Assembly: GCA_026400755.1 (NCBI GenBank)
Contig: JAPLOM010000011.1
Span: 135,501 to 199,500 of the forward strand
Length of the DNA: 64,000 nt
Source: Alphaproteobacteria bacterium
GTDB lineage: Bacteria > Pseudomonadota > Alphaproteobacteria > CADEGL01
Direction: 5' to 3'
In this document: positions 1-64,000 of the stretch, piece by piece
How the letters are laid out: each line of letters opens with the position of its first letter
How positions within the stretch are numbered: the stretch's first letter is position 1
The notes under the pieces: model-generated
The model's input: the letters and a program-made list of their open reading frames with translations, nothing else
The model's database searches: none
Told to the model about the DNA's origin: nothing
Made by a program: the position numbers and the translations under genes

Positions 1-177
1 GGCCCCACGCTCAAGAAGCAGGGCCTGATCTTCGTCGGCATCGATGTGATCGGCGACTACATGACCGAGATCAACGTCACCTCGCCGACCGGCATCCAGG
101 AGATCAACCGCCTGGACGGAATCCATATCGAAGCCATGATCTGGGACGCCATCGAACGCCGCTTGAAGGAGCGATGA
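1..177 (+). CDS. gshB: glutathione synthetase, C-terminal fragment (gene start lies outside the window)
   Basis: Frame-1 ORF runs from the window edge to TGA at 175-177. The translation ...[41 protein letters not shown] matches the conserved ATP-grasp C-terminus of bacterial GshB. A 4-bp ATGA overlap links it to the next gene. Confidence 0.8.
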
Positions 178-836
178 CCATGAACAAACCCACGCAGCCG
201 GCGGCAGACGCCATCCACTATTACGATCCGCGCACGGGCCAGCATGGGCTGCCGCGCAACCCGTTCAAGAGCCTGGTCGTGCCGCGGCCGATCGGCTGGA
301 TCTCCAGCTGGTCCAAGAACGGCGTCGCCAATCTCGGCCCCTACAGCTTTTTCAACGCCGTCGCCGAGACGCCGCCCATGGTGGCGTTCTGCTCCTCGCG
401 CCGGCCGAAGAGCGACGACTTCAAGGATTCGCAGCTGAACGCCGAGGAGACCGGCGAGTTCGTCGTCAATATCTGCACCGAGAATCTGAAAGAGCAGATG
501 AACATCAGCTCGGCCCCTTATGGCGCCGATGTCGACGAGTTCGAGAAGGCTGGCCTGACCAAGGGCGAGTGCCGCAACGTGAAAGCCCCGCGCGTGGCCG
601 AAGCCGCCGTGGCGCTGGAGTGCAAATACTATAAGACGATCGAACTGCCCTCCGTGCCGGGCGAGCACAGCCACGTGATGGTGCTGGGCTCGGTCGTCGG
701 CATCCACATCAACAAGTCGATCCTGACCGACGGCATGGTCGACATGAAGAAGTTCCGCCCCATCGCGCGGCTCGGCTACTGGCAATACACCGTGGTCGAC
801 AACGCGTTCTGGATGGACCCGCCGGAAGCGACGTAG
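174..836 (+). CDS. flavin reductase-like (FMN-binding split-barrel) family protein
   Basis: 220-aa ORF with ATG at 174. The high-GC codon pattern and the PIGWISSW...GPYSFFN motif region are typical of the flavin reductase-like domain. Confidence 0.75.
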
Positions 837-837
837 C

Positions 838-1305
838 TCACTTCTCGGTCCAGAGCGACCGCGGTCGCGTGTGGATGATCTCCGCGATACGGCGTTCCAG
901 CCGCGCGCGGGATTCCTCGGGCGGCAATTCCTCTTCCCGCGCCAACTGACGGACGGCCAGCTTGCGGGCGCGCCGTTGGACGGTGGCTTCCAGGCTCTCG
1001 TCGGGCACCAGCGCGTAGACGAGTTTGCAGCCGAGCGCCTCGGCGGCCTTCTCCAGCGTCTTGAGCGTGACCGTACCGTCGGCTTCGCGTCGCTCCATCT
1101 CGAAGACGGAGGTGGGGGTGATGCCGAGGCGGGCGCCAAGCTGGGCGGCCGTCATACCCAGCGCGTCGCGGATCGCGCGCAGCCAGCCGGAATGCGGGCG
1201 GACCTCGGCCGAGCCTCTCGGTTGCAGCCGCCGATCCAGGTCGCGCCGCGCGGAAATGCGCATTTGCGCCGCGAACGAGACGGGTGGTCCCATTGGAGAA
1301 GTCAT
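838..1305 (-). CDS. XRE-type helix-turn-helix protein (resembles the 'mobile mystery protein A' family)
   Basis: 155-aa ORF with a central HTH, LRAIRDALGMTAAQLGARLGITPTSVFEMERRE, and a conserved tail, GTVTLKTLEKAAEALGCKLVYALVP. It is divergent from comM across an AT-rich gap at 1306-1428. Confidence 0.65.
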   Translation of the reverse strand: MTSPMGPPVSFAAQMRISARRDLDRRLQPRGSAEVRPHSGWLRAIRDALGMTAAQLGARLGITPTSVFEMERREADGTVTLKTLEKAAEALGCKLVYALVPDESLEATVQRRARKLAVRQLAREEELPPEESRARLERRIAEIIHTRPRSLWTEK

Positions 1306-1475
1306 TTATAGGTTATAGACGATATTTTAAACTATTAATATAGGCTTTAGCCTTTAAACCAATTTTTAGCGCAGAGGGCGGCGCGACACCCTTCTCATCC
1401 TCTAGGCTTTGTTCCTTATTGGTTCTCCTTGCCGATCCCGCATAAGATCGCCGGTCTTCACCAACCGGGGGCTAA

Positions 1476-3000
1476 CTTGGTCGCGCGGGTCACGACGGTT
1501 GCGTTCCAGGGCATCGAGGCGCGCGCGGTGGACGTGCAGGTCCAGATGTCCTCGGGCCTGCCGGCCTTCACCGTGGTGGGGTTGCCCGACAAGGCCGTGG
1601 GCGAATCGCGCGAGCGGGTGCGCGCGGCGCTGACCGCCCTGGGCCTGGCGCTGCCGCCCAAGCGTATCACCGTGAACCTGGCGCCGGCCGACCTGTTGAA
1701 GGAAGGCAGCCATTTCGATCTCCCCATCGCGATCGCGTTGCTGGTCACGCTCGGCGTGTTGCCGGAAGAAGAAATCGCGCAATACGCCGCGCTCGGCGAA
1801 TTGTCCCTCGACGGACAGATCCGCGCCGTCGCCGGCGTGCTGCCCGCCGCCATCACGGCCGCGTCCCTCGGGCGCGGCTTGATCTGTCCGGCCGAGTGCG
1901 GCGGCGAGGCCGCGTGGGCCGGCGAGATCGACGTGTTGGCGACACCGTCGCTCCTCGCCCTCATCAATCATTTCAAGGGCACCCAGGTTTTGTCGCCGCC
2001 GCAGCGCGCATTGGCCGAGGACGGCGCACGCTATCCCGACCTGCGCGACATCAAGGGACAGGAGACAGCCAAGCGCGCGCTCGAGATCGCGGCAGCCGGC
2101 GGCCACAACATTCTGATGATCGGCCCGCCGGGCTCGGGCAAATCCATGCTGGCGCAACGCCTGCCTGGATTGCTGCCGCCGCTCGACGCCGGCGAAGCAC
2201 TGGAAGTGAGCATGGTGCACAGCGTGGCGGGCCTGCTCGATGGCGGGCGCCTCACGCGCCGCCGCCCGTTCCGCGATCCGCATCATTCGGCCTCGCTGCC
2301 CGCGCTTGTCGGCGGTGGTGTGCGCGCGCGGCCAGGCGAGGTGAGCCTGGCCCATAACGGCGTCTTGTTCCTGGACGAGCTGCCGGAGTTCCAGCGCGCG
2401 ACGCTCGAATCCCTGCGCCAGCCGATCGAAAGCGGCCGCGCCACCGTCGCGCGCGCCAACCACCACCTCACCTACCCCGCACGCTTCCAACTGGTGGCCG
2501 CGATGAACCCGTGCCGCTGCGGCCACCTGGCCGACGCTGCCTTCGCTTGCGGCCGTGCGCCCAAATGCGCGCAGGATTATCAGTCGCGCATCAGCGGCCC
2601 CATGTTCGACCGCATCGACCTGCATGTGGACGTGCCGGCGGTGAATCCCTCCGACTTGTCCCTACCGCCACCCGCCGAAGGCAGCGCAGAAGTGGCCGCG
2701 CGCGTGGCCCAAACGCGGGACATCCAACGCGCGCGTTACGCGAAGTACGACTCCGCAACGCCGATCCGCGCCAACGCGCAAGCCGACGGCGAATTACTGG
2801 AAGAAGTCGCTGGCCCCGACGCGGACGGCCGCAAGCTCCTGACCGATGCGGCCGAACGGTTCAAACTGTCCGCGCGCGGCTATCATCGCGTCCTGCGCGT
2901 GGCGCGCACCATCGCCGACCTGATGGGCGCGCCTTCCGTCGCGCGCGGCCACATCGCGGAAGCGCTGGCCTATCGCAAGATCGCGTTGGGGCGAGAGTAA
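1476..3000 (+). CDS. comM: YifB/ComM family Mg-chelatase-like AAA+ ATPase
   Basis: The ORF track gives 1429-3000. The family N-terminus ...VARVTTVAFQGIEA fits a TTG start at about 1476. Walker A (GPPGSGKS), the sensor/arginine-finger region and a C-terminal magnesium-chelatase domain are all present. Confidence 0.85.
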
Positions 3001-3125
3001 GGCCGCGACCCTTGGCCTTTCTGGAACCAGATCGATGAAAGCGGTCTTCCCCATATGAAGCACGGCACAGGCCTTGATTTTGTTTGGGAGGCGTAGGCTG
3101 TGGATCGTGCAAGTGGAGAGGCAAC

Positions 3126-3773
3126 ATGACCGAGGCGTTGACGATCTGGACATTCGATTGGGTGCCCGAAGGCACGCCCGGTCCCCGCGGTTATGTTCGA
3201 GACTTGAGACTGCGCTGGGCATGCGAAGAAGCGGGCTTGGACTACAAAGTCCGGTCTGTTCCGTTCAAGAACCGCGGAGCGGAGCACTTCGCGCGTCAGC
3301 CTTTCGGCCAAGTGCCTTTCCTGGAAGACAGAGGCATCACCGTGTTCGAAAGCGGCGCTTGTCTTCTGCATCTCGCGCGAAAAAGTGAAAAGCTGATGCC
3401 CCACGATCCCGAGGGCGAGGCAGAGACGCTGGAATGGACGATTGCCGCGCTTAATTCCATCGAGATGGTCACGGTGCCTTGGTGGTTCATCGGCCTGTCC
3501 AATAACACGAACAACCCGCTCGAAAGCTGGATGCTGCAGCGCTTGAAACACCTGGAAGCTGTGTTGGCGCAGCGTGAGTGGCTTGCCGCCGGACAGTTTA
3601 CCGTTGCCGATCTCCTGATGGCAGACGTGCTTCGGATCCCGAAGGTCAGGGCTGCCGGTGATTTTCCAGCAATACGATCTTACGTCGATCGAGTCTGCGC
3701 GCGCCCTGCTTTCAAACGAGCCTACGACGGCCAGATGGCGCATTTCGCTAAGGGCGATAAGCTCAGCCGGTAA
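3126..3773 (+). CDS. glutathione S-transferase
   Basis: The ORF track gives 3084-3773. An internal ATG at 3126 (MTEALTIWTF...) gives the typical roughly 215-aa GST. The thioredoxin-like N-domain and helical C-domain pattern are present. Confidence 0.8.
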   Translation: MTEALTIWTFDWVPEGTPGPRGYVRDLRLRWACEEAGLDYKVRSVPFKNRGAEHFARQPFGQVPFLEDRGITVFESGACLLHLARKSEKLMPHDPEGEAETLEWTIAALNSIEMVTVPWWFIGLSNNTNNPLESWMLQRLKHLEAVLAQREWLAAGQFTVADLLMADVLRIPKVRAAGDFPAIRSYVDRVCARPAFKRAYDGQMAHFAKGDKLSR

Positions 3774-3816
3774 CCGGGTAGAATTCGGCGCGCAGAAAGA
3801 GTAGCCACCACTTCCG

Positions 3817-4914
3817 ATGTCCCGCCTTGTCCTCGTTTCCCTCGGCACGTTGAACGGTACGGTCCTGGAGGCCGTGGCGCGCAGCGGCGTGTTCGACGAG
3901 ATCCTGGTCGCAAGCCGCAACGCCGATTACGGGCGGCGCAAGGTGAACACGGCGCGCGTGGGCGCGGCCGTGGTGGGCAAGTTTCCCCGCATCGAATTCG
4001 TGCCCTTCGACCTGAACGGCGCCAACGCAGGCGAAGCGTTGAAGCGCATGGAGGCAGACGTGGTGGTGACCGCGCCGAGCCTTCTGCCCTGGTGGGCGGT
4101 CGACAAGCTGGGCGGCGAGAAGGGTGAGGTGGCGCGCACGGCGCCCTTCGCCACGTTCGTGGCCTGTCACGTGGCGCCCATGCTGGCCTTCCGCCGCGCG
4201 TGGGTGCAGGCGCGGCCCCACGCGGCGTGGATCAACCTGTCCTATCCCGACGGGGTGAACGCGGTGCTGACGCGCACGGGGGCCGGCCCCTTGTGCGGCA
4301 TCGGCAACGTGGAGGAGGCCGTGCCCAAGGCGCGCTTCGCCGTGGCCGATGCGCTGGGCGCGCCGCCGGAAGAGGTCGAGGTGCGCCTGGTCGCGCCCCA
4401 CGCGCTCGAATATTTCCTCTATGCCGCCGAAACGGCGAAGGAATTGCCGCCGTGCCTGGTGAAGGCGACGTGGCGCGGGCGCGACGTCTCGGCCGAAGCA
4501 CGCGCCGGTCTCTTCACCCCCATGCCGATCCTCTACGACATGGATTTCAACCTGTTGACCCAGGCCTCGGCCGTGCGGTTTCTGACCACCTTCATGGCGA
4601 AGGAAAACTCGCTGGTTCATGTGCCGGGGCCGGACGGACGCGTCGGCGGCTATCCCATGCAGGCGGGCAACCGTCGCATCGCCCTCGACCTTCCGCCCGA
4701 ATGGAGCGAAGCCGAGGCCATCGCCATGAACGAGAAGGCCCTGCATTGGGACGGCGTGGCCGGCATCACGAGCGACGGCATCATCCAGTTCACCGACAAG
4801 ACCGCCACCGCCCTGCGCACGCTTCTCGGCCGCAGCGTCTATCAGCTTTCGCCGCACGAGGCGTCGTCGATGGCGAACGAATTGCTGGCCGCGGTGGGCG
4901 CGAAGAAGTCCTAG
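3817..4914 (+). CDS. conserved hypothetical protein, possibly a saccharopine-dehydrogenase-like Rossmann fold
   Basis: 365-aa high-GC ORF with coding-like composition. The product call rests only on a weak resemblance at the N-terminus. Confidence 0.45.
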   Translation: MSRLVLVSLGTLNGTVLEAVARSGVFDEILVASRNADYGRRKVNTARVGAAVVGKFPRIEFVPFDLNGANAGEALKRMEADVVVTAPSLLPWWAVDKLGGEKGEVARTAPFATFVACHVAPMLAFRRAWVQARPHAAWINLSYPDGVNAVLTRTGAGPLCGIGNVEEAVPKARFAVADALGAPPEEVEVRLVAPHALEYFLYAAETAKELPPCLVKATWRGRDVSAEARAGLFTPMPILYDMDFNLLTQASAVRFLTTFMAKENSLVHVPGPDGRVGGYPMQAGNRRIALDLPPEWSEAEAIAMNEKALHWDGVAGITSDGIIQFTDKTATALRTLLGRSVYQLSPHEASSMANELLAAVGAKKS

Positions 4915-4987
4915 CGTTTATCCCGATATTAGGCAGCAAGCATACCAAGCAACCCCTCGGTATATGTGTGATCGGGCGATCGCGCCC

Positions 4988-5623
4988 TTATAGTCGTTCT
5001 TCTTGTTCAGAATTTGGTTGCTCCGGGAGCTCGGGAATTGCGCTTTGACCTCCCCTAGGATCAGGCCTGATAAGGCGTGACATGCGCCTCGCGGGCTTTA
5101 TATGGCCATCACGCAATAACGCCGCCATGAGCCGCAGAAAACGAACGTGTCCTCGGTATTGGATGGCCCAATTTTCATTGGTTATAGCCGGGGTCGTGAT
5201 CCTGAGCTTCTTCAAGGTTTCGTAAAGCCCAACAATCGCCGGAACACAACGTTCGTAATCAGGCCCGCGAAGAGATCGCAGACCAGTTTCGATCAGCGTG
5301 GCGAGATGTACGCAGTCAGCACCGACTTTCTGGTGCCCTTTCTCGGCTCGCCCATCGATTCGCCTAAGAATGGCGTCCAGCCAAACCCCCGCCACTAGCG
5401 CGAGAACGGCCGTTGAAATCATCAGCGCCGAGGTGCTGAGCGCGGCGCTCAGGAAAGGGCTTGGGCTTGTCGCACTTTCTTGTGCAGTTGGCTGAAGAAG
5501 ATCGAGAAAAAGGACATCCCAACCTTGGGACTCCGCGACCTTCTCAACGTTGAGATAAAAGACTGGGAGGAAAAACAACCCTAGTGCCGATAGCCCCAGC
5601 CGCACGCTTGGCGATAGCTGCAT
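4988..5623 (-). CDS. hypothetical protein with two N-terminal TM helices, lying in a lower-GC islet
   Basis: 211-aa ORF. Two hydrophobic helices (LGLSALGLFFLPVFYL and ALMISTAVLALVAGVWLDAIL) precede a charged soluble region. It sits 46 bp downstream of oxyR on the same strand. Local GC is roughly 50-55 % against about 67 % in the flanks. No family was recognised. Confidence 0.3.
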   Translation of the reverse strand: MQLSPSVRLGLSALGLFFLPVFYLNVEKVAESQGWDVLFLDLLQPTAQESATSPSPFLSAALSTSALMISTAVLALVAGVWLDAILRRIDGRAEKGHQKVGADCVHLATLIETGLRSLRGPDYERCVPAIVGLYETLKKLRITTPAITNENWAIQYRGHVRFLRLMAALLRDGHIKPARRMSRLIRPDPRGGQSAIPELPEQPNSEQEERL

Positions 5624-5669
5624 GCCGGAAACCTTAACATAGCCTCCAGGGTCAGGTGCATTTGCTACC

Positions 5670-6581
5670 TCACTTCGCCTTCTCCGCCAGTCGCTTCAGT
5701 TCACTCGCCAGCAATTCGAACTCCGCGCGGCGCGCGGTGCCGCGGCGCCAGACCAGGCCCAGGTCGCGCGAGGCGCGCGCGCCGTCCAACGCGCGGGCGA
5801 CCAGCTGGGTGCCGCGCAGGATGCCGGCGTCGATCGCGATCTGCGGCAACAGCGTGACTCCGAGGCCGTTATCCACCATCTGCACCAGCGTGTGGAGGCT
5901 GGTGGCCTCGACACCCGCGCTTTCGCGCCGGTCGGCGAGCGCGCAAGCATCCAGCGCATGGCCGCGCAGGCAATGCCCATCGCGCAGGAGCAACAGGGTT
6001 TCGTGCTGGAGCGAAGCGGGCGGCACGGGCGCCGATTTCGCTAGCGGATGATCCTTGGGGCAAACCAGGCTGAACGGATCGCGCGCGACCAACGCCGTCT
6101 CGGCCGAGGGGATGTCGTAGGGCAAGGCCAGGAGCAGCACGTCGAGCTTGCCGTCGTTCAATTGCTCGACCAGGCGCGCGGTCTGGTCCTCGACCAAAAG
6201 GAGCTGGAGCGCGGGGTATGCGCGCCGCAAGCCCGGCAGGACGCGCGGCAGGAAGAACGGGCTGATCGTGGGGATGACGCCAAAGCGCAGGGGCCCCGTG
6301 AGCGGCTTGCCCCGCGCGCGGGCCAGCTCGGCCAGAGCCTCGGCCTCGTCCAGCAAACGCCGCGCGAGCTCAACCACCTCGCGCCCCAAGGGCGTGAAGA
6401 CCACCCGCCGTTGCGTGCGGTCGACCAGGGCCGCGCCGAGCGTCTGCTCCAACTCCTTGAGGCTGGCGCTGAGCGTCGATTGCGTGACATGGGCGGCCTT
6501 GGCCGCGCGGCCGAAGTGACCGTGTTCGGCCAAGGCGGCCAGGTGGCGAAGCTGCTTCAGGGTGGGAAGATTTGTTGCCAT
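5670..6581 (-). CDS. oxyR: LysR-family hydrogen-peroxide sensor/regulator OxyR
   Basis: 303-aa LysR-type transcriptional regulator with an N-terminal HTH. The redox-cysteine region GHCLRGHALDACA parallels E. coli OxyR GHCLRDQAMGFC (C199/C208). It is divergent from ahpC. Confidence 0.85.
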   Translation of the reverse strand: MATNLPTLKQLRHLAALAEHGHFGRAAKAAHVTQSTLSASLKELEQTLGAALVDRTQRRVVFTPLGREVVELARRLLDEAEALAELARARGKPLTGPLRFGVIPTISPFFLPRVLPGLRRAYPALQLLLVEDQTARLVEQLNDGKLDVLLLALPYDIPSAETALVARDPFSLVCPKDHPLAKSAPVPPASLQHETLLLLRDGHCLRGHALDACALADRRESAGVEATSLHTLVQMVDNGLGVTLLPQIAIDAGILRGTQLVARALDGARASRDLGLVWRRGTARRAEFELLASELKRLAEKAK

Positions 6582-6704
6582 CGTTTTTCTCGATCAATAA
6601 CTCCAATTTAATTCGTTGGAACGAACATACAAGGCCTCCTACATGATGTTCATTCTCATTCTTAACAACAAGTCGCCCCACCGGACGCCCCAGAGGAGAA
6701 TTTC
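6582..6704. promoter_or_regulatory. divergent oxyR / ahpCD promoter region with a probable OxyR operator
   Basis: 123-bp AT-rich gap between the divergent oxyR and ahpC starts. A GAGGAG RBS precedes the ahpC ATG. Confidence 0.45.
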
Positions 6705-7244
6705 ATGCTGACTATCGGAGACAAGCTTCCGTCCTTTGACCTGAAGACCGTGGTGTCCACCGACATCAAGACGGCCTTCACCCAGACGACGGACAAGAGC
6801 GCCAAGGGCAAGTGGACCGTCCTGTTCTTCTGGCCCAAGGACTTCACCTTCGTCTGCCCGACCGAGATCGTGGCCTTCGGCAAGCTGTCCAAGGAGTTCA
6901 AGGACCGCGACGCCGTCATCTACGGCATCTCGGCGGACACCGAGTTCGTCCACCTGGCCTGGCGCCAGAACCACGCCGACCTGAAGGATCTGTCGATCCC
7001 GATGTTGGCAGACACGAAGCGCGAGCTGTCGACCGCGCTCGGCGTGCTGCACAAGGACGAGGGCGTGCCGCTGCGCGCGACCTTCATCGCCGACCCGGAG
7101 GGGATCATCCGCTTCGTTTCGGTGAACGACCTGAGCGTCGGCCGCAACCCGCAGGAAGTCCTGCGCGTGCTGGACGCCTTGCAGACCGACGAGCTTTGCC
7201 CCTGCAACTGGCAGAAGGGCGAAGAGGTTCTGAAGGTCGCCTAA
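6705..7244 (+). CDS. ahpC: alkyl hydroperoxide reductase C (peroxiredoxin)
   Basis: Peroxidatic Cys motif FTFVCPTEI, resolving Cys region LCPCNW, 179 aa. Confidence 0.9.
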   Translation: MLTIGDKLPSFDLKTVVSTDIKTAFTQTTDKSAKGKWTVLFFWPKDFTFVCPTEIVAFGKLSKEFKDRDAVIYGISADTEFVHLAWRQNHADLKDLSIPMLADTKRELSTALGVLHKDEGVPLRATFIADPEGIIRFVSVNDLSVGRNPQEVLRVLDALQTDELCPCNWQKGEEVLKVA

Positions 7245-7305
7245 CGCCAACGAATAACCCTCGGCGGATTCGTCCGCCGGGGCTTTGGCCCCAAGGAGTT
7301 TTGCC

Positions 7306-7848
7306 ATGTCGCTCGCCGCGCTCGCCGATCGTCTGCCCGACTACGCCAAGGACCTGAAGCTCAACCTGAGCTCGCTGGCGTCCGAAGTGTCGCTGACCGA
7401 GCAGCAGCGCGCGGGTGCGTTCGTGGCCTCGGCCCTGGCCAGCCGCAACGCGGTGGTGAGCGAGGCCGTGTTGGCCGAGTTCGGCCCCAAACTGTCGCCC
7501 GAAGCGCTGACCGCCGCCAAGATTTCGGCCGCGATCATGGCCATGAACAACATCTATTACCGCTTCGTGCACCTGGCCTCCTCGCCCGACTACAAGACCA
7601 TGCCGGCGAAGCTGCGCATGAACGCGGTGGTCAAGCCCGGCGTGGACAAGTTGGATTTCGAATTGTGGTCGCTGGCCGTCTCGGCCGTGAACGGCTGCGG
7701 CATGTGCATCGATTCGCACGAGAAGATTTTGCGCCAGGCCGGCGTCTCGGCCGAGGCCGTGCAGTCGGCCGCGCGCATCGCGGCCGTGGTGCATGCCGTG
7801 GCGGCGACGCTGGAAGGCGAAGCGGTGGCGGGCGCACAAGCCGCCTGA
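7306..7848 (+). CDS. ahpD: alkylhydroperoxidase AhpD (carboxymuconolactone decarboxylase family)
   Basis: CxxC-containing motif [11 protein letters not shown]. The ORF track starts at 7285, but the ATG at 7306 ([13 protein letters not shown]) is the family-typical start. It lies directly downstream of ahpC. Confidence 0.8.
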
Positions 7849-7873
7849 CGCCGAATCGATTTTTGGAAATGAG

Positions 7874-7910
7874 AGCGGCCGATCCGGGAAACCGGGTCGG
7901 CCGTTTTCTT
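7874..7910 (+). terminator. rho-independent terminator of ahpCD
   Basis: A 12-bp GC stem, CGGCCGATCCGG-gaaa-CCGGGTCGGCCG, is followed by TTTTCTTT immediately after the ahpD stop. Confidence 0.6.
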
Positions 7911-8272
7911 TAGTCCTTGGCGATCATCCGGCCGAGCTTCTTGCCGGCAAAGACATGGATGTGGAGGTGCGGGACCTCCTGACCCGAATCCAGCCCGCAG
8001 TTGGACAGGATGCGGTAGCCCGGCTCGACCGCGCCGATGTCGCGCGCGATCTTGCCGACCGCACGGAACAGGGCGGCGATCTCAGCATCCGACGCCTTCT
8101 CGGCGAAATCGTCCATCGAGACGTAAGCGCCCTTGGGGATCACCAGGATATGGGTGGGCGCTTGCGGTGCGATGTCATGGAAGGCCAGCGTATGCTGGTC
8201 CTCATGCACCTTCTTGCAGGGGATCTCGCCGCGCAGGATGCGCGCGAAGATGTTGTTGTTGTCGTATGCCAT
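7910..8272 (-). CDS. HIT (histidine triad) family hydrolase
   Basis: MAYDNNNIFARILRGEIP... with the HIT motif HLHIHV. The start ATG was located at 8270-8272. Confidence 0.85.
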   Translation of the reverse strand: MAYDNNNIFARILRGEIPCKKVHEDQHTLAFHDIAPQAPTHILVIPKGAYVSMDDFAEKASDAEIAALFRAVGKIARDIGAVEPGYRILSNCGLDSGQEVPHLHIHVFAGKKLGRMIAKD

Positions 8273-8285
8273 CGCCGCTCTCCCG

Positions 8286-8645
8286 CTATGCCTTCTTCCT
8301 GGACGGTTTAATCTTGGCGCCGCGCGCGCGTTTCTCGGCGATGCCGGAGATGCCTTCGCGCCGCGCCAGCTCGGCCCAGACTTGCGGCGGCGCGATGCCG
8401 GCATCCGCCCACAGCACAAGCAAGTGATAGAGCACGTCGGCGCTTTCGCGCACGAGGCCGTCCTTGTTTCCCGACACCGCGTCGATCACGGCCTCGGCGG
8501 ATTCCTCGGCCAGCTTCTTCGCGATGTGCTTGGTGCCCTTGGACAGAAGCTTGGCCGTATAGGATTTTTCCGGATCGCCGCCGCGCCGCTTCTTGATCGT
8601 GGCGGAGAGCGCATCCAGCACCCGCGCGTCATGCTTCTTCGGCAT
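8286..8645 (-). CDS. hisE: phosphoribosyl-ATP pyrophosphatase
   Basis: [21 protein letters not shown]...SYTAKLL... is the HisE signature. The start overlaps the hisF stop by 4 bp. Confidence 0.85.
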   Translation of the reverse strand: MPKKHDARVLDALSATIKKRRGGDPEKSYTAKLLSKGTKHIAKKLAEESAEAVIDAVSGNKDGLVRESADVLYHLLVLWADAGIAPPQVWAELARREGISGIAEKRARGAKIKPSRKKA

Positions 8646-9409
8646 CAGCGTGTCTCCCGCACGAGCAAGCCGGCCTCGGCCAGGTGCTTTTTCGCGTCCG
8701 CGATCGAGAAGGTGCCGAAGTGGAAGATCGAGGCCGCCAGCACGGCAGAGGCGTGGCCTTCGCGCGCGCCCTCGACCAGGTGATCGAGCGTGCCGACGCC
8801 GCCAGACGCGATCACCGGCACGCGCACGGCGTCGGCGATGGCGCGCGTCAGCGGGATGTCGAAGCCCTTCTTCGTGCCGTCGCGATCCATGGAGGTGACC
8901 AGCAATTCGCCCGCGCCCAACTCCGTCATGCGGCGCGCCCATGCCACCGCATCGATCCCGGTCGCGTTACGCCCGCCATGGGTGAAGATCTCGAAGCGGC
9001 CGGGCGAGACCTGCTTGGCGTCGATGGCGACGACGATGCATTGGGTGCCGAATTTCTCGGCCGCCTCGCCCACGAATTCCGGCCGCTTCACCGCCGCCGT
9101 GTTGATCGAAACCTTGTCGGCGCCCGCGAGCAACAGGCGGCGGATGTCTTCCAGCTCGCGCACGCCACCGCCGACGGTCAGCGGCATGAAGCAGCGTTCG
9201 GCCGTGGCGCGCACCACGTCCAGCAGGATGTCGCGGTTGTCGGAGCTGGCCGTGATGTCGAGGAAACACAATTCGTCGGCGCCTGCCGCGTCATAGATGC
9301 GCGCCTGCTCGACCGGATCGCCCGCGTCGACCAGGTTGACGAATTGGACGCCCTTCACGATGCGGCCGTCCTTCACGTCCAGGCAGGGGATGAGGCGGAG
9401 CTTGAGCAT
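8645..9409 (-). CDS. hisF: imidazole glycerol phosphate synthase cyclase subunit
   Basis: The 254-aa translation [23 protein letters not shown]... is canonical HisF. Confidence 0.95.
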
Positions 9410-10131
9410 TTAGGCCGCCAGCGCCAGCGCGCGCTTCAAATCGACGCGGCCGTCATAGATAGCGCGGCCGACGATGACGCCCGCGATGCCGTCCTTCTCG
9501 TGCGCGCGCAGGGCGGTGATGTCGTCGATGGTCGAGACGCCGCCGGACGCGATCACCGGCACGGGCAGGCCCTTGGCCAGCGCGACCGTGGCTTCGATGT
9601 TGGGGCCGCCCAGCACGCCGTCGCGGTCGATGTCGGTATAGACGATGGCGGCGACGCCCGCGCCGGCCAGGGCGTCGGCCAGCTCGCGCGCCGTGGTTTC
9701 GGTCGCGCGCGTCCAGCCGTCGACGGCGACCTTGCCTTTACGCGCGTCGATGCCGACCACGATGCGGCCTGGGTGGGCGCGCGCGGCTTCGCGCACGAGT
9801 TCGGGGTTGGCGATGGCGGCCGTGCCCAGCACCACGCGGCGCACGCCGGCCTCGAGCCAGGCTTCGATGCGCGCGCGGTCGCGGATGCCGCCGCCCAGTT
9901 GCACGGGCATGGCGACGGCTTTGAGGATTGCGCTGACGGCGCTCGCGTTCTTGGGCAGGCCGGAGACGGCGCCGTCGAGATCGACGACATGGAGCCAGCG
10001 CGCGCCGGCCGCCTCGAACGTGCGCGCCTGCGCGGCCGGATCGTCGTTGTAGATGGTGGCGTCGTCCATCGCGCCCTGGCGCAGGCGGACGCAGCGCCCG
10101 TCCTTCAGGTCGATGGCGGGGAAGACGATCA
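9410..10131 (-). CDS. hisA: ProFAR isomerase
   Basis: [17 protein letters not shown]... lies inside a longer ORF; ATG at 10129-10131. Confidence 0.9.
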
Positions 10132-10137
10132 TGGCGG

Positions 10138-10668
10138 CTACTTCAGTTCCTTGTAGTAGTGGTGGCCGGTGATCATCTTGCCTTCGACCAGGGCGTATTT
10201 CGGGTTCTTGCCCCAGCGCGCGTAGTTCAGCGATTCGTAGAGTTTGATGGCGGCACTCTGGGTCTCGCGCACGTCGAGATTGAGCACCTTGAAGCCCTCG
10301 CGCCGCGCGTAGGATTCGACCGCGAGGGTCAGCTCGCGCGCCAGGCCGTGGCCGCGCGCCCAGGGCGCCACGAACGAATGCATCAGGTTGCAGGCGAAAG
10401 CCTGGGCCTCGTTGTTGGGCATGGGACGCACCAGTTGCGCCGAGCCGCAGACGACGCCGTCGAGCCGCGCCAGGAACAGCGTGCGCTCGGGCACCACCAG
10501 CACACCGCGGTAATAGGCTTCCAGCGCCTTGCGCGGCGGCGGGCGCACCCAGCCGAAGCCGCCGCCGTCGATGATGGCGCCCTCGGTCGCGTCGCACAGG
10601 TCGTAGAGATCCGGGCCCTTGAACTCCTTGGCCGGCTCGACCCCGATGCGGACACTTACTTCCGCCAC
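10138..10668 (-). CDS. GNAT family N-acetyltransferase embedded in the his operon
   Basis: The C-terminal part of ORF 10138-11442 carries an acetyl-CoA binding motif, the segment ending in [24 protein letters not shown] probable GTG start sits at about 10668, immediately after the hisH stop at 10671-10673. Confidence 0.65.
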
Positions 10669-10670
10669 GG

Positions 10671-11309
10671 TCAGGGACTCCAGCCGAGGAAATTCGCGAT
10701 CAGGCGCAAGCCTGCGTCCTGGCTCTTCTCCGGGTGGAACTGCGTGCCGACCAGATTGTCGCGCCCGATCGCGGCCGTCAGCGCGCCGCCATACGCGGCG
10801 GTTGCCAGCACGTGATCCGTCTCGCGGCATTCGAACGCATAGCTGTGCACGAAATAGACGTGGGTGCCCGAGCCCAGTCCGTCCAGCACCGGATGCGCGG
10901 GCGGCGCTACAGCCAATTCGTTCCAGCCCATGTGGGGGATGCGCAAGGCTTCGTCGTCGGGCGCGATCTTCGTCACCTCGCCCGGAATCCAGCCCAGGCC
11001 CGGATGCGTGCCGTGCTCCAAGCCACGCTCGGCCATCAGCTGCATGCCGACGCAGATGCCGAGCAAGGGACGCTGCTGGCGGATGGCGACATGGTTCAGC
11101 GCCTCGACCATGCCGGGCACGCCCGAGAGACCGCGCATGCAATCGGCGAAGGCGCCCACGCCCGGCAGCACGACCCGGTCGGCCGCGCGCACGTCCGACG
11201 CCTCGGCCGTCACCAGGACGCGCTGGCCGGTGCCTTGCGCCGCGCGTTCGAACGCTTTCGCGGCGGACCTGAGGTTTCCGGAGCCGTAATCGACGATCGC
11301 GACTGTCAT
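10671..11309 (-). CDS. hisH: imidazole glycerol phosphate synthase glutamine amidotransferase subunit
   Basis: [15 protein letters not shown]... with the catalytic Cys in GICVGMQ, 212 aa. Confidence 0.9.
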
Positions 11310-11713
11310 AGCACGCTCGCGCGCAAGTTCGTGTCGCGTTCGAGATAACGCAGGAGCGCGCCATCGAAATCTTGCGCGCTGACGACCGCAACCTCGCGGT
11401 AGCCGCGCGCCTTAAGCGAACGCCGCCGTGCGTCGTTGGCATGCGCGCCGATCAGCACAAACAGCCCCGCCGCGATCGCGGCCTGCATGCCCGGCGTCAT
11501 GGGCACGCGTTGAACGAGAAAAGCGAACGCCGTGTTCGCCAGCGCCGTCACCAGCGCCCAGCTCCACATGCGGTGCGCCAGCGCCCAGAACGGCCCGAAC
11601 AGAGCCGCGAACCAAGCGAAGCCTTCCTTGACCAATACGGGATCGTCGCCACGGGCGGTTGTGCCACCCGGCGGAGAGACCGTCTCGCGCCGATGGACCG
11701 TAAAGATCTTCAT
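11306..11713 (-). CDS. DUF2628-like small membrane protein
   Basis: A roughly 135-aa ORF from an internal ATG (MKIFTVHRR...) with two TM helices. The position between hisB and hisH is typical for alphaproteobacteria. It overlaps the hisH start by 4 bp. Confidence 0.55.
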
Positions 11714-11723
11714 AGCGCGACCG

Positions 11724-12323
11724 TTAAAGGGATTTGCCGAGCGTGCCCTTGGTCGAAGGAACCTCGCCAACCTGGCGGGGGTCCAGCTCGACCGCCTGCC
11801 GCAGGGCCCGAGCAAGGCCCTTGTAGCAGGACTCGACGATATGGTGGTTGTTCTCGCCGTAGACATTCTCGACGTGCAAGGTCAGCCCGGCCATCTGGGC
11901 GAAGGCCTGGAACCACTCCTTGAACAGTTCGGTGTCCATCTCGCCCAATTTGGGGCGCGAGAAGCCGACCTTCCAGATCAGATACGGCCGGTTCGAGGCG
12001 TCGAGTGCCACGCGCGACAGGGTCTCGTCCATGGGAATCACGGCGTCGCCATAGCGGCGGATGCCGCGCCGGTCGCCCAACGCCTTGGACACGGCCTCAC
12101 CGATCACGATGCCGGTGTCTTCGGTCGTGTGGTGATAGTCGATGTGGAGATCGCCCTTGGCCTCGAGCGTGATGTCGATGAGGCTGTGGCGGGCCAGCTG
12201 CTCCAGCATATGGTCGAGAAAGCCAATCCCGGTCGCGATACGGGATACGCCCGTCCCGTCCAGGTTCACGGTGGCGGTGATTTGCGTTTCGCGCGTCTTG
12301 CGCTCGACCGTTGCTTGTCGCAT
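11724..12323 (-). CDS. hisB: imidazoleglycerol-phosphate dehydratase
   Basis: [15 protein letters not shown]...HHTTEDTGI... ; ATG at 12321-12323. Confidence 0.9.
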
Positions 12324-12538
12324 GGCCTCTCTCCACGGCGGAACCCGCCGGCCGCGGGGTTTTAACAGCCCGATGGAAACCGCGCCAGCCTGCGAAAAAC
12401 CCACATCTAGGGATATCGGTAGACGCAACCGCCAGATGGCGGTTTTGCGGCGTTTATGGCCCAACGGTTGCGTATTGGGTCCTCGGGGGAGGGCCGAACC
12501 GGCCGCTCCAGGCGGTTGGGGGGGACACCAGACGCGTC

Positions 12539-13291
12539 ATGAAACACCGACGTTTTGCGCCGGACGAAATTCTATGCCGGCTGGGCGATCCGCCTACGGC
12601 GGCCTTCGTCGTCATCGAGGGCGAAGTGGAGGTTACGAGCGGGGCGCGCGGGGATGACGGAAGCCGCCTCGGCCGGGGTGAGATCGTCGGCGAAGCCTGT
12701 CTTATTCTCGGCCAGCCCATGGCCGTGACCGTCCGCGCGGTCGTCGAAACCACCGTGGCCGTCATCTCGCGCGATGAGTTCCTGGACCGGGCGGCCAAGA
12801 AGCGCGCCACGCTGGATCCGGTCTTCCGCCAGCTTTTCCATTCCCTGCACGACGTGACGGGCATCATCTCCAAGGGCGTGCCGCGCGCCGTGATCGTGGC
12901 GGAGCGCCCGGTTCACAATATCCGCATCCTGCCCTCCAGCCGCGAGCTGCAGGACCAGATGGATGAAGCGGGCTATCCGATGCCCGAATTGCCCTTTCGC
13001 GTCGGCCGTCTCGTGCTCGACGGCGAGAATGCGCCGCCGACGGCCATCGAACTGACGCTGGACGACGTGCGGCCTTACAACCTGTCGCGCCAGCATTTCG
13101 CCATCGAGGGGTCCGAGACGGGACCTGTCGTGCGGGACATCTGGAGCCATCTGGGCACGCTCGTGAACGGCGTGCGCATCGGCCGCGCGGAAAACCGCCA
13201 GGCCGTGCCTTTGCGGCTGGGCGACAACCAGGTGGTGGCAGGCAAGTCGGGCTCGCCGTTCATCTTTCGGGTGCTGGTCGAAAAGGGCTGA
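12539..13291 (+). CDS. cyclic-nucleotide-binding domain / FHA domain fusion protein
   Basis: The start is MKHRRFAPDEILCRLGDPPTAAFVVIEGEVEV (cNMP-binding beta-barrel with a GE..GE motif). The C-terminus ...HFAIEGSETGPVVRDIWSHLGTLVNGVRIG is FHA-like. It is inserted between hisB and hslV. Confidence 0.65.
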   Translation: MKHRRFAPDEILCRLGDPPTAAFVVIEGEVEVTSGARGDDGSRLGRGEIVGEACLILGQPMAVTVRAVVETTVAVISRDEFLDRAAKKRATLDPVFRQLFHSLHDVTGIISKGVPRAVIVAERPVHNIRILPSSRELQDQMDEAGYPMPELPFRVGRLVLDGENAPPTAIELTLDDVRPYNLSRQHFAIEGSETGPVVRDIWSHLGTLVNGVRIGRAENRQAVPLRLGDNQVVAGKSGSPFIFRVLVEKG

Positions 13292-13338
13292 TCCCGCCCG
13301 GTTGACGGGGGCCATCCCAACGGCCATATCCAATCATC

Positions 13339-13881
13339 ATGGAAAATTCCCCCGCCTGGCACGGCACGACCGTCCTGTCCGTGCGAAAAGACGGCAAGGT
13401 CGTGATCGCGGCCGACGGCCAAGTCAGCATGGGCAACACCATCATCAAGGCGAACGCCAAGAAGCTGCGTCGCCTGGCCGATGGGCGCGTGATCGCGGGC
13501 TTCGCGGGTGCCACGGCCGACGCCTTCACGCTGTTCGAACGCCTGGAAGGCAAGTTGGAAAAGCATCCGGGCCAGCTCATGCGCGCCTGTGTCGAGTTGG
13601 CTAAGGATTGGCGCACGGATCGCTATCTGCGCCGCCTGGAGGCCATGATGGCCGTGGCCGACAAAGGCGTCTCCCTGATCCTGAGCGGCACCGGCGACGT
13701 GCTGGAGCCCGAGGACGGGCTGATCGGCATCGGCTCAGGCGGGCCCTACGCCCTGGCCGCGGGCCGCGCGCTGATCGACCAGCCCGGCCTCGACGCCGAG
13801 GCCATCGCGCGCAAGGCGCTGGGCATCGCGGCCGACATCTGCGTCTTCACCAACCGCAACGTGACCCTGGAAAGCCTGTGA
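13339..13881 (+). CDS. hslV: ATP-dependent protease subunit HslV
   Basis: [19 protein letters not shown]... shows a proteasome-like N-terminal Thr. Confidence 0.95.
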
Positions 13882-15194
13882 CCAGCGCCTTCTCCCCGCG
13901 CGAGATCGTCTCCGAGCTCGACCGTTTCATCGTCGGCCAGGCCGACGCCAAGCGCGCCGTCGCGATCGCGCTGCGCAACCGCTGGCGCCGCCAGCAGCTT
14001 CCGGCCGACCTGCGCGAAGAAGTGCTGCCCAAGAACATCCTGATGATCGGGCCCACGGGCGTGGGCAAGACCGAGATCGCGCGCCGCTTGGCCAAGCTGG
14101 CGCAGGCCCCCTTCCTCAAGGTCGAGGCCACCAAGTTCACCGAGGTCGGCTATGTCGGCCGCGACGTCGAGCAGATCATCCGCGACCTAGTCGAGGTCTC
14201 GATCGGCATGACGCGCACACGGCTGCGCAAGGCGGTCGAGGCCAGGGCCGAAATGGCCGCCGAGGAGCGCGTGCTGGACGCCCTGGTGGGCCAAGGCGCT
14301 TCGCCCGAGACGCGGCAGAAATTCCGCAAGATGCTGCGCGAAGGCCAATTGAACGACAAGGAAATCGAGCTTCAGGTCAGCGAGAGCGGTGCGGGCGCGC
14401 TGCCGACCTTCGAGATTCCCGGCATGCCGGGCGCCCAGATGGGCATGCTCAACCTCAACGACATCTTCGGCAAGGCGCTGGGCGGCGGCCGCACCAAGCC
14501 CAAGCGTCTGACGATCGAGGAGTCCCACCCGCTGTTGATCGCGGAGGAAAGCGACAAGCTGTTGGACCAGGACAAGATCGTCGCGGAAGCCATCCGCATG
14601 GTCGAGGACAACGGCATCGTCTTCCTGGACGAGATCGACAAGATCGCCTCGCGCAGCGATCGTGTAGGTGCGGATGTCAGCCGCGAAGGCGTCCAGCGCG
14701 ACCTGCTGCCGCTGATCGAGGGCACCACAGTCGCGACCAAGCACGGGCCGGTGAAGACCGACCATGTCCTATTCATCGCTTCGGGCGCGTTCCATTTGTC
14801 CAAGCCATCGGATCTCTTGCCGGAACTGCAAGGCCGCCTGCCCATCCGTGTGGAGTTGAAAGCCCTCGGCCGCGACGAGTTCTCGCGCATCTTGACCGAG
14901 CCCGAGAACAGCCTGATCAAACAGTACACGGCGCTCATGAAGACCGAGGATGTCACCCTCGATTTCACCGAGGACGCCATCGGGCGTATCGCGGGCCTGG
15001 CCGCCGAGATCAACGAAGGTATCGAGAATATCGGCGCGCGGCGGCTGCACACCGTGTTGGAGCGGCTAGTCGAGGAGATCAGCTTCAACGCGTCTGACCG
15101 GCCGGGTACGTCGGTCAAGATCGATGCCGCCTATGTGGACGATAAGGTCGGCAGCCTGGCGCGCGACACGGACCTGTCGCGGTTCATTCTCTAA
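13878..15194 (+). CDS. hslU: ATP-dependent protease ATPase subunit HslU
   Basis: GTG start overlapping the hslV stop ([21 protein letters not shown]...). Walker A is [15 protein letters not shown]. Confidence 0.95.
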
Positions 15195-15209
15195 AGATCA
15201 TTTTCAGCT

Positions 15210-15596
15210 CTAGCGCTTCGCGTTCGGATTCCGCGATGTCCGCACTGGCGTCTTGAGTACGTCCATGAGCCGGTCCAGTTCGGCGTCCGACAGGCGCGCG
15301 ATGTCCGTGGCTAGGCGGTTGGCCACCTCGGTCGCCTTGGCCGAGAGGCCGGAGGTATCCACCCGCGGGCGCGGATCGGACAAGGCGGCCAGGCGCACCA
15401 ACTCCTCCGCGTCGTCCCAGATGATGCCGAGCGCCGCCGAGACCTGATGCACCAACCCCTTGCTGGGCTTGCCGCGCTTGCCGTTCTCGAGCGCCGAGAG
15501 ATAGGCTGGCGTGACATGCAGCGCCTTGGCCAGATCCTTGAGTGTCATGTTTCGCGCCGCGCGGAGTTGGCGCAGCTTCTGTCCGAATGGCGTCAC
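15210..15596 (-). CDS. XRE-family HTH transcriptional regulator
   Basis: LRQLRAARNMTLKDLAKALHVTPAYLSALENGKR is a classic XRE HTH. 128 aa. Confidence 0.75.
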   Translation of the reverse strand: MTPFGQKLRQLRAARNMTLKDLAKALHVTPAYLSALENGKRGKPSKGLVHQVSAALGIIWDDAEELVRLAALSDPRPRVDTSGLSAKATEVANRLATDIARLSDAELDRLMDVLKTPVRTSRNPNAKR

Positions 15597-16120
15597 GGCA
15601 TCCGCCTGCGGCGCAGCAGCACGTAGAGCGCGCCGTCGCCGCCATCCTTCGGCCGCGCGGCGCCGAAGGACAGGATACGCGCCCGATGCGGCGGCAAGTT
15701 GAGCCAGCGCGGCACCGCCGCGCGCAAAACGCCGCCGCCCCGCGTGCCCTTGCCCGTAATGACCAGGACGCAGCGCCAGCCGCGCCCCTCGGCCTTGTCC
15801 ATGAACGCGGCCAGCGCATCGTGCGCTTCGGACTGGGTCATGCCGTGGAGGTCGATCCGCCCGTCGATCTCCATCTGGCCGCGATGGAGCCGTTCGGCGG
15901 TGCGCCGGTCGACGCCGGGAGACGTGCCGTGCGAAAGCTCGGACAGCACCGGCGCACGCACCACGGGCGACGCGGATGCGGCGGCGTGCGGCACGGGTTT
16001 AGGCTCGACGCGCGGCTTGGGCGCCGGCACCCGCGCGCGGCGGGCGCGCAGGGGTTTCGCATCGCGCGTAGCCCACTCCCACAACTCCGCCTCATCGGCG
16101 CGCGGGCGCTTGGCGCTCAT
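15593..16120 (-). CDS. Smr (small MutS-related) domain protein
   Basis: The C-terminal Smr domain includes DLHGMTQSEAHDALAAFM...VLVITGKG. 4-bp overlaps link it to lutC upstream and the XRE gene downstream. Confidence 0.75.
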   Translation of the reverse strand: MSAKRPRADEAELWEWATRDAKPLRARRARVPAPKPRVEPKPVPHAAASASPVVRAPVLSELSHGTSPGVDRRTAERLHRGQMEIDGRIDLHGMTQSEAHDALAAFMDKAEGRGWRCVLVITGKGTRGGGVLRAAVPRWLNLPPHRARILSFGAARPKDGGDGALYVLLRRRRMP

Positions 16121-16800
16121 CCCTCGACCAGGACGATGTGCAGGCGACGTGGCCCATGGGCGCCCATCTGGAGCTGCTGCTCGATATCCGCGCTGCGCGA
16201 CGGGCCGGTGATGAAGTTGACCGTGCGCGGCATGGCGACGGCGCCGCCTTCACCGACGCGCGCCTCGCGCAGTCGGGCCCAAGCCTCTTCATAGGCGCCG
16301 ACCACCTGGGATTCGCGCAAGACCACAATATGGGTCTCGGGCAGAAGATTGAGCGTCGTCGGCGTGTCTGGGCCCGACAGAAGCATCAACGTGCCGGTCT
16401 CGGCGATGGCGGAGAACGCCACCGTCACGCCCACCTCGTCGCTGGGCTCGGCGCGCCCGCGGCGGATGGCGAGCAACGGTTGCCGCTCCCAGCCTAGGGA
16501 GCCAAGCCAGGGATCGGGCGCCATGGCGACACGGCTCGGCAGGTTTTCGCTCTTGAGGAACTGGGCGATGGCCTCTGGCACATCCGACGGCAACGGCACG
16601 CGCGTCAACGTGGCCGAGGCCTCGCGCGCCATCGTCTCGAACAATTTGATCTTGGCGTCAGGCGCCAACTGGCCGCGCGCCGGAATCAGATTCATGCGAT
16701 GCGCGGCAAGACGGGCATCGACCGTGTGTCCGGCATCAGCCGCGCGGCCTTTGCCGACCGCGCCGCGGATGCGGCTCAGCATGTCCTCGCGCGCGCTCAT
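16117..16800 (-). CDS. lutC: lactate utilisation protein C (LUD domain)
   Basis: An internal ATG (MSAREDMLSRIRGAV...) overlaps the lutB stop by 4 bp. It has a LUD/YkgG-like domain. Confidence 0.8.
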   Translation of the reverse strand: MSAREDMLSRIRGAVGKGRAADAGHTVDARLAAHRMNLIPARGQLAPDAKIKLFETMAREASATLTRVPLPSDVPEAIAQFLKSENLPSRVAMAPDPWLGSLGWERQPLLAIRRGRAEPSDEVGVTVAFSAIAETGTLMLLSGPDTPTTLNLLPETHIVVLRESQVVGAYEEAWARLREARVGEGGAVAMPRTVNFITGPSRSADIEQQLQMGAHGPRRLHIVLVEG

Positions 16801-18209
16801 CGCCGCTCCGCCCACAGGCTTTGGAAGCTGCGGCCTTCGGGCGCTGGGAAATCGCGGCCCGCGGTCCAGGCTTTCGCCAGTGGAAGCGACCGGAAGCGCC
16901 CCGAACGACGGCCGAGCGCGCCCAACAACCGCGCCGTGAACGACGCGCCCAGACGATAGAGCGCGGGCCGGCGCGCGACGAAAGCCCACAGCGACACCGC
17001 CCAGCGCGAAGCCGGCGGCGACAATTTCCGTTCGTACTCCTCCTCGCGCAGGCGCCGCATCAGCTTCGGCAACGGAATCCGCATCGGACAGACGGCTTCG
17101 CATTTGCCGCAGAAGGTCGAGGCGTTGGGCAGGTCGCGCGCCTGTTCCAGTCCGACCAGCCACGGCGTGAGCACGGCCCCCATCGGCCCTGGATAGACCC
17201 AGCCATAGGCATGACCGCCGATCGCGCCATAGACCGGACAATGGTTGAGACAAGCGCCGCAACGGATGCAACGCAGCATCTCCTGAAACTCCGTGCCCAG
17301 CATCCGGCTGCGCCCGTTGTCGAGGATAACGACGTGGAAGGCGCCCGGCCCATCGGGATCCTCCGCGCGGCGTGGCCCGGTCGAGAAGGTCGTGTAGACC
17401 GAGAACTCTTGGCCAGTGGCGGAACGCGCGAGGAGGCGCAGGATCGTCGCCGCGTCCTCGAGCGTGGGCACAACCTTCTCGATGCTGCCTAGCACGATGT
17501 GCGCCTTGGGCAGGGTTTGGGTCAGGTCGCCGTTGCCTTCGTTGGTCACGATGACGGTCGAGCCCGTCTCGGCGATCAGGAAGTTCGCGCCCGTGATGCC
17601 AACGTCCGCGGCGACGAACTTCTCGCGCAGGATCTTGCGCGCCTCCGCGAGAAGTGTCGACGCCTCATCCAACACGCGCTCGTGCGGCAAATGCGTGTGC
17701 GCGGCGCGAAAGGCGTCGGCGACCTCTTCTTTATTGACGTGAATCGCGGGCGCGATGATGTGGCTGGGCGGCTCGTGGCGAAGCTGGATGATGTATTCGC
17801 CCAGATCCGTCTCGATCGGCTCGACGCCGTTGGCCTCGAGATAGTCGTTGAGGCCGATCTCCTCCGCGACCATGGATTTGCCCTTGGTCACCGTGCGCGC
17901 GTCGTGGGCGCGGCAGATTTCGAGGATCGTCGTGCGCGCCTCGGCAGCGTCGCGGCACCAATGCACCTGGCCGCCCGCGGCGATCACCCGCGCCTCGAAC
18001 CGCTCCAAATAGAGATCGAGATGGGCGAGCGTGTGGTCCTTGATCGCCTTGGCTGCGTCACGCAGCGCCTCGAACTCAGGCAGCCGATCGGCCGCCTTGC
18101 GTCGCCGTTCGATGAAGCCGGTCTTGATGTGCCCCAGCGCCTTCTGAAGCTTGGCGTCGGCCAAGGCATCGGTCGCATTGCCTTTGAACGTGGCGCTGGT
18201 CGGCTGCAT
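16797..18209 (-). CDS. lutB: lactate utilisation protein B (iron-sulfur, LUD domain)
   Basis: MQPTSATFKGN... carries a 4Fe-4S motif, CIRCGACLNHCPVY, and a second CxxC cluster. It is YkgF-like, roughly 470 aa. Confidence 0.85.
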   Translation of the reverse strand: MQPTSATFKGNATDALADAKLQKALGHIKTGFIERRRKAADRLPEFEALRDAAKAIKDHTLAHLDLYLERFEARVIAAGGQVHWCRDAAEARTTILEICRAHDARTVTKGKSMVAEEIGLNDYLEANGVEPIETDLGEYIIQLRHEPPSHIIAPAIHVNKEEVADAFRAAHTHLPHERVLDEASTLLAEARKILREKFVAADVGITGANFLIAETGSTVIVTNEGNGDLTQTLPKAHIVLGSIEKVVPTLEDAATILRLLARSATGQEFSVYTTFSTGPRRAEDPDGPGAFHVVILDNGRSRMLGTEFQEMLRCIRCGACLNHCPVYGAIGGHAYGWVYPGPMGAVLTPWLVGLEQARDLPNASTFCGKCEAVCPMRIPLPKLMRRLREEEYERKLSPPASRWAVSLWAFVARRPALYRLGASFTARLLGALGRRSGRFRSLPLAKAWTAGRDFPAPEGRSFQSLWAERR

Positions 18210-18211
18210 CG

Positions 18212-18976
18212 TCAGTCCGCCGCCTCGCCGATGGCGGGGCCATCGGCCATGTTCGCCAGCACCTCGGCGACATGGCGCACGCGCACGGAGGCGCCCTCGC
18301 GCGACAGCTTGCCCGCCATGTTGAGAAGACAACCCATGTCGCCCGCAAGCAGCGTATCGGCGCCCGTCGCCGCGACGGATTTTGCCTTGTCCGTCACCAT
18401 GCGGTCAGAGATGGCCGGGTACTTCACGCAGAACGCGCCACCAAAGCCGCAGCACACTTCGGCGTCCACCAATTCCTTGATTTCAAGTCCGGCGATCGAC
18501 GATAGAAGCCGCCGCGGCTGTGCCTTCACGCCCAGTTCGCGCAGGCCGGAGCAGGAATCATGATAGGTCACGCTGCCGTCGAAGCGCGCATCGACCGTGG
18601 ACATTTTGCGCACGTCAACCAGGAACGAGATCAACTCGTGGGTGCGCGCGGACAGGGCCGCGGCACGCGCATGCATCGCCGGATCGTCTTCGAACAGCTC
18701 GGGATAATGAGTCTTGAGCATGCCGCCGCACGAGCCCGACGGCACAACGACGTAGTCATAGGTTTCGAAGGCTTCGATCACTTGGCGTGCGATGGCCGTC
18801 GCCGCCGGGCGGTCGCCCGCGTTGTAGCCCGGCTGGCCGCAACAAGTTTGGGCGCGCGGCACCTCGACCGTGCAACCCGCCGCCTCCAGCAGCTTCACGG
18901 CGGCGAAGCCCACGCTCGGCCGGAACAGGTCGACCAGGCAGGTGACGAACAGCGCGACGCTCGGCTTCTGCACCAC
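18212..18976 (-). CDS. lutA: lactate utilisation protein A (CCG-domain Fe-S oxidoreductase)
   Basis: MVQKPSVALFVTCLVDLF...QTCCGQPGYNAG is YkgE-like with duplicated CCG motifs. Confidence 0.85.
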   Translation of the reverse strand: MVQKPSVALFVTCLVDLFRPSVGFAAVKLLEAAGCTVEVPRAQTCCGQPGYNAGDRPAATAIARQVIEAFETYDYVVVPSGSCGGMLKTHYPELFEDDPAMHARAAALSARTHELISFLVDVRKMSTVDARFDGSVTYHDSCSGLRELGVKAQPRRLLSSIAGLEIKELVDAEVCCGFGGAFCVKYPAISDRMVTDKAKSVAATGADTLLAGDMGCLLNMAGKLSREGASVRVRHVAEVLANMADGPAIGEAAD

Positions 18977-19073
18977 CGGCCAACCCTATGATTTTTCGCG
19001 CCAATTCCGTCCAATCGGCGGCGTGCCTTGGGCCGCAACAATGCGCGAGCGCGCACCCGGCGGCAAGCGCGAA

Positions 19074-20236
19074 TCAGGAACCCGGCGGGTTAACCACGAG
19101 CGGCAGGAAGAGGAAATACGTGCCCAGCTGGCGCATTTGCCCCGCATGCCGCTCGGCCTCGGCACCTGGCCCCCAAAATACGTCGCCCCGCAAGGGCCCC
19201 TTGATGGCGCTGCCCGTGTCCTGGGCCACGACCAGGCGGCGCAAAGGCTTGGCCTCGGCCCCGGGCCAGGTGGTGTCGAGCCACAGCGGCGCGCCCATGG
19301 GCATGAACGCGGGATCAATGGCCAGACTGCGGCCGGGGCTCAAGGCGACCCCGCCCGCGCCAATCGGCCCGCCGGTCTCCAGCACGCGAAAAAGATGTAG
19401 CGCGGATTCTCGCGCATCAGCGCGGGCGCCTGCTTTGGGTTCGCGCGCATCCAGTCGCGGATGCTCTGCAGGGAAACCTCTTCGGGCTTGTAGACGCCGA
19501 GCTCGATCAGAATCCGGCCGATGGGAACGTATTTGCGGCCGTTGTCGCCGGCATAGCCCACTTGCATTATTTGGCCGTCGGGCAGTTCGATCCGGCCCGA
19601 GCCCTGGACCTGGAGAAAGAACACATCGATGGCGTCCTCGGCCCACGCGAGCTCCAGCTTCTTGCCGGCCAAGGCGCCCGCTTCGATGGCGGCGCGGTCG
19701 AGATAGGGCCCGCCTTTGGGGTCCCAGTCGGGCGGACGGCGATAGATCGGAACGGTGTAGCGACCGCCTTGCGTCTTCGAGCCGCGCAGGCTTGGTTCGT
19801 AATAGCCGGTGAAAAGCCCTTCCTTGCCGTCCGCGGGCTGGACGCGATAGACGCGGAACTGCTGTTCGAAATAGCCGCGCGCATCATCGTCCTTCGCGAT
19901 TTGCGCCGCCGCGCAGGCCGCGCGCCACTGGCCCGCGTTTCCGCCGACGCCGTTGGCGCCCACGGGACGGTCCGCCGGCTGGGTCGCGAGCTTGGCGCAA
20001 GAACGGCGCAGTGCGACCAGCGCATCGGATTGCTTGTCTGCCTGCCACCCCGGCAGGTCAGCGAAGGAAACGGCGGTGAGCGAAAAGCCCGGGAAAACGA
20101 GCGTTGGCGAAGGCGCGATGAGAGTTGCGGGTGGAGGCGCGGTCGGTTGGGCCACGACCTGCGGCGGCGGAGATGCCTTCTCGGCACAGGCCGCAAGCGC
20201 GATCAGCGCCGCGGCCACCGCCAAACGGCACAACAT
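19074..20236 (-). pseudogene. mltA: membrane-bound lytic murein transglycosylase A, split by a frameshift at an A5/T5 run
   Basis: The N-terminal two thirds (lipoprotein signal LIALAAC, MltA domain) is in ORF 19340-20263. The C-terminal 3D domain (VLETGGPIGAGGVALSPGRSLAIDPAFMPMGAPLWL) is in ORF 19074-19646, one frame away. The two frames join at the homopolymer at 19389-19393, where one extra T on the coding strand restores ...NPRYIFFRVLETGG. Confidence 0.75.
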
Positions 20237-20237
20237 C

Positions 20238-20921
20238 TCAGTTCGGGCTGCGAGTCTCGACAAGTGCCCAGTTGGGATCAGGCGCGCGCGTATCGCGCGA
20301 GAAGGTCCAGATATCCGTTACGTCGGCCGTGTGAGCGGGATCGCCATCAACCGCTTCGCCGGCCTTGTCGTGGGTAACATTCACCTGTTCGGAGACGATC
20401 TTCACCGTGACGTGGGCGACTGTTCCACGCAGTTCGGCTTCATCGATGGTCAGGCTTTTGATGCCGACCAGCGTCGTCTGCAGCGTTTCGCCTTTCTTCA
20501 CACGCGCGTCGATGGCGTCGGCGAAGTTGCGGTAGACCTCGTCGGACAGCAGCGAGCGAAGCTGGTCCTTATTCCCCGCGGCGAAGGCCGCAACGATCAT
20601 CTCGAACGCGGCGCGCGCACCCTTGAGAAATTCATCCGGATCGAAGGAGCGGTCGGCCAATTGGATCTGGGTCAGCCCGGCCTGGGCCGCATCGCCCGCC
20701 GCCATCGGCGGCTCGCCATGGACAGGCCGGCGCGGCAGCTCGATGACCCGGTCGGACGCGGGTTGATCGGGCGCAGGACGGTCGCGCCGCAAGGGATCGG
20801 GCTGTTGCTTCTCCGTTCCGGTTCGGCGGCCCAACACGCTGCGCAAGCGCAGCACAAGGAAAACGGCCACCGCCGCGAAGAAGACGATGTCGAGAAACTG
20901 GATGCTGCCGCCGTCGCCCAT
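20238..20921 (-). CDS. Tim44-like domain protein
   Basis: An internal ATG (MGDGGSIQFLDIVFFAAVAVFLVL) gives an N-terminal TM helix and then a Tim44-like C-terminal domain. It sits immediately upstream of mltA, a conserved alphaproteobacterial neighbourhood. Confidence 0.7.
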   Translation of the reverse strand: MGDGGSIQFLDIVFFAAVAVFLVLRLRSVLGRRTGTEKQQPDPLRRDRPAPDQPASDRVIELPRRPVHGEPPMAAGDAAQAGLTQIQLADRSFDPDEFLKGARAAFEMIVAAFAAGNKDQLRSLLSDEVYRNFADAIDARVKKGETLQTTLVGIKSLTIDEAELRGTVAHVTVKIVSEQVNVTHDKAGEAVDGDPAHTADVTDIWTFSRDTRAPDPNWALVETRSPN

Positions 20922-21086
20922 GTTCTGATCGCCCGGTCTTGGCACGCTCGGCCCCGCCCGTCGGGCAGGCTGGACCGACCCCCATGCTTGGGATAAACCC
21001 AATCGCGGAACCGGCCCCGGCGCGTCACCCCGTTAGATAATGGCTGGTTTGAAAAAGAACAAGGCAAAGCGGCAGCCCACGGCACG

Positions 21087-21638
21087 ATGATCCTGCTTCG
21101 CCACGCACAATCCCTTTTCAACGTCACCTTCTCGGTCACCCGCGTCGATCCGGGAATCGAGGACCCCGCCCTGACCGAATTGGGCCGGGACCAGGCACGC
21201 CAAGCCGCCGAGGCGCTGCGCGATCACCCGGTCAAGCGCATCATCACCAGCCCCTATACCCGCGCCCTCGAGACCACCGCGATCGTCAACGAAACACTGA
21301 ATCTGCCGGTGACCGTGGAGTCGCTGGTTGGCGAGCGCGCCGGCTTCGTCTGCGACATCGGCACCGCGCGCGAGCATCTCGCGCCGCGCTGGCCGCAATT
21401 CGTCCTGGACCACCTACCCAGCCGCTGGTGGCCGGAGCAGGAAACCGAAGCCGACATCGTCGTGCGCTGCCGCCTGTTCCACGAACGCATGCGCGACGAA
21501 CACGACTGGCCTCATGTCCTGGTGATTACGCATTGGGGTTTTATTCGTGGTTTAACCGGCCTGACGGTCGCCAACGCGGAGATCACGAAATTCGATCCCA
21601 CGGGCGAACCGCACCCCGATCCGTTCGGCGGCGTCTGA
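21087..21638 (+). CDS. histidine phosphatase (phosphoglycerate-mutase-like) family protein
   Basis: MILLRHAQS... (RHG-type catalytic motif); 183 aa. Confidence 0.7.
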   Translation: MILLRHAQSLFNVTFSVTRVDPGIEDPALTELGRDQARQAAEALRDHPVKRIITSPYTRALETTAIVNETLNLPVTVESLVGERAGFVCDIGTAREHLAPRWPQFVLDHLPSRWWPEQETEADIVVRCRLFHERMRDEHDWPHVLVITHWGFIRGLTGLTVANAEITKFDPTGEPHPDPFGGV

Positions 21639-21712
21639 CGTCCCACGCGGTTGCCGCATCGTACACCCCGTGTTAGCCATCGCCCCGAACGCATCCGAGA
21701 AAGGCAGATTCA

Positions 21713-22183
21713 ATGGCCGACACCCCGCAAGCCGCACCGGCGACCGCGCAGATGAGTTTTTCCGTGAAGGCGCAGTACGTAAAGGATCTCAGCTTCGAGA
21801 TTCCACACGCGCCCGACATCTTCCGCCGCCTGACGCAATCGCCGGCCGTAACGGTCAACATCGATGTCAACGCGCGGCCTCTGCCCGGCAGTAACGAATA
21901 CGAGGTCGTTCTGTCGATCAACGCGAAAGCGGAGCGAGAGGACGAGGCGATCTTCGTGGTCGAGCTGTCTTATGCCGCCGTGTTCGAGGCCATCAACATC
22001 CCGCAGGAGGCGCTGCAGCCCGCACTTCTCATCGAAGCTCCACGCCTGATCTTCCCCTTCGCGCGGGCCATCGTCGCCGACCTGACGCGCGAGAGCAGCC
22101 TGCCGCCGCTCCTGATCCAGCCCATCGATTTCGTACAGCTCTATCAGCAGAAACTGGGCGCGCAGACCGCGGGGCAGGCTTAA
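21713..22183 (+). CDS. secB: protein-export chaperone SecB
   Basis: 156 aa with the SecB fold signature. Confidence 0.9.
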   Translation: MADTPQAAPATAQMSFSVKAQYVKDLSFEIPHAPDIFRRLTQSPAVTVNIDVNARPLPGSNEYEVVLSINAKAEREDEAIFVVELSYAAVFEAINIPQEALQPALLIEAPRLIFPFARAIVADLTRESSLPPLLIQPIDFVQLYQQKLGAQTAGQA

Positions 22184-22186
22184 GCT

Positions 22187-22858
22187 TTAGGCCAGCCAGA
22201 TCGGGTCCTTGATCTTGGCCAGAAGCGCCTGGTGCGCGGCTTGTTCCTCCGCCGTTGGCGCGTGGGGTCGCGGCGGGCGATGGGTGCGCGAGACGATCTC
22301 TTCCGCCTCGGCCACTAGCTCCGCGCCGGCGAGGCCCAGCGTGGCCTGACGGCCACCGACCAACTCCAGATAGACCTCGGCCAGAAGCTCGGCATCCAAA
22401 AGCGCGCCGTGCTTTGTGCGCTGGGAATTGTCGATGTTGAAGCGCTTACACAACGCATCCAGGCTGGCCGGCGCGCCGGGAAACTTGCGCCGAGCCATCT
22501 CGACCGTGTCGACGGCACGCGCAACGTCCAGAAGCTTGCGATTCACCCGCCTCAACTCGGCGTTCATGAACTTCAGGTCGAATGCCGCGTTGTGAATGAT
22601 CAGGCGCGAATCGCCGATGAACGCCAGGAAATCGTCCACGACCTTCTCGAAAACCGGATGGGTGGCCAGGAATTCCGCGCTGAGTCCGTGAACCGCGAAC
22701 GCGCCTTCCGGCACGTCCCGTTCGGGATTGAGATAGCACTGAAAGCTGCGCCCCGAAGGCAGATGGTTGATCAGCTCGAGACAGCCAATCTCAACCACGC
22801 GGTGGCCCGATTCGGGATCGAGGCCGGTGGTTTCTGTATCGAAGACAATTTCACGCAT
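22187..22858 (-). CDS. dnaQ: DNA polymerase III epsilon subunit (3'-5' exonuclease)
   Basis: MREIVFDTETTGLDP... (Exo I), HNAAFD (Exo II), HGALLDAELLAEVY (Exo III). Confidence 0.9.
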   Translation of the reverse strand: MREIVFDTETTGLDPESGHRVVEIGCLELINHLPSGRSFQCYLNPERDVPEGAFAVHGLSAEFLATHPVFEKVVDDFLAFIGDSRLIIHNAAFDLKFMNAELRRVNRKLLDVARAVDTVEMARRKFPGAPASLDALCKRFNIDNSQRTKHGALLDAELLAEVYLELVGGRQATLGLAGAELVAEAEEIVSRTHRPPRPHAPTAEEQAAHQALLAKIKDPIWLA

Positions 22859-22867
22859 GAGCGGATT

Positions 22868-23509
22868 CTAACGGATGGCGCGGCGCGCGCGAAGCCATTT
22901 GGCCGCGCGGGGGCCGCTTAACAGACGGACGATGGACGCGAGCCCGTCGAACGTCGCGCGTTTGCCAAGACCGCTCGGCACCACGAAGTCCGCGCGGCGG
23001 CGTTTTTCCCGGTCGGGCGTCTGGCGCGCCCGGATCGCAGCCAACCGTTCGCGCGTCATGCCGGATCGGCGCAGCACGCGCGCCTCCTGTACGAAGTCAG
23101 GCGCGCTGATCACGATGCTAGCGTCGTAGCGCCGTTCTCCACCGGTCTCGAACAGAAGCGGAATGTCGAAGGCCAAAAGCCGCGCGCCGCGCGCGGCCAT
23201 GCGGCGATTGAAGCGCTTTTCGGACCCGCGCACCAGCGGATGGACGATTCCTTCCAACCGTTTCAGCGCGGCCGGGTCGCCAAAGACGATTTTCCCGAGC
23301 TTCGTCCGGTCGACGGCGCCACCGACCACCACGCCCGGAAAGGCCTGGCCGACCGGCCTGACCGCGGCCCCTCCCTTTGCGAACAAGGCATGGACCGCCG
23401 CATCGGCGTCGTAGACGGACACGCCCAAGCGACGCAGTTGGGCCGCCGCCGTGGACTTGCCCATTCCGATCGAACCCGTGAGGGCGAGGCGGATGGGACG
23501 GCGCTTCAT
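22868..23509 (-). CDS. coaE: dephospho-CoA kinase
   Basis: An internal ATG (MKRRPIRLALTGSIGMGKST) gives a 213-aa protein with a P-loop. It overlaps the aroE stop by 4 bp. Confidence 0.85.
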   Translation of the reverse strand: MKRRPIRLALTGSIGMGKSTAAAQLRRLGVSVYDADAAVHALFAKGGAAVRPVGQAFPGVVVGGAVDRTKLGKIVFGDPAALKRLEGIVHPLVRGSEKRFNRRMAARGARLLAFDIPLLFETGGERRYDASIVISAPDFVQEARVLRRSGMTRERLAAIRARQTPDREKRRRADFVVPSGLGKRATFDGLASIVRLLSGPRAAKWLRARRAIR

Positions 23510-24354
23510 TTTTTGATATCCGCCGCCAATTCGTCCCACAAGGCGTGCGTCACTTCGGGCTCGACGCCGAACCAAGCATGGAAGCCCGGCCGTCCCTGGT
23601 GCAACAGCATGCCGAGCCCATCGACCGCCATGTGCCCGCGCCGGCGTGCGTCGGCCAGTAGCGGTGTTTCCAGCGGCACATAAACGATGTCGTTGACCAC
23701 GGCGTCCTTGGGCAACGCGTCGAGGGCGAGATCGAGCGGCGGCTGGCCCACCATGCCGAGGCTCGAGGTGTTGACCAGAAGGGCCGCGCCGTCGAGCGCC
23801 TTGCCGCGTGCGTCCCAATCCAAGGCGCGGCAGTTGGGGCCAAGCTGTCCGGCCAGTGTTTCGGCCCGCGCGCGCGTGCGATTGAGGATGCGGATTTCCG
23901 GCACCCCCGCGTCGATCAGCGCGACGCCCACGGCGCGTGCGGCGCCGCCCGCGCCGATCATGACGGCGGCGGCGGCACCCGGCCGCCAGCCGGGTGCGCC
24001 AGCCTTGAGGTTTTCAAGAAAGCCAAAGGCGTCCGTGTTGGAGCCCACCAGCGTTCCATCCGCACGCACGACAATCGTATTCACCGCGCCGATCCGCCGC
24101 GCGACATCGTCGATCTCGGCCAAATGGGGGAGTGCGGTTTCCTTGTGCGGCAGGGTCAGGTTACAGCCGGCGAACCCCAATGCCGGCAGGGCAGCCAGGG
24201 CCTGACCGATCTTTTCGGGACGAACCGCCATGGGCACATAGGCCCCGTCGAGACCGTACCGGCGCAGCCAATGACCGTGCAGCATGGGCGAACGCGAATG
24301 GCCGACCGGCCAGCCCATTACGCCCGCGATCTTTCCTTTGCCCGAGAGTTTCAT
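23506..24354 (-). CDS. aroE: shikimate dehydrogenase
   Basis: MKLSGKGKIAGVMGWPVGHSRSPMLHG... ; 282 aa. Confidence 0.9.
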   Translation of the reverse strand: MKLSGKGKIAGVMGWPVGHSRSPMLHGHWLRRYGLDGAYVPMAVRPEKIGQALAALPALGFAGCNLTLPHKETALPHLAEIDDVARRIGAVNTIVVRADGTLVGSNTDAFGFLENLKAGAPGWRPGAAAAVMIGAGGAARAVGVALIDAGVPEIRILNRTRARAETLAGQLGPNCRALDWDARGKALDGAALLVNTSSLGMVGQPPLDLALDALPKDAVVNDIVYVPLETPLLADARRRGHMAVDGLGMLLHQGRPGFHAWFGVEPEVTHALWDELAADIKK

Positions 24355-24947
24355 GGTTCGACCAGCTTATGTCCGCGCAGGAAATCAAGGAGCGGCAGGA
24401 GCGGCAGTCCAAGGATGGTGAAATAATCTCCTTCGATGCGCGAGAAAAGCTGCGCGCCCAGCCCCTCGAGTTGGTAGGCGCCGACCGACCGGCACGCGGC
24501 ATCGCCGACGCGCGCAAGATATCCGTCCAGGAATGCATCGGTGAAGGGGCGCATATGCAGCGTCGCCACCTCGGTGCGATGCCACAGCCGCGCATCGCCG
24601 CGCGCAACCACCACGGAGGCCGTCAGCCGGTGCGCGCGGCCACGCAAGGCCTGAAGCTGCCGGCGCGCGGCGGCTACGTCCGGTGGCTTGTCGTACATGG
24701 CGCCATCGCAATCCAGCACCTGATCAGCCCCGATCACGAAGGCATCCGGATGGCGCAGCGAAACCTTGCGCGCCTTCAGCTCAGCCAGCGTTTCCGCGAT
24801 GGCGGCCGGCGAGGCATTCTCGCCCTTGAGGCTGTCCTTGACCGCGTCCTCGTCCACGCCTGGCGCTTCGGCGGAAAAGACCACGCCTGCGACCGTGAGC
24901 ATTGTCCGGCGCGATTGGCTGGTAGACGCCAGGATCAGATTGCTCAT
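24351..24947 (-). CDS. maf: Maf-like nucleoside-triphosphate pyrophosphatase
   Basis: MSNLILASTSQSRR... ; 198 aa. Confidence 0.85.
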   Translation of the reverse strand: MSNLILASTSQSRRTMLTVAGVVFSAEAPGVDEDAVKDSLKGENASPAAIAETLAELKARKVSLRHPDAFVIGADQVLDCDGAMYDKPPDVAAARRQLQALRGRAHRLTASVVVARGDARLWHRTEVATLHMRPFTDAFLDGYLARVGDAACRSVGAYQLEGLGAQLFSRIEGDYFTILGLPLLPLLDFLRGHKLVEP

Positions 24948-25762
24948 CCAACCCGCCGCTGGCGTTCATGGTGGAGCTGTATGATGGCGGCCGCCGTCTC
25001 CTCGATCGAGCGGCGCGTCACATCGATGACCGGCCAACCATGCTCGGCACACAAGCGGCGCGCGGCCTCGACTTCGGCTTTCACGGCATCGAAGTCGACA
25101 TACTCCGTCTCGGCGTCGTGATCGATCATGCGCAGCCGGTTGCGCCGGATGGCGACCAGACGCTGCGGATCGTTGGTCAGGCCGACGATCAGGGGACGAT
25201 CGGCCTTCAGAAGCTCTTCAGGTGTTGGGAAGCCTGGCACCAGCGGGATATTGGCGGCCTTGATCCCGCGATTGGCCAGATAGATGCAAGTCGGCGTTTT
25301 CGAAGTGCGCGACACGCCGACCAGAACCACATCGGCCTGATTCAAATCGTGGGTCGATTGACCGTCATCGTGGGTCAGAACGAAGTTCATGGCCTCGATG
25401 CGGTGGAAGTATTCGGAGTCGAGCGCGTGCTGGCGCCCCGGCCGGGCGCCGCCCTGCATGCCGAAATGCATAGCCAGCGTGCGGATCACGGGGTCCAGGA
25501 CAGCGATACACGGAACGTCGAGGCGTTCGCAGGCCGCGCGCAGGCGCGTGCGCAGGTGATCGTTCAGGACGGTGAACATGACGATGCCGGGCTCGGCCTC
25601 GATCGCGCCCAACACCTTGTCGAGCTGGCGTTCGGTGCGCACCATCGACCAGAGATGCTCGATCGTCCGCACCTCCTCGAACTGAACCAGGGCGGCGCGC
25701 GCGACGTTGCCGACCGTCTCGCCGGTCGAGTCGGAAACCAAATGAAGATGGAAGGTTTTCAT
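24944..25762 (-). CDS. DUF299 / pyruvate-phosphate dikinase regulatory protein-like kinase-phosphorylase
   Basis: MKTFHLHLVSDSTGETV...VGVSRTSKTP (P-loop); 272 aa. It is the homologue class of Caulobacter CC0001 / Rickettsia RP001, which flank Cori. Confidence 0.85.
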   Translation of the reverse strand: MKTFHLHLVSDSTGETVGNVARAALVQFEEVRTIEHLWSMVRTERQLDKVLGAIEAEPGIVMFTVLNDHLRTRLRAACERLDVPCIAVLDPVIRTLAMHFGMQGGARPGRQHALDSEYFHRIEAMNFVLTHDDGQSTHDLNQADVVLVGVSRTSKTPTCIYLANRGIKAANIPLVPGFPTPEELLKADRPLIVGLTNDPQRLVAIRRNRLRMIDHDAETEYVDFDAVKAEVEAARRLCAEHGWPVIDVTRRSIEETAAAIIQLHHERQRRVG

Positions 25763-26138
25763 CCCGGCCCCCCTGTTGGCCGTTTCGCGATGTCGGGGAT
25801 AAGTAACCGGTTATCCTCAGGCACCCGCAATCGCCCCCCGCTGGCCCGGATTCGCTCCGAAAGGAATCGGCCTCTGGACAAATACATAGCATGGTCCCGC
25901 AAGACGCGTATAAACTGGCTTGCGGGAAAGTTTTTCACGGAATTCGCGTTCCAAGGCGATGCTAGGTAAGGGTTTGCAGACAGGCTTTCTGGATTCGATA
26001 CCGGTCATCCTGGTTTGAGTCCGATGTTTTAGCTGGCACTGCATTTTCTGTGGGCGAATCCAGGTGGCAGAATAATCACCGTTATCCCAGAGACAACTAC
26101 TGCCACTACCTAAGAATCTTAAATACTCTTTAAGGAAG
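25763..26138. other. probable chromosomal replication origin (Cori/oriC) in the DUF299-hemE divergent gap
   Basis: A 376-bp non-coding gap with the lowest GC in the window. DnaA-box-like 9-mers are at about 25811-25819 (TTATCCTCA, 8/9), 25794-25802 (inverted, 7/9) and 26082-26090 (TTATCCCAG, 7/9). An AT-rich stretch at 26105-26135 holds a TTAA-N7-TTAA motif at 26119-26133. Synteny matches Caulobacter and Rickettsia Cori (hemE / DUF299). Confidence 0.6.
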
Positions 26139-27203
26139 ATGGTGAACGCAAAACCTTCCATACCGGGTCTGGATGAAACGCGCTTTGCGGCCGCATTGGC
26201 TGGCAAGCAAGTAGACCGGCCACCCTTTTGGTTCATGCGCCAGGCTGGGCGCTATCTGCCGGAGTACCGGGAGATCCGCGCCAAGGTTCCGGACTTTCTG
26301 GCGCTCTGCTACACGCCCGAATTGGCGGCGCGGGTGACGCTGCAGCCGATCGAGCGGTTCGGCATGGACGCGGCAATCTTGTTTTCTGACATCCTCGTGG
26401 TGCCGCATGGGCTTGGTGCCGGCGTGCGCTTCGTCGAGGGAGAAGGGCCGCAGCTTGACCCAGTGCGTGGAGCGAAGGATTTGTCGCGCCTGAAGCCCGA
26501 GGCCGTGGCCGCCGTCGTGGCGCCGGTTATGGAGACAGTGCGCCTGGTCCGGCAGCAGCTCGACCCTAAAATTGCGCTGATCGGCTTTGCAGGGGCGCCC
26601 TGGACTGTCGCGACGTACATGGTCGAAGGAGGGTCCAGCCGGGATTTTGCCGCGACCAAGGCATGGGCTTATGGCGATCCGCAGTCGTTCTCGCGGCTGA
26701 TCGACATGCTCGTCGAGGCGACGATTTCCTATCTCGACCACCAGATCGCGGCCGGCGCGGGTGCAGTGCAGTTGTTCGATACCTGGGCAGGGGCGTTGAG
26801 CCCGGATCAGTTCGAACGGTGGGTGATCGATCCGGCACGCCGCATCGTGGATGGAGTCCGCAGGCGACATCCGAGTGTTCCTGTCATCGGATTTCCGCGC
26901 GGCGCAGGGTCCCTCTATCGGCGCTATGTGGAAAAAACGGGCGTGAACTGCGTGGGTATCGACACAGCGGTCGATCCTGCCTGGGCGGCTGAAACACTAC
27001 AGCCGATGGGGACCGTACAAGGCAATCTTGATCCCATGGCGCTGGTCGCGGGCGGTGCGACCATGCGCGCGGAAGCCGAGCGGATTCTGATTGCGCTCGG
27101 CAAGGGTCCGTTCGTCTTCAATCTCGGCCATGGCATTGTGCCGCAGACAGCGCTTGCCCATGTGGCCGAGTTGTCAGCGCTGATCAAGAACTGGCGGGCC
27201 TGA
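26139..27203 (+). CDS. hemE: uroporphyrinogen decarboxylase
   Basis: 354 aa with PFWFMRQAGRYLPEY and the other HemE signatures. AAGGAAG RBS. Confidence 0.95.
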   Translation: MVNAKPSIPGLDETRFAAALAGKQVDRPPFWFMRQAGRYLPEYREIRAKVPDFLALCYTPELAARVTLQPIERFGMDAAILFSDILVVPHGLGAGVRFVEGEGPQLDPVRGAKDLSRLKPEAVAAVVAPVMETVRLVRQQLDPKIALIGFAGAPWTVATYMVEGGSSRDFAATKAWAYGDPQSFSRLIDMLVEATISYLDHQIAAGAGAVQLFDTWAGALSPDQFERWVIDPARRIVDGVRRRHPSVPVIGFPRGAGSLYRRYVEKTGVNCVGIDTAVDPAWAAETLQPMGTVQGNLDPMALVAGGATMRAEAERILIALGKGPFVFNLGHGIVPQTALAHVAELSALIKNWRA

Positions 27204-27204
27204 G

Positions 27205-28239
27205 ATGGTGCGGACGGCCGTTGTCCTCCTCAACCTCGGCGCGCCGGATAAACCGTCTGCCGTGCGGCCGTTCCTCAAGAACATGTTCAGTGATCCAGCG
27301 ATCCTGTCGGTGCCGGGCCCGATGCGCTGGTTCCTGGCAAGGCTGATCTCGGGCCTGCGCGCCCGCAAGGCGATCCCGATCTATGAACAACTGGGCGGTG
27401 GCTCGCCCCTGTTGCCCAACACGGAAGCCCAGGCGGCTTCGCTCGAACGCGTGCTGGGGATGGATTCACGGGTCTTCGTCTCCATGCGCTATTGGCACCC
27501 CATGAGCGCCGCATGCGTGGCGGCTGTGAAACGCTATGCGCCGGATCGCATCGTTCTGTTGCCGCTCTATCCGCAGTTCTCCGGCACCACGACGGGATCG
27601 TCGTTCGCGGATTGGCGGCGGGCGGCGGCGCGGGCTGGCCTCTCTGCGCCTATCCACGCCATCTGCTGTTATCCGCGCCAGGACGGCTGGATCGGTGCCG
27701 TTGCTGATCTGATCCGCGCCGCACTGGCGCAAGTGGGACCGGCGGGCAAGCCGCGCATCCTCTTCTCCGCCCATGGCCTGCCCAAGAAGGTGATCGCCGG
27801 TGGCGACCCCTATCAGTGGCAGGTCGAGCGGACGGTCGACGCGGTGGTGGCTGCGTTGGGCGACGGGCTCGACTGGTCGATTTGCTACCAAAGCCGGGTT
27901 GGTCCGCTCGAATGGATCGGCCCTTCGACCGAGGACGAGATCGACCGCGCCGGCCGCGATGGCGTGCCCATCCTGGTGGTGCCCATCGCCTTCGTGTCCG
28001 AACACTCCGAGACCCTGGTCGAGCTGGACATCGAGTATCGGCATCGCGCCGAGCGCGCCGGCGTGCCGGGTTATATTCGCGTCCCGGCGGTCGCGACCCA
28101 TGCCCGCTTCATCGCCGGGCTGGCGGATCTGGTGGGGGCGGCCGTAACGGCAAATCTGCCGCTCATATCCGCCGAAAACGCGCGGATATGCCCCGTAAAC
28201 CGCACCGGATGCCCCTGTTCGGAGGCAAAACCGTCATGA
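27205..28239 (+). CDS. hemH: ferrochelatase
   Basis: MVRTAVVLLNLGAPD... ; 344 aa; 1-bp spacing after hemE. Confidence 0.9.
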   Translation: MVRTAVVLLNLGAPDKPSAVRPFLKNMFSDPAILSVPGPMRWFLARLISGLRARKAIPIYEQLGGGSPLLPNTEAQAASLERVLGMDSRVFVSMRYWHPMSAACVAAVKRYAPDRIVLLPLYPQFSGTTTGSSFADWRRAAARAGLSAPIHAICCYPRQDGWIGAVADLIRAALAQVGPAGKPRILFSAHGLPKKVIAGGDPYQWQVERTVDAVVAALGDGLDWSICYQSRVGPLEWIGPSTEDEIDRAGRDGVPILVVPIAFVSEHSETLVELDIEYRHRAERAGVPGYIRVPAVATHARFIAGLADLVGAAVTANLPLISAENARICPVNRTGCPCSEAKPS

Positions 28240-28685
28240 TCGAATGGCTGACCAGCGTCTATCCGTGGCTCAAGGCCCTGCACATCATCAGCGTCATCTC
28301 TTGGATGGCTGGGTTGCTCTATCTGCCGCGTCTGTTCGCCTATCACGCGGCGGCCACACCGGGTGGCGAAGCGTCCAAAACCTTCAAGACCATGGAGCGC
28401 CGCCTGCTGCGCGCCATCATGAATCCTGCCATGGGTGCGACCTATCTCTTCGGTATCCTACTAGCGGTGGTGCAGGGTCCGGCGCTTTGGCAAAGCGGCT
28501 GGTTCCACGCGAAGCTGCTCTTCGTGGTTGCCCTGACGGTCCTGCACCATCTGATGGCAGCGTGGCGGAAGGATTTCGCCGCCGACCGCAACCACCGCCC
28601 CGCCCGGTTTTACAAAATCATGAACGAGGTCCCGACGATTCTCATGATTGGGATTGTGATTTTTGTGGTCGTGCGCCCCTTCTAA
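28236..28685 (+). CDS. hemJ: protoporphyrinogen IX oxidase HemJ (UPF0093/CopD-like)
   Basis: An internal ATG (MIEWLTSVYPWLKALHIISVISWMAGLLYLPRLFAYH) overlaps the hemH stop (ATGA). 149 aa with four TM segments. Confidence 0.8.
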   Translation: MIEWLTSVYPWLKALHIISVISWMAGLLYLPRLFAYHAAATPGGEASKTFKTMERRLLRAIMNPAMGATYLFGILLAVVQGPALWQSGWFHAKLLFVVALTVLHHLMAAWRKDFAADRNHRPARFYKIMNEVPTILMIGIVIFVVVRPF

Positions 28686-28878
28686 GCTCAGAGGCCCTTG
28701 GCGCGCGACCTGGATTGGCCTATATTTCCTTTCGTTCCGAACCACCTACCCCTTCGCTTCGTTTAGGTCTTAGACCCGTCTGTGCGGTCCTCCCGCCTGG
28801 ACATGCCGCAGCCACACTGGCCTAGGCGGAAGCGCTTCCCTCCCCATTATTCAAGCGGCGCCAAAAGGCGGAAATGCC

Positions 28879-30165
28879 ATGAATCTCCAGTCCGCGAAGG
28901 ACAAGGGACTCTACCTCCAGGACCTCAAGAAAAAGACGCCCGCCGAGCTATTGAGCTTCGCGGAAGAGCTGAAGATCGAAAACGCGAGCAACCTGCGCAA
29001 GCAGGACATGATGTTCGCGATCCTGAAGCAGCTTGCGGATAACGAGGTTCCCATCCACGGCGATGGCGTGCTCGAGACGCTGCAGGACGGCTTCGGCTTC
29101 CTGCGCTCGCCCGAAGCCAACTATCTGCCGGGCCCCGACGACATTTACGTCTCGCCCAGCCAGGTGCGCCGCTTCGGCCTTCGCACCGGCGACACGGTCG
29201 AGGGTCAGATCCGCTCGCCCAAGGACGGCGAGCGTTACTTCGCCCTTCTCAAGGTCAACCGGATCAACTTTGGCGACTCCGAAGAGGTCCGCCATCGCAT
29301 CAACTTTGACAACCTGACGCCGCTCTATCCCGAGAAGCGTCTGAAGCTTGAGATCGAGAAGCCCACGGGCAAAGACCTGACCACGCGCGTGATCGACTTG
29401 ATCGCGCCGTTGGGCAAGGGCCAGCGCGCACTCATCGTGGCACCCCCACGCACCGGCAAGACGGTGATGCTGCAGAACATCGCGCACGCTATCTCGGCCA
29501 ACCACCCCGAGGTCTATCTGATCGTTCTTCTGATCGACGAGCGACCCGAGGAAGTCACCGACATGCAGCGTTCGGTGAAGGGCGAGGTCATCAGCTCGAC
29601 CTTCGACGAGCCGGCGACACGTCACGTCCAGGTCACCGAGATGGTGCTGGAAAAGGCCAAGCGTCTGGTCGAGCACAAGCGCGACGTGGTGATCCTGCTG
29701 GACTCGATCACGCGCCTTGCGCGCGCCTACAACACCGTCGTGCCGTCTTCGGGCAAGGTGCTGACGGGTGGTGTGGACGCGAATGCGCTGCAGCGTCCGA
29801 AACGCTTCTTCGGCGCCGCGCGCAACATCGAAGAAGGTGGCTCGCTTTCCATCATCGCGACCGCGCTGATCGATACCGGCTCGCGCATGGACGAAGTGAT
29901 CTTCGAAGAGTTCAAGGGCACTGGTAATTCGGAAATCATCCTGGACCGCAAGCTGTCCGACCGTCGCACCTGGCCCGCTATCGACATCACCCGCTCCGGC
30001 ACCCGCAAGGAAGAGCTGCTGGTGGACAAGGGTATCCTGTCCAAGATGTGGGTCTTGCGCCGTATCCTGATGCCCATGGGCGTCACGGACGCGATGGAAT
30101 TCCTGAACGACAAGTTGAAGCAGTCCAAGAACAACGCGGACTTCTTCGAAGCCATGAACACCTGA
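28879..30165 (+). CDS. rho: transcription termination factor Rho
   Basis: 428 aa. N-terminal domain plus RecA-like ATPase with Walker A PPRTGKT. Preceded by a ~190-bp leader. Confidence 0.95.
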
Positions 30166-30190
30166 CGCGATCCGTCAGAGTCACGAAAAA

Positions 30191-30221
30191 GGGCGGGGGA
30201 GCTGGAATGGCTCCGCCGCCC
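30191..30221. terminator. GC-rich hairpin between convergent rho and qor (possible bidirectional terminator)
   Basis: GGGCGGGGGAGC-tggaatg-GCTCCGCCGCCC is flanked by AAAAA on the left and TTATCGTTTG on the right. The T-tract is good for the minus-strand gene and weaker for rho. Confidence 0.5.
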
Positions 30222-30235
30222 TTATCGTTTGTGGA

Positions 30236-31210
30236 TCATGGAATGAAGACCGTGGAGCCCGTTGTCTTGCGCGCTTCCAGGTCGCGATGCGCCTGGGCGG
30301 CGTCTTTGAGCGGATAGGTCTGGTTGACCGCGATCTTCACCGCGCCAGAGGTGACCACATCGAACAGGGCCTTGGCGCTTTCCTCCAGATCGGCGCGCGT
30401 CGCGGTATAGGCTACGAGCGAAGGCCGAGTCAGATAGAGCGAGCCCTTGGCGCCCAAGATGGCCGGTGAGAACGAGGCCACGGGACCGGAGGCGTTGCCA
30501 AAACTGACCATAAGCCCGCGGGGACGCAGGCAGTCCAACGACCCTTCGAACGTGTCCTTGCCGATGGAATCGTAAACCACGGGCACGCCGGCGCCGCCGG
30601 TAATCTCTCTCACCTGCTTGGCGAAATCTTCGCGCGTGTAGACAATCGTGTGATCGCAGCCATGGGCCTTGGCCAACTTGGCCTTCTCGTCGGAGCCGAC
30701 CGTGCCGATGACGGTTGCGCCGAGATGCTTGGCCCATTGGCAGAAGATCAGGCCAATCCCGCCGGCCGCGGCATGGATCACGACTGTGTCGCCGCGTTTG
30801 ACCGGATAGGTGCGCCGGACCAAGTACTCGACCGTCATGCCTTGCAGCATCATGGCGGCGGCTTGCTGGTCCGTGATCGCGTCGGGCACGCGCACGACGC
30901 GCTCTGCCGCGATCAGGCGTGCCTCCGCATAGGCGCCGACAGGAGCCGAGGCATAAGCGACGCGGTCGCCGGGCTTGAGGCTGGTGACGCCCGGGCCGAC
31001 GGCCTCCACGGTTCCCGCCCCTTCCATACCGATCACGCTTGGATAGGTCAGCGGGTAAAGACCGGTGCGGTGATAGACGTCGATGTAGTTAAGGCCGACC
31101 GCGCCGTGGCGCACGAGGATCTGGCCGGCGCCCGGCTTGTCGAGCGCGACCTCTTCCCAGGTCAGCGCTTCTGGCCCGCCGGCTTTGTGGATTCGGATCG
31201 CCTTTACCAT
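30236..31210 (-). CDS. qor: NADPH:quinone oxidoreductase (zinc-free MDR family)
   Basis: An internal ATG (MVKAIRIHKAGGPEAL...) and the nucleotide-binding motif AAAGGIG. 324 aa. Confidence 0.8.
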   Translation of the reverse strand: MVKAIRIHKAGGPEALTWEEVALDKPGAGQILVRHGAVGLNYIDVYHRTGLYPLTYPSVIGMEGAGTVEAVGPGVTSLKPGDRVAYASAPVGAYAEARLIAAERVVRVPDAITDQQAAAMMLQGMTVEYLVRRTYPVKRGDTVVIHAAAGGIGLIFCQWAKHLGATVIGTVGSDEKAKLAKAHGCDHTIVYTREDFAKQVREITGGAGVPVVYDSIGKDTFEGSLDCLRPRGLMVSFGNASGPVASFSPAILGAKGSLYLTRPSLVAYTATRADLEESAKALFDVVTSGAVKIAVNQTYPLKDAAQAHRDLEARKTTGSTVFIP

Positions 31211-31278
31211 CGTGCTTTCCCTTTCGTGGCGGACACGGTCACCGACGTCATCTCGGATGTGGGACCGGGCCGGACAAG

Positions 31279-31974
31279 CTAGGCCAGGTGTTTCCGGAAG
31301 AATTCCGCCGAACGCGTGTTGGCTAGATCGGCCGACGTTTTGTCGTAGTGCTTGCCGCCCGTGCGGGCGAAGGCATGTTCCTGACCCACGTAGGTATGGA
31401 TGGTCATATGGGGATGGCCCTGCAGCGCGGTTTTGATCTGCGCCTGTGCGTCGGGCGGCACGAAGGAATCCTTCTCCGCGATGTGCAGCATGGTCGGTTT
31501 CTTGATGTTTTTGGCCTCGTCCAAATTGTTCTGAATGCCGACGCCGTAAAAACTGACGTCGCAGTCGGTGTCCGAGCGCGCGGCCATCAGATAGACCAGG
31601 CGGCCGCCCAGGCAGTAGCCGACAGTGCCGGCCTTGCCGGTGCAACCCTTGATCCCGCGCAGATGTGCGAGCGAGGCCTTGAGGTCGGAGATGCCCTTGG
31701 CCTCATCGAAGCCTTTGAAGAACTCGAAGGCGCGCGCCCATTCGCCATCCGTCTGGTCGGTCAACTGAACGCCGGGTTCCTGCCGCCAGAAAATGTCCGG
31801 GCACAGCGCGAAATAGCCTTGTGAGGCTAGGCCGTCGGAAATCTGCCGCATCACTTTGTTGACGCCAAAGATCTCCTGGATAACGAGAACGCCCGCGCCC
31901 TTGCCCGATTTGGGTTCCGCCAGATAGGCGGAAAAGCTGCCACCGTCCGCGGCCTTGATCGTGATGTCGGGCAT
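31279..31974 (-). CDS. dienelactone hydrolase family protein
   Basis: An internal ATG (MPDITIKAADGG...). The DLH fold includes a nucleophile elbow region GYCLGG. Confidence 0.8.
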   Translation of the reverse strand: MPDITIKAADGGSFSAYLAEPKSGKGAGVLVIQEIFGVNKVMRQISDGLASQGYFALCPDIFWRQEPGVQLTDQTDGEWARAFEFFKGFDEAKGISDLKASLAHLRGIKGCTGKAGTVGYCLGGRLVYLMAARSDTDCDVSFYGVGIQNNLDEAKNIKKPTMLHIAEKDSFVPPDAQAQIKTALQGHPHMTIHTYVGQEHAFARTGGKHYDKTSADLANTRSAEFFRKHLA

Positions 31975-32052
31975 GATTCGCTCCCTACGTTTGTATCGGC
32001 GGGGGCGAAGGGTAGCCCGCACCCATGACGATTGTCACGCCGCGCGAGCGCG

Positions 32053-32514
32053 TCAGAACGGCAACGACGGGCCGATGATTCCTTCCAGCTCGAGCAAGCG
32101 ACGCTTCGTCTCGACGCCACCCGGTGCGCTGAAGCCGCCCATGCCGCCGCCGGCGGCGAGAATCCGATGGCAAGGAATGATGATGGGAATAGGATTGGCG
32201 CCGCAAGCACCGCCGACCGCGCGAGCGACCCCATTCACGCGCGCCGCGAGATCACCGTAGGTCAACGTGCGGCCATAGGGAATTCGGGTCAGCTCTGCCC
32301 AGACCGCGCGTTCGAAGTCACTGCCCTTGGGTGCCACGGGCAAGTCGAATGTCTGGAGGCGGCCCGCGAAATAATCCGTGAGCTGAGTGCGGGCGGCGTC
32401 GAGCAACGGCGAGGAATCATTCGCACCCTTTCCCCAGCGCAGGCGAACGATCGCGCCGCTTTCCTCGAATGCCGCGAGCAGACCGAGCGGCGAAGGAATC
32501 GTGACCGAGGACAT
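32053..32514 (-). CDS. ogt: methylated-DNA--protein-cysteine methyltransferase
   Basis: An internal ATG (MSSVTIPSPLGLL...) and the active-site PCHRI motif. The start overlaps the upstream gene's stop (ATGA). Confidence 0.85.
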   Translation of the reverse strand: MSSVTIPSPLGLLAAFEESGAIVRLRWGKGANDSSPLLDAARTQLTDYFAGRLQTFDLPVAPKGSDFERAVWAELTRIPYGRTLTYGDLAARVNGVARAVGGACGANPIPIIIPCHRILAAGGGMGGFSAPGGVETKRRLLELEGIIGPSLPF

Positions 32515-34532
32515 CAACGCGCCTGCAGGTTCTCGCGCAATGCCGCCGCATCGGTGATCGGCAACGAACAGACCGGGCCACGGCAGACATAGGCGGCCGC
32601 GTGCCCATCGGCGCGGCCTTTGCCGAAGGCCGGATGGGCGACGGAAAACCCGTCCGTGTTCTCCACCACCTGCACCACCTTGTCCGGCAGCGAAACGTCG
32701 TGGATGGCACGCAACATCGTGCGGACGGACTCCTCGTCGCGCCGGCCGACCAGGATGATCTGTATTCCCTCGCTTAGGAAGGCATGGGCATTGAGGAGCG
32801 TCGACAGGCCAAAGACGTTTCGTTCCAGTTCGCCCGAGACGGCCTGAACCAGAGCCTCGGCGCGCGTGCGATAGGCGCCCTTCCCCGTCAGATAGAATAA
32901 CCGCGCCAGAACACCGACCATGGTGCCGTTGCCAGAAGGCACGGCTTGGTCGTGGACTTGTTTGGTGCGCGTGATCACGTCCTTGGTGTCGTCGGCGGTG
33001 AAGAAATAGGCGCCACCTTTCGCGTCCACATAGTGACGCTCGATGGTGGCCATCCATGTTTCGGCCTGTGCGAGATAGCCGCCCTCACCCGTGGCTTCGA
33101 ACAGCGCTAGGGCGGCGCGCGCCATGTTGGCATGATCATCGAGCGTGGCTGGGTGACGCGCATGGCCGCCGCTCCAGCTGTGACGCAGCCGATCTCCCTC
33201 GCCCATCCGCGTTTGGATGAACATGAACGCCGCACGCGCAGCGTCGAGCCACTCTGGTTGATCGAAGATGGCGCTCGCGTTGGCGAGTGCCGCGATCATC
33301 AAGCCGTTCCAGTCGGCCAAAATCTTGTCGTCGAGGCCTGGCCGTATGCGCGGGGCGCGTGCGTCGAACAAGATCGCACGCGCAGTCGCTAACTGCGTCT
33401 CATACGCTTCGTCGCCCAACGCTGGTTTCAGGCGGCGGTTGAGGATGGTGTAGCCTTCCCAATTGCCGCGCGGCGTTACGTCGTATGCCGCCTTGAATTC
33501 CGTGGCGGCCGCACCGAGCAAGCGGTCGATTTCCGCTTCCGTCCAAACGTAGAACTTTCCCTCCTCGCCTTCGCTATCGGCATCGAGCGAGCTGAAGATG
33601 CCGCCTTCTGAATGCCGCATCTCGCGCAGAACCCATCCTACGGTCTCGGCCACGCGCGTGCGGTAGAGCGGATCGCGTGTCTCCTGCCAGACCACCGTCA
33701 GTAGGTCGATCAGAAGCGCGTTGTCGTAGAGCATTTTCTCGAAGTGCGGCACGAGCCACTCGGCATCGACGGCATAGCGTGCGAAGCCGCCGCCTAGATG
33801 GTCATAGATGCCGCCCTGCGACATGCGATCGAGAGTCAAGGTGACGGCATGTTTGAGCTTTTGGTCACCGGTTTTCAGATAGGCCCGCCAGAGCAACTCG
33901 AATGCCGGTGATTGCGGGAATTTGGGTGCGCCGCCGAAACCGCCCTGCTCTTTGTCGACGGCCTCGACCAGATGTTTCGCGACTTCGACGGGCGCGTTCG
34001 GCACAAGAGCGCCGCCAGGCGCCGGCTGCGATAGTTTTTCGAGCGCACCCTTGAGCGCGAGAACGCTTTGCCGCACCGCTTCCGGCTTCGCGCGATAAGA
34101 CTCGAAGACACGGCGCAGCACATCGGGAAACCCCGCACGGCCATAGCGCGGCTCAGGCGGAAAATATGTGCCGCCCCAAAACGGCTCACCCTTCGGCGTG
34201 AGAAACATGGTGAGTGGCCAGCCGCCATGCTCGCCGAGAAATGAGAGCGCGGCCTGATAGATGACATCGAGATCAGGACGCTCTTCGCGGTCGACCTTGA
34301 TGTTGACGAACAGCTCGTTCATCAGCGCCGCGGTTTTCTCGTCCTCGAAGCTTTCATGGGCCATGACGTGGCACCAGTGGCAGGCCGCGTATCCAACCGA
34401 GAGGAGGATGGGTTTGTTCGCCTCCGCCGCTTCGGCCAGCGCGGCTTCGCTCCAGGGCCGCCAATGGACGGGGTTATCCTGGTGCTGGCGCAGATAGGGG
34501 CTGGTCTCGTGACGGAGGAGGTTTTCTGTCAT
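32514..34532 (-). CDS. thioredoxin-domain protein (DUF255 / YyaL-like, N-acylglucosamine-epimerase-like C-domain)
   Basis: MTENLLRHETSPYLRQH...PILLSVGYAACHWCHVMAHESF (CxxC-type motif). Roughly 672 aa. Confidence 0.8.
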   Translation of the reverse strand: MTENLLRHETSPYLRQHQDNPVHWRPWSEAALAEAAEANKPILLSVGYAACHWCHVMAHESFEDEKTAALMNELFVNIKVDREERPDLDVIYQAALSFLGEHGGWPLTMFLTPKGEPFWGGTYFPPEPRYGRAGFPDVLRRVFESYRAKPEAVRQSVLALKGALEKLSQPAPGGALVPNAPVEVAKHLVEAVDKEQGGFGGAPKFPQSPAFELLWRAYLKTGDQKLKHAVTLTLDRMSQGGIYDHLGGGFARYAVDAEWLVPHFEKMLYDNALLIDLLTVVWQETRDPLYRTRVAETVGWVLREMRHSEGGIFSSLDADSEGEEGKFYVWTEAEIDRLLGAAATEFKAAYDVTPRGNWEGYTILNRRLKPALGDEAYETQLATARAILFDARAPRIRPGLDDKILADWNGLMIAALANASAIFDQPEWLDAARAAFMFIQTRMGEGDRLRHSWSGGHARHPATLDDHANMARAALALFEATGEGGYLAQAETWMATIERHYVDAKGGAYFFTADDTKDVITRTKQVHDQAVPSGNGTMVGVLARLFYLTGKGAYRTRAEALVQAVSGELERNVFGLSTLLNAHAFLSEGIQIILVGRRDEESVRTMLRAIHDVSLPDKVVQVVENTDGFSVAHPAFGKGRADGHAAAYVCRGPVCSLPITDAAALRENLQAR

Positions 34533-34688
34533 GCGGCGTCCGTTCGTGCGGCCGGGTACGGACGTGGTCCTGCACACCGACGGTGGATGAGGTGTCAAAC
34601 GACGGAGGCGCCGTTGCGGCCTCGGTGGGCTTGGCCTAGTTTGGCGCTCGAATCCCCGCAAACATAGGCGCGAATCGGGAGATCGGCC

Positions 34689-34937
34689 ATGAAGGTCCGC
34701 ATCGATATCGATTGCTCCCCGGAAGAGGCGCGCGCCTTCCTCGGCCTGCCTGACGTGAAGCCGATGCAGGACGCGATGATGGCGAAGATGAAGGACGAGA
34801 TGCTGCGCCATCTGTCCGCGATGGATCCGGAGACCATGTTCAAGACATGGTTCCCGACCGGGACCAAAGGGCTTGAGGAATTGCAGCAGCGGTTCTGGAC
34901 GGAATTCTCGAAAGGCTTTGGGAGCGGCAAGACGTGA
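34689..34937 (+). CDS. small conserved hypothetical protein (82 aa)
   Basis: High-GC coding ORF with a 4-bp ATGA overlap to the downstream ferredoxin gene. Confidence 0.5.
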   Translation: MKVRIDIDCSPEEARAFLGLPDVKPMQDAMMAKMKDEMLRHLSAMDPETMFKTWFPTGTKGLEELQQRFWTEFSKGFGSGKT

Positions 34938-35299
34938 GCGAAGAGAACAATACGGATGACCCGGCGCCCTATTATCGCCGGCATGTTTTCATGTGCACCA
35001 ATCACCGCCCCGACGGCGATCCCCGTGGCTGCTGCGCGGCCAAGGACGCCGAGAAGCTGCGTAGTTATCTGAAGAACCAAGCCAAGAAGTTCGGTCTGGA
35101 CGACATGCGCATCAATGGCGCGGGTTGCCTCGACCGGTGCGAGCTGGGACCGGCCATGGTGATCTATCCGGAAGGCGTCTGGTACACCTACAAGGACAGG
35201 GCCGACCTGGACGAAATCCTGACGGTTCACCTGAAGGACGGCAAACGCGTCACGCGCTTGCAGCTTCGTCCGGGCGACGACCCGCCGAAGGCGAAATAG
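34934..35299 (+). CDS. thioredoxin-like [2Fe-2S] ferredoxin
   Basis: Four Cys in a characteristic arrangement: CTNHRPDGDPRGCCAA...GCLDRC. 121 aa. Confidence 0.75.
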   Translation: MSEENNTDDPAPYYRRHVFMCTNHRPDGDPRGCCAAKDAEKLRSYLKNQAKKFGLDDMRINGAGCLDRCELGPAMVIYPEGVWYTYKDRADLDEILTVHLKDGKRVTRLQLRPGDDPPKAK

Positions 35300-35313
35300 A
35301 TATCTAAATCATA

Positions 35314-36648
35314 GTGTTGCGCGATAGCGACACGATCTTTGCGCTCTCCAGCGGCGCCGGCAAGGCTGGCATCGCGGTGATCCGCGTCTCGGGTCCTGGC
35401 GCCGCCAAGGCCCTTCAACTCCTGACGGGAAAGCCCCTGCCGCCCGAACGTCGCGCGGCCCTGTGCGCCCTCTCCGATGCCCAGGGCGAGCTGATCGACC
35501 GCGCCTTGGTCCTCTGGTTTCCCGGCCCGCGCAGCGAAACCGGCGAAGACGTCGCGGAGTTCCATGTCCATGGCGGCCGCGCGGTGGTCGCAGCCGTCTT
35601 CGAGGCGCTGAGCCGGCAGGATCGCACCCGTCTGGCGGAGGCGGGTGAGTTTGCCCGCCGCGCCTTCCAGAACGGCAAGCTCGATCTGACTGCGGTCGAG
35701 GGTCTGGCCGATCTGGTGGATGCCGAGACCGCGGTTCAGCGCCGCCTGGCGCTTCGGCAGATGGATGGCGCGCTCGCGCATCTCTACGAGGGTTGGCGCG
35801 CCCGCCTGTTGCGCGCCTCGGCCCTGATCGAAGCCCATATCGACTTTTCCGAGGATGGGGTGGGTGATTCGGTCATCGCCGAATCCCTGTCCCAACTGTC
35901 CCAACTCGCGCAAGATTTGCGGACCCATTTGACGGAAGGGCGCCGCGGAGAGGCCGTCCGGGACGGCATCGAAGTCGTAATCCTGGGCGCGCCGAACGTG
36001 GGGAAATCGAGCCTTATCAATGCTCTGTCCCGGCGTGATACAGCCATCGTCACGCCTATCCCGGGCACAACGCGTGATGTCATCGAGGTCCGGCTGGATC
36101 TGGACGGCTGGCCGGTCCTGCTGGCGGATACGGCGGGCCTGCGTGAGTCGGATGATCCGATTGAAAAAGAGGGAATTCGCCGGGCCCAGGCTCGGGCGGT
36201 GCGTGCCATGCTCAAGCTGGTCGTTTTCGATGCGACGGCCCTGCCCGCTCTCGACCCAGCCTCCCGGCGCTTGTTGGATGACCGCAGCTTGGCCCTTTTC
36301 AACAAGACCGATCTGTCCGGAAACGCACCGTTGGAGGTCGATGGGGCGCCGGCCCTCTCCGTCTCAGCTCTATGTGAGATCGGCTTGAGCGAGGTCCGAT
36401 CTTGGCTTTCGACACGGCTGGCTGGATGCGTCGGCGCGCTGGACGCCCCTGTCTTTACGCGCGAGCGGCACCGTCAGGCGTTGGAGGGCTGCCTCCAGGC
36501 CGTCGAGGCCTGCGCTGCTGGTGAGTCCCCAGAACTTTTAGCCGAGAATTGCCGCCACGCTGCCTTCGCATTGGGCCGAATCACGGGATCCATCGGGGTC
36601 GAGGATCTGTTGGACGTGATTTTCAAGGACTTTTGTATCGGCAAATAA
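35314..36648 (+). CDS. mnmE: tRNA modification GTPase MnmE
   Basis: 444 aa with an N-terminal THF-binding domain, G-domain motifs GAPNVGKSSL and DTAGLRE, and the C-terminal tail FCIGK. Confidence 0.95.
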   Translation: MLRDSDTIFALSSGAGKAGIAVIRVSGPGAAKALQLLTGKPLPPERRAALCALSDAQGELIDRALVLWFPGPRSETGEDVAEFHVHGGRAVVAAVFEALSRQDRTRLAEAGEFARRAFQNGKLDLTAVEGLADLVDAETAVQRRLALRQMDGALAHLYEGWRARLLRASALIEAHIDFSEDGVGDSVIAESLSQLSQLAQDLRTHLTEGRRGEAVRDGIEVVILGAPNVGKSSLINALSRRDTAIVTPIPGTTRDVIEVRLDLDGWPVLLADTAGLRESDDPIEKEGIRRAQARAVRAMLKLVVFDATALPALDPASRRLLDDRSLALFNKTDLSGNAPLEVDGAPALSVSALCEIGLSEVRSWLSTRLAGCVGALDAPVFTRERHRQALEGCLQAVEACAAGESPELLAENCRHAAFALGRITGSIGVEDLLDVIFKDFCIGK

Positions 36649-36664
36649 TGTTTCACGTGAAACA
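36649..36664. promoter_or_regulatory. parS centromere-like site 1 (perfect TGTTTCACGTGAAACA)
   Basis: The exact 16-bp parS consensus palindrome lies immediately after the mnmE stop. The extended 18-bp palindrome ATGTTTCACGTGAAACAT spans 36648-36665. Confidence 0.8.
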
Positions 36665-36678
36665 TTAGCCTTTCCTCA

Positions 36679-36694
36679 TGTTTCACGTGAAACA
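36679..36694. promoter_or_regulatory. parS centromere-like site 2 (perfect TGTTTCACGTGAAACA)
   Basis: Second exact copy, 30 bp downstream of site 1, also inside an 18-bp palindrome ATGTTTCACGTGAAACAT. Confidence 0.8.
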
Positions 36695-36743
36695 TTGCGT
36701 CCAGTTGCTTTACAGATTCCAGCCCCTGCCGTAAATTTAAGCC

Positions 36744-38615
36744 ATGCGAAATTACGACGTGATCGTTGTCGGCGGTGGACATGCCGGCTGCGAGGCAGCC
36801 GCCGCCTCTGCGCGGTTCGGCGCGCGCACCGCATTGATCACCCATGACGCTGAAAAGATTGGAGAAATGTCTTGTAATCCCGCGATTGGCGGGTTGGCGA
36901 AGGGGCAACTCGTCCGCGAGATTGACGCGCTAGATGGCCTGATGGGCCAAGCCATCGATCAGGCCGGCATCCAGTTCCGCATGTTGAACCAAAGCAAGGG
37001 CCTCGCCGTCCGAGGCCCCCGGGCGCAGGCGGATCGAAAGCTCTATAAAGCCGCGATTCAAACCTTGCTCGCTGGGCAACCCGGTCTAGAGGTCATCGAA
37101 GGTGCAGTAGAAGACTTGCTGGTCTCCGATGGCCGCGTTGTTGGCGTGGTTCTGGGCGATGGGCGGGAAATTGGCGCCCCCGGGGTCGTCTTGACCACCG
37201 GCACGTTCCTGAATGGGCTCATCCACATTGGATCGGAAAAAATTCCTTCCGGCCGTATGGACGAAGCCCCGAGCCGCGGCCTGTCCCTGACCCTTAACCG
37301 CCATGGCTTTCCGCTCGGCCGCCTTAAGACTGGCACCCCCGCCCGCCTGGACGGTCGCACCATCGCCTGGAGCGGGTTGGTCGAGCAACCTGGGGATCAA
37401 CCGCCGCGGCCGTTCTCCTTCCTGACTGACAGTATCAAGATACCGCAGATTTCTTGTTATATCACGGAGACGACGAAAGCCACCCATGCGTTGATTCGGG
37501 CTAATTTGGGCGATTCCCCCCTATTTTCGGGCCAAATCGAGGGAAAAGGACCCCGTTACTGCCCTTCCATCGAAGACAAGGTGGTGCGCTTTCCGGACCG
37601 GCAAAATCATCAAATCTTCCTTGAACCTGAAGGGCTTGACGATCATACGGTCTATCCGAATGGGATCTCCACGTCGCTGCCGGCGCGGGTCCAATACGAG
37701 TTGATTCGCACCATTCCAGGCCTTGAATCGGCCGCTATGCTGCGCCCGGGCTACGCCATCGAGTATGATTTCGTGGATCCCCGCGCCCTTCAGCCCAGCC
37801 TGGAAACCCGCCTTCTGCCCGGGCTCTATCTAGCGGGTCAGATCAATGGCACCACCGGCTATGAAGAAGCCGGGGCGCAGGGCTTGATTGCTGGATTGAA
37901 TGCGGCCCGTGCCGCCGGTCAGGCCGCGCCCGTGATCTTCGACCGCGCCGACGGCTATTTGGGCGTGATGGTCGATGACTTGGTAACCCATGGCACTGCC
38001 GAACCCTACCGGATGTTCACCTCAAGGGCGGAATACCGTCTCCATTTGCGATCGGACAATGCGGATCGCCGTCTGACTCCCAAGGGCATTCAGGCTGGCT
38101 GCGTGGACGCCCGCCGACGCGCGTCATGGGCCGCCAAGGAAGATGCTCTGATCCGTGGTTTTGCGTTGGCGGAATCCCTGACGGCAACTCCGAACGAGTT
38201 GGCCCGTCAGGGCATCATGGTTAACCAGGACGGACAGCGACGTTCGCTAAAAGACCTGCTGGGTTATCCGGACATGGCGCGCTCGCGCGTGGCAGCGATA
38301 TGGCCTCAGCTCGCCGGCCTCCAAGAAGACGTGGTCGAGCAGATTCAAATCGAGGCGTCCTACGCTGGATATCTGAAGCGTCAGGAGGAAGACATCATCG
38401 CCTTCCGGAAAGACGAGTCACTCCATCTGCCCGGCGATCTGGACTATGCCAAGGTGGGCTCCTTGTCTGCCGAAGTTCGGGAAAAGCTGACGGAAGTTAA
38501 GCCCGCCACGCTGGGCCAGGCATCTCGTATCTCTGGCCTGACCCCGGCTGCGCTGGTTGCGCTCATGCGGCATGTAAAAAGGGACGGCGCCGGCCAGGCT
38601 CCTCTGGGCACTTGA
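36744..38615 (+). CDS. mnmG: tRNA uridine 5-carboxymethylaminomethyl modification enzyme MnmG (GidA)
   Basis: [19 protein letters not shown]... (FAD-binding); 623 aa. Confidence 0.95.
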
Positions 38616-39235
38616 ATATCGATGATTTTCAAAAGGCTACGGGCGTTTCACGTGAAACTCGGGATCGGCTCTCGCATTATGCGGAACTTCTCCTCCGTTG
38701 GAACCACGCCATCAACCTGGTTGCCAACGGCAGCCTCAAGGATTTGTGGAAGCGCCACTTCCTGGATTCGGCCCAATTACTCCCCCTCATTCCGACAGAA
38801 GGCCCGGACGACGTGGTTGATTTTGGTTCGGGCGCCGGCTTTCCAGGGCTGGTGTTAGCCATCATGGGCGCTGGCCAAGTTCACTTGATCGAACGGGACG
38901 AACGCAAATGCGCCTTCTTACGAGAAGTCGCCCATAAGACGGCGGCGCCCATCACGGTTCACAACATGGACCTTAATAAGGTGACGCCCTGGCCGGTCAA
39001 AGCCGTGACAGCGCGCGCCTTTGCCCCTCTCTCCAACCTCCTGCCCTTTGCCGCGCCGTTCATCGACCAGGGCGCGTTAGGGCTTTTTCTCAAAGGCAAG
39101 ACGCTCGACGATGAATTGACCCAGTCATCGAAAGAGTGGAGAATCCTGGCTGATCGCGTTCCGAGCGCAAGCGATCCGGCGGGCTGCATCCTTCGGGTAC
39201 GGAAGCTAGGACATGATCATTCAAAATCAGACTGA
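38612..39235 (+). CDS. rsmG: 16S rRNA (guanine527-N7)-methyltransferase RsmG (GidB)
   Basis: TTG start overlapping the mnmG stop. Conserved VSRET...LLLRWN motifs and SAM site [13 protein letters not shown]. Confidence 0.85.
38644..38659. promoter_or_regulatory. parS-like site 3 (CGTTTCACGTGAAACT, 14/16) inside the rsmG 5' coding region
   Basis: The 14-bp palindromic core GTTTCACGTGAAAC encodes the conserved GidB VSRET motif. Confidence 0.45.
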
Positions 39236-40043
39236 GTCCTCTATGGTGGTGGAGCCGATCAAGGCGCCGACCCGAATTCTCGCAATCGCCAACCAGAAAG
39301 GCGGCGTGGGAAAGACCACCACGGCGGTCAATCTGGGTACGGCCCTGGCCGCTGTGGGTGAGAAGGTTCTCCTGATCGATCTCGATCCGCAGGGAAACGC
39401 CAGCACGGGTCTAGGCATTGATCGGCGCGATCGCGGGGTCGGGACCTATCACGTCGTGATCGAAGGCGTGGACGCGAAAAGCGCGATCCTTCCGACAACC
39501 ATCCCGAATCTCAGCGTGATTTCATCGTCGGTCGATCTGTCAGGCGCCGAATTGGAACTCGTGGGGCTCCCTAATCGCGAACACCGGTTGCGGGAGGCCA
39601 TTCGCCAGATTTCCGATTCCTACAGCTATATCCTGATCGACTGTCCGCCTGCGTTGGGTCTTCTAACGCTCAACGCCTTTTCGGCAGCCGACGCTGTTCT
39701 GGTCCCGCTGCAATGTGAATTCTATGCGCTTGAAGGCTTAAGCCATTTGGTGCGGACCATCGAGCGCGTCAAACGCGCGTTCAACCCGCGGCTAGAGATA
39801 CAAGGGCTCGTGTTGACCATGTTCGATAAACGCAACAGCTTGTGTGATCTGGTCGCAAGCGATGTGCGGCAACATTTCGGAGACAAGGTCTATCAGACCG
39901 TCATTCCGCGCAATGTGCGTGTCTCTGAAGCGCCCTCCCACGGTAAGCCCGTGCTGCTCTACGACTTCAAATGCGCCGGGTCCCAGGCTTACATCCATTT
40001 GGCCAGCGAGGTCATTCGCCGCGAACAGGCGCTGCGCGCATGA
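39213..40043 (+). CDS. parA: chromosome partitioning ATPase ParA
   Basis: Deviant Walker A is IANQKGGVGKTTTAVNLG. An alternative start is the ATG at about 39243. The ORF start overlaps the rsmG end. Confidence 0.9.
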   Translation: MIIQNQTESSMVVEPIKAPTRILAIANQKGGVGKTTTAVNLGTALAAVGEKVLLIDLDPQGNASTGLGIDRRDRGVGTYHVVIEGVDAKSAILPTTIPNLSVISSSVDLSGAELELVGLPNREHRLREAIRQISDSYSYILIDCPPALGLLTLNAFSAADAVLVPLQCEFYALEGLSHLVRTIERVKRAFNPRLEIQGLVLTMFDKRNSLCDLVASDVRQHFGDKVYQTVIPRNVRVSEAPSHGKPVLLYDFKCAGSQAYIHLASEVIRREQALRA

Positions 40044-40909
40044 ACACCGACGACAAGCGCCGGCACTTGGGTCGAGGCCTTTCGGCTCTCCTGGGTGACG
40101 ATGGGATAGAGACCGCCTCGTCGGACGCATCCCGCCCGCCCCGTTTCGTCGCCCTCGACCTATTGCGTCCCGGCCGGTTCCAACCACGCCGCCGCTTCGT
40201 CCAGGAAGAGATGGATTCGCTCGAAGCATCGATCCGCGAAAAGGGCGTCATCCAACCGATCCTCGTCCGTAAAACGAGCGATCAGGCTTACGAAATCATC
40301 GCCGGAGAACGCCGCTGGCGGGCGGCCCAGCGCGCAGGCCTGCACGAGCTGCCGGTCGTCGTCCGCGAATTGAACGACCGCGAAGCGCTGGAAATTGCCC
40401 TGGTCGAAAACGTCCAACGCGCCGATCTCTCGCCCATCGAGGAGGCGCTCGGCTATCAACGTCTAATGACCGAGTTCGATCATACGCAGGAGCAGCTGTC
40501 GAAAGTGGTCGGCAAAAGCCGCAGCCACGTTGCCAACCTGCTCCGTCTTCTCGACCTTCCGCCTGGCGTCAAAACGCTGCTTGATGGTGGCAAGATCTCA
40601 GCGGGTCATGCGCGCGCGCTTCTAGGCGTCGAAAACGCCGAAACGCTGGCGCGCCAGATCGTGGCGCGGAATCTCAATGTCCGTCAGACCGAGCGACTGA
40701 CCCAGCTCGGAAAAAAGCGGAATGCGAGAAAGCAGACCTTGTCCGCCAAGGACACGGACACGCTGGCGCTCGAACGTGAATTGTCGGCGTTGCTTGGCCT
40801 CAAGGTAACACTGAAGCCGTCCGGCAAAGCGGGCGACCTGTCCATCCGCTACGAAAGCCTCGAGCAGCTCGATGATGTCGTTCAGCGCCTGAGCGCGAAG
40901 CCCGCCTAG
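40040..40909 (+). CDS. parB: chromosome partitioning protein ParB
   Basis: MNTDDKRRHLGRGLSALL..., the ParB box GERRWRAA and an HTH; 289 aa. ATGA overlap with the parA stop. Confidence 0.9.
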   Translation: MNTDDKRRHLGRGLSALLGDDGIETASSDASRPPRFVALDLLRPGRFQPRRRFVQEEMDSLEASIREKGVIQPILVRKTSDQAYEIIAGERRWRAAQRAGLHELPVVVRELNDREALEIALVENVQRADLSPIEEALGYQRLMTEFDHTQEQLSKVVGKSRSHVANLLRLLDLPPGVKTLLDGGKISAGHARALLGVENAETLARQIVARNLNVRQTERLTQLGKKRNARKQTLSAKDTDTLALERELSALLGLKVTLKPSGKAGDLSIRYESLEQLDDVVQRLSAKPA

Positions 40910-41940
40910 TTTCGCCGGGCCGCGCGCCCGGCGGCCTGGGCGATCTCCATCAACGCACGATTGCAAATCGCTTCGGCCGGTAAGCCCGTGGTCTTGCAGC
41001 GCAGCTCCGCTTCCATCAACCGCGAGAATGCACGCAACAAAGCGTCTCGTTTCCATCGGCGAACTTGACCGGAAAATGCCGCGAGCCGCTTGAAAAATAT
41101 GGGTGGGCGCAGCGAGCCAACGGCTTGCTCCGCCGACCCGCCATTGTAAATTTGCGACACGACGACCATCAGCCGCTCGACATGGCGCATGGCGGCCCGG
41201 ACCATCACCACCGGCATCAAATTGTCGGCATAGGCGCGCGCCAACGCGGTGTCGAGCGCGGCCTGGTCACCGCCGAATGCAGCAAAGCACACATCATCGA
41301 TCGAGGCTTCGTTCGCGTCGCCGACCACGGCCTCGACGTCGGCCTCCTCGACCACCGCACCCGGGCCAACATAAGAAACGAGCTTGGCCAATTCGGCGCG
41401 GCTCAACATCCGATCGGCACCGAGACGTTCCAGCAGCATGGCGCGCGCGCCCGGCGAAACGCGAATTTTCTCCGCCTCCAAACTGGCACGAATTACGCCG
41501 TCCAGGGCTTCGCCGTCATCGGTGTAACACGGAACGGCGGCCGCATTCCCCGCGCCTTCGAACAGGCGGCGCAGAGCGGAACGCTTGGGTAAGTCGCCCG
41601 CCTCGACGACGACAAGCGCCTCCATATCGCCGTTATCCAAGAGACGGGTGCATGCTTCAGCACAATCATCGCGCCCGTCGCGCACGCGAACGACGCGCCG
41701 CCCGCCACCGAACGGCATGGCCGAAGCCTCGTCGCGCAAGCGTGCGGGATCGTCCTTGAGATTCGCACCGACGAGTTCGGACAGGCGGAATGGATCGTCC
41801 TTGCCGCCCATTCCGAACTGAACCAGCGACGTCGCGCGCTCGCGCACCAAGCCGAGATCCGGACCATAGACCAGGACGGCCAGCATTTTCGGGTCTGGCT
41901 TGCGAGCGAAAGCGTCGGCGCGTTGGGCGGAAATCTTCAT
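40906..41940 (-). CDS. holA: DNA polymerase III delta subunit
   Basis: 344 aa with an N-terminal delta domain. It converges on parB with a 4-bp overlap. The leuS-lptE-holA order is conserved. Confidence 0.8.
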   Translation of the reverse strand: MKISAQRADAFARKPDPKMLAVLVYGPDLGLVRERATSLVQFGMGGKDDPFRLSELVGANLKDDPARLRDEASAMPFGGGRRVVRVRDGRDDCAEACTRLLDNGDMEALVVVEAGDLPKRSALRRLFEGAGNAAAVPCYTDDGEALDGVIRASLEAEKIRVSPGARAMLLERLGADRMLSRAELAKLVSYVGPGAVVEEADVEAVVGDANEASIDDVCFAAFGGDQAALDTALARAYADNLMPVVMVRAAMRHVERLMVVVSQIYNGGSAEQAVGSLRPPIFFKRLAAFSGQVRRWKRDALLRAFSRLMEAELRCKTTGLPAEAICNRALMEIAQAAGRAARRN

Positions 41941-41959
41941 TGCGGATGCATCCGCACGC

Positions 41960-42469
41960 CTACTTCCCGGAGTTCAACTTGTTGAAGTAGGCGGCCAACT
42001 GCAACTTCATGTCTTCGGCGACGACGCGCACGCCGCGCCGTCTTGCATCCTGCTCGGCGCTGACGGTGGCAAAGCCCGAGGTCGTGATGTTGTAGCTCAT
42101 GGTGACGCGGCTGACGCCGGTGAAGAGCGGCGCGCCATCCTGCAGTTTCGCGAGCGTGAAGGTGGAAATAATCTCGAGGCTCGCGCGCGAGGTGGTTTCG
42201 TCCTTTGCGATCGCGACCTGATTCAAGCTTTCGTTCAGCTTGACCTGAAGCCCGTACTTTTGTTCGACGGCCGAAGCGCCCTTTGGCGTCAGCTCGACCT
42301 GCAGGTCGTTGCGAAGTTGCTGGCCCGTGCGGTCGGCAATGATATTGATACGCGTCGCCGCCAAATCGTCGGGCGCCGCCTTGCCGTCCTTCTTACCGTA
42401 AAGCGGTTGGAAACCGCAGGCGGCAGTCAGAAGCAAAGCGCCGATGACGATGGCTCTAGACCACCACAT
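41960..42469 (-). CDS. lptE: LPS-assembly lipoprotein LptE
   Basis: An internal ATG gives [20 protein letters not shown] with a lipobox. It lies directly downstream of leuS. Confidence 0.75.
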
Positions 42470-45020
42470 TGATGATCCGGTTCGGCACAACGATGACCTG
42501 CCGCACGTTGCGTTCGGCGACCAGCTTGTTGACCGCGGGCAAGGCCAGCGCAGCGGCCCGCGCATCTTCCTCGCCCGTGTCCCGTGCCAACTCGATCGTG
42601 CCGCGCAATTTTCCATTCACCTGTACCGCGATCTTCACGTTGTCGTCGACCACCAGCAAGGGGTCGGCCTTGGGCCACGCCGTCTCCGACAACAACGTCT
42701 CATGGCCCAGGACGTGCCACATCTCCTCAGCGATGTGCGGCATCATCGGCCCGATCAGCTGGGTGAGCGCTTCCAGGCTTTCGCGCAATGCCCAGGGCGC
42801 GCCGGCCGACTTGAGATCGAGGTCGAATAAGACGTTGCTCAGCTCGCGCACGCGCGCGACCGCGCGGTTGAAGCGGAACTTCTCCAGATCTTCCGTCACC
42901 GCCGCGATCGTCTTGTGGGTCGCGCGTCGTGCGGCCATGGCCGCGTCCGACAAGGTTTCCGGCACTTTCGCGCCTGATGGCGGCAATGGCTGCGCGGGCT
43001 CGGTGACCAGGCGGTAAAGCCGGCCGAGATAGCGCCAGGCGCCCTCGACGCCGGCTTCGCTCCATTCCAGATCGCGCTCGGGCGGGCTGTCGGACAGCAT
43101 GAACAGCCGCGCCGTGTCCGCGCCGAATGTGTCGATGATCGCGCTGGGCGCCACCACGTTCTTCTTTGACTTGCTCATTACCTCGCGGCGGCCGACCGTC
43201 ACGTGCTTGCCCGTGGCGGTCTCGATGACCGCGCCATCCGCGCGTTTCTCGATCTCTTCAGGATAGAGCCACTTGCCGTCCTCGCTCCGGTAGGATTCGT
43301 GGCAGACCATGCCCTGGGTGAACAGGCCGGCGAATGGCTCATCCAGATTGAGATGTCCTGTCACCTGCATCGCCCGGGTGAAGAAGCGCGAATAGAGAAG
43401 GTGCAAAATGGCGTGCTCGACGCCGCCAATATACTGGTCAACTGGCAGCCAGTAATCGACCGCGCCGCGCTCAACCGGCACCGCCGCGCGCGGTGAACAA
43501 AAGCGGGCGAAATACCAGGACGAATCGACGAAGGTGTCGAATGTGTCCGTCTCGCGCCGGGCGGCTTTGCCGCAAGTGGGACAAGCGACATGCTTCCAGG
43601 TCGGATGGTGATCCAGCGGGTTGCCCGGCTTGTCGAAGGTCACGTCGTCGGGCAGCAGGACGGGCAGATCCTTGGTCGGCACGGGAATCGTGCCGCAGGA
43701 GTCGCAATGAATGACCGGGATCGGGCAGCCCCAATAGCGCTGGCGCGAAACGCCCCAGTCGCGCAGGCGGTAGACGGTGGCGCCGCGGCCGTGCTTCTCC
43801 GCCTCGAAGCGCTTGATGGCTGCGCTTATGGCGTTGTCCACGTCGAGACCGTCGAGGAACTCGGAGTTGTAGATCTTGCCCGGGCCGACATAGGCCTCGG
43901 TACCAATCTCGAAAGTCTTCGAATCGCCGTCGGGCGGTAGCACGACCGGGATGACGGGCAGCTCGTACTTGCGCGCGAAGTCCAGATCGCGCTGGTCATG
44001 GCCGGGGCAGCCGAAGATGGCGCCCGTGCCGTACTCCATCAGCACGAAATTGGCGACATAGACCGGTAGCTCCACTGACGGACGGAAGGGATGCCGCACG
44101 CGCAGGCCGGTGTCGTAGCCCTTCTTCTCCTGCTGCTCCAGAGTGGCTTCGCTGGTGCCCGAACGGTTGCACTCCGCCACGAAGTCGCGAAGCTTCGCAT
44201 CGTTGCGCGCCAATTCCTCGGTCAGCGAATGGTTGGGCGACAGCGCCATGAACGAAGCGCCATAGATGGTGTCGGGCCGCGTGCTGAAAACCTCAAGCCG
44301 GCCGTCGCGCCCGACAAAGTCGAACTGCATATAGGCGCCCTGGCTCTTGCCGATCCAATTCTCCTGCATGAGCCGGACCTTGTCGGGCCAGCGATCGAGG
44401 CGGCCGAGGGACTTCAGCAGATCGTCGGTGAAAGCCGTGATCTTGAAGAACCACTGCGACAGCTTGCGCTTTTCAACGGGTGCGCCCGAGCGCCAGCCGC
44501 GCCCATCGATGACCTGCTCGTTGGCCAGCACTGTATGGTCGACGGGATCCCAGTTGACGAAAGATTCCTTGCGATAGGCCAGACCGGCCTGAAGGAAGTC
44601 GAGGAACAGTCTCTGCTGGTGCGCGTAATAGCCTGGATGGCAGGTCGCGATTTCGCGGCTCCAGTCGAGCGACAGGCCCATGCGCTTCAGTTCGCCGCGC
44701 ATGGTGGCGATATTGTCGTAGGTCCATTTTGCGGGATGGACTTTCTGCTCGCGGGCGGCGTTTTCGGCTGGTAGACCGAACGCGTCCCAGCCCATGGGGT
44801 GCAGGACGTTGAAACCCCGCGCGCGCTTATAGCGGGCGACCACGTCGCCAAGCGTGTAGTTCCGTACATGCCCCATGTGGATTCGGCCCGAGGGGTATGG
44901 GAACATTTCAAGAACATAATACTTTGGCCGGCTGCTATCGGCCTTTACGGCGAAGGTGCCGCGCTGCTCCCACAGGCGCTGCCATTTTTCCTCGGTCTCA
45001 GCGAAATTGTACCGCGCCAT
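42456..45020 (-). CDS. leuS: leucine--tRNA ligase
   Basis: 854 aa with the HMGH motif ([15 protein letters not shown]) and the KMSKS motif (VMSKSKKN). Confidence 0.95.
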
Positions 45021-45082
45021 TCGAACTCGTCTCTCAGGGATAGGTCGGGCATTGGAGCAGACTTAACCGCCCCGGCCCGGAC

Positions 45083-45568
45083 TTATTGGGGTACTTCGGC
45101 GCGCAACTGGCGTCCGCGGGCCAAAATCGTGTCTTCCAGGCTGCGTGCGGTATTGGGCTCCACCGTGGCATCGACCCAGGCGCCTTGCGGGTTCTTGGTC
45201 TGGCGGAACACCACCGCGCGCAAGGCATCTGGCCGCAACTGGCGGCTGGTCACGAACACGTTGACCTTGAAGCGCTCGTTCGGCGTCTCGGGTGGGGCAT
45301 ACCAGTCGGTGATCAGGACGCCGCCGGTGGAATCGGCCGAAGCCAAAGGCATAAAGGAGACGGTTTCCAGCGCCGCGCGCCACAGAAACGTGTTGACCGC
45401 GGGCGCCACGCCGCCACCCTGCAGGGGCGTACCGAAATGCGTGTAGCCGTCGGCGCCTTGGGTGCCCTGCTGCTGCGGAGGGGTTTTGCTGCAAGCGGCG
45501 AGCGCGGCCAATAGGATGGCGGCGGCAAGGGCGGAGAGGACCGGACGGGTTTGCGAGATCAGAGGCAA
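45083..45568 (-). CDS. DUF3576-like lipoprotein
   Basis: The ORF track gives 45083-45655. A probable TTG start at about 45568 sits after tandem AAGGAG, followed by a lipoprotein signal LSALAAAILLAALAAC. Confidence 0.55.
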   Translation of the reverse strand: MPLISQTRPVLSALAAAILLAALAACSKTPPQQQGTQGADGYTHFGTPLQGGGVAPAVNTFLWRAALETVSFMPLASADSTGGVLITDWYAPPETPNERFKVNVFVTSRQLRPDALRAVVFRQTKNPQGAWVDATVEPNTARSLEDTILARGRQLRAEVPQ

Positions 45569-45744
45569 CTCCTTGAACTCCTTAGCAAGTTTCCATACCC
45601 CCACGGCGACCCGAAAACCGGCGCGATCATAGTGCAAGCCTATCGCGCAGAACAACTGGATGACGCTGTGTCTCGGTTACCTTGCCTTCATGCTCCGGAT
45701 ATGGGATTGCCGGGAACGTTCCCGACCGGCCCCCGCAGTCAGCG

Positions 45745-47625
45745 ATGTCCTCCATGACCGACGGCGATTCCGTCCGACCTTTCCATGTCGCCATTGTGGG
45801 CCATGTCGATCACGGCAAATCCACGCTGGTCGGCCGGCTTTTGCACGAAACCGGCGCTTTGCCCGAGGGCAAGCTGGCCGAAGTCGAGGCCGTCTGCCGC
45901 CGGCGAAACATGCCGTTCGAATGGGCCTTCGTCACCGACGCGCTTCAGCCCGAGCGTGACCAGGGCATCACCATCGACGTCAGCTATATCCGTTTCCGCA
46001 CACCGCGCCGCGGCTATGTGCTGGTGGACGCGCCGGGTCACCGCGAATTCCTCAAGAACATGATCACCGGCGCGGCCGCGTGCGATGGCGCGGTGCTCGT
46101 GGTCGACGCGGCCGAAGGCGTGCGCGAGCAGACGCGGCGCCATGGTTATCTCTTGGCGCTCATGGGTGTGGCGCAGGTCGCTGTGGCGGTGACCAAGATG
46201 GATATGATCGGCTGCGACCAGGCGCGATTCGATAGTATCGCGCGCGAAGTGCGTTCCTATCTCGCCGATATCGGCGTCGCGGCCGACACCGTAACCCCCG
46301 TGTCGGCGCGCGACGGCGACAATGTCGGCGCGCGATCCGCGCGCATGCCCTGGTATGGGGGCCCGACCGTGCTGGAGGCGCTCGATAGCTTCGAGGCGCG
46401 CGCGCCGTTAGACGACATGCCGTTGCGCCTCCCGGTCCAGGACGTCTATCGCTTCGACCAGCGCCGCATCATCGCCGGCCGCGTCGAGACCGGGCGGCTC
46501 AAGGTCGGCGATATGCTTCTGTTCTCGCCGTCGAACCTGAGCGCACGCGTCAAGACGATCGAATCCTGGAACCGCGACGGCGTGCCCGTGGAAGGGCGCG
46601 CGGGCGAATCGGTCGGCTTCACACTGGAAGACCAGATTTTCGTCGAGCGCGGTGAGATCGCCAGCCACCTTGACCGTGCGCCGGTCGAAACCAACGTTTT
46701 CCGCGCCCGCCTGTTCTGGCTGGGCAAAGAGCCGCTTGCGCGTGGCCGCACCTACACGCTGAAACTCTGCACGCGCCAGATTCCGGTGGAGGTGCAGTCG
46801 ATCGACAAGGTCATCGACACCACGAATCTCTCGGCCAGCGCCGCCGACCAGGTCGAGCGCAACGCAGTAGCGGAAGTCGTCTTGCGCACGCGCGCCATGC
46901 TCGCGCTCGATTCCTTCGCCGACAATCCGCGCACCGGCCGCTTTGTGCTGGTCGATGGCTACGATGTCGTGGGTGGCGGCATCATCAGCATGGAAGGCTA
47001 TCCCAACCAGCGCCAGCAGATCACGGTGCGCTCGACCAACGTCTCGGTCGTGGCGCACGGCGTGACCGAGGCCATGCGCACGCGCCAGAACCGCCATTCC
47101 GGCGGCGTCCTCTGGCTCACGGGCCTTTCGGGCGCGGGCAAATCGACGCTCGCGATCGAGCTCGAGATGCGCCTGTTCAAGGAAGGCTACCTGGTCTACG
47201 TGCTGGATGGCGACAACGTCCGGCGTGGTCTCAACGCCAATCTCGGCTTCTCGCCCGAGGACCGGTCGGAGAACATCCGTCGGGTGGGCGAGGTCGCGGC
47301 CCTGTTCGCGGAAGCTGGCTTCATCTGCATCACGGCCTTCATCTCGCCCTATCGCAGCGACCGCGACCGCGCGCGCACGGCGGGCAGCAGCAAGTTCCAC
47401 GAGATCTATGTGAAGGCCGATCTGTCGGTCTGCGAAGGCCGCGACCCCAAGGGTCTCTACAAACGCGCCCGGCGCGGCGAGATCGCGGACTTCACGGGAA
47501 TCTCGGCGCCCTACGAAGAACCTGACGGACCCGAGCTCGTGCTGGATACCAGCGCCGCGAGCGTGGACGATTCACTCAAGACGCTTTTGGATTACGTCAA
47601 ACGCAATTTCCGCGTGCGGGACTGA
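45745..47625 (+). CDS. cysNC: bifunctional sulfate adenylyltransferase subunit 1 / adenylylsulfate kinase (CysN-CysC fusion, NodQ-like)
   Basis: N-terminal GTPase motifs GHVDHGKST and DAPGH, then a CysN beta-barrel region, then a C-terminal APS kinase with P-loop [11 protein letters not shown]. No cysD is adjacent. Confidence 0.85.
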
Positions 47626-47635
47626 TACGCAGGCC

Positions 47636-48337
47636 ATGCCTATGACCGACGTGCCGACGCAGGACGATGTGGCGGTCAATCTGGCCGACGTGAAGGCGCG
47701 CATGGCGGCGGTGGCCAAGAGCGCCGGGCGCGTGCCGGCGGACGTGGCGCTGGTGGCCGTCTCGAAGACCCATCCGGCGGAACGTGTGCGCATCGTCCTG
47801 GCCGCGGGGCAGCGTGTGTTCGGCGAGAACCGGGTCCAGGAGGCCATGGCGAAATTCCCGGCGCTCAAGGACCAGCATCCAGACCTTCGCCTCCATTTGA
47901 TCGGGCCGTTGCAGAGCAACAAGGTGAAAGAGGCCATCGCGCTGTTCGACGCCATCGAAAGCGTGGACCGTCCAAAGCTGGCTGCTTCACTTGCCGAACA
48001 GATGGCGAAGAGTGGCCGGCGGCCCGACTGCTACATTCAGGTCAACACCGGCGCCGAGCCGCAGAAGGCTGGCATCCTTCCAGCCGAGGCTGACGCGTTC
48101 ATCCGCGCCTGTCGCGAGACGCACGGGCTGCCACTCAAGGGCCTTATGTGCATTCCGCCGGTGGAAGAGGCGGCCTCGATCCATTTCGCGCTTCTGCGCG
48201 AGATCGCGCGCCGCAACGGCTTGTCCAAGCTCAGCATGGGCATGAGCGGCGATTTCGAGGAAGCCATCCGCTTCGGCGCCACGCTGGTGCGTGTCGGCTC
48301 GGCCATCTTCGGCGCCCGCCCGCGTCCGCAGGAGTGA
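47636..48337 (+). CDS. yggS: YggS-family pyridoxal-phosphate homeostasis protein
   Basis: 233 aa with a TIM-barrel PLP-binding Lys in LVAVSKTHP. Confidence 0.85.
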   Translation: MPMTDVPTQDDVAVNLADVKARMAAVAKSAGRVPADVALVAVSKTHPAERVRIVLAAGQRVFGENRVQEAMAKFPALKDQHPDLRLHLIGPLQSNKVKEAIALFDAIESVDRPKLAASLAEQMAKSGRRPDCYIQVNTGAEPQKAGILPAEADAFIRACRETHGLPLKGLMCIPPVEEAASIHFALLREIARRNGLSKLSMGMSGDFEEAIRFGATLVRVGSAIFGARPRPQE

Positions 48338-48341
48338 CGCT

Positions 48342-49196
48342 ATGACGGTCTACCACGCGTTCGACCAAGCCGCGCTCGATGCGCAGTACAACTGCCGCGC
48401 CATGGTGCCGGAGCATCCGCGCCATATCGAAGGCTGGGCGCACGACAGCGAAGCGGTGCGAACAGCGCACCCGGACGCGCGGCTCGACCTCGCCTATGGG
48501 TCGGGCGAGCGGGAGAGGCTCGATTTCTTTCCGGCTCAGCCAGGTGCGCCCCTGCATCTTTTCATCCATGGCGGCTATTGGCGCGCGCTCGACAAGGCGA
48601 ACTTCAGCTATCCGGCCGCGGCCTTCGCCTCCGCCGGCGTCGCCTATGCGGCCATCAACTATCCGTTGGCGCCGCGCGCGTCTGTCGATGTGATCGTCGC
48701 GAGCGTCCGCCGTGCTCTTGCGTGGCTGATCGGTCATGCCGGCGAGTTGGGCGTCGATCCGGCGGGCATCAGCCTCTCCGGCCATTCCGCGGGCGGGCAT
48801 CTGACCGCCATGGCGTTGGCCGATCCGGCGCTGCCGCGCGGCGCGGTGAGAGGGGCCGTGCCCATCAGCGGCCTCTACGATCTGGAACCGATCCGCCTCA
48901 GCTACCTCAATGGCGAGCTCGGCCTCGATGCGGCCGCGGCGCGGCGCAATTCGCCGATCCACGCCGCGCCGTCGGTCCGCTGCCCGGTCCTCCTGGCCGT
49001 GGGCGGGCGCGAATCGCCCGAGTTTCACCGTCAACAGGCGTCGTTCGCCGACGCGTGGCGGGGGCAATGCGCGGGCATGGAGACGATGATCTCGGCCGGC
49101 GACGATCACTTCTCCATCGTCGGGCATCTGGGCGATCCGGGCAGCGCCCTTTTTCGTGCCGTCGCCCGTCTCGCGCGGGGCGAAGCGTCCGCATGA
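48342..49196 (+). CDS. alpha/beta hydrolase (arylformamidase / esterase-like)
   Basis: An internal ATG (MTVYHAFDQ...), an HGGYW oxyanion-hole motif and a GHSAGG nucleophile elbow. Confidence 0.75.
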   Translation: MTVYHAFDQAALDAQYNCRAMVPEHPRHIEGWAHDSEAVRTAHPDARLDLAYGSGERERLDFFPAQPGAPLHLFIHGGYWRALDKANFSYPAAAFASAGVAYAAINYPLAPRASVDVIVASVRRALAWLIGHAGELGVDPAGISLSGHSAGGHLTAMALADPALPRGAVRGAVPISGLYDLEPIRLSYLNGELGLDAAAARRNSPIHAAPSVRCPVLLAVGGRESPEFHRQQASFADAWRGQCAGMETMISAGDDHFSIVGHLGDPGSALFRAVARLARGEASA

Positions 49197-49836
49197 CGGC
49201 GATCCTCCTAGTCGATGACGACGGCCCGTTCCGCCACACGCTCGCCGAGCAACTGCGCGACGAACAAGGCTTCGAGACGCAGGAAGCGGAGAATGCATCG
49301 GCGGCTCTGGCGGCGATCGACGGCGGGCATTTCGATCTCATCCTGCTCGACGTCGGCCTGCCGGACATGGACGGGCGGGATCTTTGCCGCGCCGTGCGCG
49401 CCAAGGGAATCGCCACGCCGGTCATCATGCTGACCGCGGCCGACGAGGATCTGGACGCGATCCGCGGCCTCGATTCGGGCGCCAACGACTATGTCGCCAA
49501 GCCGGTGCGGATGGGGCTTCTGTTGGCCCGCATCCGCGCGCAGCTTCGCGTCCATGCCGAAAGCGAGCGCGCCGAATACGTCATCGGGCCTTACCTGTTC
49601 CGTCCGGCGTCCAAGCATCTCCTGCACCAGGAGGCGAAGAAGAAGGTGCGCCTGACCGACAAGGAGGTCGGCATCCTGCGCCACCTCCAGCGCGCGGGCG
49701 GAAAATCTGTGGCGCGGGAAACGCTTCTGGCCAGCTGGAAACGCACATCTACCGCCTGCGGCAGAAGATCGAATCCGATCCCGGCAAGAGCGCGATCCTG
49801 GTGACCGACGAGGGCGGTTACCGCTTGGTGCCGTAG
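49196..49836 (+). pseudogene. OmpR-family response regulator, disrupted in the winged-helix domain
   Basis: The REC domain (MTAILLVDDD...DLILLDVGLPDMDG...) is intact in one frame up to ...VARETLLASW. The recognition helix and wing (LETHIYRLRQKIESDPGKSAILVTDEGGYRLVP) continue in another frame from about 49735. The loop normally between them (VWG....RT) is missing. Confidence 0.6.
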
Positions 49837-51044
49837 CCGGCGGGCACGCCGAGCGCGCGCAACTGGAACGCCAGTGGCACGGAGAACAGGAGTGCCGCCG
49901 CCGTCATGGCGGCGCAGACCGGCGCCGCGACGTCCCAGCTTCCCACTAGGTCGAGCGCCGTCGCCAGCACCAATGGCCCGCCCAGCACGCCTAGGTTGCG
50001 TCCCGTCATCAAGATGCCGAACGCATGGGGACGCAGAGCCGGCTGATGCGCGATCCGCGTCGGCATGGCGAACAGACATGTGGGCGTGACGCCGGCGCCG
50101 CTGCCCCACAGGACCAGCAGAAGGCCGCCCAGAACCGGGCTGGTCACATACGGCAGCACGAGCCACACGGCGACCTGCAACGCGAGCGTGACGATCAGCA
50201 GCGTCATGATCGAAATGCCCGCCCGCATGATGAAGCCGGTCATGAACACGAAGATCAGCAGCGTGACCACGGGCACGAGATAGCCGAGCACGGCGTCGTC
50301 TGGCGTGAGGCCGTGGACCTCGACCAGATATTCGGGCAGCCAGGTCATGAAGGCGAAATACTGCATGCCCCAGGCCGTGAAGGTGAGGGAAGCCAGGATC
50401 ATGGCGATGAGCTGGCCCCGGCTCAGCCGTTGCGGACCCTCCGACGCCGCCGTGCGTGCGATGGGCCGCTCGCCGAGCCTGCGGTTGCGCGAGAGGCTGG
50501 AGGTCCAGATCAGAAGCCCGGCAGTGAAGGCGATGCCGCCCCACCACAAGGGTTGCCACAACCCGGCCTGGAGCGAGACATGGGCCATGAGGCCAGCGAT
50601 GATTTGGCCGTTGGGAATCCACGCGGCCGCCAGGGCGACGGCCAGCGGCAAGTGCCGTTCGCTGGCGCTGGCCGTGGCGTGAATCGGCCCAACGAGCGCC
50701 AGGATCGCGAAGGCGGCACCCTCCAAGCCCCGGCCCGCCAGCATGATGCCGCCGCTTTGCGGTGCGGCCAGCCCCAGTGCGTTGCCCGCCAGCATCAACG
50801 CGAAGCCAAACAGAAGCACGGGCGCCATGCCGCGCCGCGCCAGCGCGCGTCCAGCCCAGATCGAAAAGAAGAAGCCGATCACCGCGTAGATCGACATGAA
50901 GCCGCCCGCCACGACGCGGTCGTAGTGGTATTGGTCAAGCATCAGGGGTAGAACGGGCGGCAGCTTGAACTGCTGATAGGCGGCCAAGGTGCCAAGCAGC
51001 GTCCCGAAGGCCACCCCCGTCCAGTCGGTTTTACGAAGGGTCAT
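49818..51044 (-). CDS. MFS transporter
   Basis: 408 aa with about 12 predicted TM helices. It converges on the response regulator with a 19-bp overlap. Confidence 0.8.
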   Translation of the reverse strand: MTLRKTDWTGVAFGTLLGTLAAYQQFKLPPVLPLMLDQYHYDRVVAGGFMSIYAVIGFFFSIWAGRALARRGMAPVLLFGFALMLAGNALGLAAPQSGGIMLAGRGLEGAAFAILALVGPIHATASASERHLPLAVALAAAWIPNGQIIAGLMAHVSLQAGLWQPLWWGGIAFTAGLLIWTSSLSRNRRLGERPIARTAASEGPQRLSRGQLIAMILASLTFTAWGMQYFAFMTWLPEYLVEVHGLTPDDAVLGYLVPVVTLLIFVFMTGFIMRAGISIMTLLIVTLALQVAVWLVLPYVTSPVLGGLLLVLWGSGAGVTPTCLFAMPTRIAHQPALRPHAFGILMTGRNLGVLGGPLVLATALDLVGSWDVAAPVCAAMTAAALLFSVPLAFQLRALGVPAGYGTKR

Positions 51045-51174
51045 GGACGCCTGGACCTTGACCCAGGGCGCTTATGCTTGCAATGCCGTTCAGTATTACC
51101 GGTGCGGAACACCTGTGACGGCCATCACTTTCTCCTTCGCCCGCAACCGCCATAAGGTTATTTAGGGGCCACGC

Positions 51175-52035
51175 GTGTTGGGCGCCCAGGAGGGCGATGT
51201 GACCACGGCAGCGGATTTCAGCGTGAAGTTTTGGGGTGTGCGGGGAACTGTCTCCACGCCGGTGGCCAGCCATCTGCGCTATGGCGGCAATACGACGTGC
51301 CTCGAGGTCCGCTGCGGCGAGCGGCTTCTCATCCTCGACGGCGGCACCGGCATCCGTTCGCTCGGCAACGAGTTGGCCGCCAAGGGCGGCGTGGTCGATG
51401 CAGATATCTTCTTCACCCACACGCATGTCGACCATATCGCGGGCCTGCCGTTCTTCCGGCCCATGTACGATCCGAAAAGCCAGTTGCGGCTGTGGGCTGG
51501 TCATCTGGCGCCGGAATTGAGCCTCAACGACATTCTGTGCCGCATGATGTCGGCGCCGCTATTCCCGGTTCCGTTCGAGATCTTGGCCGCGGCGAACACC
51601 ACGATCGATTTTCGCGCGGGCGAAAGCTTCGAACCTTCACCCGGCGTTCGCCTGCGCACCGCGCCGCTCAACCACCCGAATCGGGCCACCGGCTACCGCA
51701 TCGAATTCGGCGGCAAGTCGATCTGCTTCGTCACCGACACGGAACACGTTCCGGGAAAACCGGATCGCACCATCCTCGACCTCATCGCCGGAACCGACAT
51801 CTTCATCTACGACTGCACGTATACGGATGAGGAATATAAAGGCCGTGTCGGCTGGGGGCACTCGACCTGGCAGGAGGGCATCCGGTTGGCCGATATGGCG
51901 CATGCCAAGACGCTGGTCATTTTCCACCACGACCCCGATCACGACGATGCTTTCATGGACCGCGTGGCGTCGGATGCCGACAAGGCGAGGCCCGGCACGC
52001 TCGTGGCGCGCGAAGGCCTGGTCTTGCACCCCTGA
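51175..52035 (+). CDS. MBL-fold metallo-hydrolase
   Basis: HTHVDH metal-binding motif; 286 aa. Confidence 0.75.
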   Translation: MLGAQEGDVTTAADFSVKFWGVRGTVSTPVASHLRYGGNTTCLEVRCGERLLILDGGTGIRSLGNELAAKGGVVDADIFFTHTHVDHIAGLPFFRPMYDPKSQLRLWAGHLAPELSLNDILCRMMSAPLFPVPFEILAAANTTIDFRAGESFEPSPGVRLRTAPLNHPNRATGYRIEFGGKSICFVTDTEHVPGKPDRTILDLIAGTDIFIYDCTYTDEEYKGRVGWGHSTWQEGIRLADMAHAKTLVIFHHDPDHDDAFMDRVASDADKARPGTLVAREGLVLHP

Positions 52036-52040
52036 CACGC

Positions 52041-52889
52041 ATGGCGGGGGGGCATTGGCGCGGCCCGGTGCGGCGGGCGGCTCTCGGCTTGGCGACGGCG
52101 CTGGGGCTTCGCCCGCGCGGATTCTTTGTACCCTATCGCCACGCGGACGCCGTGGCCCCATCGTCCTATCCGGCCATCGCAAAACTATTCGCGGCCTGGG
52201 AGGCGGATTTCGCGGCCATTCTCGACCGGATCGACGGCTTCGAACGGGAATTGCAGGCAATCTCCGCCGATGCGCCCGCACCCGCGCCGCGCTGGAACCA
52301 GGATTGGTTTCCCCGGCTCGATGCAGCGGCGGCCTACGCGATCGTGCGCACGCGGCGGCCGCGCCTGATCGTCGAGGTCGGCAGCGGCCACTCCACCCGC
52401 TTTCTGCTGCGCGCCGCCGAGGACGGGGGTCTCGACACGCGCATCGTCGCGATCGATCCGTCACCCCGTGCACCGTTCGCGTCCGCGCGTATCGAGCACG
52501 TCGCGAGTCCGCTGGAGCGCGCGGATCCTGGAATCTTCGAGCGGCTGGACGCGGGCGACATTCTCTTCATCGATTCCAGCCATGTTCTGATGCCCGGCAC
52601 CGACGTGGATATCCTGCTGAACCACGTGCTGCCTGGCTTGCCGTCCGGCGTCGCCGTGCATATCCACGACATTTTCCTGCCCGATCCCTATCCGGAAAGC
52701 TGGCGCTGGCGCGGCTATAACGAGCAGACGGCGCTGGCCGCGTTCATGCCTGGTGGCGGCTATGTTCCGATCTTTTCAAGCCGGTATGCCACGACGCGCA
52801 TGGACGCGCGTCTCTCGCGCGGCGCGGCCGCGCGGCTGCCCTTGCCGCAAGGCGCCTACGAAACGAGTCTCTGGCTCGAAAAGCGCTGA
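52041..52889 (+). CDS. class I SAM-dependent methyltransferase (Methyltransf_24 / TylF-like)
   Basis: SAM site VEVGSGHST. It lies 5 bp after the MBL gene and converges on the yej operon. Confidence 0.65.
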   Translation: MAGGHWRGPVRRAALGLATALGLRPRGFFVPYRHADAVAPSSYPAIAKLFAAWEADFAAILDRIDGFERELQAISADAPAPAPRWNQDWFPRLDAAAAYAIVRTRRPRLIVEVGSGHSTRFLLRAAEDGGLDTRIVAIDPSPRAPFASARIEHVASPLERADPGIFERLDAGDILFIDSSHVLMPGTDVDILLNHVLPGLPSGVAVHIHDIFLPDPYPESWRWRGYNEQTALAAFMPGGGYVPIFSSRYATTRMDARLSRGAAARLPLPQGAYETSLWLEKR

Positions 52890-52894
52890 CGCGT

Positions 52895-54064
52895 CTATTT
52901 GTAAGGATCGGCCGCGTCGCGCAGCCCGTCGCCCAGGAAGTTGAAGGCCAGGACCACGACGATGACGGGAACCACCGGCAGCATCAGCCAGGGGTAGAGC
53001 GCGACCACGTTGATGTTCTGCGCTTCGTTCAGGAGAACGCCCCAGCTTGTGATGGGTGGCCGCAAGCCAAGACCCAGGAACGACAGGGCCGTTTCGCCCA
53101 GGATCATGCTCGGGATGGAAAGCGTGGCCGAGGCGATCAAGTGGCTCATGAAGCTGGGCATCAGATGCCGTCCGATGATGCGCTTCGGCGATGCGCCCAT
53201 CAGTTGGGCGGCGGTGCAGAAATCTTCTTCGCGCAAGGCCAATAGCTTCGAGCGGACTGCGCGGGCCAAGCCGGTCCAATCGAGCAGGCCGAGGATCATC
53301 GTGATGCCGAAATAGATGACCAGCGGGCTCCACGTCACGGGTAATGCCGCCGATAAGGCCATCCATAGAGGCAGATGCGGGAACGAGCGGAACACCTCGA
53401 TGATGCGCTGGGTGATGTTGTCGATCCAGCCGCCGTAATAGCCGGCCAGGCCGCCGATGACGATGCCGAGCGTAAAGCTGACCGTGATGCCGATCAGGCC
53501 GATCGTCAGCGAGATGCGCGCGCCATAGAGGATGCGCGACAGCATGTCTCGGCCCAACCGGTCCGTGCCCAGAACGAAGAGTTGTCCGCCCTTGGGGGGG
53601 CAGACCAAGTGAAACCGGCCTGGAATCATGCCCCAGAATTCGTAGGCGTCGCCCATGCAGAAGAAGCGTAGCGGCAGGACCTTCGAGCGGTCGTCGGCGT
53701 ACTCCCATTTGAGGACGTCCATGTTCAAATTCGTCTTGAGGCCATACACAAAGGGGCCGACGAACGAGCCGTCATGGAACAGGTGCACGGCCTGGGGCGG
53801 CACGAACAGGTAGTCGGTGTGGCGCGTGTGCTGGTTGTAGGGCGCCAGGACTTCGCTCACCAGAATGGAGGCGTAGAAGATCAGCAGGATGATGCCGGAA
53901 ATGACGGCGATGCGGTGGCGTTTGAACTTCCACCACATCAACTTCCACTGGGACGCCAGGTAATAGCGTTCCTGCTCGGGTGTCAGGATGTCGACCCCAT
54001 AGGGGTCGAACGCGCCCTTGGCGACGTAGTGACGGGCCTCGTCGGGCATCGGGCGGTCCGTCAT
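52895..54064 (-). CDS. yejE: ABC transporter permease (YejE-like, oligopeptide/microcin-C type)
   Basis: An internal ATG (MTDRPMPDEARHYV...) and a BPD-transporter EAA loop in ...AAQLMGASPKRIIGRHLMP.... It overlaps the yejB stop. Confidence 0.8.
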   Translation of the reverse strand: MTDRPMPDEARHYVAKGAFDPYGVDILTPEQERYYLASQWKLMWWKFKRHRIAVISGIILLIFYASILVSEVLAPYNQHTRHTDYLFVPPQAVHLFHDGSFVGPFVYGLKTNLNMDVLKWEYADDRSKVLPLRFFCMGDAYEFWGMIPGRFHLVCPPKGGQLFVLGTDRLGRDMLSRILYGARISLTIGLIGITVSFTLGIVIGGLAGYYGGWIDNITQRIIEVFRSFPHLPLWMALSAALPVTWSPLVIYFGITMILGLLDWTGLARAVRSKLLALREEDFCTAAQLMGASPKRIIGRHLMPSFMSHLIASATLSIPSMILGETALSFLGLGLRPPITSWGVLLNEAQNINVVALYPWLMLPVVPVIVVVLAFNFLGDGLRDAADPYK

Positions 54065-55059
54065 TTCACCGCGCTCCCCTCGAGCCGGATGCGGGGGTCG
54101 AGCACGGCAAGAAGAAGGTCGGAAACCAAAACGCCGAGCACGGTCAACAGCGCCATGAACATCAGGAACGAGCCGGCCAGGTACATGTCCTGGCTGCGCA
54201 GCGCATCGAGCAGCATGGGCCCCGTGGTCGGCAGTGACAGAACGACCGACACGATGGCTGCGCCCGAGATGATTTCGGGCAGCAGACTTCCGATATCCGC
54301 GATGAAGGGATTGAGTGACATCCGCAGCGGGTATTTGACCAGAAGCTTGAAGGGCGGCAGGCCCTTGGCGCGGCCGGTGACCACGTATTGCTTCTGCAAT
54401 TCGTCCAGAAGGTTTGCCCGCAGGCGGCGGATCATGCCCGCGGTGCCGGACGTGCCGATCACGATCACTGGGATCCAAAGATGGGCCAGGATCGACATCA
54501 TCTTTTCCATCGTCCAGGGCTGATCGATGAAGCGTTCGTCCATCAATCCGCCGATCGAGGTGCCGAACCAGACATTGGCCAGATAGAGAAGGACGAGGGC
54601 CAATAGGAAGTTCGGTGTCGCCAGGCCGAGGAATCCGATGAAGGTCAGCGAATGGTCCGCCGCGCTGTACTGGTGCGTCGCGGAATAGACGCCGATCGGG
54701 AAGGCCACGATCCAGGTGAAGATGATGGTCGCGAAGGAGACCAGGGCGGTCAGCCACAGCCGGTCGCCGACCACGGCGTTGACGGGCAGGTTGAACTCGA
54801 AGGAATAGCCCAAATCGCCCTGCAGCAGGCCGAAGACCCACTTCGCGTACTGCACCATAAATGGCTGGTCCAGCCCGTACTGCTCGCGCAGGAACGCCAC
54901 CTTGTCGAAATCGACCCCTTCGCCGCGCGCCTGCAGCTCCGCCACATAGCTTTCCAGATAGTCGCCGGGCGGAAGCTGGATGATGACGAAGACGATGAAG
55001 CTGATCGCCAGCAGCGTCGGGATCATGACCAGGAAGCGGTGGACGATATAGCGCAGCAT
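54061..55059 (-). CDS. yejB: ABC transporter permease (YejB-like)
   Basis: MLRYIVHRFLVMIPTLLAISFIVFVIIQL... ; 332 aa. Confidence 0.85.
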   Translation of the reverse strand: MLRYIVHRFLVMIPTLLAISFIVFVIIQLPPGDYLESYVAELQARGEGVDFDKVAFLREQYGLDQPFMVQYAKWVFGLLQGDLGYSFEFNLPVNAVVGDRLWLTALVSFATIIFTWIVAFPIGVYSATHQYSAADHSLTFIGFLGLATPNFLLALVLLYLANVWFGTSIGGLMDERFIDQPWTMEKMMSILAHLWIPVIVIGTSGTAGMIRRLRANLLDELQKQYVVTGRAKGLPPFKLLVKYPLRMSLNPFIADIGSLLPEIISGAAIVSVVLSLPTTGPMLLDALRSQDMYLAGSFLMFMALLTVLGVLVSDLLLAVLDPRIRLEGSAVK

Positions 55060-55066
55060 CGGGAAC

Positions 55067-57001
55067 CTATTTCATGGCCTGCGTGCGAATCGGTTTCGAT
55101 TCGCCGAGCCAGAACGTGTCGGGCTTGTAGATGCCGAAATGGGCGCCGGGCTCCCACGCGAAGACACCCTTCACGGGCACGTTACGCAGCCGGTTGGTTG
55201 CGACGACCGGCTGAAGCGCGCCCGCGACCACGCCAATGGTGAAAACCTCGTTCGCATGGATTTGGAGCATTTGGGTCCAGGCATCCAGCTTCTCGGCCTC
55301 GTTCGAGGCTGTCCGCCATTGCTGGTTGAGCTCCAGAAGGCGCTTCGCGGATTCCATGTCCGGCGCCTCGCCAGCCTTGCTGCGCGTCTCGAAATACTGG
55401 CCCCACTTCGGCCATTGGAGCTGTTGCTGGTTGGTGGGAGCCAGTTCCTCCGGGCTCAAATCCTGGGTCGGCAGGCCGTTATCGAGGCCGGTCCAGACCG
55501 ACATCATCGTGTCGCCGGAGAAGACGCGGTTACGGAACACTTCGCGCTGCGACGTCTTGATCAGAAGCCGGATGCCGGCCTTCTGCCAGGTGTCGCGGAC
55601 CAGCTCCAGGATGTCGGCCTGCTCCGAACTTTCGCCGGCGGTTTCCACCACCAGCTCGAGCGGCCGGCCATCGGGCATCAGGCGCACGCCGCGCGCGTTG
55701 CGCTTGGTCATTCCCAATTCGTCGAGCAGCGCGTTGGCCCGGTCCAGGTCGAAACCGCTCCAGGCCTTCTGGTATTCCGGCTTGTAGAGCGGACTTTCCG
55801 GCAGGACCGTATTCGCCGATTCGATGGCCAGGCCGTAGTAAATGACTTGGTTCACTTCATGCCGGTCGATCGCGAGCGAAAGCGCATGTCGAAAGCGCGC
55901 GTCGCGGAACAGGGCGCGCCAGCCGGGATCGTTGACGTTGAGGTTGGGATACAGCGTGAACTGCGAACCGACCGCCGTGCGCCACAGCAGCACGCTCTGG
56001 TCGACACGCTTCTCGCTTTCCTTAAGGAACGTGTAGTTGTCGAAGCGGATATAGCGCGCTTGCAGGTCCGATTCGCCCGCGCCCGTCTTCGCCGGAATGA
56101 TCTTTCCATCCGCGACATTCATGATCACTTCGTCGATATAGGGCAGTTGCCGTCCCTGCGGATCGACGCGGTGATAGTACGGATTGCGCGTGAACACGAA
56201 TCGCTGCGACGGCGGCGTGGTCTTGAGGATCCAGGGGTCCAGCGTGGGCAGCTCCGGATTGTCGTTGCGGTATTGGTTGTCCTGCCGGTTGTGCAGCGCG
56301 GCCCAGTTCTGAAGCCCTTGTTCCTTGGCACGGCGCGCCAGGAGCGAGGGGTCGGAATAGACGGCGTGGAACTGCCTCAGATATTTGTCAGGACGATAGA
56401 TATAGAGCGGCGTCGTGCCGGCCAGCGCGGGCAGGAAGAACGGATTGGGCTTCGGCCAGGAATAGCGGACGGTGGTTTCGTTGATGACCTGGAACTTCGG
56501 CAACTCGCCGTCCGCCAGTAATTGGCTCGGAGGTCCAAACGGCGACAGCTCCTTGTTGAGTGCCACGTCTTCCCAGTAATAGCGAAAGTCCTCGGCTGTG
56601 AACGGCTCGCCGTCCGACCATTTATGGCCCTTGCGCAGGTGAAGCGTGAAGATGCGCCCGTCCTGCACCTCGTAGGATTCCAGAAGGTCCGGCTCCAGCG
56701 TGTATTCGGGCGTCCAGACGACCAGGCGTGTATAGCCGTAGACGACCATCTGGCGCGTGTCCTTCGACGACGCCATCAGCATGCGCAAGGCACCGCCATA
56801 GGTGCCGGGCTGTGCGCCGCCCTCGAACGTCACCACGCGCGGGGTTTCCGGCAGCCGTTTGGCAACCGGCGGCAGCTTGCCTTCCTTGACCAGCTTGGAG
56901 AGCGACGGAACTTCCTCGGGGGGCGGCAGCTTGGTTTGCGCGCCGGCCGGGATGGCGGTCAGCAGGGCGAGCGCGAAGCCGAGGAACGCCAGACGCTTCA
57001 C
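55067..57001 (-). CDS. yejA: ABC transporter substrate-binding protein, family 5 (YejA-like)
   Basis: A probable GTG start ([21 protein letters not shown], signal peptide) overlaps the yejF stop. Roughly 644 aa, the large SBP5 type. Confidence 0.8.
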   Translation of the reverse strand: MKRLAFLGFALALLTAIPAGAQTKLPPPEEVPSLSKLVKEGKLPPVAKRLPETPRVVTFEGGAQPGTYGGALRMLMASSKDTRQMVVYGYTRLVVWTPEYTLEPDLLESYEVQDGRIFTLHLRKGHKWSDGEPFTAEDFRYYWEDVALNKELSPFGPPSQLLADGELPKFQVINETTVRYSWPKPNPFFLPALAGTTPLYIYRPDKYLRQFHAVYSDPSLLARRAKEQGLQNWAALHNRQDNQYRNDNPELPTLDPWILKTTPPSQRFVFTRNPYYHRVDPQGRQLPYIDEVIMNVADGKIIPAKTGAGESDLQARYIRFDNYTFLKESEKRVDQSVLLWRTAVGSQFTLYPNLNVNDPGWRALFRDARFRHALSLAIDRHEVNQVIYYGLAIESANTVLPESPLYKPEYQKAWSGFDLDRANALLDELGMTKRNARGVRLMPDGRPLELVVETAGESSEQADILELVRDTWQKAGIRLLIKTSQREVFRNRVFSGDTMMSVWTGLDNGLPTQDLSPEELAPTNQQQLQWPKWGQYFETRSKAGEAPDMESAKRLLELNQQWRTASNEAEKLDAWTQMLQIHANEVFTIGVVAGALQPVVATNRLRNVPVKGVFAWEPGAHFGIYKPDTFWLGESKPIRTQAMK

Positions 57002-58881
57002 GAAGCCAGCTCCCGCACGTCGGCGCGCGCATCCGCGCGGACGCAGTGCCCGCCACCCAAATCGATCAGCGCGGGCTGCGCCTGATCGTCGATCGTGAAC
57101 GGCCGCGGCCAAGCCGAGGGGTCGGACGCGCGGCCTTCCATCAGGAGCGAAAGGTCGAGGCGCCGGTTGAGGTCGGGATAGGGCACGGCGGCGACCAAGG
57201 CCTTCGTGTACGGATGCACCGGATTGCTGAACAGCAGCTCGCGCGGCGCTAATTCGACCAGGCGGCCCTTGCACATCACGGCGATGCGCGCCGCCACGTA
57301 GTCCACCACGGCCAGATTGTGGGAGATGAACAGATAGGTCAGGCCCAACTCGGACTGAAGGTCCTTCAAGAGATTGAGGATCTGCGCCTGGATCGAGACG
57401 TCGAGCGCCGAGACCGGTTCATCGCAGATAACAATGTCGGGACGCAGCGCCAGCGCGCGTGCGATGCCGATGCGCTGGCGCTGTCCGCCGGAAAAGCTGT
57501 GCGGATAGCGGTTCAGATGCCGGACGTCGAGGCCGACCAGGCGCAGCAGTTCCTTCACCATCTCGGCGCGATAGGCCGAATCGCCGACTTTATGGATGAC
57601 CAGCGGCTCGCTGATGATGTCGAACACCGTCATGCGCGGATTAAGCGAGCTGAACGGGTCCTGGAAAATGAGCTGCAACTTCTTGCGAAAATCGATCAGT
57701 TCGCGGCCTTCGAGCGCCAGCACGTCGACCGGCTTCTTGCCGTCGTGGTACGTGACCGTGCCCGTGTCGGGCTTCAGCGCGCGCATGATGATCTTGGACA
57801 GGGTCGTCTTGCCGCAGCCACTTTCGCCGACCAGGCCCAGGCATTCGCCGCGCGCGATGTCGAAGCTGACATCGTCCACCGCCAGGATGCGGCTGATGGC
57901 TTGACCGCCGGTCAGGCCGCCGCGGATCTGAAAGCTTTTGCAGATATGGCCGACCTTGAGGATGGGCTCGGGGCTGGTCGCGGGCGGCGCCTCCTTCTTC
58001 TTCAGAAGGTGGCCCATCTCGCCCTTGATCTCGCGCAACGGCACCAGGCGTTCGTCGCGCTTCATGTCGAAATGCGGAACGGCGCGGAACAGGCCTTTCA
58101 GATACGGGTGACGCGGGTCGCGGAACAGCTCCTTGGCCGAGCCGGATTCCATCACCTCGCCGCGGAACATCACGACCACGTCCTCGGCCACGTTGGCCAC
58201 CACGCCCAGGTCGTGGGTGATGATCAGGACAGCCATGCCCAGCTCGCGCTGCAGGTCGCCCAAGAGCTTCAGGATTTGCGCCTGGATGGTGACGTCGAGC
58301 GCCGTCGTAGGCTCGTCGGCGATCAGCAGTCCGGGACGGCAGATCAACGCCATGGCGATCATGGCGCGCTGGCGCAGCCCGCCGGACAACTCGAAGGCAT
58401 AGTTGCGATAGGCGCGCTCGGGATCGGGAAAGCCGACCAGTCGCAGCATTTCGATGGTCAGGTCCTTGCCCGTGGCCTTGTCCACGTCGCGGTGAAGATG
58501 GAGCGCCTCGCTGACCTGATCGCCCACGGTGTGGAGCGGCGACAGCGAGGTCATCGGCTCCTGGAAGATGATCGAGATACGTCCGCCGCGAATCCGCCGC
58601 ATGGGCTGACCGTCGGGGTCGAGCCCGGCGATGTCGACGACGGCGCCGTTGGCGGCGGGGTCCGAGAACAGAATGCGCCCGCCGGCAACCCGTCCCACCT
58701 TGGGCAGGATACCCATGATGGCTTGGGCGATGACGGACTTGCCCGAACCCGATTCGCCCACCAGGGCCAAGGTCGAGCCCTGCTTGATGTTGAACGACAC
58801 ACCCTTCACGGCGTTGATCACGCCGCCATGGACGTGGAAATCGATCTTCAAGTCTTCGACGCGCAGAAGATCCTCGGTCAC
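56998..58881 (-). CDS. yejF: ABC transporter ATPase with two fused ABC domains (YejF-like)
   Basis: Two Walker A motifs ([16 protein letters not shown]) and two ABC signatures ([16 protein letters not shown]). A probable GTG start at about 58881 overlaps the upstream gene's stop. Confidence 0.85.
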
Positions 58882-59402
58882 GCGGCGTCTCCGGCGGGGA
58901 TGTGGATGCCCAGACCGGACAGATTGGCTTTCGTGCTGTCGGAGAGCGCCACGTTGTTGGCGCGCGCGGCCTCGGCCGCGCGAACGACGATGTCCTTGAA
59001 CCCGTCCAGGGTCGAATCGAGCCGTAGGCTTCGGTGGCCGTCCCCCAGGCTCAATTCCATCCACCCCTCCGACCGGTCGCGCTTGAGCGAGAAAAACCGC
59101 AAGCCGACCTTGCGAATATCGCGCCACGCGATCGTCCGTGGCGCGAGCCCGGGCAAGCTCCCCTTGCGTCCGCCCAGAGGGTCGGAGCTTAGCCCGTGTT
59201 CCGTGACATGAACCAGCATCATGCCGCGCAGAATCGTGCGCAGGCCGAAGGCCAGGAACAAAAGAGCCAGCACGCCCAGAATGACCAAGGCCACAGTGCT
59301 GTCGCCCAACAGCAGCATCGGACCCGCGGTCAGGAGCAGGCCCATGGCCGCACGGCGCAGATCGGCGCGCACGCTGTGTTTGTCGTAACGATGGACGTTC
59401 AT
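58878..59402 (-). CDS. hypothetical membrane protein (two N-terminal TM helices plus a soluble domain), coupled into the yej operon
   Basis: An internal ATG (MNVHRYDKHSVRADLRRAAMGLLLTAGPMLLLG...VALVILGVLALLFLAFGL). About 174 aa. It has a 4-bp overlap with the deacetylase gene upstream and with yejF downstream. Confidence 0.45.
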   Translation of the reverse strand: MNVHRYDKHSVRADLRRAAMGLLLTAGPMLLLGDSTVALVILGVLALLFLAFGLRTILRGMMLVHVTEHGLSSDPLGGRKGSLPGLAPRTIAWRDIRKVGLRFFSLKRDRSEGWMELSLGDGHRSLRLDSTLDGFKDIVVRAAEAARANNVALSDSTKANLSGLGIHIPAGDAA

Positions 59403-60202
59403 GCGCTCTTTTCCGTCGGTCGCGCGCGCCGGGGCGTCACCGGGCGGGGGCGGAACAAATCCGCCGGCCGGCGCCAGCGGGCCGCGCTGTGGGCTTCGAT
59501 CAGTGCGACAAGCCGCTCGAGAAACGCCCAGCAAGCACCGTCATGGACCAGATGGTGGCTCAAAATGCCCGTCGGCTCGTCCGCGTCGATCTGTCTGGCT
59601 CGGCGACGCGCCAAGAAATCCACCGCGCGGCCCAGCACGGCATTTTCGCCCAGAAAGCCGCGGCTGCCGTGCCAATCGACGATGTCCACGTGGGTGTTCA
59701 CCTGGGCCAGGTTGGGAATGGGCTCCGGCCGGCTGCGCGCGCCATAGGTAGACAGGCCACGATAGCCGATTTCCGGCAGCAGAGGAACAAGGCCGGGCGC
59801 GAGGCGATTCCAAGGCGGCACCAGGACGGGCAGGGCGCGCGGGCCGAAGACGGCTTCCAAACGTGCCCAGCCGGTGGCCAGATCGCCCAGCGTGTGGACC
59901 AAGGGCCGCTGGGGTCCCAGTTCGATCTTGGCGTCGGATGGATTGGCGTAGTTCTGGTGCGAATAGCCGTGCTGAAGAACGGCTATATTCCCATACTTAT
60001 CAATAGTTTGAACGAGAGCATCGAGCAGCTTGGCGGGCACCACGGCCAAGCCGATAGGGGCGCCCCGGGCGGTCGCCGCCAGCCGGTCGAGGGCAGGCGA
60101 GGGCTGATGGGCGTCGTCGTCGCGCCACCAGAAATCGGCCGTCTTTCCAGCCTGACCCCAAAGATCGAGTTCGCGCGTCAGCGCGTCCCAAGCGTTGGTC
60201 AT
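59399..60202 (-). CDS. polysaccharide deacetylase (CE4 / NodB-homology) family protein
   Basis: FWWRDDDA resembles the CE4 TFDDG metal-binding motif. 267 aa. Confidence 0.6.
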   Translation of the reverse strand: MTNAWDALTRELDLWGQAGKTADFWWRDDDAHQPSPALDRLAATARGAPIGLAVVPAKLLDALVQTIDKYGNIAVLQHGYSHQNYANPSDAKIELGPQRPLVHTLGDLATGWARLEAVFGPRALPVLVPPWNRLAPGLVPLLPEIGYRGLSTYGARSRPEPIPNLAQVNTHVDIVDWHGSRGFLGENAVLGRAVDFLARRRARQIDADEPTGILSHHLVHDGACWAFLERLVALIEAHSAARWRRPADLFRPRPVTPRRARPTEKSA

Positions 60203-61353
60203 GCCACCGGCGCTTTCCCGGCGAGCCAGCCGGCCAGCAGCCGGGCGCTTTCCCGCGCACCATCCCGCTTCAGCGCAATCTCCACGACCGGCGCGGCGAG
60301 GGCGCGGTCGATCGCCGCGGCGAGGGTGGATGGTGTCAGCGCATTCTCCGCGACCAGCTCGGCGCGTCCGCGTGCGCGCAACAGATCCGCGCGCAAGGGC
60401 TGTTCGGTCTGTCCGTTTCCGGCGAAGGGGGCCAGCACGGCGGGGATGCGGGCGGCGAGAATCTCCATCACCGTATTATATCCGGCCTGCGAGACCGAGA
60501 GGCGGCCATTGGCCAAGAGGCGGCGAAAATCCGTGCGTGCGCGCTCGACGATGACGCCTTGCGGTGCCGTTGCCTGCAGACGCGCGAAATCACCCCCCGG
60601 CAATTCGCCTCCAGCGAGAAGACGCCAAACTTTATCCTTCGCCGTCGTCAAAGGACGCGCGGCGATGGCGGTGGCCAGCAACGCCGCACCCACCGCGCCT
60701 CCGCCCGAGGAGACGATCACCTCGTCCCAGCCGGGATCGCCCACGGCGCCGCGGGCCTCGGCGGGCTCGGCGATATAGCCGGTGTAGGCGATCTTGGCCG
60801 CCAGCGTGGCGTCGAGTGGAAAGCTCGCGTCGAGGGCGACGAAAGCCGGATCGCCATGGACCAGCACATGATCGAAGCGCCGCGCGATGGCGGCCATCTG
60901 ATCCGAAACCATGCCGGACTTCGCCTGCAGGATGTCGCGCACGGAGGAGACGATGAAAGGCTGTGGACGCGCGGCCAAAGCGGTATCGAGAAGCGGCGTC
61001 AGCTCGAATGCCATCTGCCGCCGCCCGAATGGATAGGTTTCCGTCACCAGCGCGTCGGGTTTGAATTTTGCGAACGCCGTCAGCAGTGCATCGCGCCGCG
61101 CCACGCGCCATGCATCGTCCACGTCCGCGCCACGATCGTCGATCAGGCCGGAAAAATTTTCGTCGCGCGCGGCGGCGGATGGAAGCTGCAGGAGCGATGC
61201 ATGGCCGAAATCCAGATCGGCGATGGGCCGCCCGCCGGAGACCAGGAGCGTGTCCATGCCCGATGTTTCACAGGCGCGTGCGAGCGCCGCGGCGCGGCGC
61301 AGATGGCCGCTGCCGAGCAGGTGCTGGACATAGATCAGGACGCGCTGGGTCAC
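60199..61353 (-). CDS. GT-B fold glycosyltransferase (GT1/GT28 MurG-like)
   Basis: An N-terminal glycine-rich loop (LLGSGHLRR) and a C-terminal nucleotide-sugar binding half; 384 aa. Confidence 0.6.
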   Translation of the reverse strand: MTQRVLIYVQHLLGSGHLRRAAALARACETSGMDTLLVSGGRPIADLDFGHASLLQLPSAAARDENFSGLIDDRGADVDDAWRVARRDALLTAFAKFKPDALVTETYPFGRRQMAFELTPLLDTALAARPQPFIVSSVRDILQAKSGMVSDQMAAIARRFDHVLVHGDPAFVALDASFPLDATLAAKIAYTGYIAEPAEARGAVGDPGWDEVIVSSGGGAVGAALLATAIAARPLTTAKDKVWRLLAGGELPGGDFARLQATAPQGVIVERARTDFRRLLANGRLSVSQAGYNTVMEILAARIPAVLAPFAGNGQTEQPLRADLLRARGRAELVAENALTPSTLAAAIDRALAAPVVEIALKRDGARESARLLAGWLAGKAPVA

Positions 61354-61937
61354 GGCGCGAGCGGGATGTTGAGGCGCGCGGGGCGGATGGCCCCGTCAAC
61401 ATCGAGCGCGAATTCATGCGCGCATGACCAGTCGAGATCGGCCGGCGGCTTGCCGGTCAGGTCCCAGCCGGTCGCCAGCGCCAGCGCGGCGCGGATGACG
61501 CCCTTGTGGCTGACGGCGACCGTATCCTGGCCGGTGCGTGCGCGCTCGGCAAAGAACGAAGCGATGCGCGCGCAGACATCGCGCGGGCTCTCTCCGCCAA
61601 CGGCGCGGAAATCGAGGCCTTTGGCCTCGTTCTCCACCATGGCGTCGCCATAGCGCGCGCGCAGATTCTCCAGCGTCTCGCCCTCCCATTCGCCCCAATG
61701 CATCTCGGCGATGCGCGGCTCCAGCGCGGGCGCGCGTCCTGCCAGGATCTCGGCCGTCTCCCGCGCACGCGCAAGCGGGCTTGCGATCCAATGGTGGGCA
61801 AGGAATTCCGCCGGCGCGCGCCAACTCTTCACCCGCGCGCGCCCGGCTTCGGACAAGGGAATGTCGGTATGCCCCTGGACGCGGCCGATCTCGTTCCACT
61901 CGGTCGGTCCGTGGCGGATGAGGACGAGCGCGGTCAT
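61350..61937 (-). CDS. histidine phosphatase (phosphoglycerate-mutase-like) family protein
   Basis: MTALVLIRHGPTEWN... (RHG motif); 195 aa. 4-bp overlaps on both sides. Confidence 0.75.
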   Translation of the reverse strand: MTALVLIRHGPTEWNEIGRVQGHTDIPLSEAGRARVKSWRAPAEFLAHHWIASPLARARETAEILAGRAPALEPRIAEMHWGEWEGETLENLRARYGDAMVENEAKGLDFRAVGGESPRDVCARIASFFAERARTGQDTVAVSHKGVIRAALALATGWDLTGKPPADLDWSCAHEFALDVDGAIRPARLNIPLAP

Positions 61938-63085
61938 GCCGCGCCTCGCGTGACACGCGCGAGGATGGCGCCGAGTGCGCGCGCGGCGCCGTCGATGCTG
62001 TGATCTGCCATCACGCGCCGCATCGCATTCGCGCCCATATGGCGGCGAAGATTTTCGTCGTCGAGCATCCGCGCGACCGCGCGCGCGAATTCCGCCGTGT
62101 CGCCGGGCGCGGTCAACACGCCGGTCTCGCCATCATGGACGATGCCGGGCACGCCGCCCTCCGCGCCGGCGACCACGGGGCAATCGCTGGCCTGCGCCTC
62201 CAGAAATGCCATGCCAAAAGCCTCGCGCACGGCAGGCCAAACATAAAGGTCAGCGGCGGCGTAGAAACCCGGCAGCGCCGCCTCGTCGAGACGCCCGGCG
62301 AAACGCACGCGATCGTGGCCCAAGGTGGACAGAACAGCCTCGACCTCTGGACGCGCGGGCCCATCGCCCGCGACCACGAGCTGCCAAGGCCGATCGTTCA
62401 CGCGCCGCAGCGCGTCTGCCAGCAACTTATAAGAGCGCAGCTTGTCGCCCGGGCGCATCATGGCGACAGTGGCCAGCCAGGGCCGCGCGGGGTCCAATCC
62501 ATGATCGCGCGCAAGCGCCGCGCGATGGCCCGCACGGGCGGCCTGCGCAGCGGCGAACGGCGCTGGATCGAGGAATGGTGCCAGGCGATGCAACCGTGAA
62601 TCGTCGGTGACCCACGGGCGCAAGCCGCCTTCGTCGGCTTCGTTGAGCGAGATGATCGCATCGGCGCGGGCAACGGCCTTGATCGCGGCCTCGTGCCCCA
62701 TACGCCATGATCCGTTGGCCTGCTTGTTGGCGACGGAGGCTTCGGCGATCACGTAGGGGATGTTCAGCGCATCGGCCACAGCTGGTCCCAACCAATCAGG
62801 CGCCTTGTGATAGAGGTGATAGGTGAACCAAGCCTGAGGCCGCGCCTCGGGCGGGGCCGCGCGGTAGCGGCGCACCAGCCGCGTGGCCATGCGCGCGCCG
62901 ATCTCGCGAATGCGCGCTTGGCGCGCTGCGTCGCCTGCGCCGTTCCAAGTGCGTAAACGGGACGCCAATTCCACGCTGTGCCCGCCGCGCGTTAGCGCCG
63001 CCATCAGCAGCCGCGCCACCAGCCGGTCGCCCGAGGGCACTGGATGATCGGGCGGCTTCAGCGGCGCGTGGAAGGCGATGCGCAT
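61934..63085 (-). CDS. GT4 family glycosyltransferase
   Basis: An internal ATG (MRIAFHAPLKPPDHPVPSGDR...) and the C-terminal GT4 E-x7-E region (EAFGMAFLEAQASDCPVV). Confidence 0.75.
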   Translation of the reverse strand: MRIAFHAPLKPPDHPVPSGDRLVARLLMAALTRGGHSVELASRLRTWNGAGDAARQARIREIGARMATRLVRRYRAAPPEARPQAWFTYHLYHKAPDWLGPAVADALNIPYVIAEASVANKQANGSWRMGHEAAIKAVARADAIISLNEADEGGLRPWVTDDSRLHRLAPFLDPAPFAAAQAARAGHRAALARDHGLDPARPWLATVAMMRPGDKLRSYKLLADALRRVNDRPWQLVVAGDGPARPEVEAVLSTLGHDRVRFAGRLDEAALPGFYAAADLYVWPAVREAFGMAFLEAQASDCPVVAGAEGGVPGIVHDGETGVLTAPGDTAEFARAVARMLDDENLRRHMGANAMRRVMADHSIDGAARALGAILARVTRGAA

Positions 63086-64000
63086 GACATACCGAATTTC
63101 GCGGCCAGCACGTCGATGCCGACGGCGTGGGAGAATTTCTCGATGACGCGCGCCTGTCCCGCCGCGCCCAGGCGCGCGCGCGCGTCCGGGTCGGCCAACA
63201 GGGTTTCGATCGCGCGGGCGAGAGCGGACGGATCGTGCGGCGGCACCAGCACGCCGGTCTCGCGATCCAGGATCAGCTCCGGAATCCCCGACACGTCGGT
63301 CGAGATGCAGGCCACGCCTTGGCTTTGCGCTTCCATCAAGACGTTGGGCAGTCCGTCGCGGTCGCCGTCGCCGGCCACGCGCGAAGGCAGCACGAACAGA
63401 TCGGCTTCGCGGTAGAGCCGCAGCACCTCGTCCTGCGGCAGGGCGCCGCGCCATTCGATGTGCGCTGCGATGCCGCTCTGCGTCGCCTGGCGCTTGAGCG
63501 CGGGCAACAGCGGGCCGCCACCGACATGGATAAAGCGCCAGCCGAGCGCAGGCGGCAGGGCGGCCAGCGCCGCCAGAAGATCGTCGAAGCCTTTCTTCTC
63601 CACCGCGCGCCCAACCGACAGGATCATGGGTGTCGCCGTCGCGCGCGGCGTCGTGGCGGATGCAAAGCGCGCGAGGTCGAGGCCGTGATAGACCAGCTCG
63701 ACCTTCTCGTGCGACGGCGCCAGCGCGGCCAGATGGGCGCGGCCCGCGTCGGTGCAGGTCACCAGCCACGCCATGGCGGCCAGCTTCTCGCGCTTCTCCC
63801 ACTCCGGCGTGGTCCAAATGTCCTTGGCGTGGGCCGAGCAGGTCCAGGGCAGGCCCGTCAGGATCGCGGCATAGCGCGCGACCGAAGCGGGCGTGTGCAG
63901 GAAATGGGCATGCAGCGCGCCGATCTCCTGGGGCAGCTCGTGGGCCAGCACCAACGCCTGGCCGAAGCGGCGGATGCGGTTGGGCGTCGGATCGCGGCGC
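63058..64000 (-). CDS. GT4 family glycosyltransferase, partial (5' end beyond the window)
   Basis: The ORF continues past position 64000. The C-terminal GT4 motif is ...GLPNVLMEAQSQGVACISTDVSGIPE. Confidence 0.7.
   Translation of the reverse strand, partial: RRDPTPNRIRRFGQALVLAHELPQEIGALHAHFLHTPASVARYAAILTGLPWTCSAHAKDIWTTPEWEKREKLAAMAWLVTCTDAGRAHLAALAPSHEKVELVYHGLDLARFASATTPRATATPMILSVGRAVEKKGFDDLLAALAALPPALGWRFIHVGGGPLLPALKRQATQSGIAAHIEWRGALPQDEVLRLYREADLFVLPSRVAGDGDRDGLPNVLMEAQSQGVACISTDVSGIPELILDRETGVLVPPHDPSALARAIETLLADPDARARLGAAGQARVIEKFSHAVGIDVLAAKFGMSCASPSTRR

Follow-up and report, generated by a model that had tools for sequence, protein, structure and literature searches.

Insertion sequences of the IS1595 family produce target duplications of 8 bp (PMC8101967). 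Transporter insertion sequences are carriers of passenger genes, and ISNha5, which holds a transcription regulator, is named as an IS1595 example in PMC11891212, which refers to Siguier, Gagnevin & Chandler 2009, a source also cited in PMC8101967 and PMC3129680. Derivatives with fewer parts are also recognised categories, namely cassettes bounded by inverted repeats that lack a transposase (mobile insertion cassettes, MICs) and partial IS copies (PMC3129680). For MICs, the IS231-MIC231 case is attributed by that source to De Palmenaer et al. 2004. The analysis reported here concerns a low-GC islet beside oxyR in the window, meaning the whole 64-kb stretch of DNA that was analysed. The islet is very probably a transposase-less element of the IS1595 family, and the ORF within it, which encodes a protein with two transmembrane helices (two-TM), is then the element's own accessory gene and not a component of peroxide defence. 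As a class, the feature is ordinary: an incomplete IS derivative that has no transposase and is similar to a mobile insertion cassette. Low GC content, a seemingly orphan gene and sharp boundaries are all accounted for by such a derivative. What appeared to be an orphan linked to oxyR becomes a defined transposon scar, and a false lead to the peroxide response is removed.

Intact relatives of the window element resemble transporter insertion sequences such as ISNha5 in having an IS1595 transposase, inverted repeats, 8-bp duplications and a small regulator-like passenger gene. The window copy differs from them in three respects: its transposase is missing, it is about one quarter the size of a complete element, and the tip of its left inverted repeat (IRL) is mutated. 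A tblastn search of the 64-kb window found no transposase. Because it has none, the window copy is a derivative rather than an autonomous member of the IS1595 family. The terminal repeats common to transposase-bearing members are nonetheless present, and the genes between them, the two-TM gene and a probable remnant of a DUF6471 gene, are the passengers also found in intact elements. The window element is likewise comparable to a MIC, being bounded by inverted repeats, devoid of a transposase and equipped with a coding passenger, and it is the scar of a past transposition. However, mobilisation in trans is part of the definition of a MIC, and MICs often occur in multiple copies, whereas the window holds a single copy in its 64 kb, with one damaged end. 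Present mobility of the cassette is unlikely. The features of the locus, with coordinates in the window, are as follows.

3817-4914, plus strand: convergent gene of 365 aa, not assigned to a family, which forms the other flank of the islet and whose stop overlaps the oxyR stop as CTAG in the relative L008.
4916-4923, no strand: left copy of the target-site duplication, GTTTATCC, degenerate, directly outside the element tip.
4924-5677, minus strand (the orientation of the two-TM gene): internally deleted derivative of an IS1595-family transporter IS, 754 bp, with two terminal repeats.
4924-4946, plus strand: terminal inverted repeat of the right (IRR) type, CGATATTAGGCAGCAAGCATACC, pointing inward.
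4975-5058, plus strand: probable 3' remnant of a small DUF6471 HTH gene, convergent with the two-TM ORF and overlapping 71 bp of its 3' end; the 5' two-thirds of the gene are deleted.
4988-5623, minus strand: gene for the 211-aa two-TM protein, the IRL-proximal accessory gene of the element, of an uncharacterised family, with a predicted C-terminal cytoplasmic four-helix bundle.
5655-5677, minus strand: terminal inverted repeat IRL, with the inner 16 nt conserved and the outer 7-nt tip mutated.
5678-5685, no strand: right copy of the target-site duplication, CCTTCTCC, within the oxyR coding sequence.
5670-6581, minus strand: oxyR, with LysR HTH and substrate domains; OxyR is the best NCBIfam model.

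The islet at 4915-5669 has a GC content of 0.550, compared with 0.685 in the 3817-4914 gene and 0.697 in oxyR, and it is the minimum among all 755-bp segments across the 64 kb (mean 0.647, sd 0.032). A first-pass annotation, made from the sequence alone, had described a lower-GC islet at these positions that is marked by neither a tRNA nor a flanking direct repeat. The islet itself is borne out, as is the absence of a tRNA, none being found nearby. The statement on repeats is wrong, as the islet has terminal inverted repeats (4924-4946 and 5655-5677) flanked by degenerate target duplications of 8 bp (4916-4923 and 5678-5685). These repeats are invisible to an unaided reader or to a generic repeat finder because they are too diverged, and the diverged inverted repeats were indeed missed by such a program. 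A second low-GC patch, at ~25.8-26.1 kb, is simply a divergent intergenic region.

Comparison with related genomes revealed the site before insertion. With the 365-aa gene as an anchor, three relatives (L007, L008 and L009) with 88-90% identical flanks were found. The 365-aa gene and oxyR abut in L008, where their stops share one CTAG that is followed by GCTTCTCC-GCC. The empty site of L008 and L007 reads C-GCTTCTCC-GCC, with the 8-mer in single copy, and the window element is absent from both. In L007 this interval is occupied by ~1.2 kb of GC-rich sequence that includes two DUF1801 genes, and in L009 by Sel1-repeat genes. Towards oxyR, homology between the window and its relatives picks up at precisely CTTCTCCGCC; on the opposite side it ends just past the TAG of the 365-aa gene. 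The islet is a lineage-specific insertion, since the relatives are empty (L008) or contain other cargo and homology breaks at its edges. The earlier suggestion of horizontal acquisition thus gains support from relatives without the islet, from termini of the IS1595 family and from foreign composition.

At the junctions, the window reads CTAGC / GTTTATCC / element 4924-5677 / CCTTCTCC / GCCAG, compared with CTAGC / GCTTCTCC / GCC in L008. The two copies of the duplication agree with each other at 5/8 positions. Compared with the one GCTTCTCC present at the empty site, the left copy agrees at 6/8 positions and the right copy at 7/8. The last two codons of oxyR and its stop (5670-5678) now lie in the element tip and the duplicated target. 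The C-terminus of OxyR accordingly reads AEKAK before the stop in the window and AEKR before the stop in the relatives compared (L007 and L008). The locus shows an insertion sequence that landed precisely between abutting stop codons and rewrote the C-terminus of a regulator without destroying it.

The two ends of the element both point inward and are preserved to different degrees. The IRR-type repeat CGATATTAGGCAGCAAGCATACC, taken with the C that precedes it, has 4/24 mismatches to the consensus, which is the best match on both strands of the 64-kb window; the next best has 8. At the opposite end, the inner part of IRL, GGTGCATTTGCTACCT (5655-5670), has 1/16 mismatch, and the outer tip (5671-5677) reads CACTTCG where AATGCCG is expected, so that 3/7 positions agree. 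We infer the exact right-hand junction of the element from this altered end. The hairpin at the window IRL is weakened (z -0.9), whereas intact termini form strong hairpins (z -3.6 to -5.0). The identity of the element, its boundaries, the empty site and the association with the IS1595 family are regarded as shown.

The ORF at 4988-5623 is the sole long open frame in the islet, with 1 stop in its frame compared with 6-13 in the others. A stop-free run of this length occurred in 0.16% of 5000 dinucleotide-preserving shuffles (p = 0.0016). GC at the three codon positions is 0.65/0.46/0.55, a pattern that looks like coding sequence, and codon usage is foreign, with a GC3 far under the 0.87-0.93 of the neighbouring genes. 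Two hydrophobic segments, at residues ~6-26 and ~57-87, precede a soluble part of net positive charge. The loop between the two segments has a net charge of -4 and the C-terminal part +7, a distribution that suggests an N-in/C-in topology. With the family alignment, AF2 modelled the protein at a pLDDT of 82.9 with both hydrophobic segments helical; the model from the single sequence was poor. The protein is best pictured, as a predicted structure, as a membrane-anchored four-helix bundle with the bundle in the cytoplasm. Fold searches retrieved generic helical bundles only, and the resemblance of the C-terminal domain to four-helix bundles of the HPt, CheA-P1 or FliS type is structural and extends to nothing further. 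The first-pass annotation had recognised a single protein-like frame of 211 aa on the minus strand, two N-terminal TM helices ahead of a charged soluble domain, and a position 46 bp downstream of oxyR on the same strand. The stop counts and shuffles agree with the first of these, the hydrophobicity and the AF2 helices with the second, and the coordinates with the third, the ATG (5623) lying 46 bp past the oxyR stop (5670-5672).

That annotation had also recognised no family for the ORF. This stands for curated libraries, as Pfam, NCBIfam, PHROGs and PADLOC gave no match for the 211-aa ORF, but it does not stand in general, since an exhaustive HMMER search places the protein in a family with 46 members or more. 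In a word-indexed search of 5.8 billion clusters, the ORF retrieved only itself, annotated as a hypothetical protein of an Alphaproteobacteria MAG, and the family alignment used in the same type of search retrieved three proteins only. Of the 46 homologues from the exhaustive HMMER search (E<1e-3), eight were below 1e-10, and identity across the set was 27-35%. Most of the homologues are 190-230 aa long, and most align over nearly their full length. The family alignment, A3, comprises 32 members and contains three motifs: TM1 followed by YLNIEKxAExxGWD; the end of TM2, GxWxDALLRRxD, in which G78 and W80 are invariant; and a C-terminal YLxxVGxLLxxGHxxEAK. All invariant and near-invariant A3 residues are kept in the window protein. 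Scanned against Pfam, the 32 members of the alignment returned noise and no family. Nearly all members are singleton metagenomic clusters, and one is from a Tistlia sp. MAG. Plasmid and phage records gave no match to the ORF by tblastn, and a scan of viral contigs found nothing. The identical gene in the identical context occurs on contigs of several independent metagenome samples, with 99.3-100% DNA identity; the gene has no substitutions between the window and the sibling contig L004, and its homologue has none between L023 and L024-26. On sequence grounds the 211-aa ORF is not an orphan, and a by-product of the analysis is the definition of an unannotated protein family with at least 46 members that lies outside Pfam.

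These results bear on the view that the open frame arose by chance in non-coding DNA undergoing decay, or that the product of the islet is a non-coding RNA. The missing match in curated families, the poor single-sequence AF2 model and the lack of close homologues by word-indexed search would fit this view. It is opposed by the length of the open frame, by 46 homologues of the same length that share motifs and whose key residues are all kept in the window protein, by the confidence of the model obtained with the family alignment, and by an Rfam scan of the islet with nothing at E<=1. Its probability is close to nil, and a spurious ORF is effectively refuted by the homologues, the conserved motifs and the AF2 model. 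A non-coding RNA antisense to the ORF, which had been offered as an alternative on first reading, finds no support in the Rfam result. The sequence antisense to the 3' end of the ORF is most likely what is left of a DUF6471 gene.

The genomic context was obtained for nine members of the two-TM family, and in eight of these the homologue lies, as the first gene, inside an IS1595-type element. A gene order recurs in six contexts (L015, L020, L023-26, L029, L031/32 and L033-35): the two-TM gene, a convergent DUF6471/HTH gene, a DDE transposase and one or more small ORFs. In a full element this block runs from IRL to IRR. The partner HTH gene encodes ~75 aa with a DUF6471 domain (PF20075, E = 1.8e-32), and its 3' end overlaps the two-TM gene by 4-86 bp. 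In L032 an XRE-type HTH replaces DUF6471 in the same slot and does not overlap the two-TM gene. The transposase of the intact elements has Zn_ribbon_IS1595 and DDE_Tnp_IS1595 domains and is divergent from the HTH gene at a spacing of about 100 bp. At the Tistlia and Tara loci the transposase was missed by gene callers and is present in the expected slot by tblastn. A reverse ORF of 123-152 aa is located near the far end of the LIUR22, L029 and L031/32 elements.

The elements share a 23-nt terminal motif, CGG(C/T)ATTAGGTAGCAA(A/G)C(G/A)CACC. The element tip, CGGnnTT, would match the ends of the ISNha5 subgroup in ISfinder. The motif is found 50-115 bp upstream of the two-TM gene in seven loci, and in L015 it is found ~1.1 kb upstream, with a 315-aa gene between. 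L015, L023, L029 and L031 also have an inverted copy at the opposite end of the block. Perfect 8-bp direct repeats flank the blocks of L029 (GAGGCGTT), L023 (GGTCCTTC) and L031 (GACGGTGC); the duplication of L015 is CGAAACCC or GAAACCCG, the junction being ambiguous by one base. The L029 element lies inside a Mg-chelatase-like comM/yifB gene, one half of which aligns to residues 16-260 and the other to residues 256-518 of the intact copy in the window, and its 8-bp repeats bound the comM gap exactly. Given the shared termini and the 8-bp repeats, the blocks that contain the homologues are 3.0-4.8-kb IS1595-family elements with passenger genes. Rhodovastum and Skermanella plasmids carry a short form, with a similar tip, a transposase and a reverse ORF of ~145 aa, that lacks the two-TM/DUF6471 pair. 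The pair is thus an add-on in a subset of the elements. Recognition of this recurrent accessory module in IS1595-family transporter insertion sequences is useful for IS annotation.

Some copies are relics. L030 corresponds to the L029 element after loss of 1,648 bp that comprised the transposase and the 5' part of the DUF6471 gene; it keeps its IRR and an intact two-TM gene. In L027 the IRL is degenerate and the two-TM gene intact, and the HTH gene, transposase and IRR are absent. With the window included, the two-TM gene is intact after loss of the transposase in three relics. The 1.6-kb difference between L029 and L030 was also considered as a separate insertion sequence, a candidate that was rejected, as the segment has no inverted repeats and L030 keeps the true IRR, which identifies an internal deletion.

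The contexts of the homologues also weigh on the proposal, put forward in the first-pass annotation, that the ORF is linked to the peroxide response. In its full form, the ORF would encode an OxyR or peroxide-response membrane protein that was recruited behind oxyR and is co-transcribed with it. The ORF is on the same strand as oxyR and close behind its stop, and a promoter and terminator scan gave no signal beyond chance, including between the two genes. The terminal hairpin that might block read-through is weakened here, and the distant homologue in L026 has CMD/AhpD-like and DsbA genes upstream. Read-through from oxyR into the ORF, or co-transcription, is plausible on sequence, because the hairpin is weakened and no terminator-like site exceeds chance. 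However, a comparison of the oxyR 3' neighbourhood in related genomes, which had been suggested as a check, finds the gene missing at this position in L007 and L008, and its adjacency to oxyR is lineage-specific. None of the nine homologue contexts is linked to oxyR, compared with the eight that are inside mobile elements. The DsbA and CMD genes of L023-26 are outside IRL and hence belong to the host flank, and the codon usage of the ORF is foreign. The data lend no support to a role in the peroxide response, which we regard as very unlikely. An accessory gene of an IS1595-family element remains the preferred reading of the ORF.

The partner of the two-TM gene appears to have been partly lost from the window. 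The segment 4975-5058 reads GDRALIVVLLVQNLVAPGARELRFDLP up to a stop, and it resembles the C-terminus of DUF6471, SRGGFSATFFVQCLIAIGVRELRLSD, likewise up to the stop; the two stops are within one or two codons of each other in the alignment. In a position-restricted PSSM test, adopted after an unrestricted HMM test and applied to a short remnant recognised post hoc, the segment scored 21.0, a value reached by 0.1% of 3000 shuffles, and ranked third among about 128,000 positions of the window. The unrestricted full-domain HMM gave -0.9 bits, inside the shuffle range and not significant, and a Pfam scan of the window fragment gave no match to the DUF6471 model of 65 positions. The likeness to DUF6471 covers the C-terminal ~25 codons only. 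A DUF6471 remnant at 4975-5058 is therefore regarded as probable. DUF6471 is clear in the partner gene of other lineages, and at the corresponding place the window has its probable C-terminal fragment. A literature search found no paper describing the function of DUF6471, and as far as that search could find, the domain is here given a genomic context for the first time.

The two-TM protein presumably serves the element, most likely together with the DUF6471 HTH regulator, for example as a membrane-tethered factor that modulates how the transposase is controlled or the element maintained. The HTH gene probably controls the transposase, since the two are divergent and ~100 bp apart. Antisense interference between the two-TM and HTH genes is possible, since they are convergent and overlapping. 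Alternatively, the two genes may form an addiction pair of the toxin-antitoxin type or an exclusion pair, with the membrane protein as the toxic or excluding partner. Tight pairing, convergent 3' ends whose overlap would allow antisense control, and presence as an add-on in only a subset of related insertion sequences would be in keeping with such a pair. The window, L027 and L030, though, each have an intact two-TM gene and lack the HTH partner, which would not be expected of a toxin neutralised by that partner. Neither PADLOC nor PHROGs provided a match, and the slot in L032 is taken by an unrelated XRE-type HTH that does not overlap. An addiction or exclusion pair is quite unlikely.

A somewhat better, though still doubtful, prospect is that the two-TM and DUF6471 genes form a previously undescribed accessory module of an IS1595 subgroup with a function of its own, either as a membrane-tethered switch or by benefiting the host, and perhaps captured into the oxyR transcript on the way toward domestication. 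If true, such a module would explain why the two-TM gene is intact after loss of the transposase in three independent relics. If the module is a membrane-tethered switch, convergent overlapping transcription would tune the HTH repressor and hence the transposase.

Under the preferred reading, the window element would have arisen as follows. An IS1595-family transporter IS would have inserted at the 8-bp target GCTTCTCC, at the meeting point of the convergent stops of the 365-aa gene and oxyR. A deletion within the element, either preceding or following its insertion, would have removed the DNA from the middle of the DUF6471 gene to about 25-50 bp from IRR. A 754-bp transposase-less cassette with both termini and one intact gene would remain, and the outer tip of IRL would later have been remodelled into the last two codons and the TGA stop of OxyR. 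The element has lost its transposase and has retained an intact accessory gene of foreign composition. The two-TM gene would here be an orphaned passenger, for which expression by read-through from oxyR is conceivable, and the element is probably immobile.

It is also possible, with a lower but appreciable probability, that the cassette was already short when it transposed as a MIC, in trans via the transposase of a full-length copy elsewhere, and it may then still be mobilisable. Both termini and target-like flanks derived from the empty-site 8-mer point to two functional ends at the time of insertion, L030 is an independent short derivative, and cassettes of this kind are a recognised class (PMC3129680). 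Against transposition in the short form, none of the loci contains another short copy that shares this deletion junction, the IRL tip is mutated and its hairpin weakened, and the 64 kb contain no transposase. An internal deletion in situ explains the structure equally well. Points of interest at this locus are the pairing of the two-TM and DUF6471 genes, the landing between two stops with the remodelling of OxyR, and the repeated survival of the two-TM gene.

Gene gain and loss seem to recur between the 365-aa gene and oxyR: the cargo of this interval differs among close relatives with 88-90% identical flanks (L007 and L009).

Cargo between the 365-aa gene and oxyR
L007, 1893-3115: two DUF1801 genes and a palindromic GC-rich stretch
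L009, ~660-1745: Sel1-repeat genes

The glutathione S-transferase gene lying upstream (window 3084-3773, plus strand) is of intermediate composition, with a GC of 0.585 and a GC3 of 0.67. In L008, the relative with the empty site, its slot (5485-5988) is taken by a 167-aa ORF; the neighbourhood therefore varies at a second place as well. The 365-aa gene itself (window 3817-4914, plus strand) is well conserved and host-like in codon usage. It has no match in Pfam or NCBIfam. Recovery outside its own clade was limited to relatives with 33-34% identity, which come from genomes of Acidobacteriota/Terriglobia (L010, L011) and from unassigned contigs of metagenomes (L013, L014).

IS1595 elements of one type interrupt the Mg-chelatase-like gene comM/yifB at the same codon (~256-260) in two different lineages.

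Elements inserted in comM/yifB
L029, 6941-9949
L033, ~6922 onward

The two elements lie in opposite orientations. The use of the same codon in two lineages and in both orientations suggests a target preference. The comM copy in the window (1429-3000) is intact.

The 2-TM gene is intact in two further decayed copies of the element despite the loss of the transposase. The copy in L030 (1-1376, compared with L029 6988-10017) is the product of a 1,648-bp internal deletion; the one in L027 (1331-2097) has lost everything past the 2-TM gene. Short relatives of the element occur on plasmids of cultured Alphaproteobacteria.

Short plasmid-borne relatives
L036 (Rhodovastum plasmid), 3406-4906
L037 (Skermanella plasmid), 3510-5037

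These short forms consist of a similar tip, a transposase and a reverse ORF of ~145 aa, and are missing the 2-TM/DUF6471 pair. The second-lowest GC patch of the window (25763-26138) is no further copy; it is simply the intergenic region that separates a minus-strand gene at 24944-25762 from a divergent plus-strand gene at 26139-27203.

The termini of the element are self-complementary hairpins, CGGCATTAGGT...ACCTAATGCCG, with folding z-scores of -3.6 to -5.0 in intact copies, whereas the mutated end in the window scores -0.9. Several elements also conserve a short palindrome, TGCCGAGGAGACTCGGCA, between IRL, the terminal repeat on the 2-TM side, and the 2-TM start codon.

Terminal and leader features
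L023, 1018-1048: terminal hairpin
L029, 6941-6971: terminal hairpin
Window, 5648-5677: terminal hairpin, weakened (mutated end)
L023, 1041-1092: palindrome TGCCGAGGAGACTCGGCA, between IRL and 2-TM start; also in L027, L028 and L020

The palindrome is missing from the window copy, the leader of which is shorter. At window 5634-5651 (minus strand), GGAGG is followed 2 nt on by an out-of-frame ATG that would open a 19-codon upstream ORF overlapping the 2-TM gene at its annotated start. This ORF is probably meaningless, since a typical ribosome-binding site stands further from its start codon than GGAGG does here.

Follow-up and report, generated by a model that had tools for sequence, protein, structure and literature searches.

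The replication origin of Caulobacter, Cori, has been mapped between hemE and duf299 (PMC6393856). It combines two moderate and five weak DnaA boxes with five CtrA sites, one IHF site, five GANTC sites and an AT-rich region, and its replication needs transcription from a hemE promoter (PMC6393856). The equivalent Caulobacter fragment alone replicates autonomously (PMC5587793). In published taxa, the intergenic gaps of DUF299/hemE-type origins measure 383-404 bp (PMC1914354, Table 1). In Azospirillum, the oriC that DoriC/Ori-Finder predicts between yqfL (DUF299) and hemE is reported with six DnaA boxes; a pair of palindromic 16-bp parS sites is found at distances of 9.9 and 11.8 kb from it, and parAB at ~12 kb (preprint 10.64898/2026.09.14.751567). 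An IHF site is a criterion that Brassinga and Ioannidis used for hemE-linked oriC; CtrA sites are a criterion in Caulobacter and Rickettsiales, not a universal one. CtrA does not bind the origin in Sinorhizobium meliloti (PMC4433202) or in Brucella (PMC2877005), and motility is regarded as the ancestral role of CtrA (Greene 2012, as cited in PMC4433202).

We analysed a 64-kb stretch of DNA, here called the window, in which DUF299 and hemE diverge from an intergenic gap at 25763-26138 (376 bp, GC 0.53 vs 0.65 in the flanks). The gap is bounded by the following genes:

24944-25762, minus strand: DUF299 / kinase-pyrophosphorylase gene (PpsR/YqfL-like), left boundary (Pfam PF03618, 1.1e-96)
26139-27203, plus strand: hemE (uroporphyrinogen decarboxylase), right boundary (Pfam PF01208, 1.6e-122)
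22187-24947, minus strand: maf-aroE-coaE-dnaQ cluster, downstream of DUF299 (Pfam)

To the left of DUF299, the genes maf, aroE, coaE, that of a dnaQ-type exonuclease and then secB all lie on the minus strand (Pfam). To the right of hemE follow hemH, hemJ (UPF0093) and rho, then mnmE, mnmG, rsmG, parA and parB. The gene order, dnaQ-coaE-aroE-maf-DUF299 on one side of the gap and hemE-hemH-hemJ-rho on the other, is exactly that of the published hemE/DUF299 origins, and the dnaQ-coaE-aroE-maf order on the DUF299 side is shared by all close relatives and, among 80 genome loci, by ~60. Both the DUF299-maf-aroE-coaE-dnaQ operon and the hemE operon are directed away from the gap. The original prediction had named the same gap coordinates and divergent boundary, which the ORF listing and Pfam confirm, as well as the order beside DUF299 (borne out by Pfam) and the outward direction of hemE-hemH-hemJ; the motif coordinates that it gave are all correct. 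hemE may start at the GTG at 26142 instead of at 26139, since the AGGA at 26133-26136 is better spaced for the former; in L162, hemE is annotated as 353 aa. An NCBI 'Alphaproteobacteria bacterium' MAG encodes a protein, P0001, that is identical to the DUF299 protein of the window.

The gap had also been described as the largest and lowest-GC non-coding stretch. Its low GC is borne out, and the lowest-GC 376-bp stretch of the 64 kb (25861-26236, GC 0.495) overlaps it. That it is the largest rests on crude gene calls and is plausible, because the other apparent gaps that were checked proved to be coding: the stretches at 3.0-3.8, 4.9-5.7, 18.3-19.3, 53.3-54.1 and 55.8-57.0 kb all code, or probably code, for proteins, the genes found in them being those for a GST, lutA, hisB, an SBP_bac_5 gene and a permease. 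Scans of the whole window with Rfam (gathering threshold) and for tRNAs gave no matches, and a scan of the gap for sigma-70-type promoters and terminators detected none. As predicted, the 64 kb contain no dnaA: a six-frame search for an RDHTTV-type signature and tblastn with DnaA probes were both without a match. A dnaA gene located away from oriC is normal in Alphaproteobacteria.

From this and the evidence below, we assign a probability of about 0.85 to the reading that the gap serves an uncultured, Rhodospirillales-like alphaproteobacterium as its chromosomal oriC, and that this oriC is of the hemE-linked type known from Alphaproteobacteria. The gap is a homologue, in both position and content, of Caulobacter Cori and other alphaproteobacterial hemE-linked origins. 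The original proposal of a chromosome origin is supported by published synteny, by parS and parAB, by the DnaA boxes in 116 syntenic gaps and by a skew switch in 45 loci. The origin reading is well supported, mainly by comparative evidence, and not by the number of DnaA boxes in the gap itself, which are the following consensus matches:

25794-25802, minus strand: DnaA box TTATCCCCG, 7/9, 31 bp from the DUF299 start
25811-25819, plus strand: DnaA box TTATCCTCA, 8/9, the best in the gap
25873-25881, minus strand: DnaA-box-like TTGTCCAGA, 7/9, absent from the original prediction
26049-26057, minus strand: weak DnaA-box-like TCGCCCACA, 6/9, at chance level alone
26082-26090, plus strand: weak DnaA-box-like TTATCCCAG, 6/9, hemE-proximal

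DnaA-box-like 9-mers are thus present as claimed, but their count within the gap alone is marginal as evidence for an origin. At two or fewer mismatches the gap holds three boxes (those at 25794, 25811 and 25873) where chance predicts 0.88 (P=0.055), three further 376-bp windows likewise hold three, and only one box in the gap reaches 8/9. The box at 26082, which had been taken for a 7/9 match to TTATCCACA, matches at only 6/9 positions. At one mismatch or fewer, TTATCCACA occurs seven times in the whole window, once in the gap, with 3.5 occurrences expected. The boxes at 25811 and 25794 together form GGATAA-N8-TTATCC, and the 25873 box sits in a block that is conserved among the closest relatives.

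These closest relatives (69-81% DUF299 identity) have the whole neighbourhood in common with the window. The best hemE match is 61% among GTDB species representatives and 64% in JGI metagenomes. Column-wise footprinting by aligning the gap with those of the closest relatives was given up, as the sequences are too diverged and only blocks are readable. Instead, we relied on motif statistics over 116 non-identical, independent syntenic DUF299/hemE gaps taken from fetched loci. Their lengths are tightly clustered at ~350-450 bp. Boxes with at most one mismatch number 208 in these gaps vs 10 in composition-matched shuffles, and their density is 4.2 per kb vs 0.13 per kb in the flanks, which amounts to a 20-31-fold enrichment; at least one such box is found in 84% of the gaps. 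In an unbiased screen of the gaps, the top 7-mers are all DnaA-box fragments. TTATCCC (compare the 26082 box) is among the top-enriched ones, and the TTGTCCACA variant and the 7-mers GTGGACA/GGGACAA are enriched as well. In 80 of the 116 gaps, vs 14 of 116 shuffled ones, a minus-oriented box (two or fewer mismatches) is found no more than 88 nt from the DUF299 start. The TTATCCCCG at 25794 of the window holds this conserved DUF299-proximal position, and the box is retained in L170, L168, L169 and L172. L170, the 81% relative, keeps the full GGGGATAA-N8-TTATCC pair. As a conserved feature, the head-to-head GGATAA-N8-TTATCC pair was rejected, such pairs occurring in 5 of the 116 gaps.

Besides DnaA boxes, the gap contains a cluster of GANTC sites and, at its hemE end, an AT-rich segment:

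25849-25853: GANTC site (GATTC), at a position ~290 bp before hemE that is conserved in relatives
25864-25868: GANTC site (GAATC)
25992-25996: GANTC site (GATTC)
26017-26021: GANTC site (GAGTC)
26056-26060: GANTC site (GAATC)
26113-26121: palindrome AAGAATCTT with a central GANTC (26114-26118)
26106-26146: AT-rich, least stable part of the gap, a candidate DNA unwinding element that overlaps the hemE ribosome-binding site and start

The six GANTC sites compare with 1.5 expected from composition (P ~0.003) or 1.1 from other non-coding DNA (P ~0.001) and are the maximum for any 376-bp window in the 64 kb. In the window as a whole GANTC is strongly depleted, about twofold (154 vs 301 expected). 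The original prediction had overlooked these six CcrM sites, as it had two perfect parS sites. The window/L162, L165/L166 and L167 all have a GANTC 14-25 bp before hemE; in L169 and L172 the nearest one lies 55-62 bp from hemE, and in L168 there is none at that place. Among all 41-bp duplexes of the 64 kb, only one is less stable than the segment 26106-26146 (-46.3 kcal/mol vs a mean of -64.1, sd 4.2), which is also, within the gap, the only place where AT reaches 0.63 or more in 30-bp windows. A consensus scan of both strands of the gap for the IHF site WATCAANNNNTTR found no match at one mismatch or fewer.

The AT-rich end also contains a motif on which a stronger regulatory claim had been built:

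26119-26133: TTAA-N7-TTAA, TTAAATACTCTTTAA, a CtrA-type full site that overlaps the hemE ribosome-binding site and the AT-rich end

This perfect match over the hemE ribosome-binding site was found exactly as predicted. It is the single occurrence in 64 kb, where 0.04 are expected, and has P=0.003 in shuffles of the gap. One could envisage an origin that is additionally repressed by CtrA~P, which would sit at 26119-26133 on top of the unwinding region and the hemE ribosome-binding site and block initiation in one cell type. The rarity of the site, its location in the AT-rich end and the five CtrA sites of Caulobacter Cori (PMC6393856) speak for such a repression. Against it, the window departs from the Caulobacter model, having one site instead of several, which overlaps no DnaA box. 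The motif is absent from the closest relatives L166-L172 even at one mismatch or fewer, and the perfect form occurs in only 4 of the 116 gaps. Moreover, its left half belongs to a widely conserved AAGA-N-TCTT palindrome, and the TTAA match is thus possibly a by-product. Neither ctrA nor cckA or chpT is found in the 64-kb window. As the site is not conserved and CtrA stays off the origin in S. meliloti and Brucella, and with motility as its presumed ancestral role on the authority cited above, the CtrA binding that the original prediction carried over from Caulobacter is not transferable, and repression by CtrA~P at this origin appears doubtful.

The palindrome just mentioned is part of a recurrent arrangement, to which a further element of the gap belongs:

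26094-26110, plus strand: CTA-repeat tract CAACTACTGCCACTACC, a candidate degenerate DnaA-trio array (complement 3'-GAT GAC GGT GAT-5')

The consensus of DnaA-trios is 3'-GAT-5' (PMC8287927, PMC6669920). CCACTAC is found in 26 gaps, 25-75 bp before hemE, and CTACTAC is strand-specific, occurring in 20 gaps on the hemE-sense strand vs 1 on the opposite strand. AGA-N-TCT is present in 49 of the 116 gaps, and 43 of its 53 copies lie at most 50 bp from the hemE start. Many gaps show the same order at their hemE end: a DnaA box, a CCACTAC(TAC)n tract, AAGA-N-TCTT with a central GANTC, and the AT-rich end. The window has this whole series, at 26082, 26094-26110, 26113-26121 and 26106-26146. The order of box, short spacer, CTA-type repeats and AT-rich DNA is also that of the basal unwinding system (BUS) of Bacillus subtilis incC and others. 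The published BUS rule asks for a DnaA box with two or fewer mismatches, 0-16 bp upstream of the trios and in fixed orientation, for an unbroken run of three or more trinucleotides that have A in the middle on the trio strand, and for AT-rich DNA right beyond the trios. The last of these is present in the window at 26105-26146, but the proximal box TTATCCCAG has three mismatches, and GAT GAC GGT GAT contains two consecutive trinucleotides with a central A; many relatives have GAT three times or more. The window therefore shows the BUS order in a degenerate form that departs from the published rule. Across the 116-gap class, the rule is matched about threefold more often than in shuffles, without strand preference. 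Since the tract falls short of the rule in the window, and since matches across the class are not strand-specific, we did not classify the CTA tract as DnaA-trios and kept it as a lead. A quite unlikely extension would make the hemE-proximal module of box, CTA tract and AAGA-N-TCTT a methylation-gated unwinding unit. The CTA repeats would then be the DnaA-trios of this lineage, the methylation state of the GANTC, or a protein that reads it, would gate opening, and the module of the window would have drifted to a very weak form and gained a CtrA-type site.

A different reading denies the gap its role in replication and regards it as a mere divergent promoter or regulatory region of the DUF299 and hemE operons, the real origin lying elsewhere, for example beside dnaA outside the window. 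On this reading, the few DnaA-like boxes and the GANTC sites would serve to control transcription. The modest number of boxes in the gap, not significant and equalled by three other windows, agrees with this reading, and so does the GC skew within the window. A breakpoint scan of the 64 kb preferred no position, and once gene orientation is regressed out the side term is +0.006 +/- 0.0045, origin-like in sign and not significant; gene-strand bias around the gap is weak. Furthermore, GANTC is denser in non-coding DNA generally (3.65 vs 2.26 per kb) and 3.6-fold denser in the 116 gaps than in the flanks, and DnaA and CcrM also regulate transcription in Alphaproteobacteria (PMC2877005).

The comparative data argue against a promoter-only role. 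Among them are the 20-31-fold enrichment of boxes at class level and the tightly conserved gap length. GC skew was pooled over the 45 loci whose flanks extend 6 kb or more to either side of the gap, and averaged -0.023 for the DUF299 flank and +0.018 for the hemE flank. In 40 of the 45 loci it is higher on the hemE side (Wilcoxon 2e-9), the direction expected of an origin, and of seven breakpoints tested in the pooled relatives the best is the gap itself. Because the effect of gene orientation is opposite in sign, it cannot produce this switch; once orientation is accounted for, a regression on 706 genes from 39 GC-rich loci gives a side coefficient of 0.015 +/- 0.002. The pooled loci are not fully independent, since orthologous genes recur at the same positions; the signs are unchanged further out than +/-5 kb, in bins that differ in gene content. 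The equivalent Caulobacter fragment, as noted, replicates on its own (PMC5587793), and partition elements are found nearby:

36649-36664 and 36679-36694: two perfect parS sites TGTTTCACGTGAAACA, between mnmE and mnmG, 0.06 expected
38644-38659: third parS-like site, two mismatches, inside rsmG
39213-40909, plus strand: parA-parB partition genes (Pfam)

parS and parAB thus lie ~10-14 kb from the gap, and the positions of parS put the centromere 10.5 kb away from it. Taken together, these data render a promoter-only role of the gap very unlikely. Promoter and origin roles are not exclusive, however, as transcription of hemE belongs to the way Cori works (PMC6393856).

The window belongs to the origin-proximal region of a main chromosome. 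The contrary assumption of a secondary chromosome or megaplasmid, in which the gap would not be a DnaA-dependent chromosomal origin, has nothing specific in its favour except the absence of dnaA from the window, an absence that is normal in this class, and we rejected it as effectively refuted by the canonical chromosomal parS and by the core genes present (rho, leuS, hemE/H/J, mnmE/G, rsmG, hslU, his genes, secB and dnaQ), with no rep or repABC genes seen in the window.

For the gap as chromosomal oriC, the sequence suggests the following course of events. DnaA, encoded elsewhere, would bind a few mostly weak boxes, namely the DUF299-proximal group (25794 minus, 25811 plus, 25873 minus) and the weak hemE-proximal box (26082 plus). 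A DnaA oligomer would then grow toward the hemE end and open the AT-rich segment at ~26106-26146, the presumed unwinding site; the CTA-repeat tract at 26094-26110, which precedes this segment, may act as a degenerate DnaA-trio array for binding single-stranded DNA. By analogy with Caulobacter, hemE promoter activity may aid opening. Two forks would depart co-directionally with the divergent DUF299-maf-aroE-coaE-dnaQ and hemE-hemH-hemJ-rho operons. The six GANTC sites would provide a dense target for CcrM-type methylation, marking the origin as replicated (hemimethylated) or unreplicated, and ParB on parS 10.5 kb away would segregate the newly copied origin region.

The gap is very probably the place where chromosome replication starts, but since hemE-linked origins are familiar from Caulobacter, Rickettsia and Azospirillum, the annotation is sound but ordinary and leaves current understanding unchanged. 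Tools of the Ori-Finder type already take hemE as an indicator gene for this class of origins. For the uncultured organism, an origin in the gap sets the zero point of the chromosome, which is useful for the orientation of MAGs, for growth rates from peak-to-trough read depth and for analyses of strand bias. In addition, a poorly sampled Rhodospirillales-like lineage, whose nearest species-representative hemE is only ~60% identical, joins the hemE-linked origins. The by-products of the comparison, i.e. the DUF299-proximal box, the strand-specific CTA tract and the AAGA-N-TCTT/GANTC palindrome before hemE, constitute a modest resource.

Among the known systems, the origins of Rickettsia prowazekii and R. 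typhi (hemE/RP001, COG1806) have the same boundary genes and a size of 383-384 bp (PMC1914354, Table 1). They differ from the gap in belonging to very AT-rich genomes and in their predicted CtrA and IHF sites, and sequence similarity is nil. Should the CtrA-type site of the window be fortuitous, the chromosomal origin of S. meliloti, which we take to be hemE-linked, would be a likely functional analogue, albeit from a different order (Hyphomicrobiales). Cori of Caulobacter crescentus, located between hemE and CCNA_00001 (duf299), has the same boundary genes and flanking cluster as the window (PMC6393856, PMC1914354, PMC5587793). The two are similar in size (~400 bp for Cori) and in having DnaA boxes that are mostly weak, AT-rich DNA and parS/parB within ~10 kb; GANTC sites cluster in both, five in Cori and six here. 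The five CtrA sites and the IHF site of Cori contrast with one non-conserved CtrA-type motif and no IHF consensus in the gap, and of the two it is Cori whose function has been shown experimentally. The two loci also differ in the location of dnaA. In Caulobacter the gene lies a few genes from Cori, whereas none is present here in the 25 kb left of the gap or the 38 kb right of it. Azospirillum represents a Rhodospirillales-type lineage with the same boundary genes. Its origin is reported with six DnaA boxes, compared with one 8/9 and two 7/9 matches in the gap, and its parS sites are downstream of parB, while those of the window are upstream of mnmG. With parS at 10.5 kb and parA at 13 kb, the window nevertheless has the same parS/parAB geometry as that reported for Azospirillum and Caulobacter.

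The two perfect palindromes in the mnmE/mnmG gap are only 14 bp apart, in an intergenic stretch of 95 bp, and together with a third, degenerate site they make up the parS group of the window:

36649-36664, perfect 16-bp parS palindrome, TGTTTCACGTGAAACA, in the mnmE/mnmG gap
36679-36694, perfect 16-bp parS palindrome, TGTTTCACGTGAAACA, in the mnmE/mnmG gap
38644-38659, parS-like site with two mismatches, within rsmG

This group is the chromosomal centromere, and it is located upstream, not downstream, of parAB. Around the presumed origin, the gap between the DUF299 gene and hemE, DnaA boxes are also grouped. Four of the seven near-consensus boxes of the window (at most one mismatch) fall within 4.4 kb (25811-30238):

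25811, near-consensus DnaA box in the DUF299/hemE gap
26927, near-consensus DnaA box in hemE
29034, near-consensus DnaA box in rho
30230, near-consensus DnaA box TGATCCACA at the convergent rho/ADH junction

The grouping, which was noticed post hoc, suggests that these boxes may be DnaA titration sites flanking the origin.

Within the gap, a block at 25876-25917 (GGACAAATACATAGCATGG...CGCAAGACGCGTATAAAC) is recognisably kept in the closest relatives (L165, L167, L168, L169 and L172), where it takes the form ACAAA..ATACCATGG..GTATAAC. Its left edge holds a DnaA-like box (7/9); otherwise the block matched none of the motifs tested. Two further elements lie 0-75 bp ahead of hemE, i.e. a strand-specific CCACTAC(TAC)n tract in 26 of the 116 non-identical gaps and an AAGA-N-TCTT palindrome with a central GANTC in 49 of them. 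Both occur across many alphaproteobacterial lineages among the fetched loci L001-L172, and the window copy is at 26094-26121. DnaA-trios, a methylation-sensitive site, or promoter or leader elements of hemE are candidate roles. As the hemE start, GTG at 26142 is more likely than ATG at 26139: 5 nt then separate it from the upstream AGGA (26133-26136), and the protein has 353 aa in one public gene call. With this start the gap would measure 379 bp.

L042 (JBNOAI010000001.1, an 873-kb contig) is labelled Leptospira interrogans strain LS0056, but has the alphaproteobacterial order dnaQ-maf-DUF299|hemE-rho and proteins 50-81% identical to those of the window; it is probably a contaminant or mislabelled assembly. 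L169, a relative with 72% DUF299 identity, has an IS21-family element (rve transposase and IstB; 2280-4546) inserted directly past rho, at a distance of about 5 kb to the presumed origin.

Elsewhere in the window, the AT-richest and least stable spot (1303-1365; 82% AT over 40 bp) sits in a short gap ahead of a Mg-chelatase/ComM-like gene (1429-3000), with no DnaA-box cluster alongside. The region at about 53316-54060 (minus strand) resembles an ABC-type permease gene. It was first taken for a 745-bp 'gap' because a probable frameshift or assembly error interrupts the frame close to a run of seven G (...CCCTTGGGGGGGCAGACC...).

No ccrM gene was found in the 64-kb window. GANTC, the CcrM methylation site, is about twofold under-represented throughout (154 observed versus 301 ± 17 expected), a depletion that fits a genome shaped by a CcrM-type methylation system.

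Follow-up and report, generated by a model that had tools for sequence, protein, structure and literature searches.

The chromosomal locus from mnmE to parB of this uncultured alphaproteobacterium carries three closely similar palindromes, two in the mnmE–mnmG spacer and one inside rsmG, and raises the question of whether these are the centromere of the chromosome, signals acting on transcription or, for the rsmG copy, a by-product of selection on the encoded protein. Chromosomal parS sites of the generic type, as known from Bacillus subtilis Spo0J, have a 16-bp consensus, cluster near the origin and lie beside gidAB-parAB. The palindromes in the window (the whole 64-kb stretch of DNA that was analysed) are alike in sequence, clustering and gidAB-parAB neighbourhood, with nothing fundamentally different. 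A first-pass annotation of the same DNA had proposed them as the ParB loading platform of the chromosome, and the analysis supported this proposal: judged from the sequence, the three palindromes are very probably chromosomal parS centromere sites for ParB loading, since the motif occurs far more often than by chance, the accompanying ParA and ParB are orthodox, the positions are conserved among relatives and the spacer pair has validated counterparts, sites 3 and 4, in Caulobacter. The finding is correct but ordinary, a parS cluster of known type.

The palindrome that defines parS, TGTT(T/N)CACGTGAAACA, was found twice at 16/16 and once at 14/16 (Table 1), and the coordinates and sequences previously given for the copies proved exact on the 64-kb window. 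At up to three mismatches, the window holds 3 matches compared to 0.06 expected (100 shuffles, of which none reached 3). The first-pass annotation had asked for a scan of the whole replicon for more copies; the scan covered the 64-kb window, where no further sites with three or four mismatches occur and matches with five mismatches look random. Both perfect copies are embedded in ATGTTTCACGTGAAACAT, an 18-bp palindrome, within a spacer of 95 bp; the opening A of the 18-mer around parS-1 doubles as the third base of the mnmE TAA stop, and 49 bp separate parS-2 from the mnmG ATG. Origin of the tandem pair by recent local duplication or from a mobile element was rejected, as the two copies share no more than 19 nt and have unrelated flanks. 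The third copy reads GTT TCA CGT GAA ACT in the open frame of rsmG (V12-S-R-E-T16), and its two mismatches each fall on the third base of a codon. Because both outermost positions deviate, this site may be weaker than the two in the spacer: the C at position 1 is compatible with strong binding, since site 3 of C. crescentus is CGTTTCACGTGAAACA, while for the T at position 16 no validated precedent was found in the literature examined.

Table 1. Coordinates of the parS sites, neighbouring genes and putative origin in the window
Feature	Position	Strand	Remarks
Putative replication origin	25763–26138		376-bp gap, ppsR-like gene to hemE; 10.5 kb from parS-1
mnmE (tRNA modification GTPase)	35314–36648	+	Stop at 36648; ends in FCIGK motif right before parS-1
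parS-1	36649–36664		Perfect 16-bp palindrome TGTTTCACGTGAAACA, directly 3' of the mnmE TAA stop
parS-2	36679–36694		Perfect 16-bp palindrome TGTTTCACGTGAAACA; 30 bp from parS-1 (start to start)
mnmG (gidA)	36744–38615	+	ATG at 36744; parS sites on both sides
rsmG (gidB)	38612–39235	+	TTG start at 38612; parS-3 in N-terminal extension
parS-3	38644–38659		CGTTTCACGTGAAACT, 14/16, central 14 bp intact; in frame, rsmG codons 12–16
parA (Walker-type partition ATPase)	39213–40043	+	Gene caller on identical contigs: start at 39243
parB (CTP-dependent parS-binding clamp)	40040–40909	+	Longest ORF from 39971

The identities of mnmE, mnmG, rsmG, parA and parB were confirmed with NCBIfam and Pfam. For parA and parB, which the first-pass annotation had placed at 39213–40909, the gene identities thus stood, while the start of parB needed revision: it is most likely the ATG at 40040, which forms an ATGA overlap with the parA stop, rather than 39971. 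The parB gene lies about 1.4 kb downstream of parS-3 and adjoins parA, and its product contains the ParB_N, HTH_ParB and ParB_C domains, that is, a helix-turn-helix and a C-terminal dimerisation domain beside the CTP motif, as in a cognate ParB of a ParABS system. The best match among solved structures was the Caulobacter ParB–parS complex 6T1F (E=4e-63), and the alignment to it shows an intact CTP motif, GERRWRAA, and an identical recognition helix, GKSRSHVAN. By their sequences, the cognate ParB and the adjacent ParA are orthodox.

The sites had also been described as lying about 10.5 kb from the putative origin. A conserved alphaproteobacterial origin cluster, with the gene order secB, dnaQ-coaE-aroE-maf-ppsR-like, gap, hemE-hemH, was indeed found at that distance upstream, but the DnaA boxes are poor: the gap has 47% A+T and, together with the sequence just beside it, contains one 8/9 DnaA box, one TTAA-N7-TTAA and seven GANTC sites. 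GC skew was uninformative for the origin at the 64-kb scale. The assignment of the origin to this gap is putative, made by synteny, with weak DnaA-box evidence.

Binding and spreading of ParB and a role in segregation can be proposed for this organism by analogy with studied ParABS systems, on which the following mechanism is modelled. CTP-bound ParB dimers would recognise each 16-bp palindrome through the helix-turn-helix, form a closed clamp there and slide to the flanking DNA, vacating the site for the next dimer. From such sliding off parS it would follow that two perfect sites 30 bp apart and a third about 2 kb away together give a single unbroken stretch of a few kb coated with ParB, spanning the 3' part of mnmE, mnmG, rsmG and parA. 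ParA would then segregate the origin region by acting on this stretch, which would probably load SMC too.

The spacer palindromes had further been suggested to act as a transcriptional stop, and both roles that they could have in transcription were weighed. If they served mainly as an intrinsic terminator or attenuator between mnmE and mnmG, hairpin formation would be expected, and each 18-nt palindrome can indeed form an RNA hairpin, while the two copies can also pair with each other (the 116-nt spacer RNA reaches –34.6 kcal/mol, z=–6). The low z-score is trivial, however, because the palindromes are identical, and one hairpin by itself reaches no more than –5.0 kcal/mol, has 2 G-C pairs and lacks a U-tract. 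No terminator-like site was predicted in the spacer, an Rfam search of the spacer matched no family, and the 14-bp core also occurs within the coding sequence of rsmG. Moreover, three relatives (L077, L053 and L022) hold parS in spacers of 10–24 bp, which leave no room for a terminator and a promoter. The suggested transcriptional stop was consequently dropped, and we consider such a main function extremely improbable. A second possibility, compatible with the centromere role, is that the spacer pair is also an operator through which ParB autoregulates an mnmG-rsmG-parA-parB unit. Promoter-like hexamers are present at 36620–36649, ending at parS-1, and at 36709–36737, just 3' of parS-2, though these matches are weak (9/12 consensus), and relatives differ in how far parS lies from the mnmG start (7 to about 250 bp), so that no fixed operator geometry is conserved. 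The possibility gains from two reports in which chromosomal ParB is described as repressing promoters beside parS in P. aeruginosa (PMC5521831) and V. cholerae (PMC4010829). On balance, an additional operator function appears unlikely, if clearly less so than a terminator.

The centromere reading finds its closest experimental reference in C. crescentus, for which seven parS sites have been reported (Tran et al. 2018, PMC5815017), compared to three in the 64 kb of the window. Sites 3 and 4 of that species, about 8 kb from ori, are bound by ParB in vivo and in vitro and are the strongest by ChIP-seq, IDAP-seq, SPR and plasmid toxicity (PMC5815017). Caulobacter relatives with 92–93% ParB identity were used for the comparison in place of the C. 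crescentus genome itself; flanks included, their spacer sites match site 3 at 23/24 and 22/24 positions and site 4 at 21/24. The window and Caulobacter have in common the parS consensus, a closely related ParB (6T1F), the gene order (rho to DUF6489-mnmE-mnmG-gidB-parA-parB, and holA-lptE-leuS) and two sites in the mnmE–mnmG spacer, one of which abuts the mnmE stop; the cluster is about 8 kb from the hemE-side origin in Caulobacter and 10.5 kb from the putative one in the window. On this sequence and positional evidence, the spacer pair of the window corresponds by position to sites 3 and 4 of C. crescentus, parS-1 to site 4 and parS-2 to site 3. The two systems differ in several details. The pair is 16/16 in both copies and 30 bp apart in the window, whereas that of the Caulobacter relative L090 is imperfect and 58 bp apart. 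In addition, the window has an rsmG site, which the two Caulobacter relatives examined lack, having instead extra sites in mnmE and elsewhere. Since C. crescentus site 3 (tcggCGTTTCACGTGAAACAcccc) encodes GVSRETP in one frame, it was considered as a possible gidB-embedded site; this was rejected, as it maps to the mnmE–mnmG spacer and the gidB genes of the two relatives lack VSRET.

The positions of the sites were then compared over more than 80 related loci, with counts made on 46 of them for the spacer and on 65 for the rsmG codons. The MnmG of the window is at most 68% identical to that of any related locus returned from the species-representative genome collection, while three contigs with identical MnmG are 99.96–100% identical to the window and hence uninformative for footprinting. 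At least one parS was present in the mnmE–mnmG spacer of 33 of the 46 loci, and two in 10 of them; where a spacer site exists, the first is no more than 10 bp away from the mnmE stop in 20 of 33 cases. A conserved helical phasing of the tandem sites was considered and rejected, as relatives show spacings anywhere between 38 and 90 bp. At rsmG codons 12–16, a parS in the reading frame was found in 47 of the 65 loci (nearly all Alphaproteobacteria), covering Rhodospirillales, Sneathiella, Kordiimonas, Brucella, Bartonella, Bosea, Agrobacterium, Pelagibacteraceae, Rickettsiales and Rhodobacterales, and was absent from all non-alphaproteobacterial loci compared. Pelagibacteraceae have no good parS (0–1 mismatch) other than the rsmG copy in the approximately 14 kb examined. 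Judged by this distribution, both positions, the mnmE–mnmG spacer and rsmG codons 12–16, appear ancient in Alphaproteobacteria.

The rsmG site had been noted as encoding a conserved VSRET motif, and parS-3 does keep the rsmG frame, with VSRET found again in many RsmG proteins of Alphaproteobacteria, which would also be expected if selection acted on the peptide and parS-3 were a by-product that does not function as parS. The codons, however, point the other way. All 46 occurrences of VSRET are encoded by GTT-TCA-CGT-GAA as the first four codons, in genomes of 28–74% GC and even at the extremes of 72–74% or 28–29% GC, and the chance of these four codons under the codon usage of the window itself is P=6e-4. 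In 39 of the 46, ACA follows as the fifth codon, and likewise 39 have a T just before the motif, which completes the palindrome. Furthermore, Alphaproteobacteria without an rsmG parS carry an unrelated peptide at this position (L008, L021, L032, L039, L043 and L053, and the Caulobacter loci L088 and L090), non-alphaproteobacterial RsmG proteins lack VSRET, and the motif precedes the Pfam GidB domain, which begins at residue 19 of the rsmG product. The codon analysis and the unrelated peptides in lineages without the site led us to reject parS-3 as a by-product of protein constraint, an explanation which we regard as very unlikely. Because the codons are frozen across the range of GC contents and unrelated peptides occur where the site is missing, it is the DNA site that appears to dictate the VSRET peptide and not the reverse; the motif is thus conserved as noted, but within Alphaproteobacteria only, and with the causality reversed.

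A possible evolutionary reading, to which we give roughly even credence, is that the rsmG parS is an ancient centromere copy, in frame since an early alphaproteobacterial ancestor and dictating VSRET, and that together with the parS at the mnmE stop it forms two positional anchors that predate the split of the class into orders. Only one point of the analysis is mildly new, namely the codon-locked parS within rsmG across the class. No description of a class-wide rsmG parS or of the two anchors was found in the literature searched; the survey of bacterial chromosomal parS said to have been made by Livny et al. in 2007 and the account of the C. crescentus chromosomal parS cluster reportedly given by Toro et al. 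in 2008 lie outside that search and may already note it.

For the uncultured alphaproteobacterium itself, the sites mark the probable centromere and, through synteny, also point to the origin region, which helps annotation and the anchoring of replichores, while nothing new is learned on ParABS itself. The wider interest is modest and lies in a clean, class-wide case of a coding sequence constrained by an overlapping centromere site, and in the positional counterparts that the Caulobacter-type two-site centromere of the mnmE–mnmG spacer has in many alphaproteobacterial lineages. A related system is known from Ch1 of Agrobacterium tumefaciens, whose ParB1/parS1 centromere has seven sites over about 40 kb (Ren et al. 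2022, PMC8833148); like that of the window, this is an alphaproteobacterial primary-chromosome ParABS, and its several origin-proximal parS lie under a ParB ChIP-seq peak (PMC8833148). In the Agrobacterium locus of the comparison set (L037), a parS is located at the mnmE stop and a perfect parS at the VSRET codons of rsmG. Finally, a metagenome scan returned one near relative of the window (L084), the RsmG of which is 98% identical and encoded with the same 14/16 site.

At up to 3 mismatches, the 64-kb window holds three parS matches and no others (see the table), where 0.06 would be expected from shuffled sequences and none of 100 shuffles gave three. No match with 3 or 4 mismatches was found in the window, and those with 5 mismatches look random. 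All three copies, as well as the length of the mnmE–mnmG spacer, were exactly as described in the first-pass annotation. The two spacer copies have just 19 nt in common (ATGTTTCACGTGAAACATT) with unrelated flanks; they thus did not arise by recent copying of a longer stretch. The copy inside rsmG deviates by a C at position 1 and a T at position 16, both third-codon positions, leaving its central 14 bp intact. Judged from sequence, the three palindromes are very probably the canonical centromere of Alphaproteobacteria, seen here in an uncultured lineage, and a parS cluster at this place would not surprise a specialist.

Coordinates of the parS sites, the surrounding genes and the putative origin gap
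Feature	Position	Sequence	Remark
Putative origin gap	25763-26138		376 bp between ppsR-like gene and hemE
mnmE	35314-36648	3' end ...TTT TGT ATC GGC AAA TAA	NCBIfam/Pfam
parS-1	36649-36664	TGTTTCACGTGAAACA	begins directly after mnmE stop (gap 0)
parS-2	36679-36694	same 16-mer as parS-1	
mnmG	36744-38615	start ATG	NCBIfam/Pfam; 95-bp spacer to mnmE
rsmG	38612-39235		NCBIfam/Pfam
parS-3	38644-38659	CGTTTCACGTGAAACT	in-frame inside rsmG
parA	to 40043		NCBIfam/Pfam
parB	to 40909		NCBIfam/Pfam

The cognate partition proteins are orthodox by domain content and alignment. ParB comprises ParB_N, HTH_ParB and ParB_C domains, and among solved structures the Caulobacter ParB–parS complex 6T1F is its best match (E=4e-63), alignment to which showed conservation of the CTP-binding motif GERRWRAA and identity of the recognition-helix segment GKSRSHVAN. 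ParA matches the family of standard Walker-type partition ATPases. The longest parB ORF starts at 39971 and overlaps parA by 73 nt (39971-40043); this start is probably an artefact and the true one likely the ATG at 40040, because of the alignment to Caulobacter ParB and the ATGA overlap with the parA stop. Downstream of parB lie a convergent holA and then leuS.

The upstream order is secB, minus-strand dnaQ-coaE-aroE-maf with a ppsR-like gene, the 376-bp gap, hemE-hemH and, later, rho, the set of genes found on either side of the origin in Caulobacter and other Alphaproteobacteria. By this synteny the gap is a plausible origin, and the claimed distance of 10.5 kb between it and parS-1 holds. 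The gap is richer in A+T (47% vs ~36% for the window), and 7 GANTC sites fall within or just beside it (25728-26114) vs ~1 expected. It contains one TTAA-N7-TTAA, at 26119, and is surprisingly poor in DnaA boxes, with a single 8/9 match (TTATCCTCA at 25811). GC skew at the 64-kb scale was uninformative for the origin position.

In C. crescentus, ParB occupies ~10 kb located roughly 8 kb from ori, and seven parS sites have been identified by IDAP-seq (Tran et al. 2018, PMC5815017). Two of them, sites 3 and 4, had been discovered earlier by Toro et al. 2008; they fit within a 260-bp segment and rank highest in SPR, ChIP-seq and plasmid toxicity. The 24-mers of the sites are listed in the supplement of PMC5815017. 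The Caulobacter ParB sequence from the 6T1F alignment, used to query a protein database, led to two Caulobacter loci (L088 and L090), relatives rather than the C. crescentus genome itself, with ParB 92-93% identical to the query. Both have the gene order of the window, from rho through DUF6489-mnmE-mnmG-gidB-parA-parB, and a hemE-to-spacer distance of ~8 kb, in agreement with PMC5815017. The L090 spacer carries two sites, one adjoining the mnmE TGA and matching site 4 at 21/24, and a second, 58 bp further, matching site 3 at 23/24 including flanks; the site-3 counterpart in L088 matches at 22/24. The tandem pair of the window therefore corresponds in position to the classic Caulobacter centromere. 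Since site 3 itself reads CGTTTCACGTGAAACA, a site can bind strongly with a C at position 1, which parS-3 shares. Both Caulobacter relatives, unlike the window, lack a site in rsmG; equating site 3 with the rsmG-embedded copy was thus wrong, as site 3 maps to the spacer.

Species-representative genomes provided 80 mnmG loci, and parS at ≤2 mismatches plus the five genes were mapped in each. None of the loci returned comes from a close relative, the highest MnmG identity among them being 68% (Dongia, Ferrovibrio and other Rhodospirillales). Contigs 99.96-100% identical to the window occur in three metagenome assemblies (ENA ERZ27280213, ENA ERZ19567479 and Logan SRR20698643). Where mnmE directly precedes mnmG, 33 of 46 loci have at least one spacer parS and 10 have two. 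The first site starts ≤10 bp from the mnmE stop codon in 20/33, as in the window, where the gap is 0; this upstream site tends to follow the conserved FCIGK C-terminus (window 36646-36664; L023-L027, L034-L046 and others), and in several Rhizobiales (e.g. L025, L027, L037) the TGA stop provides its first three bases (TGATTCACGTGAAACA). Tandem pairs in relatives are spaced by 38 to 90 bp, so helical phasing is not conserved. A betaproteobacterial locus (L070 5869-5922, Burkholderiaceae MAG) has a pair 38 bp apart upstream of mnmG, with mnmE not adjacent, so Alphaproteobacteria are not alone in having parS upstream of gidA.

The suggestion that the spacer palindromes also stop transcription between mnmE and mnmG was rejected. 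No terminator-like site was predicted in the spacer, Rfam gave no match in 34000-41000, and a single 18-nt palindrome reaches just -5.0 kcal/mol when folded, having two G-C pairs and lacking a U-tract. That the whole spacer RNA folds strongly (-34.6 kcal/mol, z=-6) is trivial, because two identical palindromes pair. Moreover, parS is kept in relatives' spacers of just 10-24 bp, too short to fit both a terminator and a promoter. That the pair doubles as an operator near mnmG, a role that would be compatible with that of a centromere, is less likely than not: one weak promoter-like hexamer match ends at parS-1 and another follows shortly after parS-2, and chromosomal ParB is reported to repress parS-adjacent promoters in P. 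aeruginosa (PMC5521831) and V. cholerae (PMC4010829), but the site-to-mnmG distance ranges from 7 to ~250 bp among relatives.

An in-frame parS at codons homologous to 12-16 of the window was found in 47 of the 65 loci in which rsmG follows mnmG, and in three more metagenome loci; the loci that have it are L075, L077 and, though not every locus of these ranges, L002-L056 and L085-L087. Carriers include Rhodospirillales, Sneathiella, Kordiimonas, Micavibrio, Brucella/Ochrobactrum, Bartonella, Bosea, Agrobacterium, Pelagibacteraceae, Rickettsiales and Rhodobacterales, while none of the gamma-, beta- and deltaproteobacterial loci examined had the site. The codons GTT TCA CGT GAA are used in all 46 VSRET peptides, in loci of 28% to 74% GC; with the codon usage of the window, the peptide VSRE would have these four codons with a probability of 6e-4. 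In 39/46 each, ACA is the fifth codon and T the preceding base, both completing the palindrome. Alphaproteobacteria without this parS (L008, L021, L032, L039, L043, L053 and the two Caulobacter loci) have unrelated peptides there; Caulobacter and Ferrovibrio are among the lineages that lost the site. This codon identity and the unrelated peptides where parS is absent indicate that the parS in the DNA is what keeps the peptide conserved, not the reverse. The VSRET motif, presented initially as conserved, does recur across most alphaproteobacterial orders, but is missing from the non-alphaproteobacterial loci examined and follows the DNA site. The Pfam GidB domain begins at residue 19, and the motif precedes it on the N-terminal side. 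All 50 embedded sites are in an open frame with an in-frame start upstream, and the window's rsmG has no alternative start within 12 codons downstream.

In Pelagibacteraceae (L044-L051, L056; 28-29% GC), which have no parS in the mnmE–mnmG spacer, the rsmG copy is the sole good one (0-1 mismatch) in the ~14 kb examined, leaving aside weak matches that three of these loci have within mnmG. It may serve them as the main centromere copy or even the sole one. A literature search, which did not reach Livny et al. 2007 and Toro et al. 2008, found neither an rsmG-embedded nor an mnmE-stop-abutting parS described; the class-wide, codon-locked site inside rsmG, together with the one abutting the mnmE stop, thus appears mildly new.

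Non-random sites, orthodox ParB and ParA, class-wide conservation and the Caulobacter counterpart all support the initial reading of the cluster as a putative ParB loading site. By analogy with studied systems (PMC5815017, PMC7053999 and PMC8367383), CTP-bound ParB dimers would recognise each palindrome, close into clamps and slide off, so that each parS might serve as a reloading gate. An isolated Caulobacter site supports a measured ~2 kb of spreading, and clustering has been proposed to raise the local ParB concentration (PMC5815017). With two perfect sites 30 bp apart and one ~2 kb away, ParB would cover mnmE(3')-mnmG-rsmG-parA as one continuous zone, on which ParA would act to drive segregation and which would probably also load SMC.

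Upstream of mnmE, a 121-aa ORF (34934-35299) between DUF6489 and mnmE had no family match. The block at 30236-35299, with a quinone-reductase-like ADH, a dienelactone-hydrolase-like gene and DUF6489, contains in addition to the Caulobacter genes an ogt-like ORF (32053-33057) and an overlapping, unassigned 765-aa ORF (32514-34811). It is syntenic with L088/L090 3113-5142, despite roughly order-level divergence.

Follow-up and report, generated by a model that had tools for sequence, protein, structure and literature searches.

The end of the window, the whole 64,000-nt stretch of DNA analysed, is occupied by ten genes on the minus strand, which run from beyond position 64000 down to 52895. The first of these, GT4a (beyond 64000 to 63058), encodes a retaining GT4 glycosyltransferase (Glycos_transf_1, 2e-36) that is 5'-truncated by the window end, with ~97 N-terminal codons lying outside; the orthologue in the related locus L006 has 410 aa, and that of Rhizobium 3841, pRL110049 ('redB'), is 56% identical. 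Among proteins of solved structure, PimB', MshA and SPS match it best. GT4b (63085-61934, 383 aa) is a second retaining GT4 enzyme, matched by Glycos_transf_1 (4.9e-30) and also by Glyco_trans_1_4, and its nearest solved relatives, sucrose-phosphate synthase (SPS) Tll1590, MshA and BshA, use small, mostly phosphorylated acceptors. HP (61937-61350, 195 aa) belongs to the histidine-phosphatase superfamily (His_Phos_1, 1.6e-40), shows an RHG motif in its translation and looks active; it scores under the CobC and other equivalog cut-offs, has orthologues of 57-66% identity, and counts alpha-ribazole-P phosphatase, phosphoserine phosphatase and GpgP among its solved relatives. GTB (61353-60199, 384 aa) is a GT28-like, MurG-type inverting GT-B enzyme (Glyco_tran_28_C, 35.2 bits against a cut-off of 22) and the orthologue of pRL110048 ('redAh'); a search for solved relatives by sequence returned none.

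The next two products, DA and TM, gave no Pfam or NCBIfam match even at E = 10. DA (60202-59399, 267 aa) is a deacetylase-like cytoplasmic protein, for which the NodB fold and the presence of all CE4-type motifs suggest membership in CE4. Other organisms have natural GTB-DA fusion proteins of ~645 aa, one of which, P0194, shows 46% identity with GTB and 44% with DA, and in R. leguminosarum DA is immediately preceded by GT4b. TM (59402-58878, 174 aa) is a membrane protein with a PH-like beta domain, whose gene separates those of the enzymes from those of the transporter, a position that it keeps in 55-61 loci; its family is small (39 matches). Its AlphaFold2 model (pLDDT 87) has helices at residues 8-31 and 36-60, the two transmembrane helices, followed by seven strands and a C-terminal helix, and the top Foldseek matches are bacterial PH domains, all weak (E at least 0.17). 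The operon is completed by the importer genes F (58881-56998), A (57001-55067), B (55059-54061) and E (54064-52895). Of the families proposed by the earlier note, GT4 (as Glycos_transf_1), GT28 (as Glyco_tran_28_C), His_Phos_1 and SBP_bac_5 were matched in Pfam, while CE4 was not.

Start and stop codons overlap by 4 nt (ATGA or GTGA) at seven of the nine junctions, including that of GT4b with HP; the remaining two are a 28-nt overlap (GT4a/GT4b) and a 7-nt spacer (A/B). The boundaries are identical in gene calls from four independent metagenome contigs encoding identical proteins. Promoter-like and terminator-like sites are not in excess within the operon, where intergenic room for them is absent. 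The ten genes are thus a single translationally coupled unit, as had been claimed from the letters alone, and they are ten of an eleven-gene operon, whose gene 1, a second GT28-like transferase (GTB2), lies just past base 64000. Two retaining GT4 enzymes (GT4a, GT4b) stand beside two inverting GT28-like ones (GTB, GTB2). Signal peptides are absent from all pathway enzymes, which places their chemistry in the cytoplasm.

Conservation of the linkage and the wider neighbourhood

The physical coupling of enzyme and importer genes, which the earlier note had singled out, was borne out by a neighbourhood search. Linkage was counted in 49 related loci that had 4 kb or more of flanking DNA upstream and 7.5 kb or more downstream. 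The permease genes B and E lie no more than 10 kb from DA in 45 of these, and the gene order is the same in 34, of which 24 have all ten genes colinear and 10 are colinear without A. The enzyme and importer halves are not set apart by any gap that could house a terminator or promoter, the distance being below 150 nt from DA to TM in 61/61 loci and from TM to F in 55/55. The link is kept across Alpha-, Beta- and Gammaproteobacteria through several independent rearrangements: reshuffled loci in Gammaproteobacteria (L026, L049, L064, L073, L076) and Azospirillum (L011, L017, L031) are still linked, as are the rearranged versions on S. meliloti pSymB, R. etli p42e and R. johnstonii pRL11. The joining of glycosyltransferase, phosphatase and deacetylase genes to an ABC importer is far above chance, and the operon is a real conserved module, recurring in many Proteobacteria, model rhizobia included. 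Two parts of it are variable: the A gene is not found within 10 kb in 13 otherwise colinear loci, and HP is absent from the rhizobial loci and from some of those in Gammaproteobacteria.

Around the operon as its core, conservation extends to a neighbourhood of ~15-17 genes in all. Regular companions are a 911-aa ABC exporter of MsbA/NdvA type, a free-standing cyclic-nucleotide-binding protein and methyltransferases, two or three in number; GTB2 occurs in 65 of 80 loci, the exporter and the cyclic-nucleotide-binding gene in 41 each, and Methyltransf_17 in 32. Two plus-strand genes of the window are probable accessory members, in agreement with the suggestion that they belong to the locus. MT24 (52041-52889; Methyltransf_24, PF13578, 2e-12) is convergent with the operon, its stop lying 5 nt from that of E, and a homologue occupies the same position in 18 loci. 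The MBL-fold hydrolase gene (51175-52035; Lactamase_B_2, 9.6e-22) likewise recurs in 18 loci and lies close to the cluster in S. meliloti and R. leguminosarum as well; its product is RNase Z/PhnP/phosphodiesterase-like, and the L006 orthologue weakly matches the NCBIfam models for RNase Z, PhnP and cyclic-nucleotide phosphodiesterase, all under cut-off. An MFS transporter gene (49818-51044, minus strand; MFS_1, 1e-25), homologues of which adjoin the cluster in 8 loci, is a possible peripheral member. The pRL11 cluster also has an adjoining MFS gene, pRL110043, a likeness by family name and not by established orthology.

In Rhizobium 3841, the orthologues are named redAh/redB/redA and optCBAD, and no functional study of them was found in the literature. 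The order on pRL11 of R. johnstonii is cyclase-F-A-B-E-GTB2-GT4a-GTB-exporter-cNMP. By transposon sequencing in Rhizobium 3841, the exporter pRL110047 proved necessary in nodules and mutation of optA or optD gave an advantage in the rhizosphere and on roots, while the red, opt and exporter genes are neutral in root attachment. The system is therefore expressed and important in vivo.

The importer and its probable ligand

The transporter is a PepT (Opp/Dpp) importer. F (627 aa) is a fused double-ABC ATPase with two ABC_tran domains and oligo_HPY, 62% identical to its orthologue pRL110054 ('optD'); B (332 aa; BPD_transp_1 and BPD_transp_1_N), the orthologue of 'optB', is a permease 60-79% identical across loci; E (389 aa; BPD_transp_1), the orthologue of 'optC' and the last gene of the operon, is a permease with an OppC_N extension. 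The YejFABE-type label of the earlier note did not survive comparison with NCBIfam. F scores 503 bits against the YejF cut-off of 834, B 115 against 445 for YejB and E 127 against 439 for YejE, and the gene order is F-A-B-E and not A-B-E-F, so that orthology with YejABEF is not supported. The best match of B is Opp4B (240 bits against 450); E reaches 267 against 350 with Opp4C, and F 594 against 1077 with GsiA, which is also missed.

The binding protein A (644 aa; SBP_bac_5, 3.7e-63), the orthologue of 'optA', is a periplasmic family-5 protein with a signal-peptide-like N-terminus. Its solved relatives are the Thermotoga 'OppA' 5IPW (1.6e-89), SPH1118 (1.3e-83) and AgpA (4e-30), followed by peptide binders at 1e-15 or weaker. 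5IPW is without known ligand and SPH1118 binds pectin oligosaccharides; A sits in their branch, not in the peptide-binding one, and the peptide/opine-class cargo first proposed is therefore unfounded. The Trp/Phe stacking platform of SPH1118 is kept in A, and among the ligand residues R294, R466, F592 and W594 are retained while R57, R438, R496, E216 and D483 are lost. A sugar is the likely ligand, short of established because only 4 of the 17 SPH1118 contacts are conserved and the closest relative, 5IPW, has no known ligand.

Proposed function and alternative explanations

Taken together, the observation of the earlier note is confirmed and its interpretation partly supported. We favour, tentatively and with somewhat less than even confidence, the explanation that the unit builds a small glucosamine-containing glycoside or oligosaccharide in the cytoplasm, which is then exported and recaptured. 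Judging from protein families and gene order, a GT4 enzyme would glycosylate a phosphorylated small acceptor, and HP would then remove the phosphate; a GT28-like enzyme would add GlcNAc, which DA would turn into GlcN. A short, partly cationic, methylated glycan may then be completed by the other transferases together with the methyltransferases and released by the exporter, possibly gated by cAMP or cGMP; from the periplasm the importer would take back either the intact product or pieces left by its breakdown. The loss of HP from some versions means that the phosphorylated-acceptor step is not universal, and the 13 colinear loci without A make recapture awkward, unless an orphan binding protein serves. 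The neutrality of the red, opt and exporter genes in root attachment also counts against this explanation.

An unlikely but serious competitor, already raised in the earlier note, holds that an external acceptor, an oligosaccharide or other periplasmic compound, is brought in, remodelled by the cytoplasmic enzymes and sent out by the MsbA-like exporter. Gene linkage fits it equally well, and the importer genes lead the operon, ahead of transferases and exporter, in Rhizobium and Sinorhizobium; directly before them S. meliloti carries a gene for a polysaccharide lyase, which could supply oligosaccharide cargo. The lyase is, however, confined to Sinorhizobium, the loci without binding protein speak against import here too, and four transferases and a phosphatase suffice to make a glycoside from scratch.

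Alternatively, the PepT module may not import at all: needing no binding protein, as in SapBCDF, it would export the cationic GlcN product or act as its membrane partner, perhaps with the PH-like TM, whose gene immediately precedes F and is translationally coupled to it. Those same 13 loci, which keep F, B and E (60-76% identity), speak for this. NCBIfam lists Sap, of the same transporter family, as a putrescine exporter. We consider this improbable, as a binding protein whose N-terminus resembles a signal peptide is encoded in most loci, the window included, scores against the Sap models lie far under cut-off and below those against Opp/Dpp/Nik, and the cluster already has a dedicated exporter.

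A pathway to a low-molecular-weight thiol or other GlcN-aglycone cofactor, the mycothiol/bacillithiol analogy drawn earlier, is very improbable. The succession of GT4, phosphatase and deacetylase is the logic of MshA/MshA2/MshB, and MshA and BshA are among the best solved relatives of GT4b; the likeness ends at that level, since the GT4 enzymes fall below the equivalog cut-offs (MshA, 81 bits against 462.5; BshA, 83 against 273.7), DA has the NodB fold and is not of the LmbE type, a cysteine ligase was seen neither in the window nor in L006, and thiol cofactor synthesis would leave the exporter, the importer and three of the transferases without a role.

In Agrobacterium, YejBEF-YepA takes up muropeptides. 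Recycling of peptidoglycan fragments, imported for reuse by the two MurG-family transferases, would suit the peptidoglycan GlcNAc deacetylases among the structural neighbours of DA, but is less probable still: the transporter is not Yej-type, A groups with 5IPW and SPH1118 and not with the murein-peptide binder MppA (2e-7), and no gene handling the peptide stem or anhydro-MurNAc was seen in the neighbourhood.

That the transferase genes are of the ordinary LPS or exopolysaccharide kind and adjoin an unrelated peptide transporter by chance, named beforehand as the result that would count against a distinct module, is nearly refuted and the least probable of all: weak matches of the GT4 enzymes to EpsE, WcaL and PEP-CTERM-type transferases and a Rhizobium neighbour treated as O-antigen-related (the UDP-GlcNAc 6-dehydrogenase pRL110056) stand against translational coupling, linkage in 45 of 49 loci over three proteobacterial classes and several rearrangements, equivalog scores all far under cut-off, and ORFs scanned around the cluster (window 42-64 kb and L006 flanks) among which no priming phosphoglycosyl transferase, Wzx/Wzy flippase or polymerase, or PCP/OPX outer-membrane export gene was seen.

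The favoured explanation, a glycoside made, exported and recaptured, would share its logic of biosynthesis, export and reuptake with compatible solutes and opine metallophores.

Gene layout and conservation of the coupling

Mapped ORFs, their start codons and the sequences at the junctions bear out a run of ten consecutive genes on the minus strand, as had been described from the sequence. In order, these encode two GT4 transferases, GT4a (beyond 64000 to 63058) and GT4b (63085-61934), the histidine phosphatase HP (61937-61350), the GT28-like transferase GTB (61353-60199), the deacetylase DA (60202-59399), the membrane protein TM (59402-58878) and four components of an ABC importer: the ATPase F (58881-56998), the binding protein A (57001-55067) and the permeases B (55059-54061) and E (54064-52895). 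Of the nine junctions, seven are ATGA or GTGA overlaps; at the other two, GT4a shares 28 nt with GT4b, and B follows A after a 7-nt spacer. The boundaries agree with gene calls made independently on metagenome contigs whose proteins are identical. Promoter-like or terminator-like sites were not in excess in a scan of the operon, and Rfam and tRNA scans added nothing.

One genome per species was scanned with a deacetylase alignment, which yielded 80 loci, and tblastn was employed with the ten window proteins. B and E lie within 10 kb of DA in 45 of the 49 loci with enough flank. All ten genes are colinear in 24 of these 49, and ten more are colinear without A. By extrapolation, the DA to TM and TM to F gaps stay below 150 nt in every one of 55-61 loci. 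Among the hosts are Azospirillum, Thalassospira, Reyranella, Inquilinus, Kiloniellales and Hyphomicrobiales, as well as Marinobacterium, Acidiferrobacterales and Rhodoferax/Burkholderiaceae MAGs, and many metagenome-assembled genomes of marine and soil origin carry the cluster. The deacetylase occurs together with GTB on 259 plasmid or chromid records from Rhizobium, Sinorhizobium, Azospirillum and others. The link is kept in the rearranged versions of Gammaproteobacteria, Azospirillum, S. meliloti pSymB, R. etli p42e and R. johnstonii pRL11, and a linkage that outlasts such reordering argues strongly for a common function. Evidently, the coupling of transferase, phosphatase and deacetylase genes to an importer, which the earlier note had proposed, is real and conserved.

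All hosts but one are proteobacterial. The exception is a full cluster copy on a contig binned as Terriglobia (Acidobacteriota; L055, DATLJB010000179.1), which could reflect mis-binning or horizontal transfer.

The importer and its likely cargo

The importer is a generic member of the PepT family (Opp/Dpp/Nik, TC 3.A.1.5), with a family-5 binding protein, two BPD_transp_1 permeases and ATPase domains with oligo_HPY. A matched SBP_bac_5 at 3.7e-63, B and E matched BPD_transp_1 with BPD_transp_1_N and OppC_N, and F contains two ABC_tran domains and oligo_HPY (5.5e-17). The system had been taken as YejFABE-type, and this assignment had to be given up. F scored 502.9 bits against the NCBIfam YejF equivalog with a cut-off of 834, and higher against GsiA and generic dipeptide models, while the permeases reached 114.7 bits for YejB (cut-off 445) and 127.1 for YejE (cut-off 439). 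Opp4B and Opp4C outscored YejB and YejE on the permeases, also below their own cut-offs. The YejABEF genes are arranged as yejA-yejB-yejE-yejF, whereas the order here is F-A-B-E. Like the window system, YejABEF, which imports peptides and microcin C and confers antimicrobial-peptide phenotypes, belongs to the PepT superfamily. In each, two ABC domains are fused in a single ATPase, the family-5 binding protein is large and a permease is extended at length at its N-terminus. Judged by its solved relatives, however, the window binding protein is not of the peptide type.

The closest solved relatives of A are the Thermotoga 'OppA' 5IPW (1.6e-89), SPH1118 (1.3e-83) and, at 4e-30, AgpA, which binds alpha-galactosides; peptide binders matched at 1e-15 or weaker. 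These relatives argue against the peptide-class cargo suggested before, and that label appears to be wrong. SPH1118, the pectin-binding protein of Sphingomonas sp. A1, and 5IPW of Thermotoga maritima align with A over ~580 residues (E 1e-84 to 1e-90); as far as the sources say, neither has the transferase-gene neighbours found for A. The ligand-contact residues of SPH1118, a binder of pectin oligosaccharides, have been published (PMC9314435). When mapped on the alignment, the sugar-stacking Trp594/Phe592 and Arg294/Arg466 are kept in A, while Arg57, Arg438, Arg496, Glu216 and Asp483 are lost, so that most carboxylate-binding residues are replaced. From these relatives and contacts, the ligand of A is likely a carbohydrate, but not an oligogalacturonide; 5IPW itself has no known ligand.

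That the importer brings in a precursor, as the earlier note suggested, is a possible reading but a less probable one than recapture of the product (see below). Another reading starts from 13 otherwise colinear loci in Reyranellaceae, Kiloniellales and some Gammaproteobacteria (L009, L010, L019, L020, L021, L046, L048, L054, L056, L059, L062, L063 and L069), in which no A homologue lies within 10 kb and the ATPase gene runs straight into the permease genes. They would fit a transporter with a binding-protein-independent, Sap-like role, which is improbable given the binding protein in most loci, the window included. In L020, the last permease gene is followed by genes for cytochrome c maturation.

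Enzymes and the wider neighbourhood

The C-terminal domains of GT4a and GT4b matched Glycos_transf_1 with 125.6 and 104.7 bits, above the gathering cut-off of 26.4. GTB matched Glyco_tran_28_C (35.2 bits, cut-off 22) and gave 31.6 bits against the MurG equivalog, whose cut-off is 250; by these scores it is MurG-like, not MurG. With GTB2, a second GT28-like gene (see below), the cluster has two retaining and two inverting transferases. HP is a branch-1 histidine phosphatase (His_Phos_1 139.3 bits, cut-off 21.7), with 'LIRHGPTEWN', which contains the RHG catalytic motif, in its translation, and it scored below the cut-off of the CobC equivalog (110 against 162.9). Judged from the sequence, HP is an active-looking phosphatase. 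No GT4b-HP fusion protein was found among the top 120 HP homologues.

Neither DA (267 aa) against Pfam Polysacc_deac_1 or the NCBIfam deacetylase models, nor TM (174 aa) against Pfam and NCBIfam, gave a match even at E = 10. A CE4 assignment of DA from sequence models was thus rejected and fold evidence was used instead: DA has the NodB (beta/alpha) barrel fold. The earlier CE4 label had to be narrowed accordingly to one of fold and motifs. In an alignment of 28 homologues the motifs RDDD (27-30), H78-x3-H82, PPWNR, N-x-H-x-D-x3-W (169-177) and HH (216-217) are invariant and fit the five CE4 motifs, as assigned by inspection rather than by structural superposition; they may include the catalytic Asp, the Asp-His-His metal triad and the catalytic His (motifs 1, 2 and 5). 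Since DA has no signal peptide, it acts in the cytoplasm, and the cluster enzymes are cytoplasmic. The family comprises 676 representative clusters at E<=1e-30. It includes natural single-chain fusions of ~645 aa (P0194, P0198, P0233, P0296 and P0309), in which a GTB-type GT28-like transferase forms the N-terminal half and is joined to a NodB-fold deacetylase; P0194 is 46% identical to GTB and 44% to DA. Such fusions support the view that the GT28-like transferase and the deacetylase act one after the other. In another homologue, P0258, the deacetylase is followed by an unrelated ~230-aa domain with Cys-x2-Cys pairs.

The likeness to mycothiol and bacillithiol synthesis drawn previously proved to be formal only. 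The scores for MshA (81.3 bits against 462.5) and BshA (83.2 against 273.7) stay below the cut-offs, the deacetylase is of NodB and not of LmbE type, and no Cys ligase was seen among the neighbours examined (ORFs at 42-64 kb of the window and the flanks of L006, a close relative). Hence a thiol cofactor pathway, for which the relationship of GT4b to MshA and BshA would speak, is very improbable. Muropeptide recycling, to which the MurG-like GTB might point, is a shade less probable again in view of the non-Yej transporter and the relatives of A.

The genes beyond the window end were read in L006, which is 90% identical. GTB2 lies 15 nt upstream of GT4a. A divergent gene, on the minus strand at L006:1808-4543 and ~1.5 kb beyond base 64000, encodes an MsbA/NdvA-like ABC exporter of 911 aa, in which the nucleotide-binding domain is split by a ~240-aa insertion (roughly residues 500-745); a Pfam search of this insertion matched no family. 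Directly after the exporter lies a gene for a stand-alone cyclic-nucleotide-binding protein of 149 aa, and the same flank contains a Methyltransf_17 gene and an endonuclease/exonuclease/phosphatase-family gene. Of the 80 loci, 65 have GTB2, 41 the exporter, 41 the cNMP-binding gene and 32 Methyltransf_17. On the downstream side of the operon, the convergent Methyltransf_24 and MBL genes (51175-52889) recur in 18 loci, in agreement with the suggestion that they belong to the same locus, and an MFS gene in 8. Beyond these, ordinary housekeeping genes mark the cluster edge: LeuRS (42456-45062, minus strand), a fused CysN/CysC of sulfate adenylyltransferase GTPase subunit and APS kinase (45664-47625, plus strand), a YggS-like PLP protein (47636-48337) and a BD-FAE/alpha-beta hydrolase, an esterase (48291-49196).

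No priming phosphoglycosyl transferase, Wzx/Wzy, Wzm/Wzt or PCP/OPX was present among the ORFs at 42-64 kb and in the L006 flanks. The least probable of all readings is therefore that LPS or EPS genes adjoin a transporter by chance, a view at odds also with the conserved linkage.

Rhizobial orthologues, the proposed product and known systems

In Rhizobium 3841 the annotation reads cNMP-binding protein (pRL110046), ABC exporter (pRL110047), redAh (pRL110048), redB (pRL110049), redA (pRL110050), optC, optB, optA and optD (pRL110051-054) and cyaA (pRL110055) (PMC11406972 supplement). The red and opt names occur solely in annotation tables. These genes of R. johnstonii (leguminosarum) 3841 include true orthologues of about eight cluster genes, with importer and transferases again in one operon. 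Identities to the window proteins are 41% for GTB, 56% for GT4a, 69% for E, 67% for B, 49% for A and 62% for F, and those to the L006 copies are 52% for GTB2, 41% for the exporter and 54% for the cNMP-binding protein. The pRL11 version differs in its reversed order with the importer first and in the adenylate/guanylate cyclase that heads the operon; HP and TM were not detected in it. In R. leguminosarum strain 248, GT4b and DA are paired with each other at a different site of the same replicon, and on a related R. ruizarguesonis plasmid this pair lies ~43 kb away.

An adenylate/guanylate cyclase gene comes first in the importer-transferase-exporter operon of rhizobia (Rhizobium and Sinorhizobium replicons L085, L086, L088 and L089). 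A second cyclase and an FkbM methyltransferase lie beside the separate GT4b-deacetylase pair in rhizobia, and in S. meliloti a polysaccharide lyase gene directly precedes the importer genes. The rhizobial cyclase, polysaccharide lyase, UDP-sugar dehydrogenase, FkbM, DUF3095 and alpha/beta-hydrolase were rejected as core genes because they do not recur in the 80 non-rhizobial loci.

An attachment study scored red, opt and the exporter as neutral and pRL110043-046 as growth-defective (PMC11406972). In a lifestyle INSeq study the exporter pRL110047 was required in nodules, while mutation of optA or optD was an advantage on roots and in the rhizosphere (10.1101/2020.05.07.082560). Between the MFS gene and the cNMP-binding gene of Rhizobium lie a RelE/ParE toxin gene and a small hypothetical gene (pRL110044-045; L089:17448-18199 and L088:16604-17352). 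Toxin-antitoxin loci often score as growth-defective in INSeq, and the adjoining toxin gene may explain why pRL110046 was scored likewise. No functional description of the cluster, red or opt was found in the literature searched, including the Clr/cAMP regulon and Rhodospirillum/Azospirillum cyst transcriptomes; the Clr-regulon cluster on pSymB (nodP2-smb21248) is a different locus.

Our main explanation is that a small glucosamine-containing, probably methylated glycoside or oligosaccharide would be assembled in the cytoplasm, exported and then recaptured. Assembly may start on a phosphorylated acceptor, which is possible as the nearest solved relatives of GT4b are SPS, MshA and BshA and HP follows directly. 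It is a tentative proposal that this product represents an undescribed class of diffusible glycoside, sent out by a cyclic-nucleotide-gated ABC exporter and brought back by a dedicated PepT importer. With equal reserve, and as one joint claim, it might serve as a secreted signal or public good, like a Nod factor or metallophore, with effects on plant-associated fitness, in Rhodospirillales, rhizobia and marine Gammaproteobacteria. The loci without A and the absence of HP from the rhizobial versions are the main weaknesses of this synthesis-export-recapture reading. If it is true, a widespread gene set without an assigned product would encode a complete make-export-recapture cycle for a small glycan, and the red and opt genes of Rhizobium, whose mutants show nodule and rhizosphere fitness effects as do those of the exporter, would gain a function. 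Moreover, the cargo known for 'oligopeptide' ABC importers would become broader, and there would be a tractable case of cyclic-nucleotide control over glycan export. Genetics could address the question directly, as S. meliloti, R. leguminosarum and A. brasilense have orthologues.

The cluster is an uncharacterised variant of the biosynthesis-export-uptake type, widespread and with orthologues in genetically tractable model bacteria. In the two-step glycoside-phosphate pathways SPS/SPP, MshA/MshA2 and GpgS/GpgP, a GT4 is directly followed by a phosphatase, as GT4b is by HP here, and GpgP is, like HP, a member of the histidine-phosphatase superfamily (match to HP at 7e-10). Nevertheless, the cluster enzymes reach none of the equivalog cut-offs, and a larger product is indicated by the three additional transferases, the deacetylase, the methyltransferases and the two transporters. 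In the Nod-factor pathway (NodC/NodB/NodS/NodIJ), an oligosaccharide is assembled in the cytoplasm, de-N-acetylated by NodB, methylated by a SAM methyltransferase and exported by an ABC exporter. The cluster follows the same logic with its cytoplasmic NodB-fold deacetylase, SAM methyltransferases and dedicated ABC exporter, but it contains neither a GT2 chitin-oligosaccharide synthase nor a NodA acyltransferase, it has an importer, and it is widespread in non-symbiotic bacteria. The staphylopine cnt operon combines biosynthesis genes, a PepT-family importer and an exporter in one locus, and its small molecule is secreted and recaptured. Here the likeness is one of architecture only: F scored 375 bits against the CntF model, just under the cut-off of 385, whereas A reached 67 bits against a CntA cut-off of 800, and with no enzymes of CntK/L/M type the chemistry differs completely.
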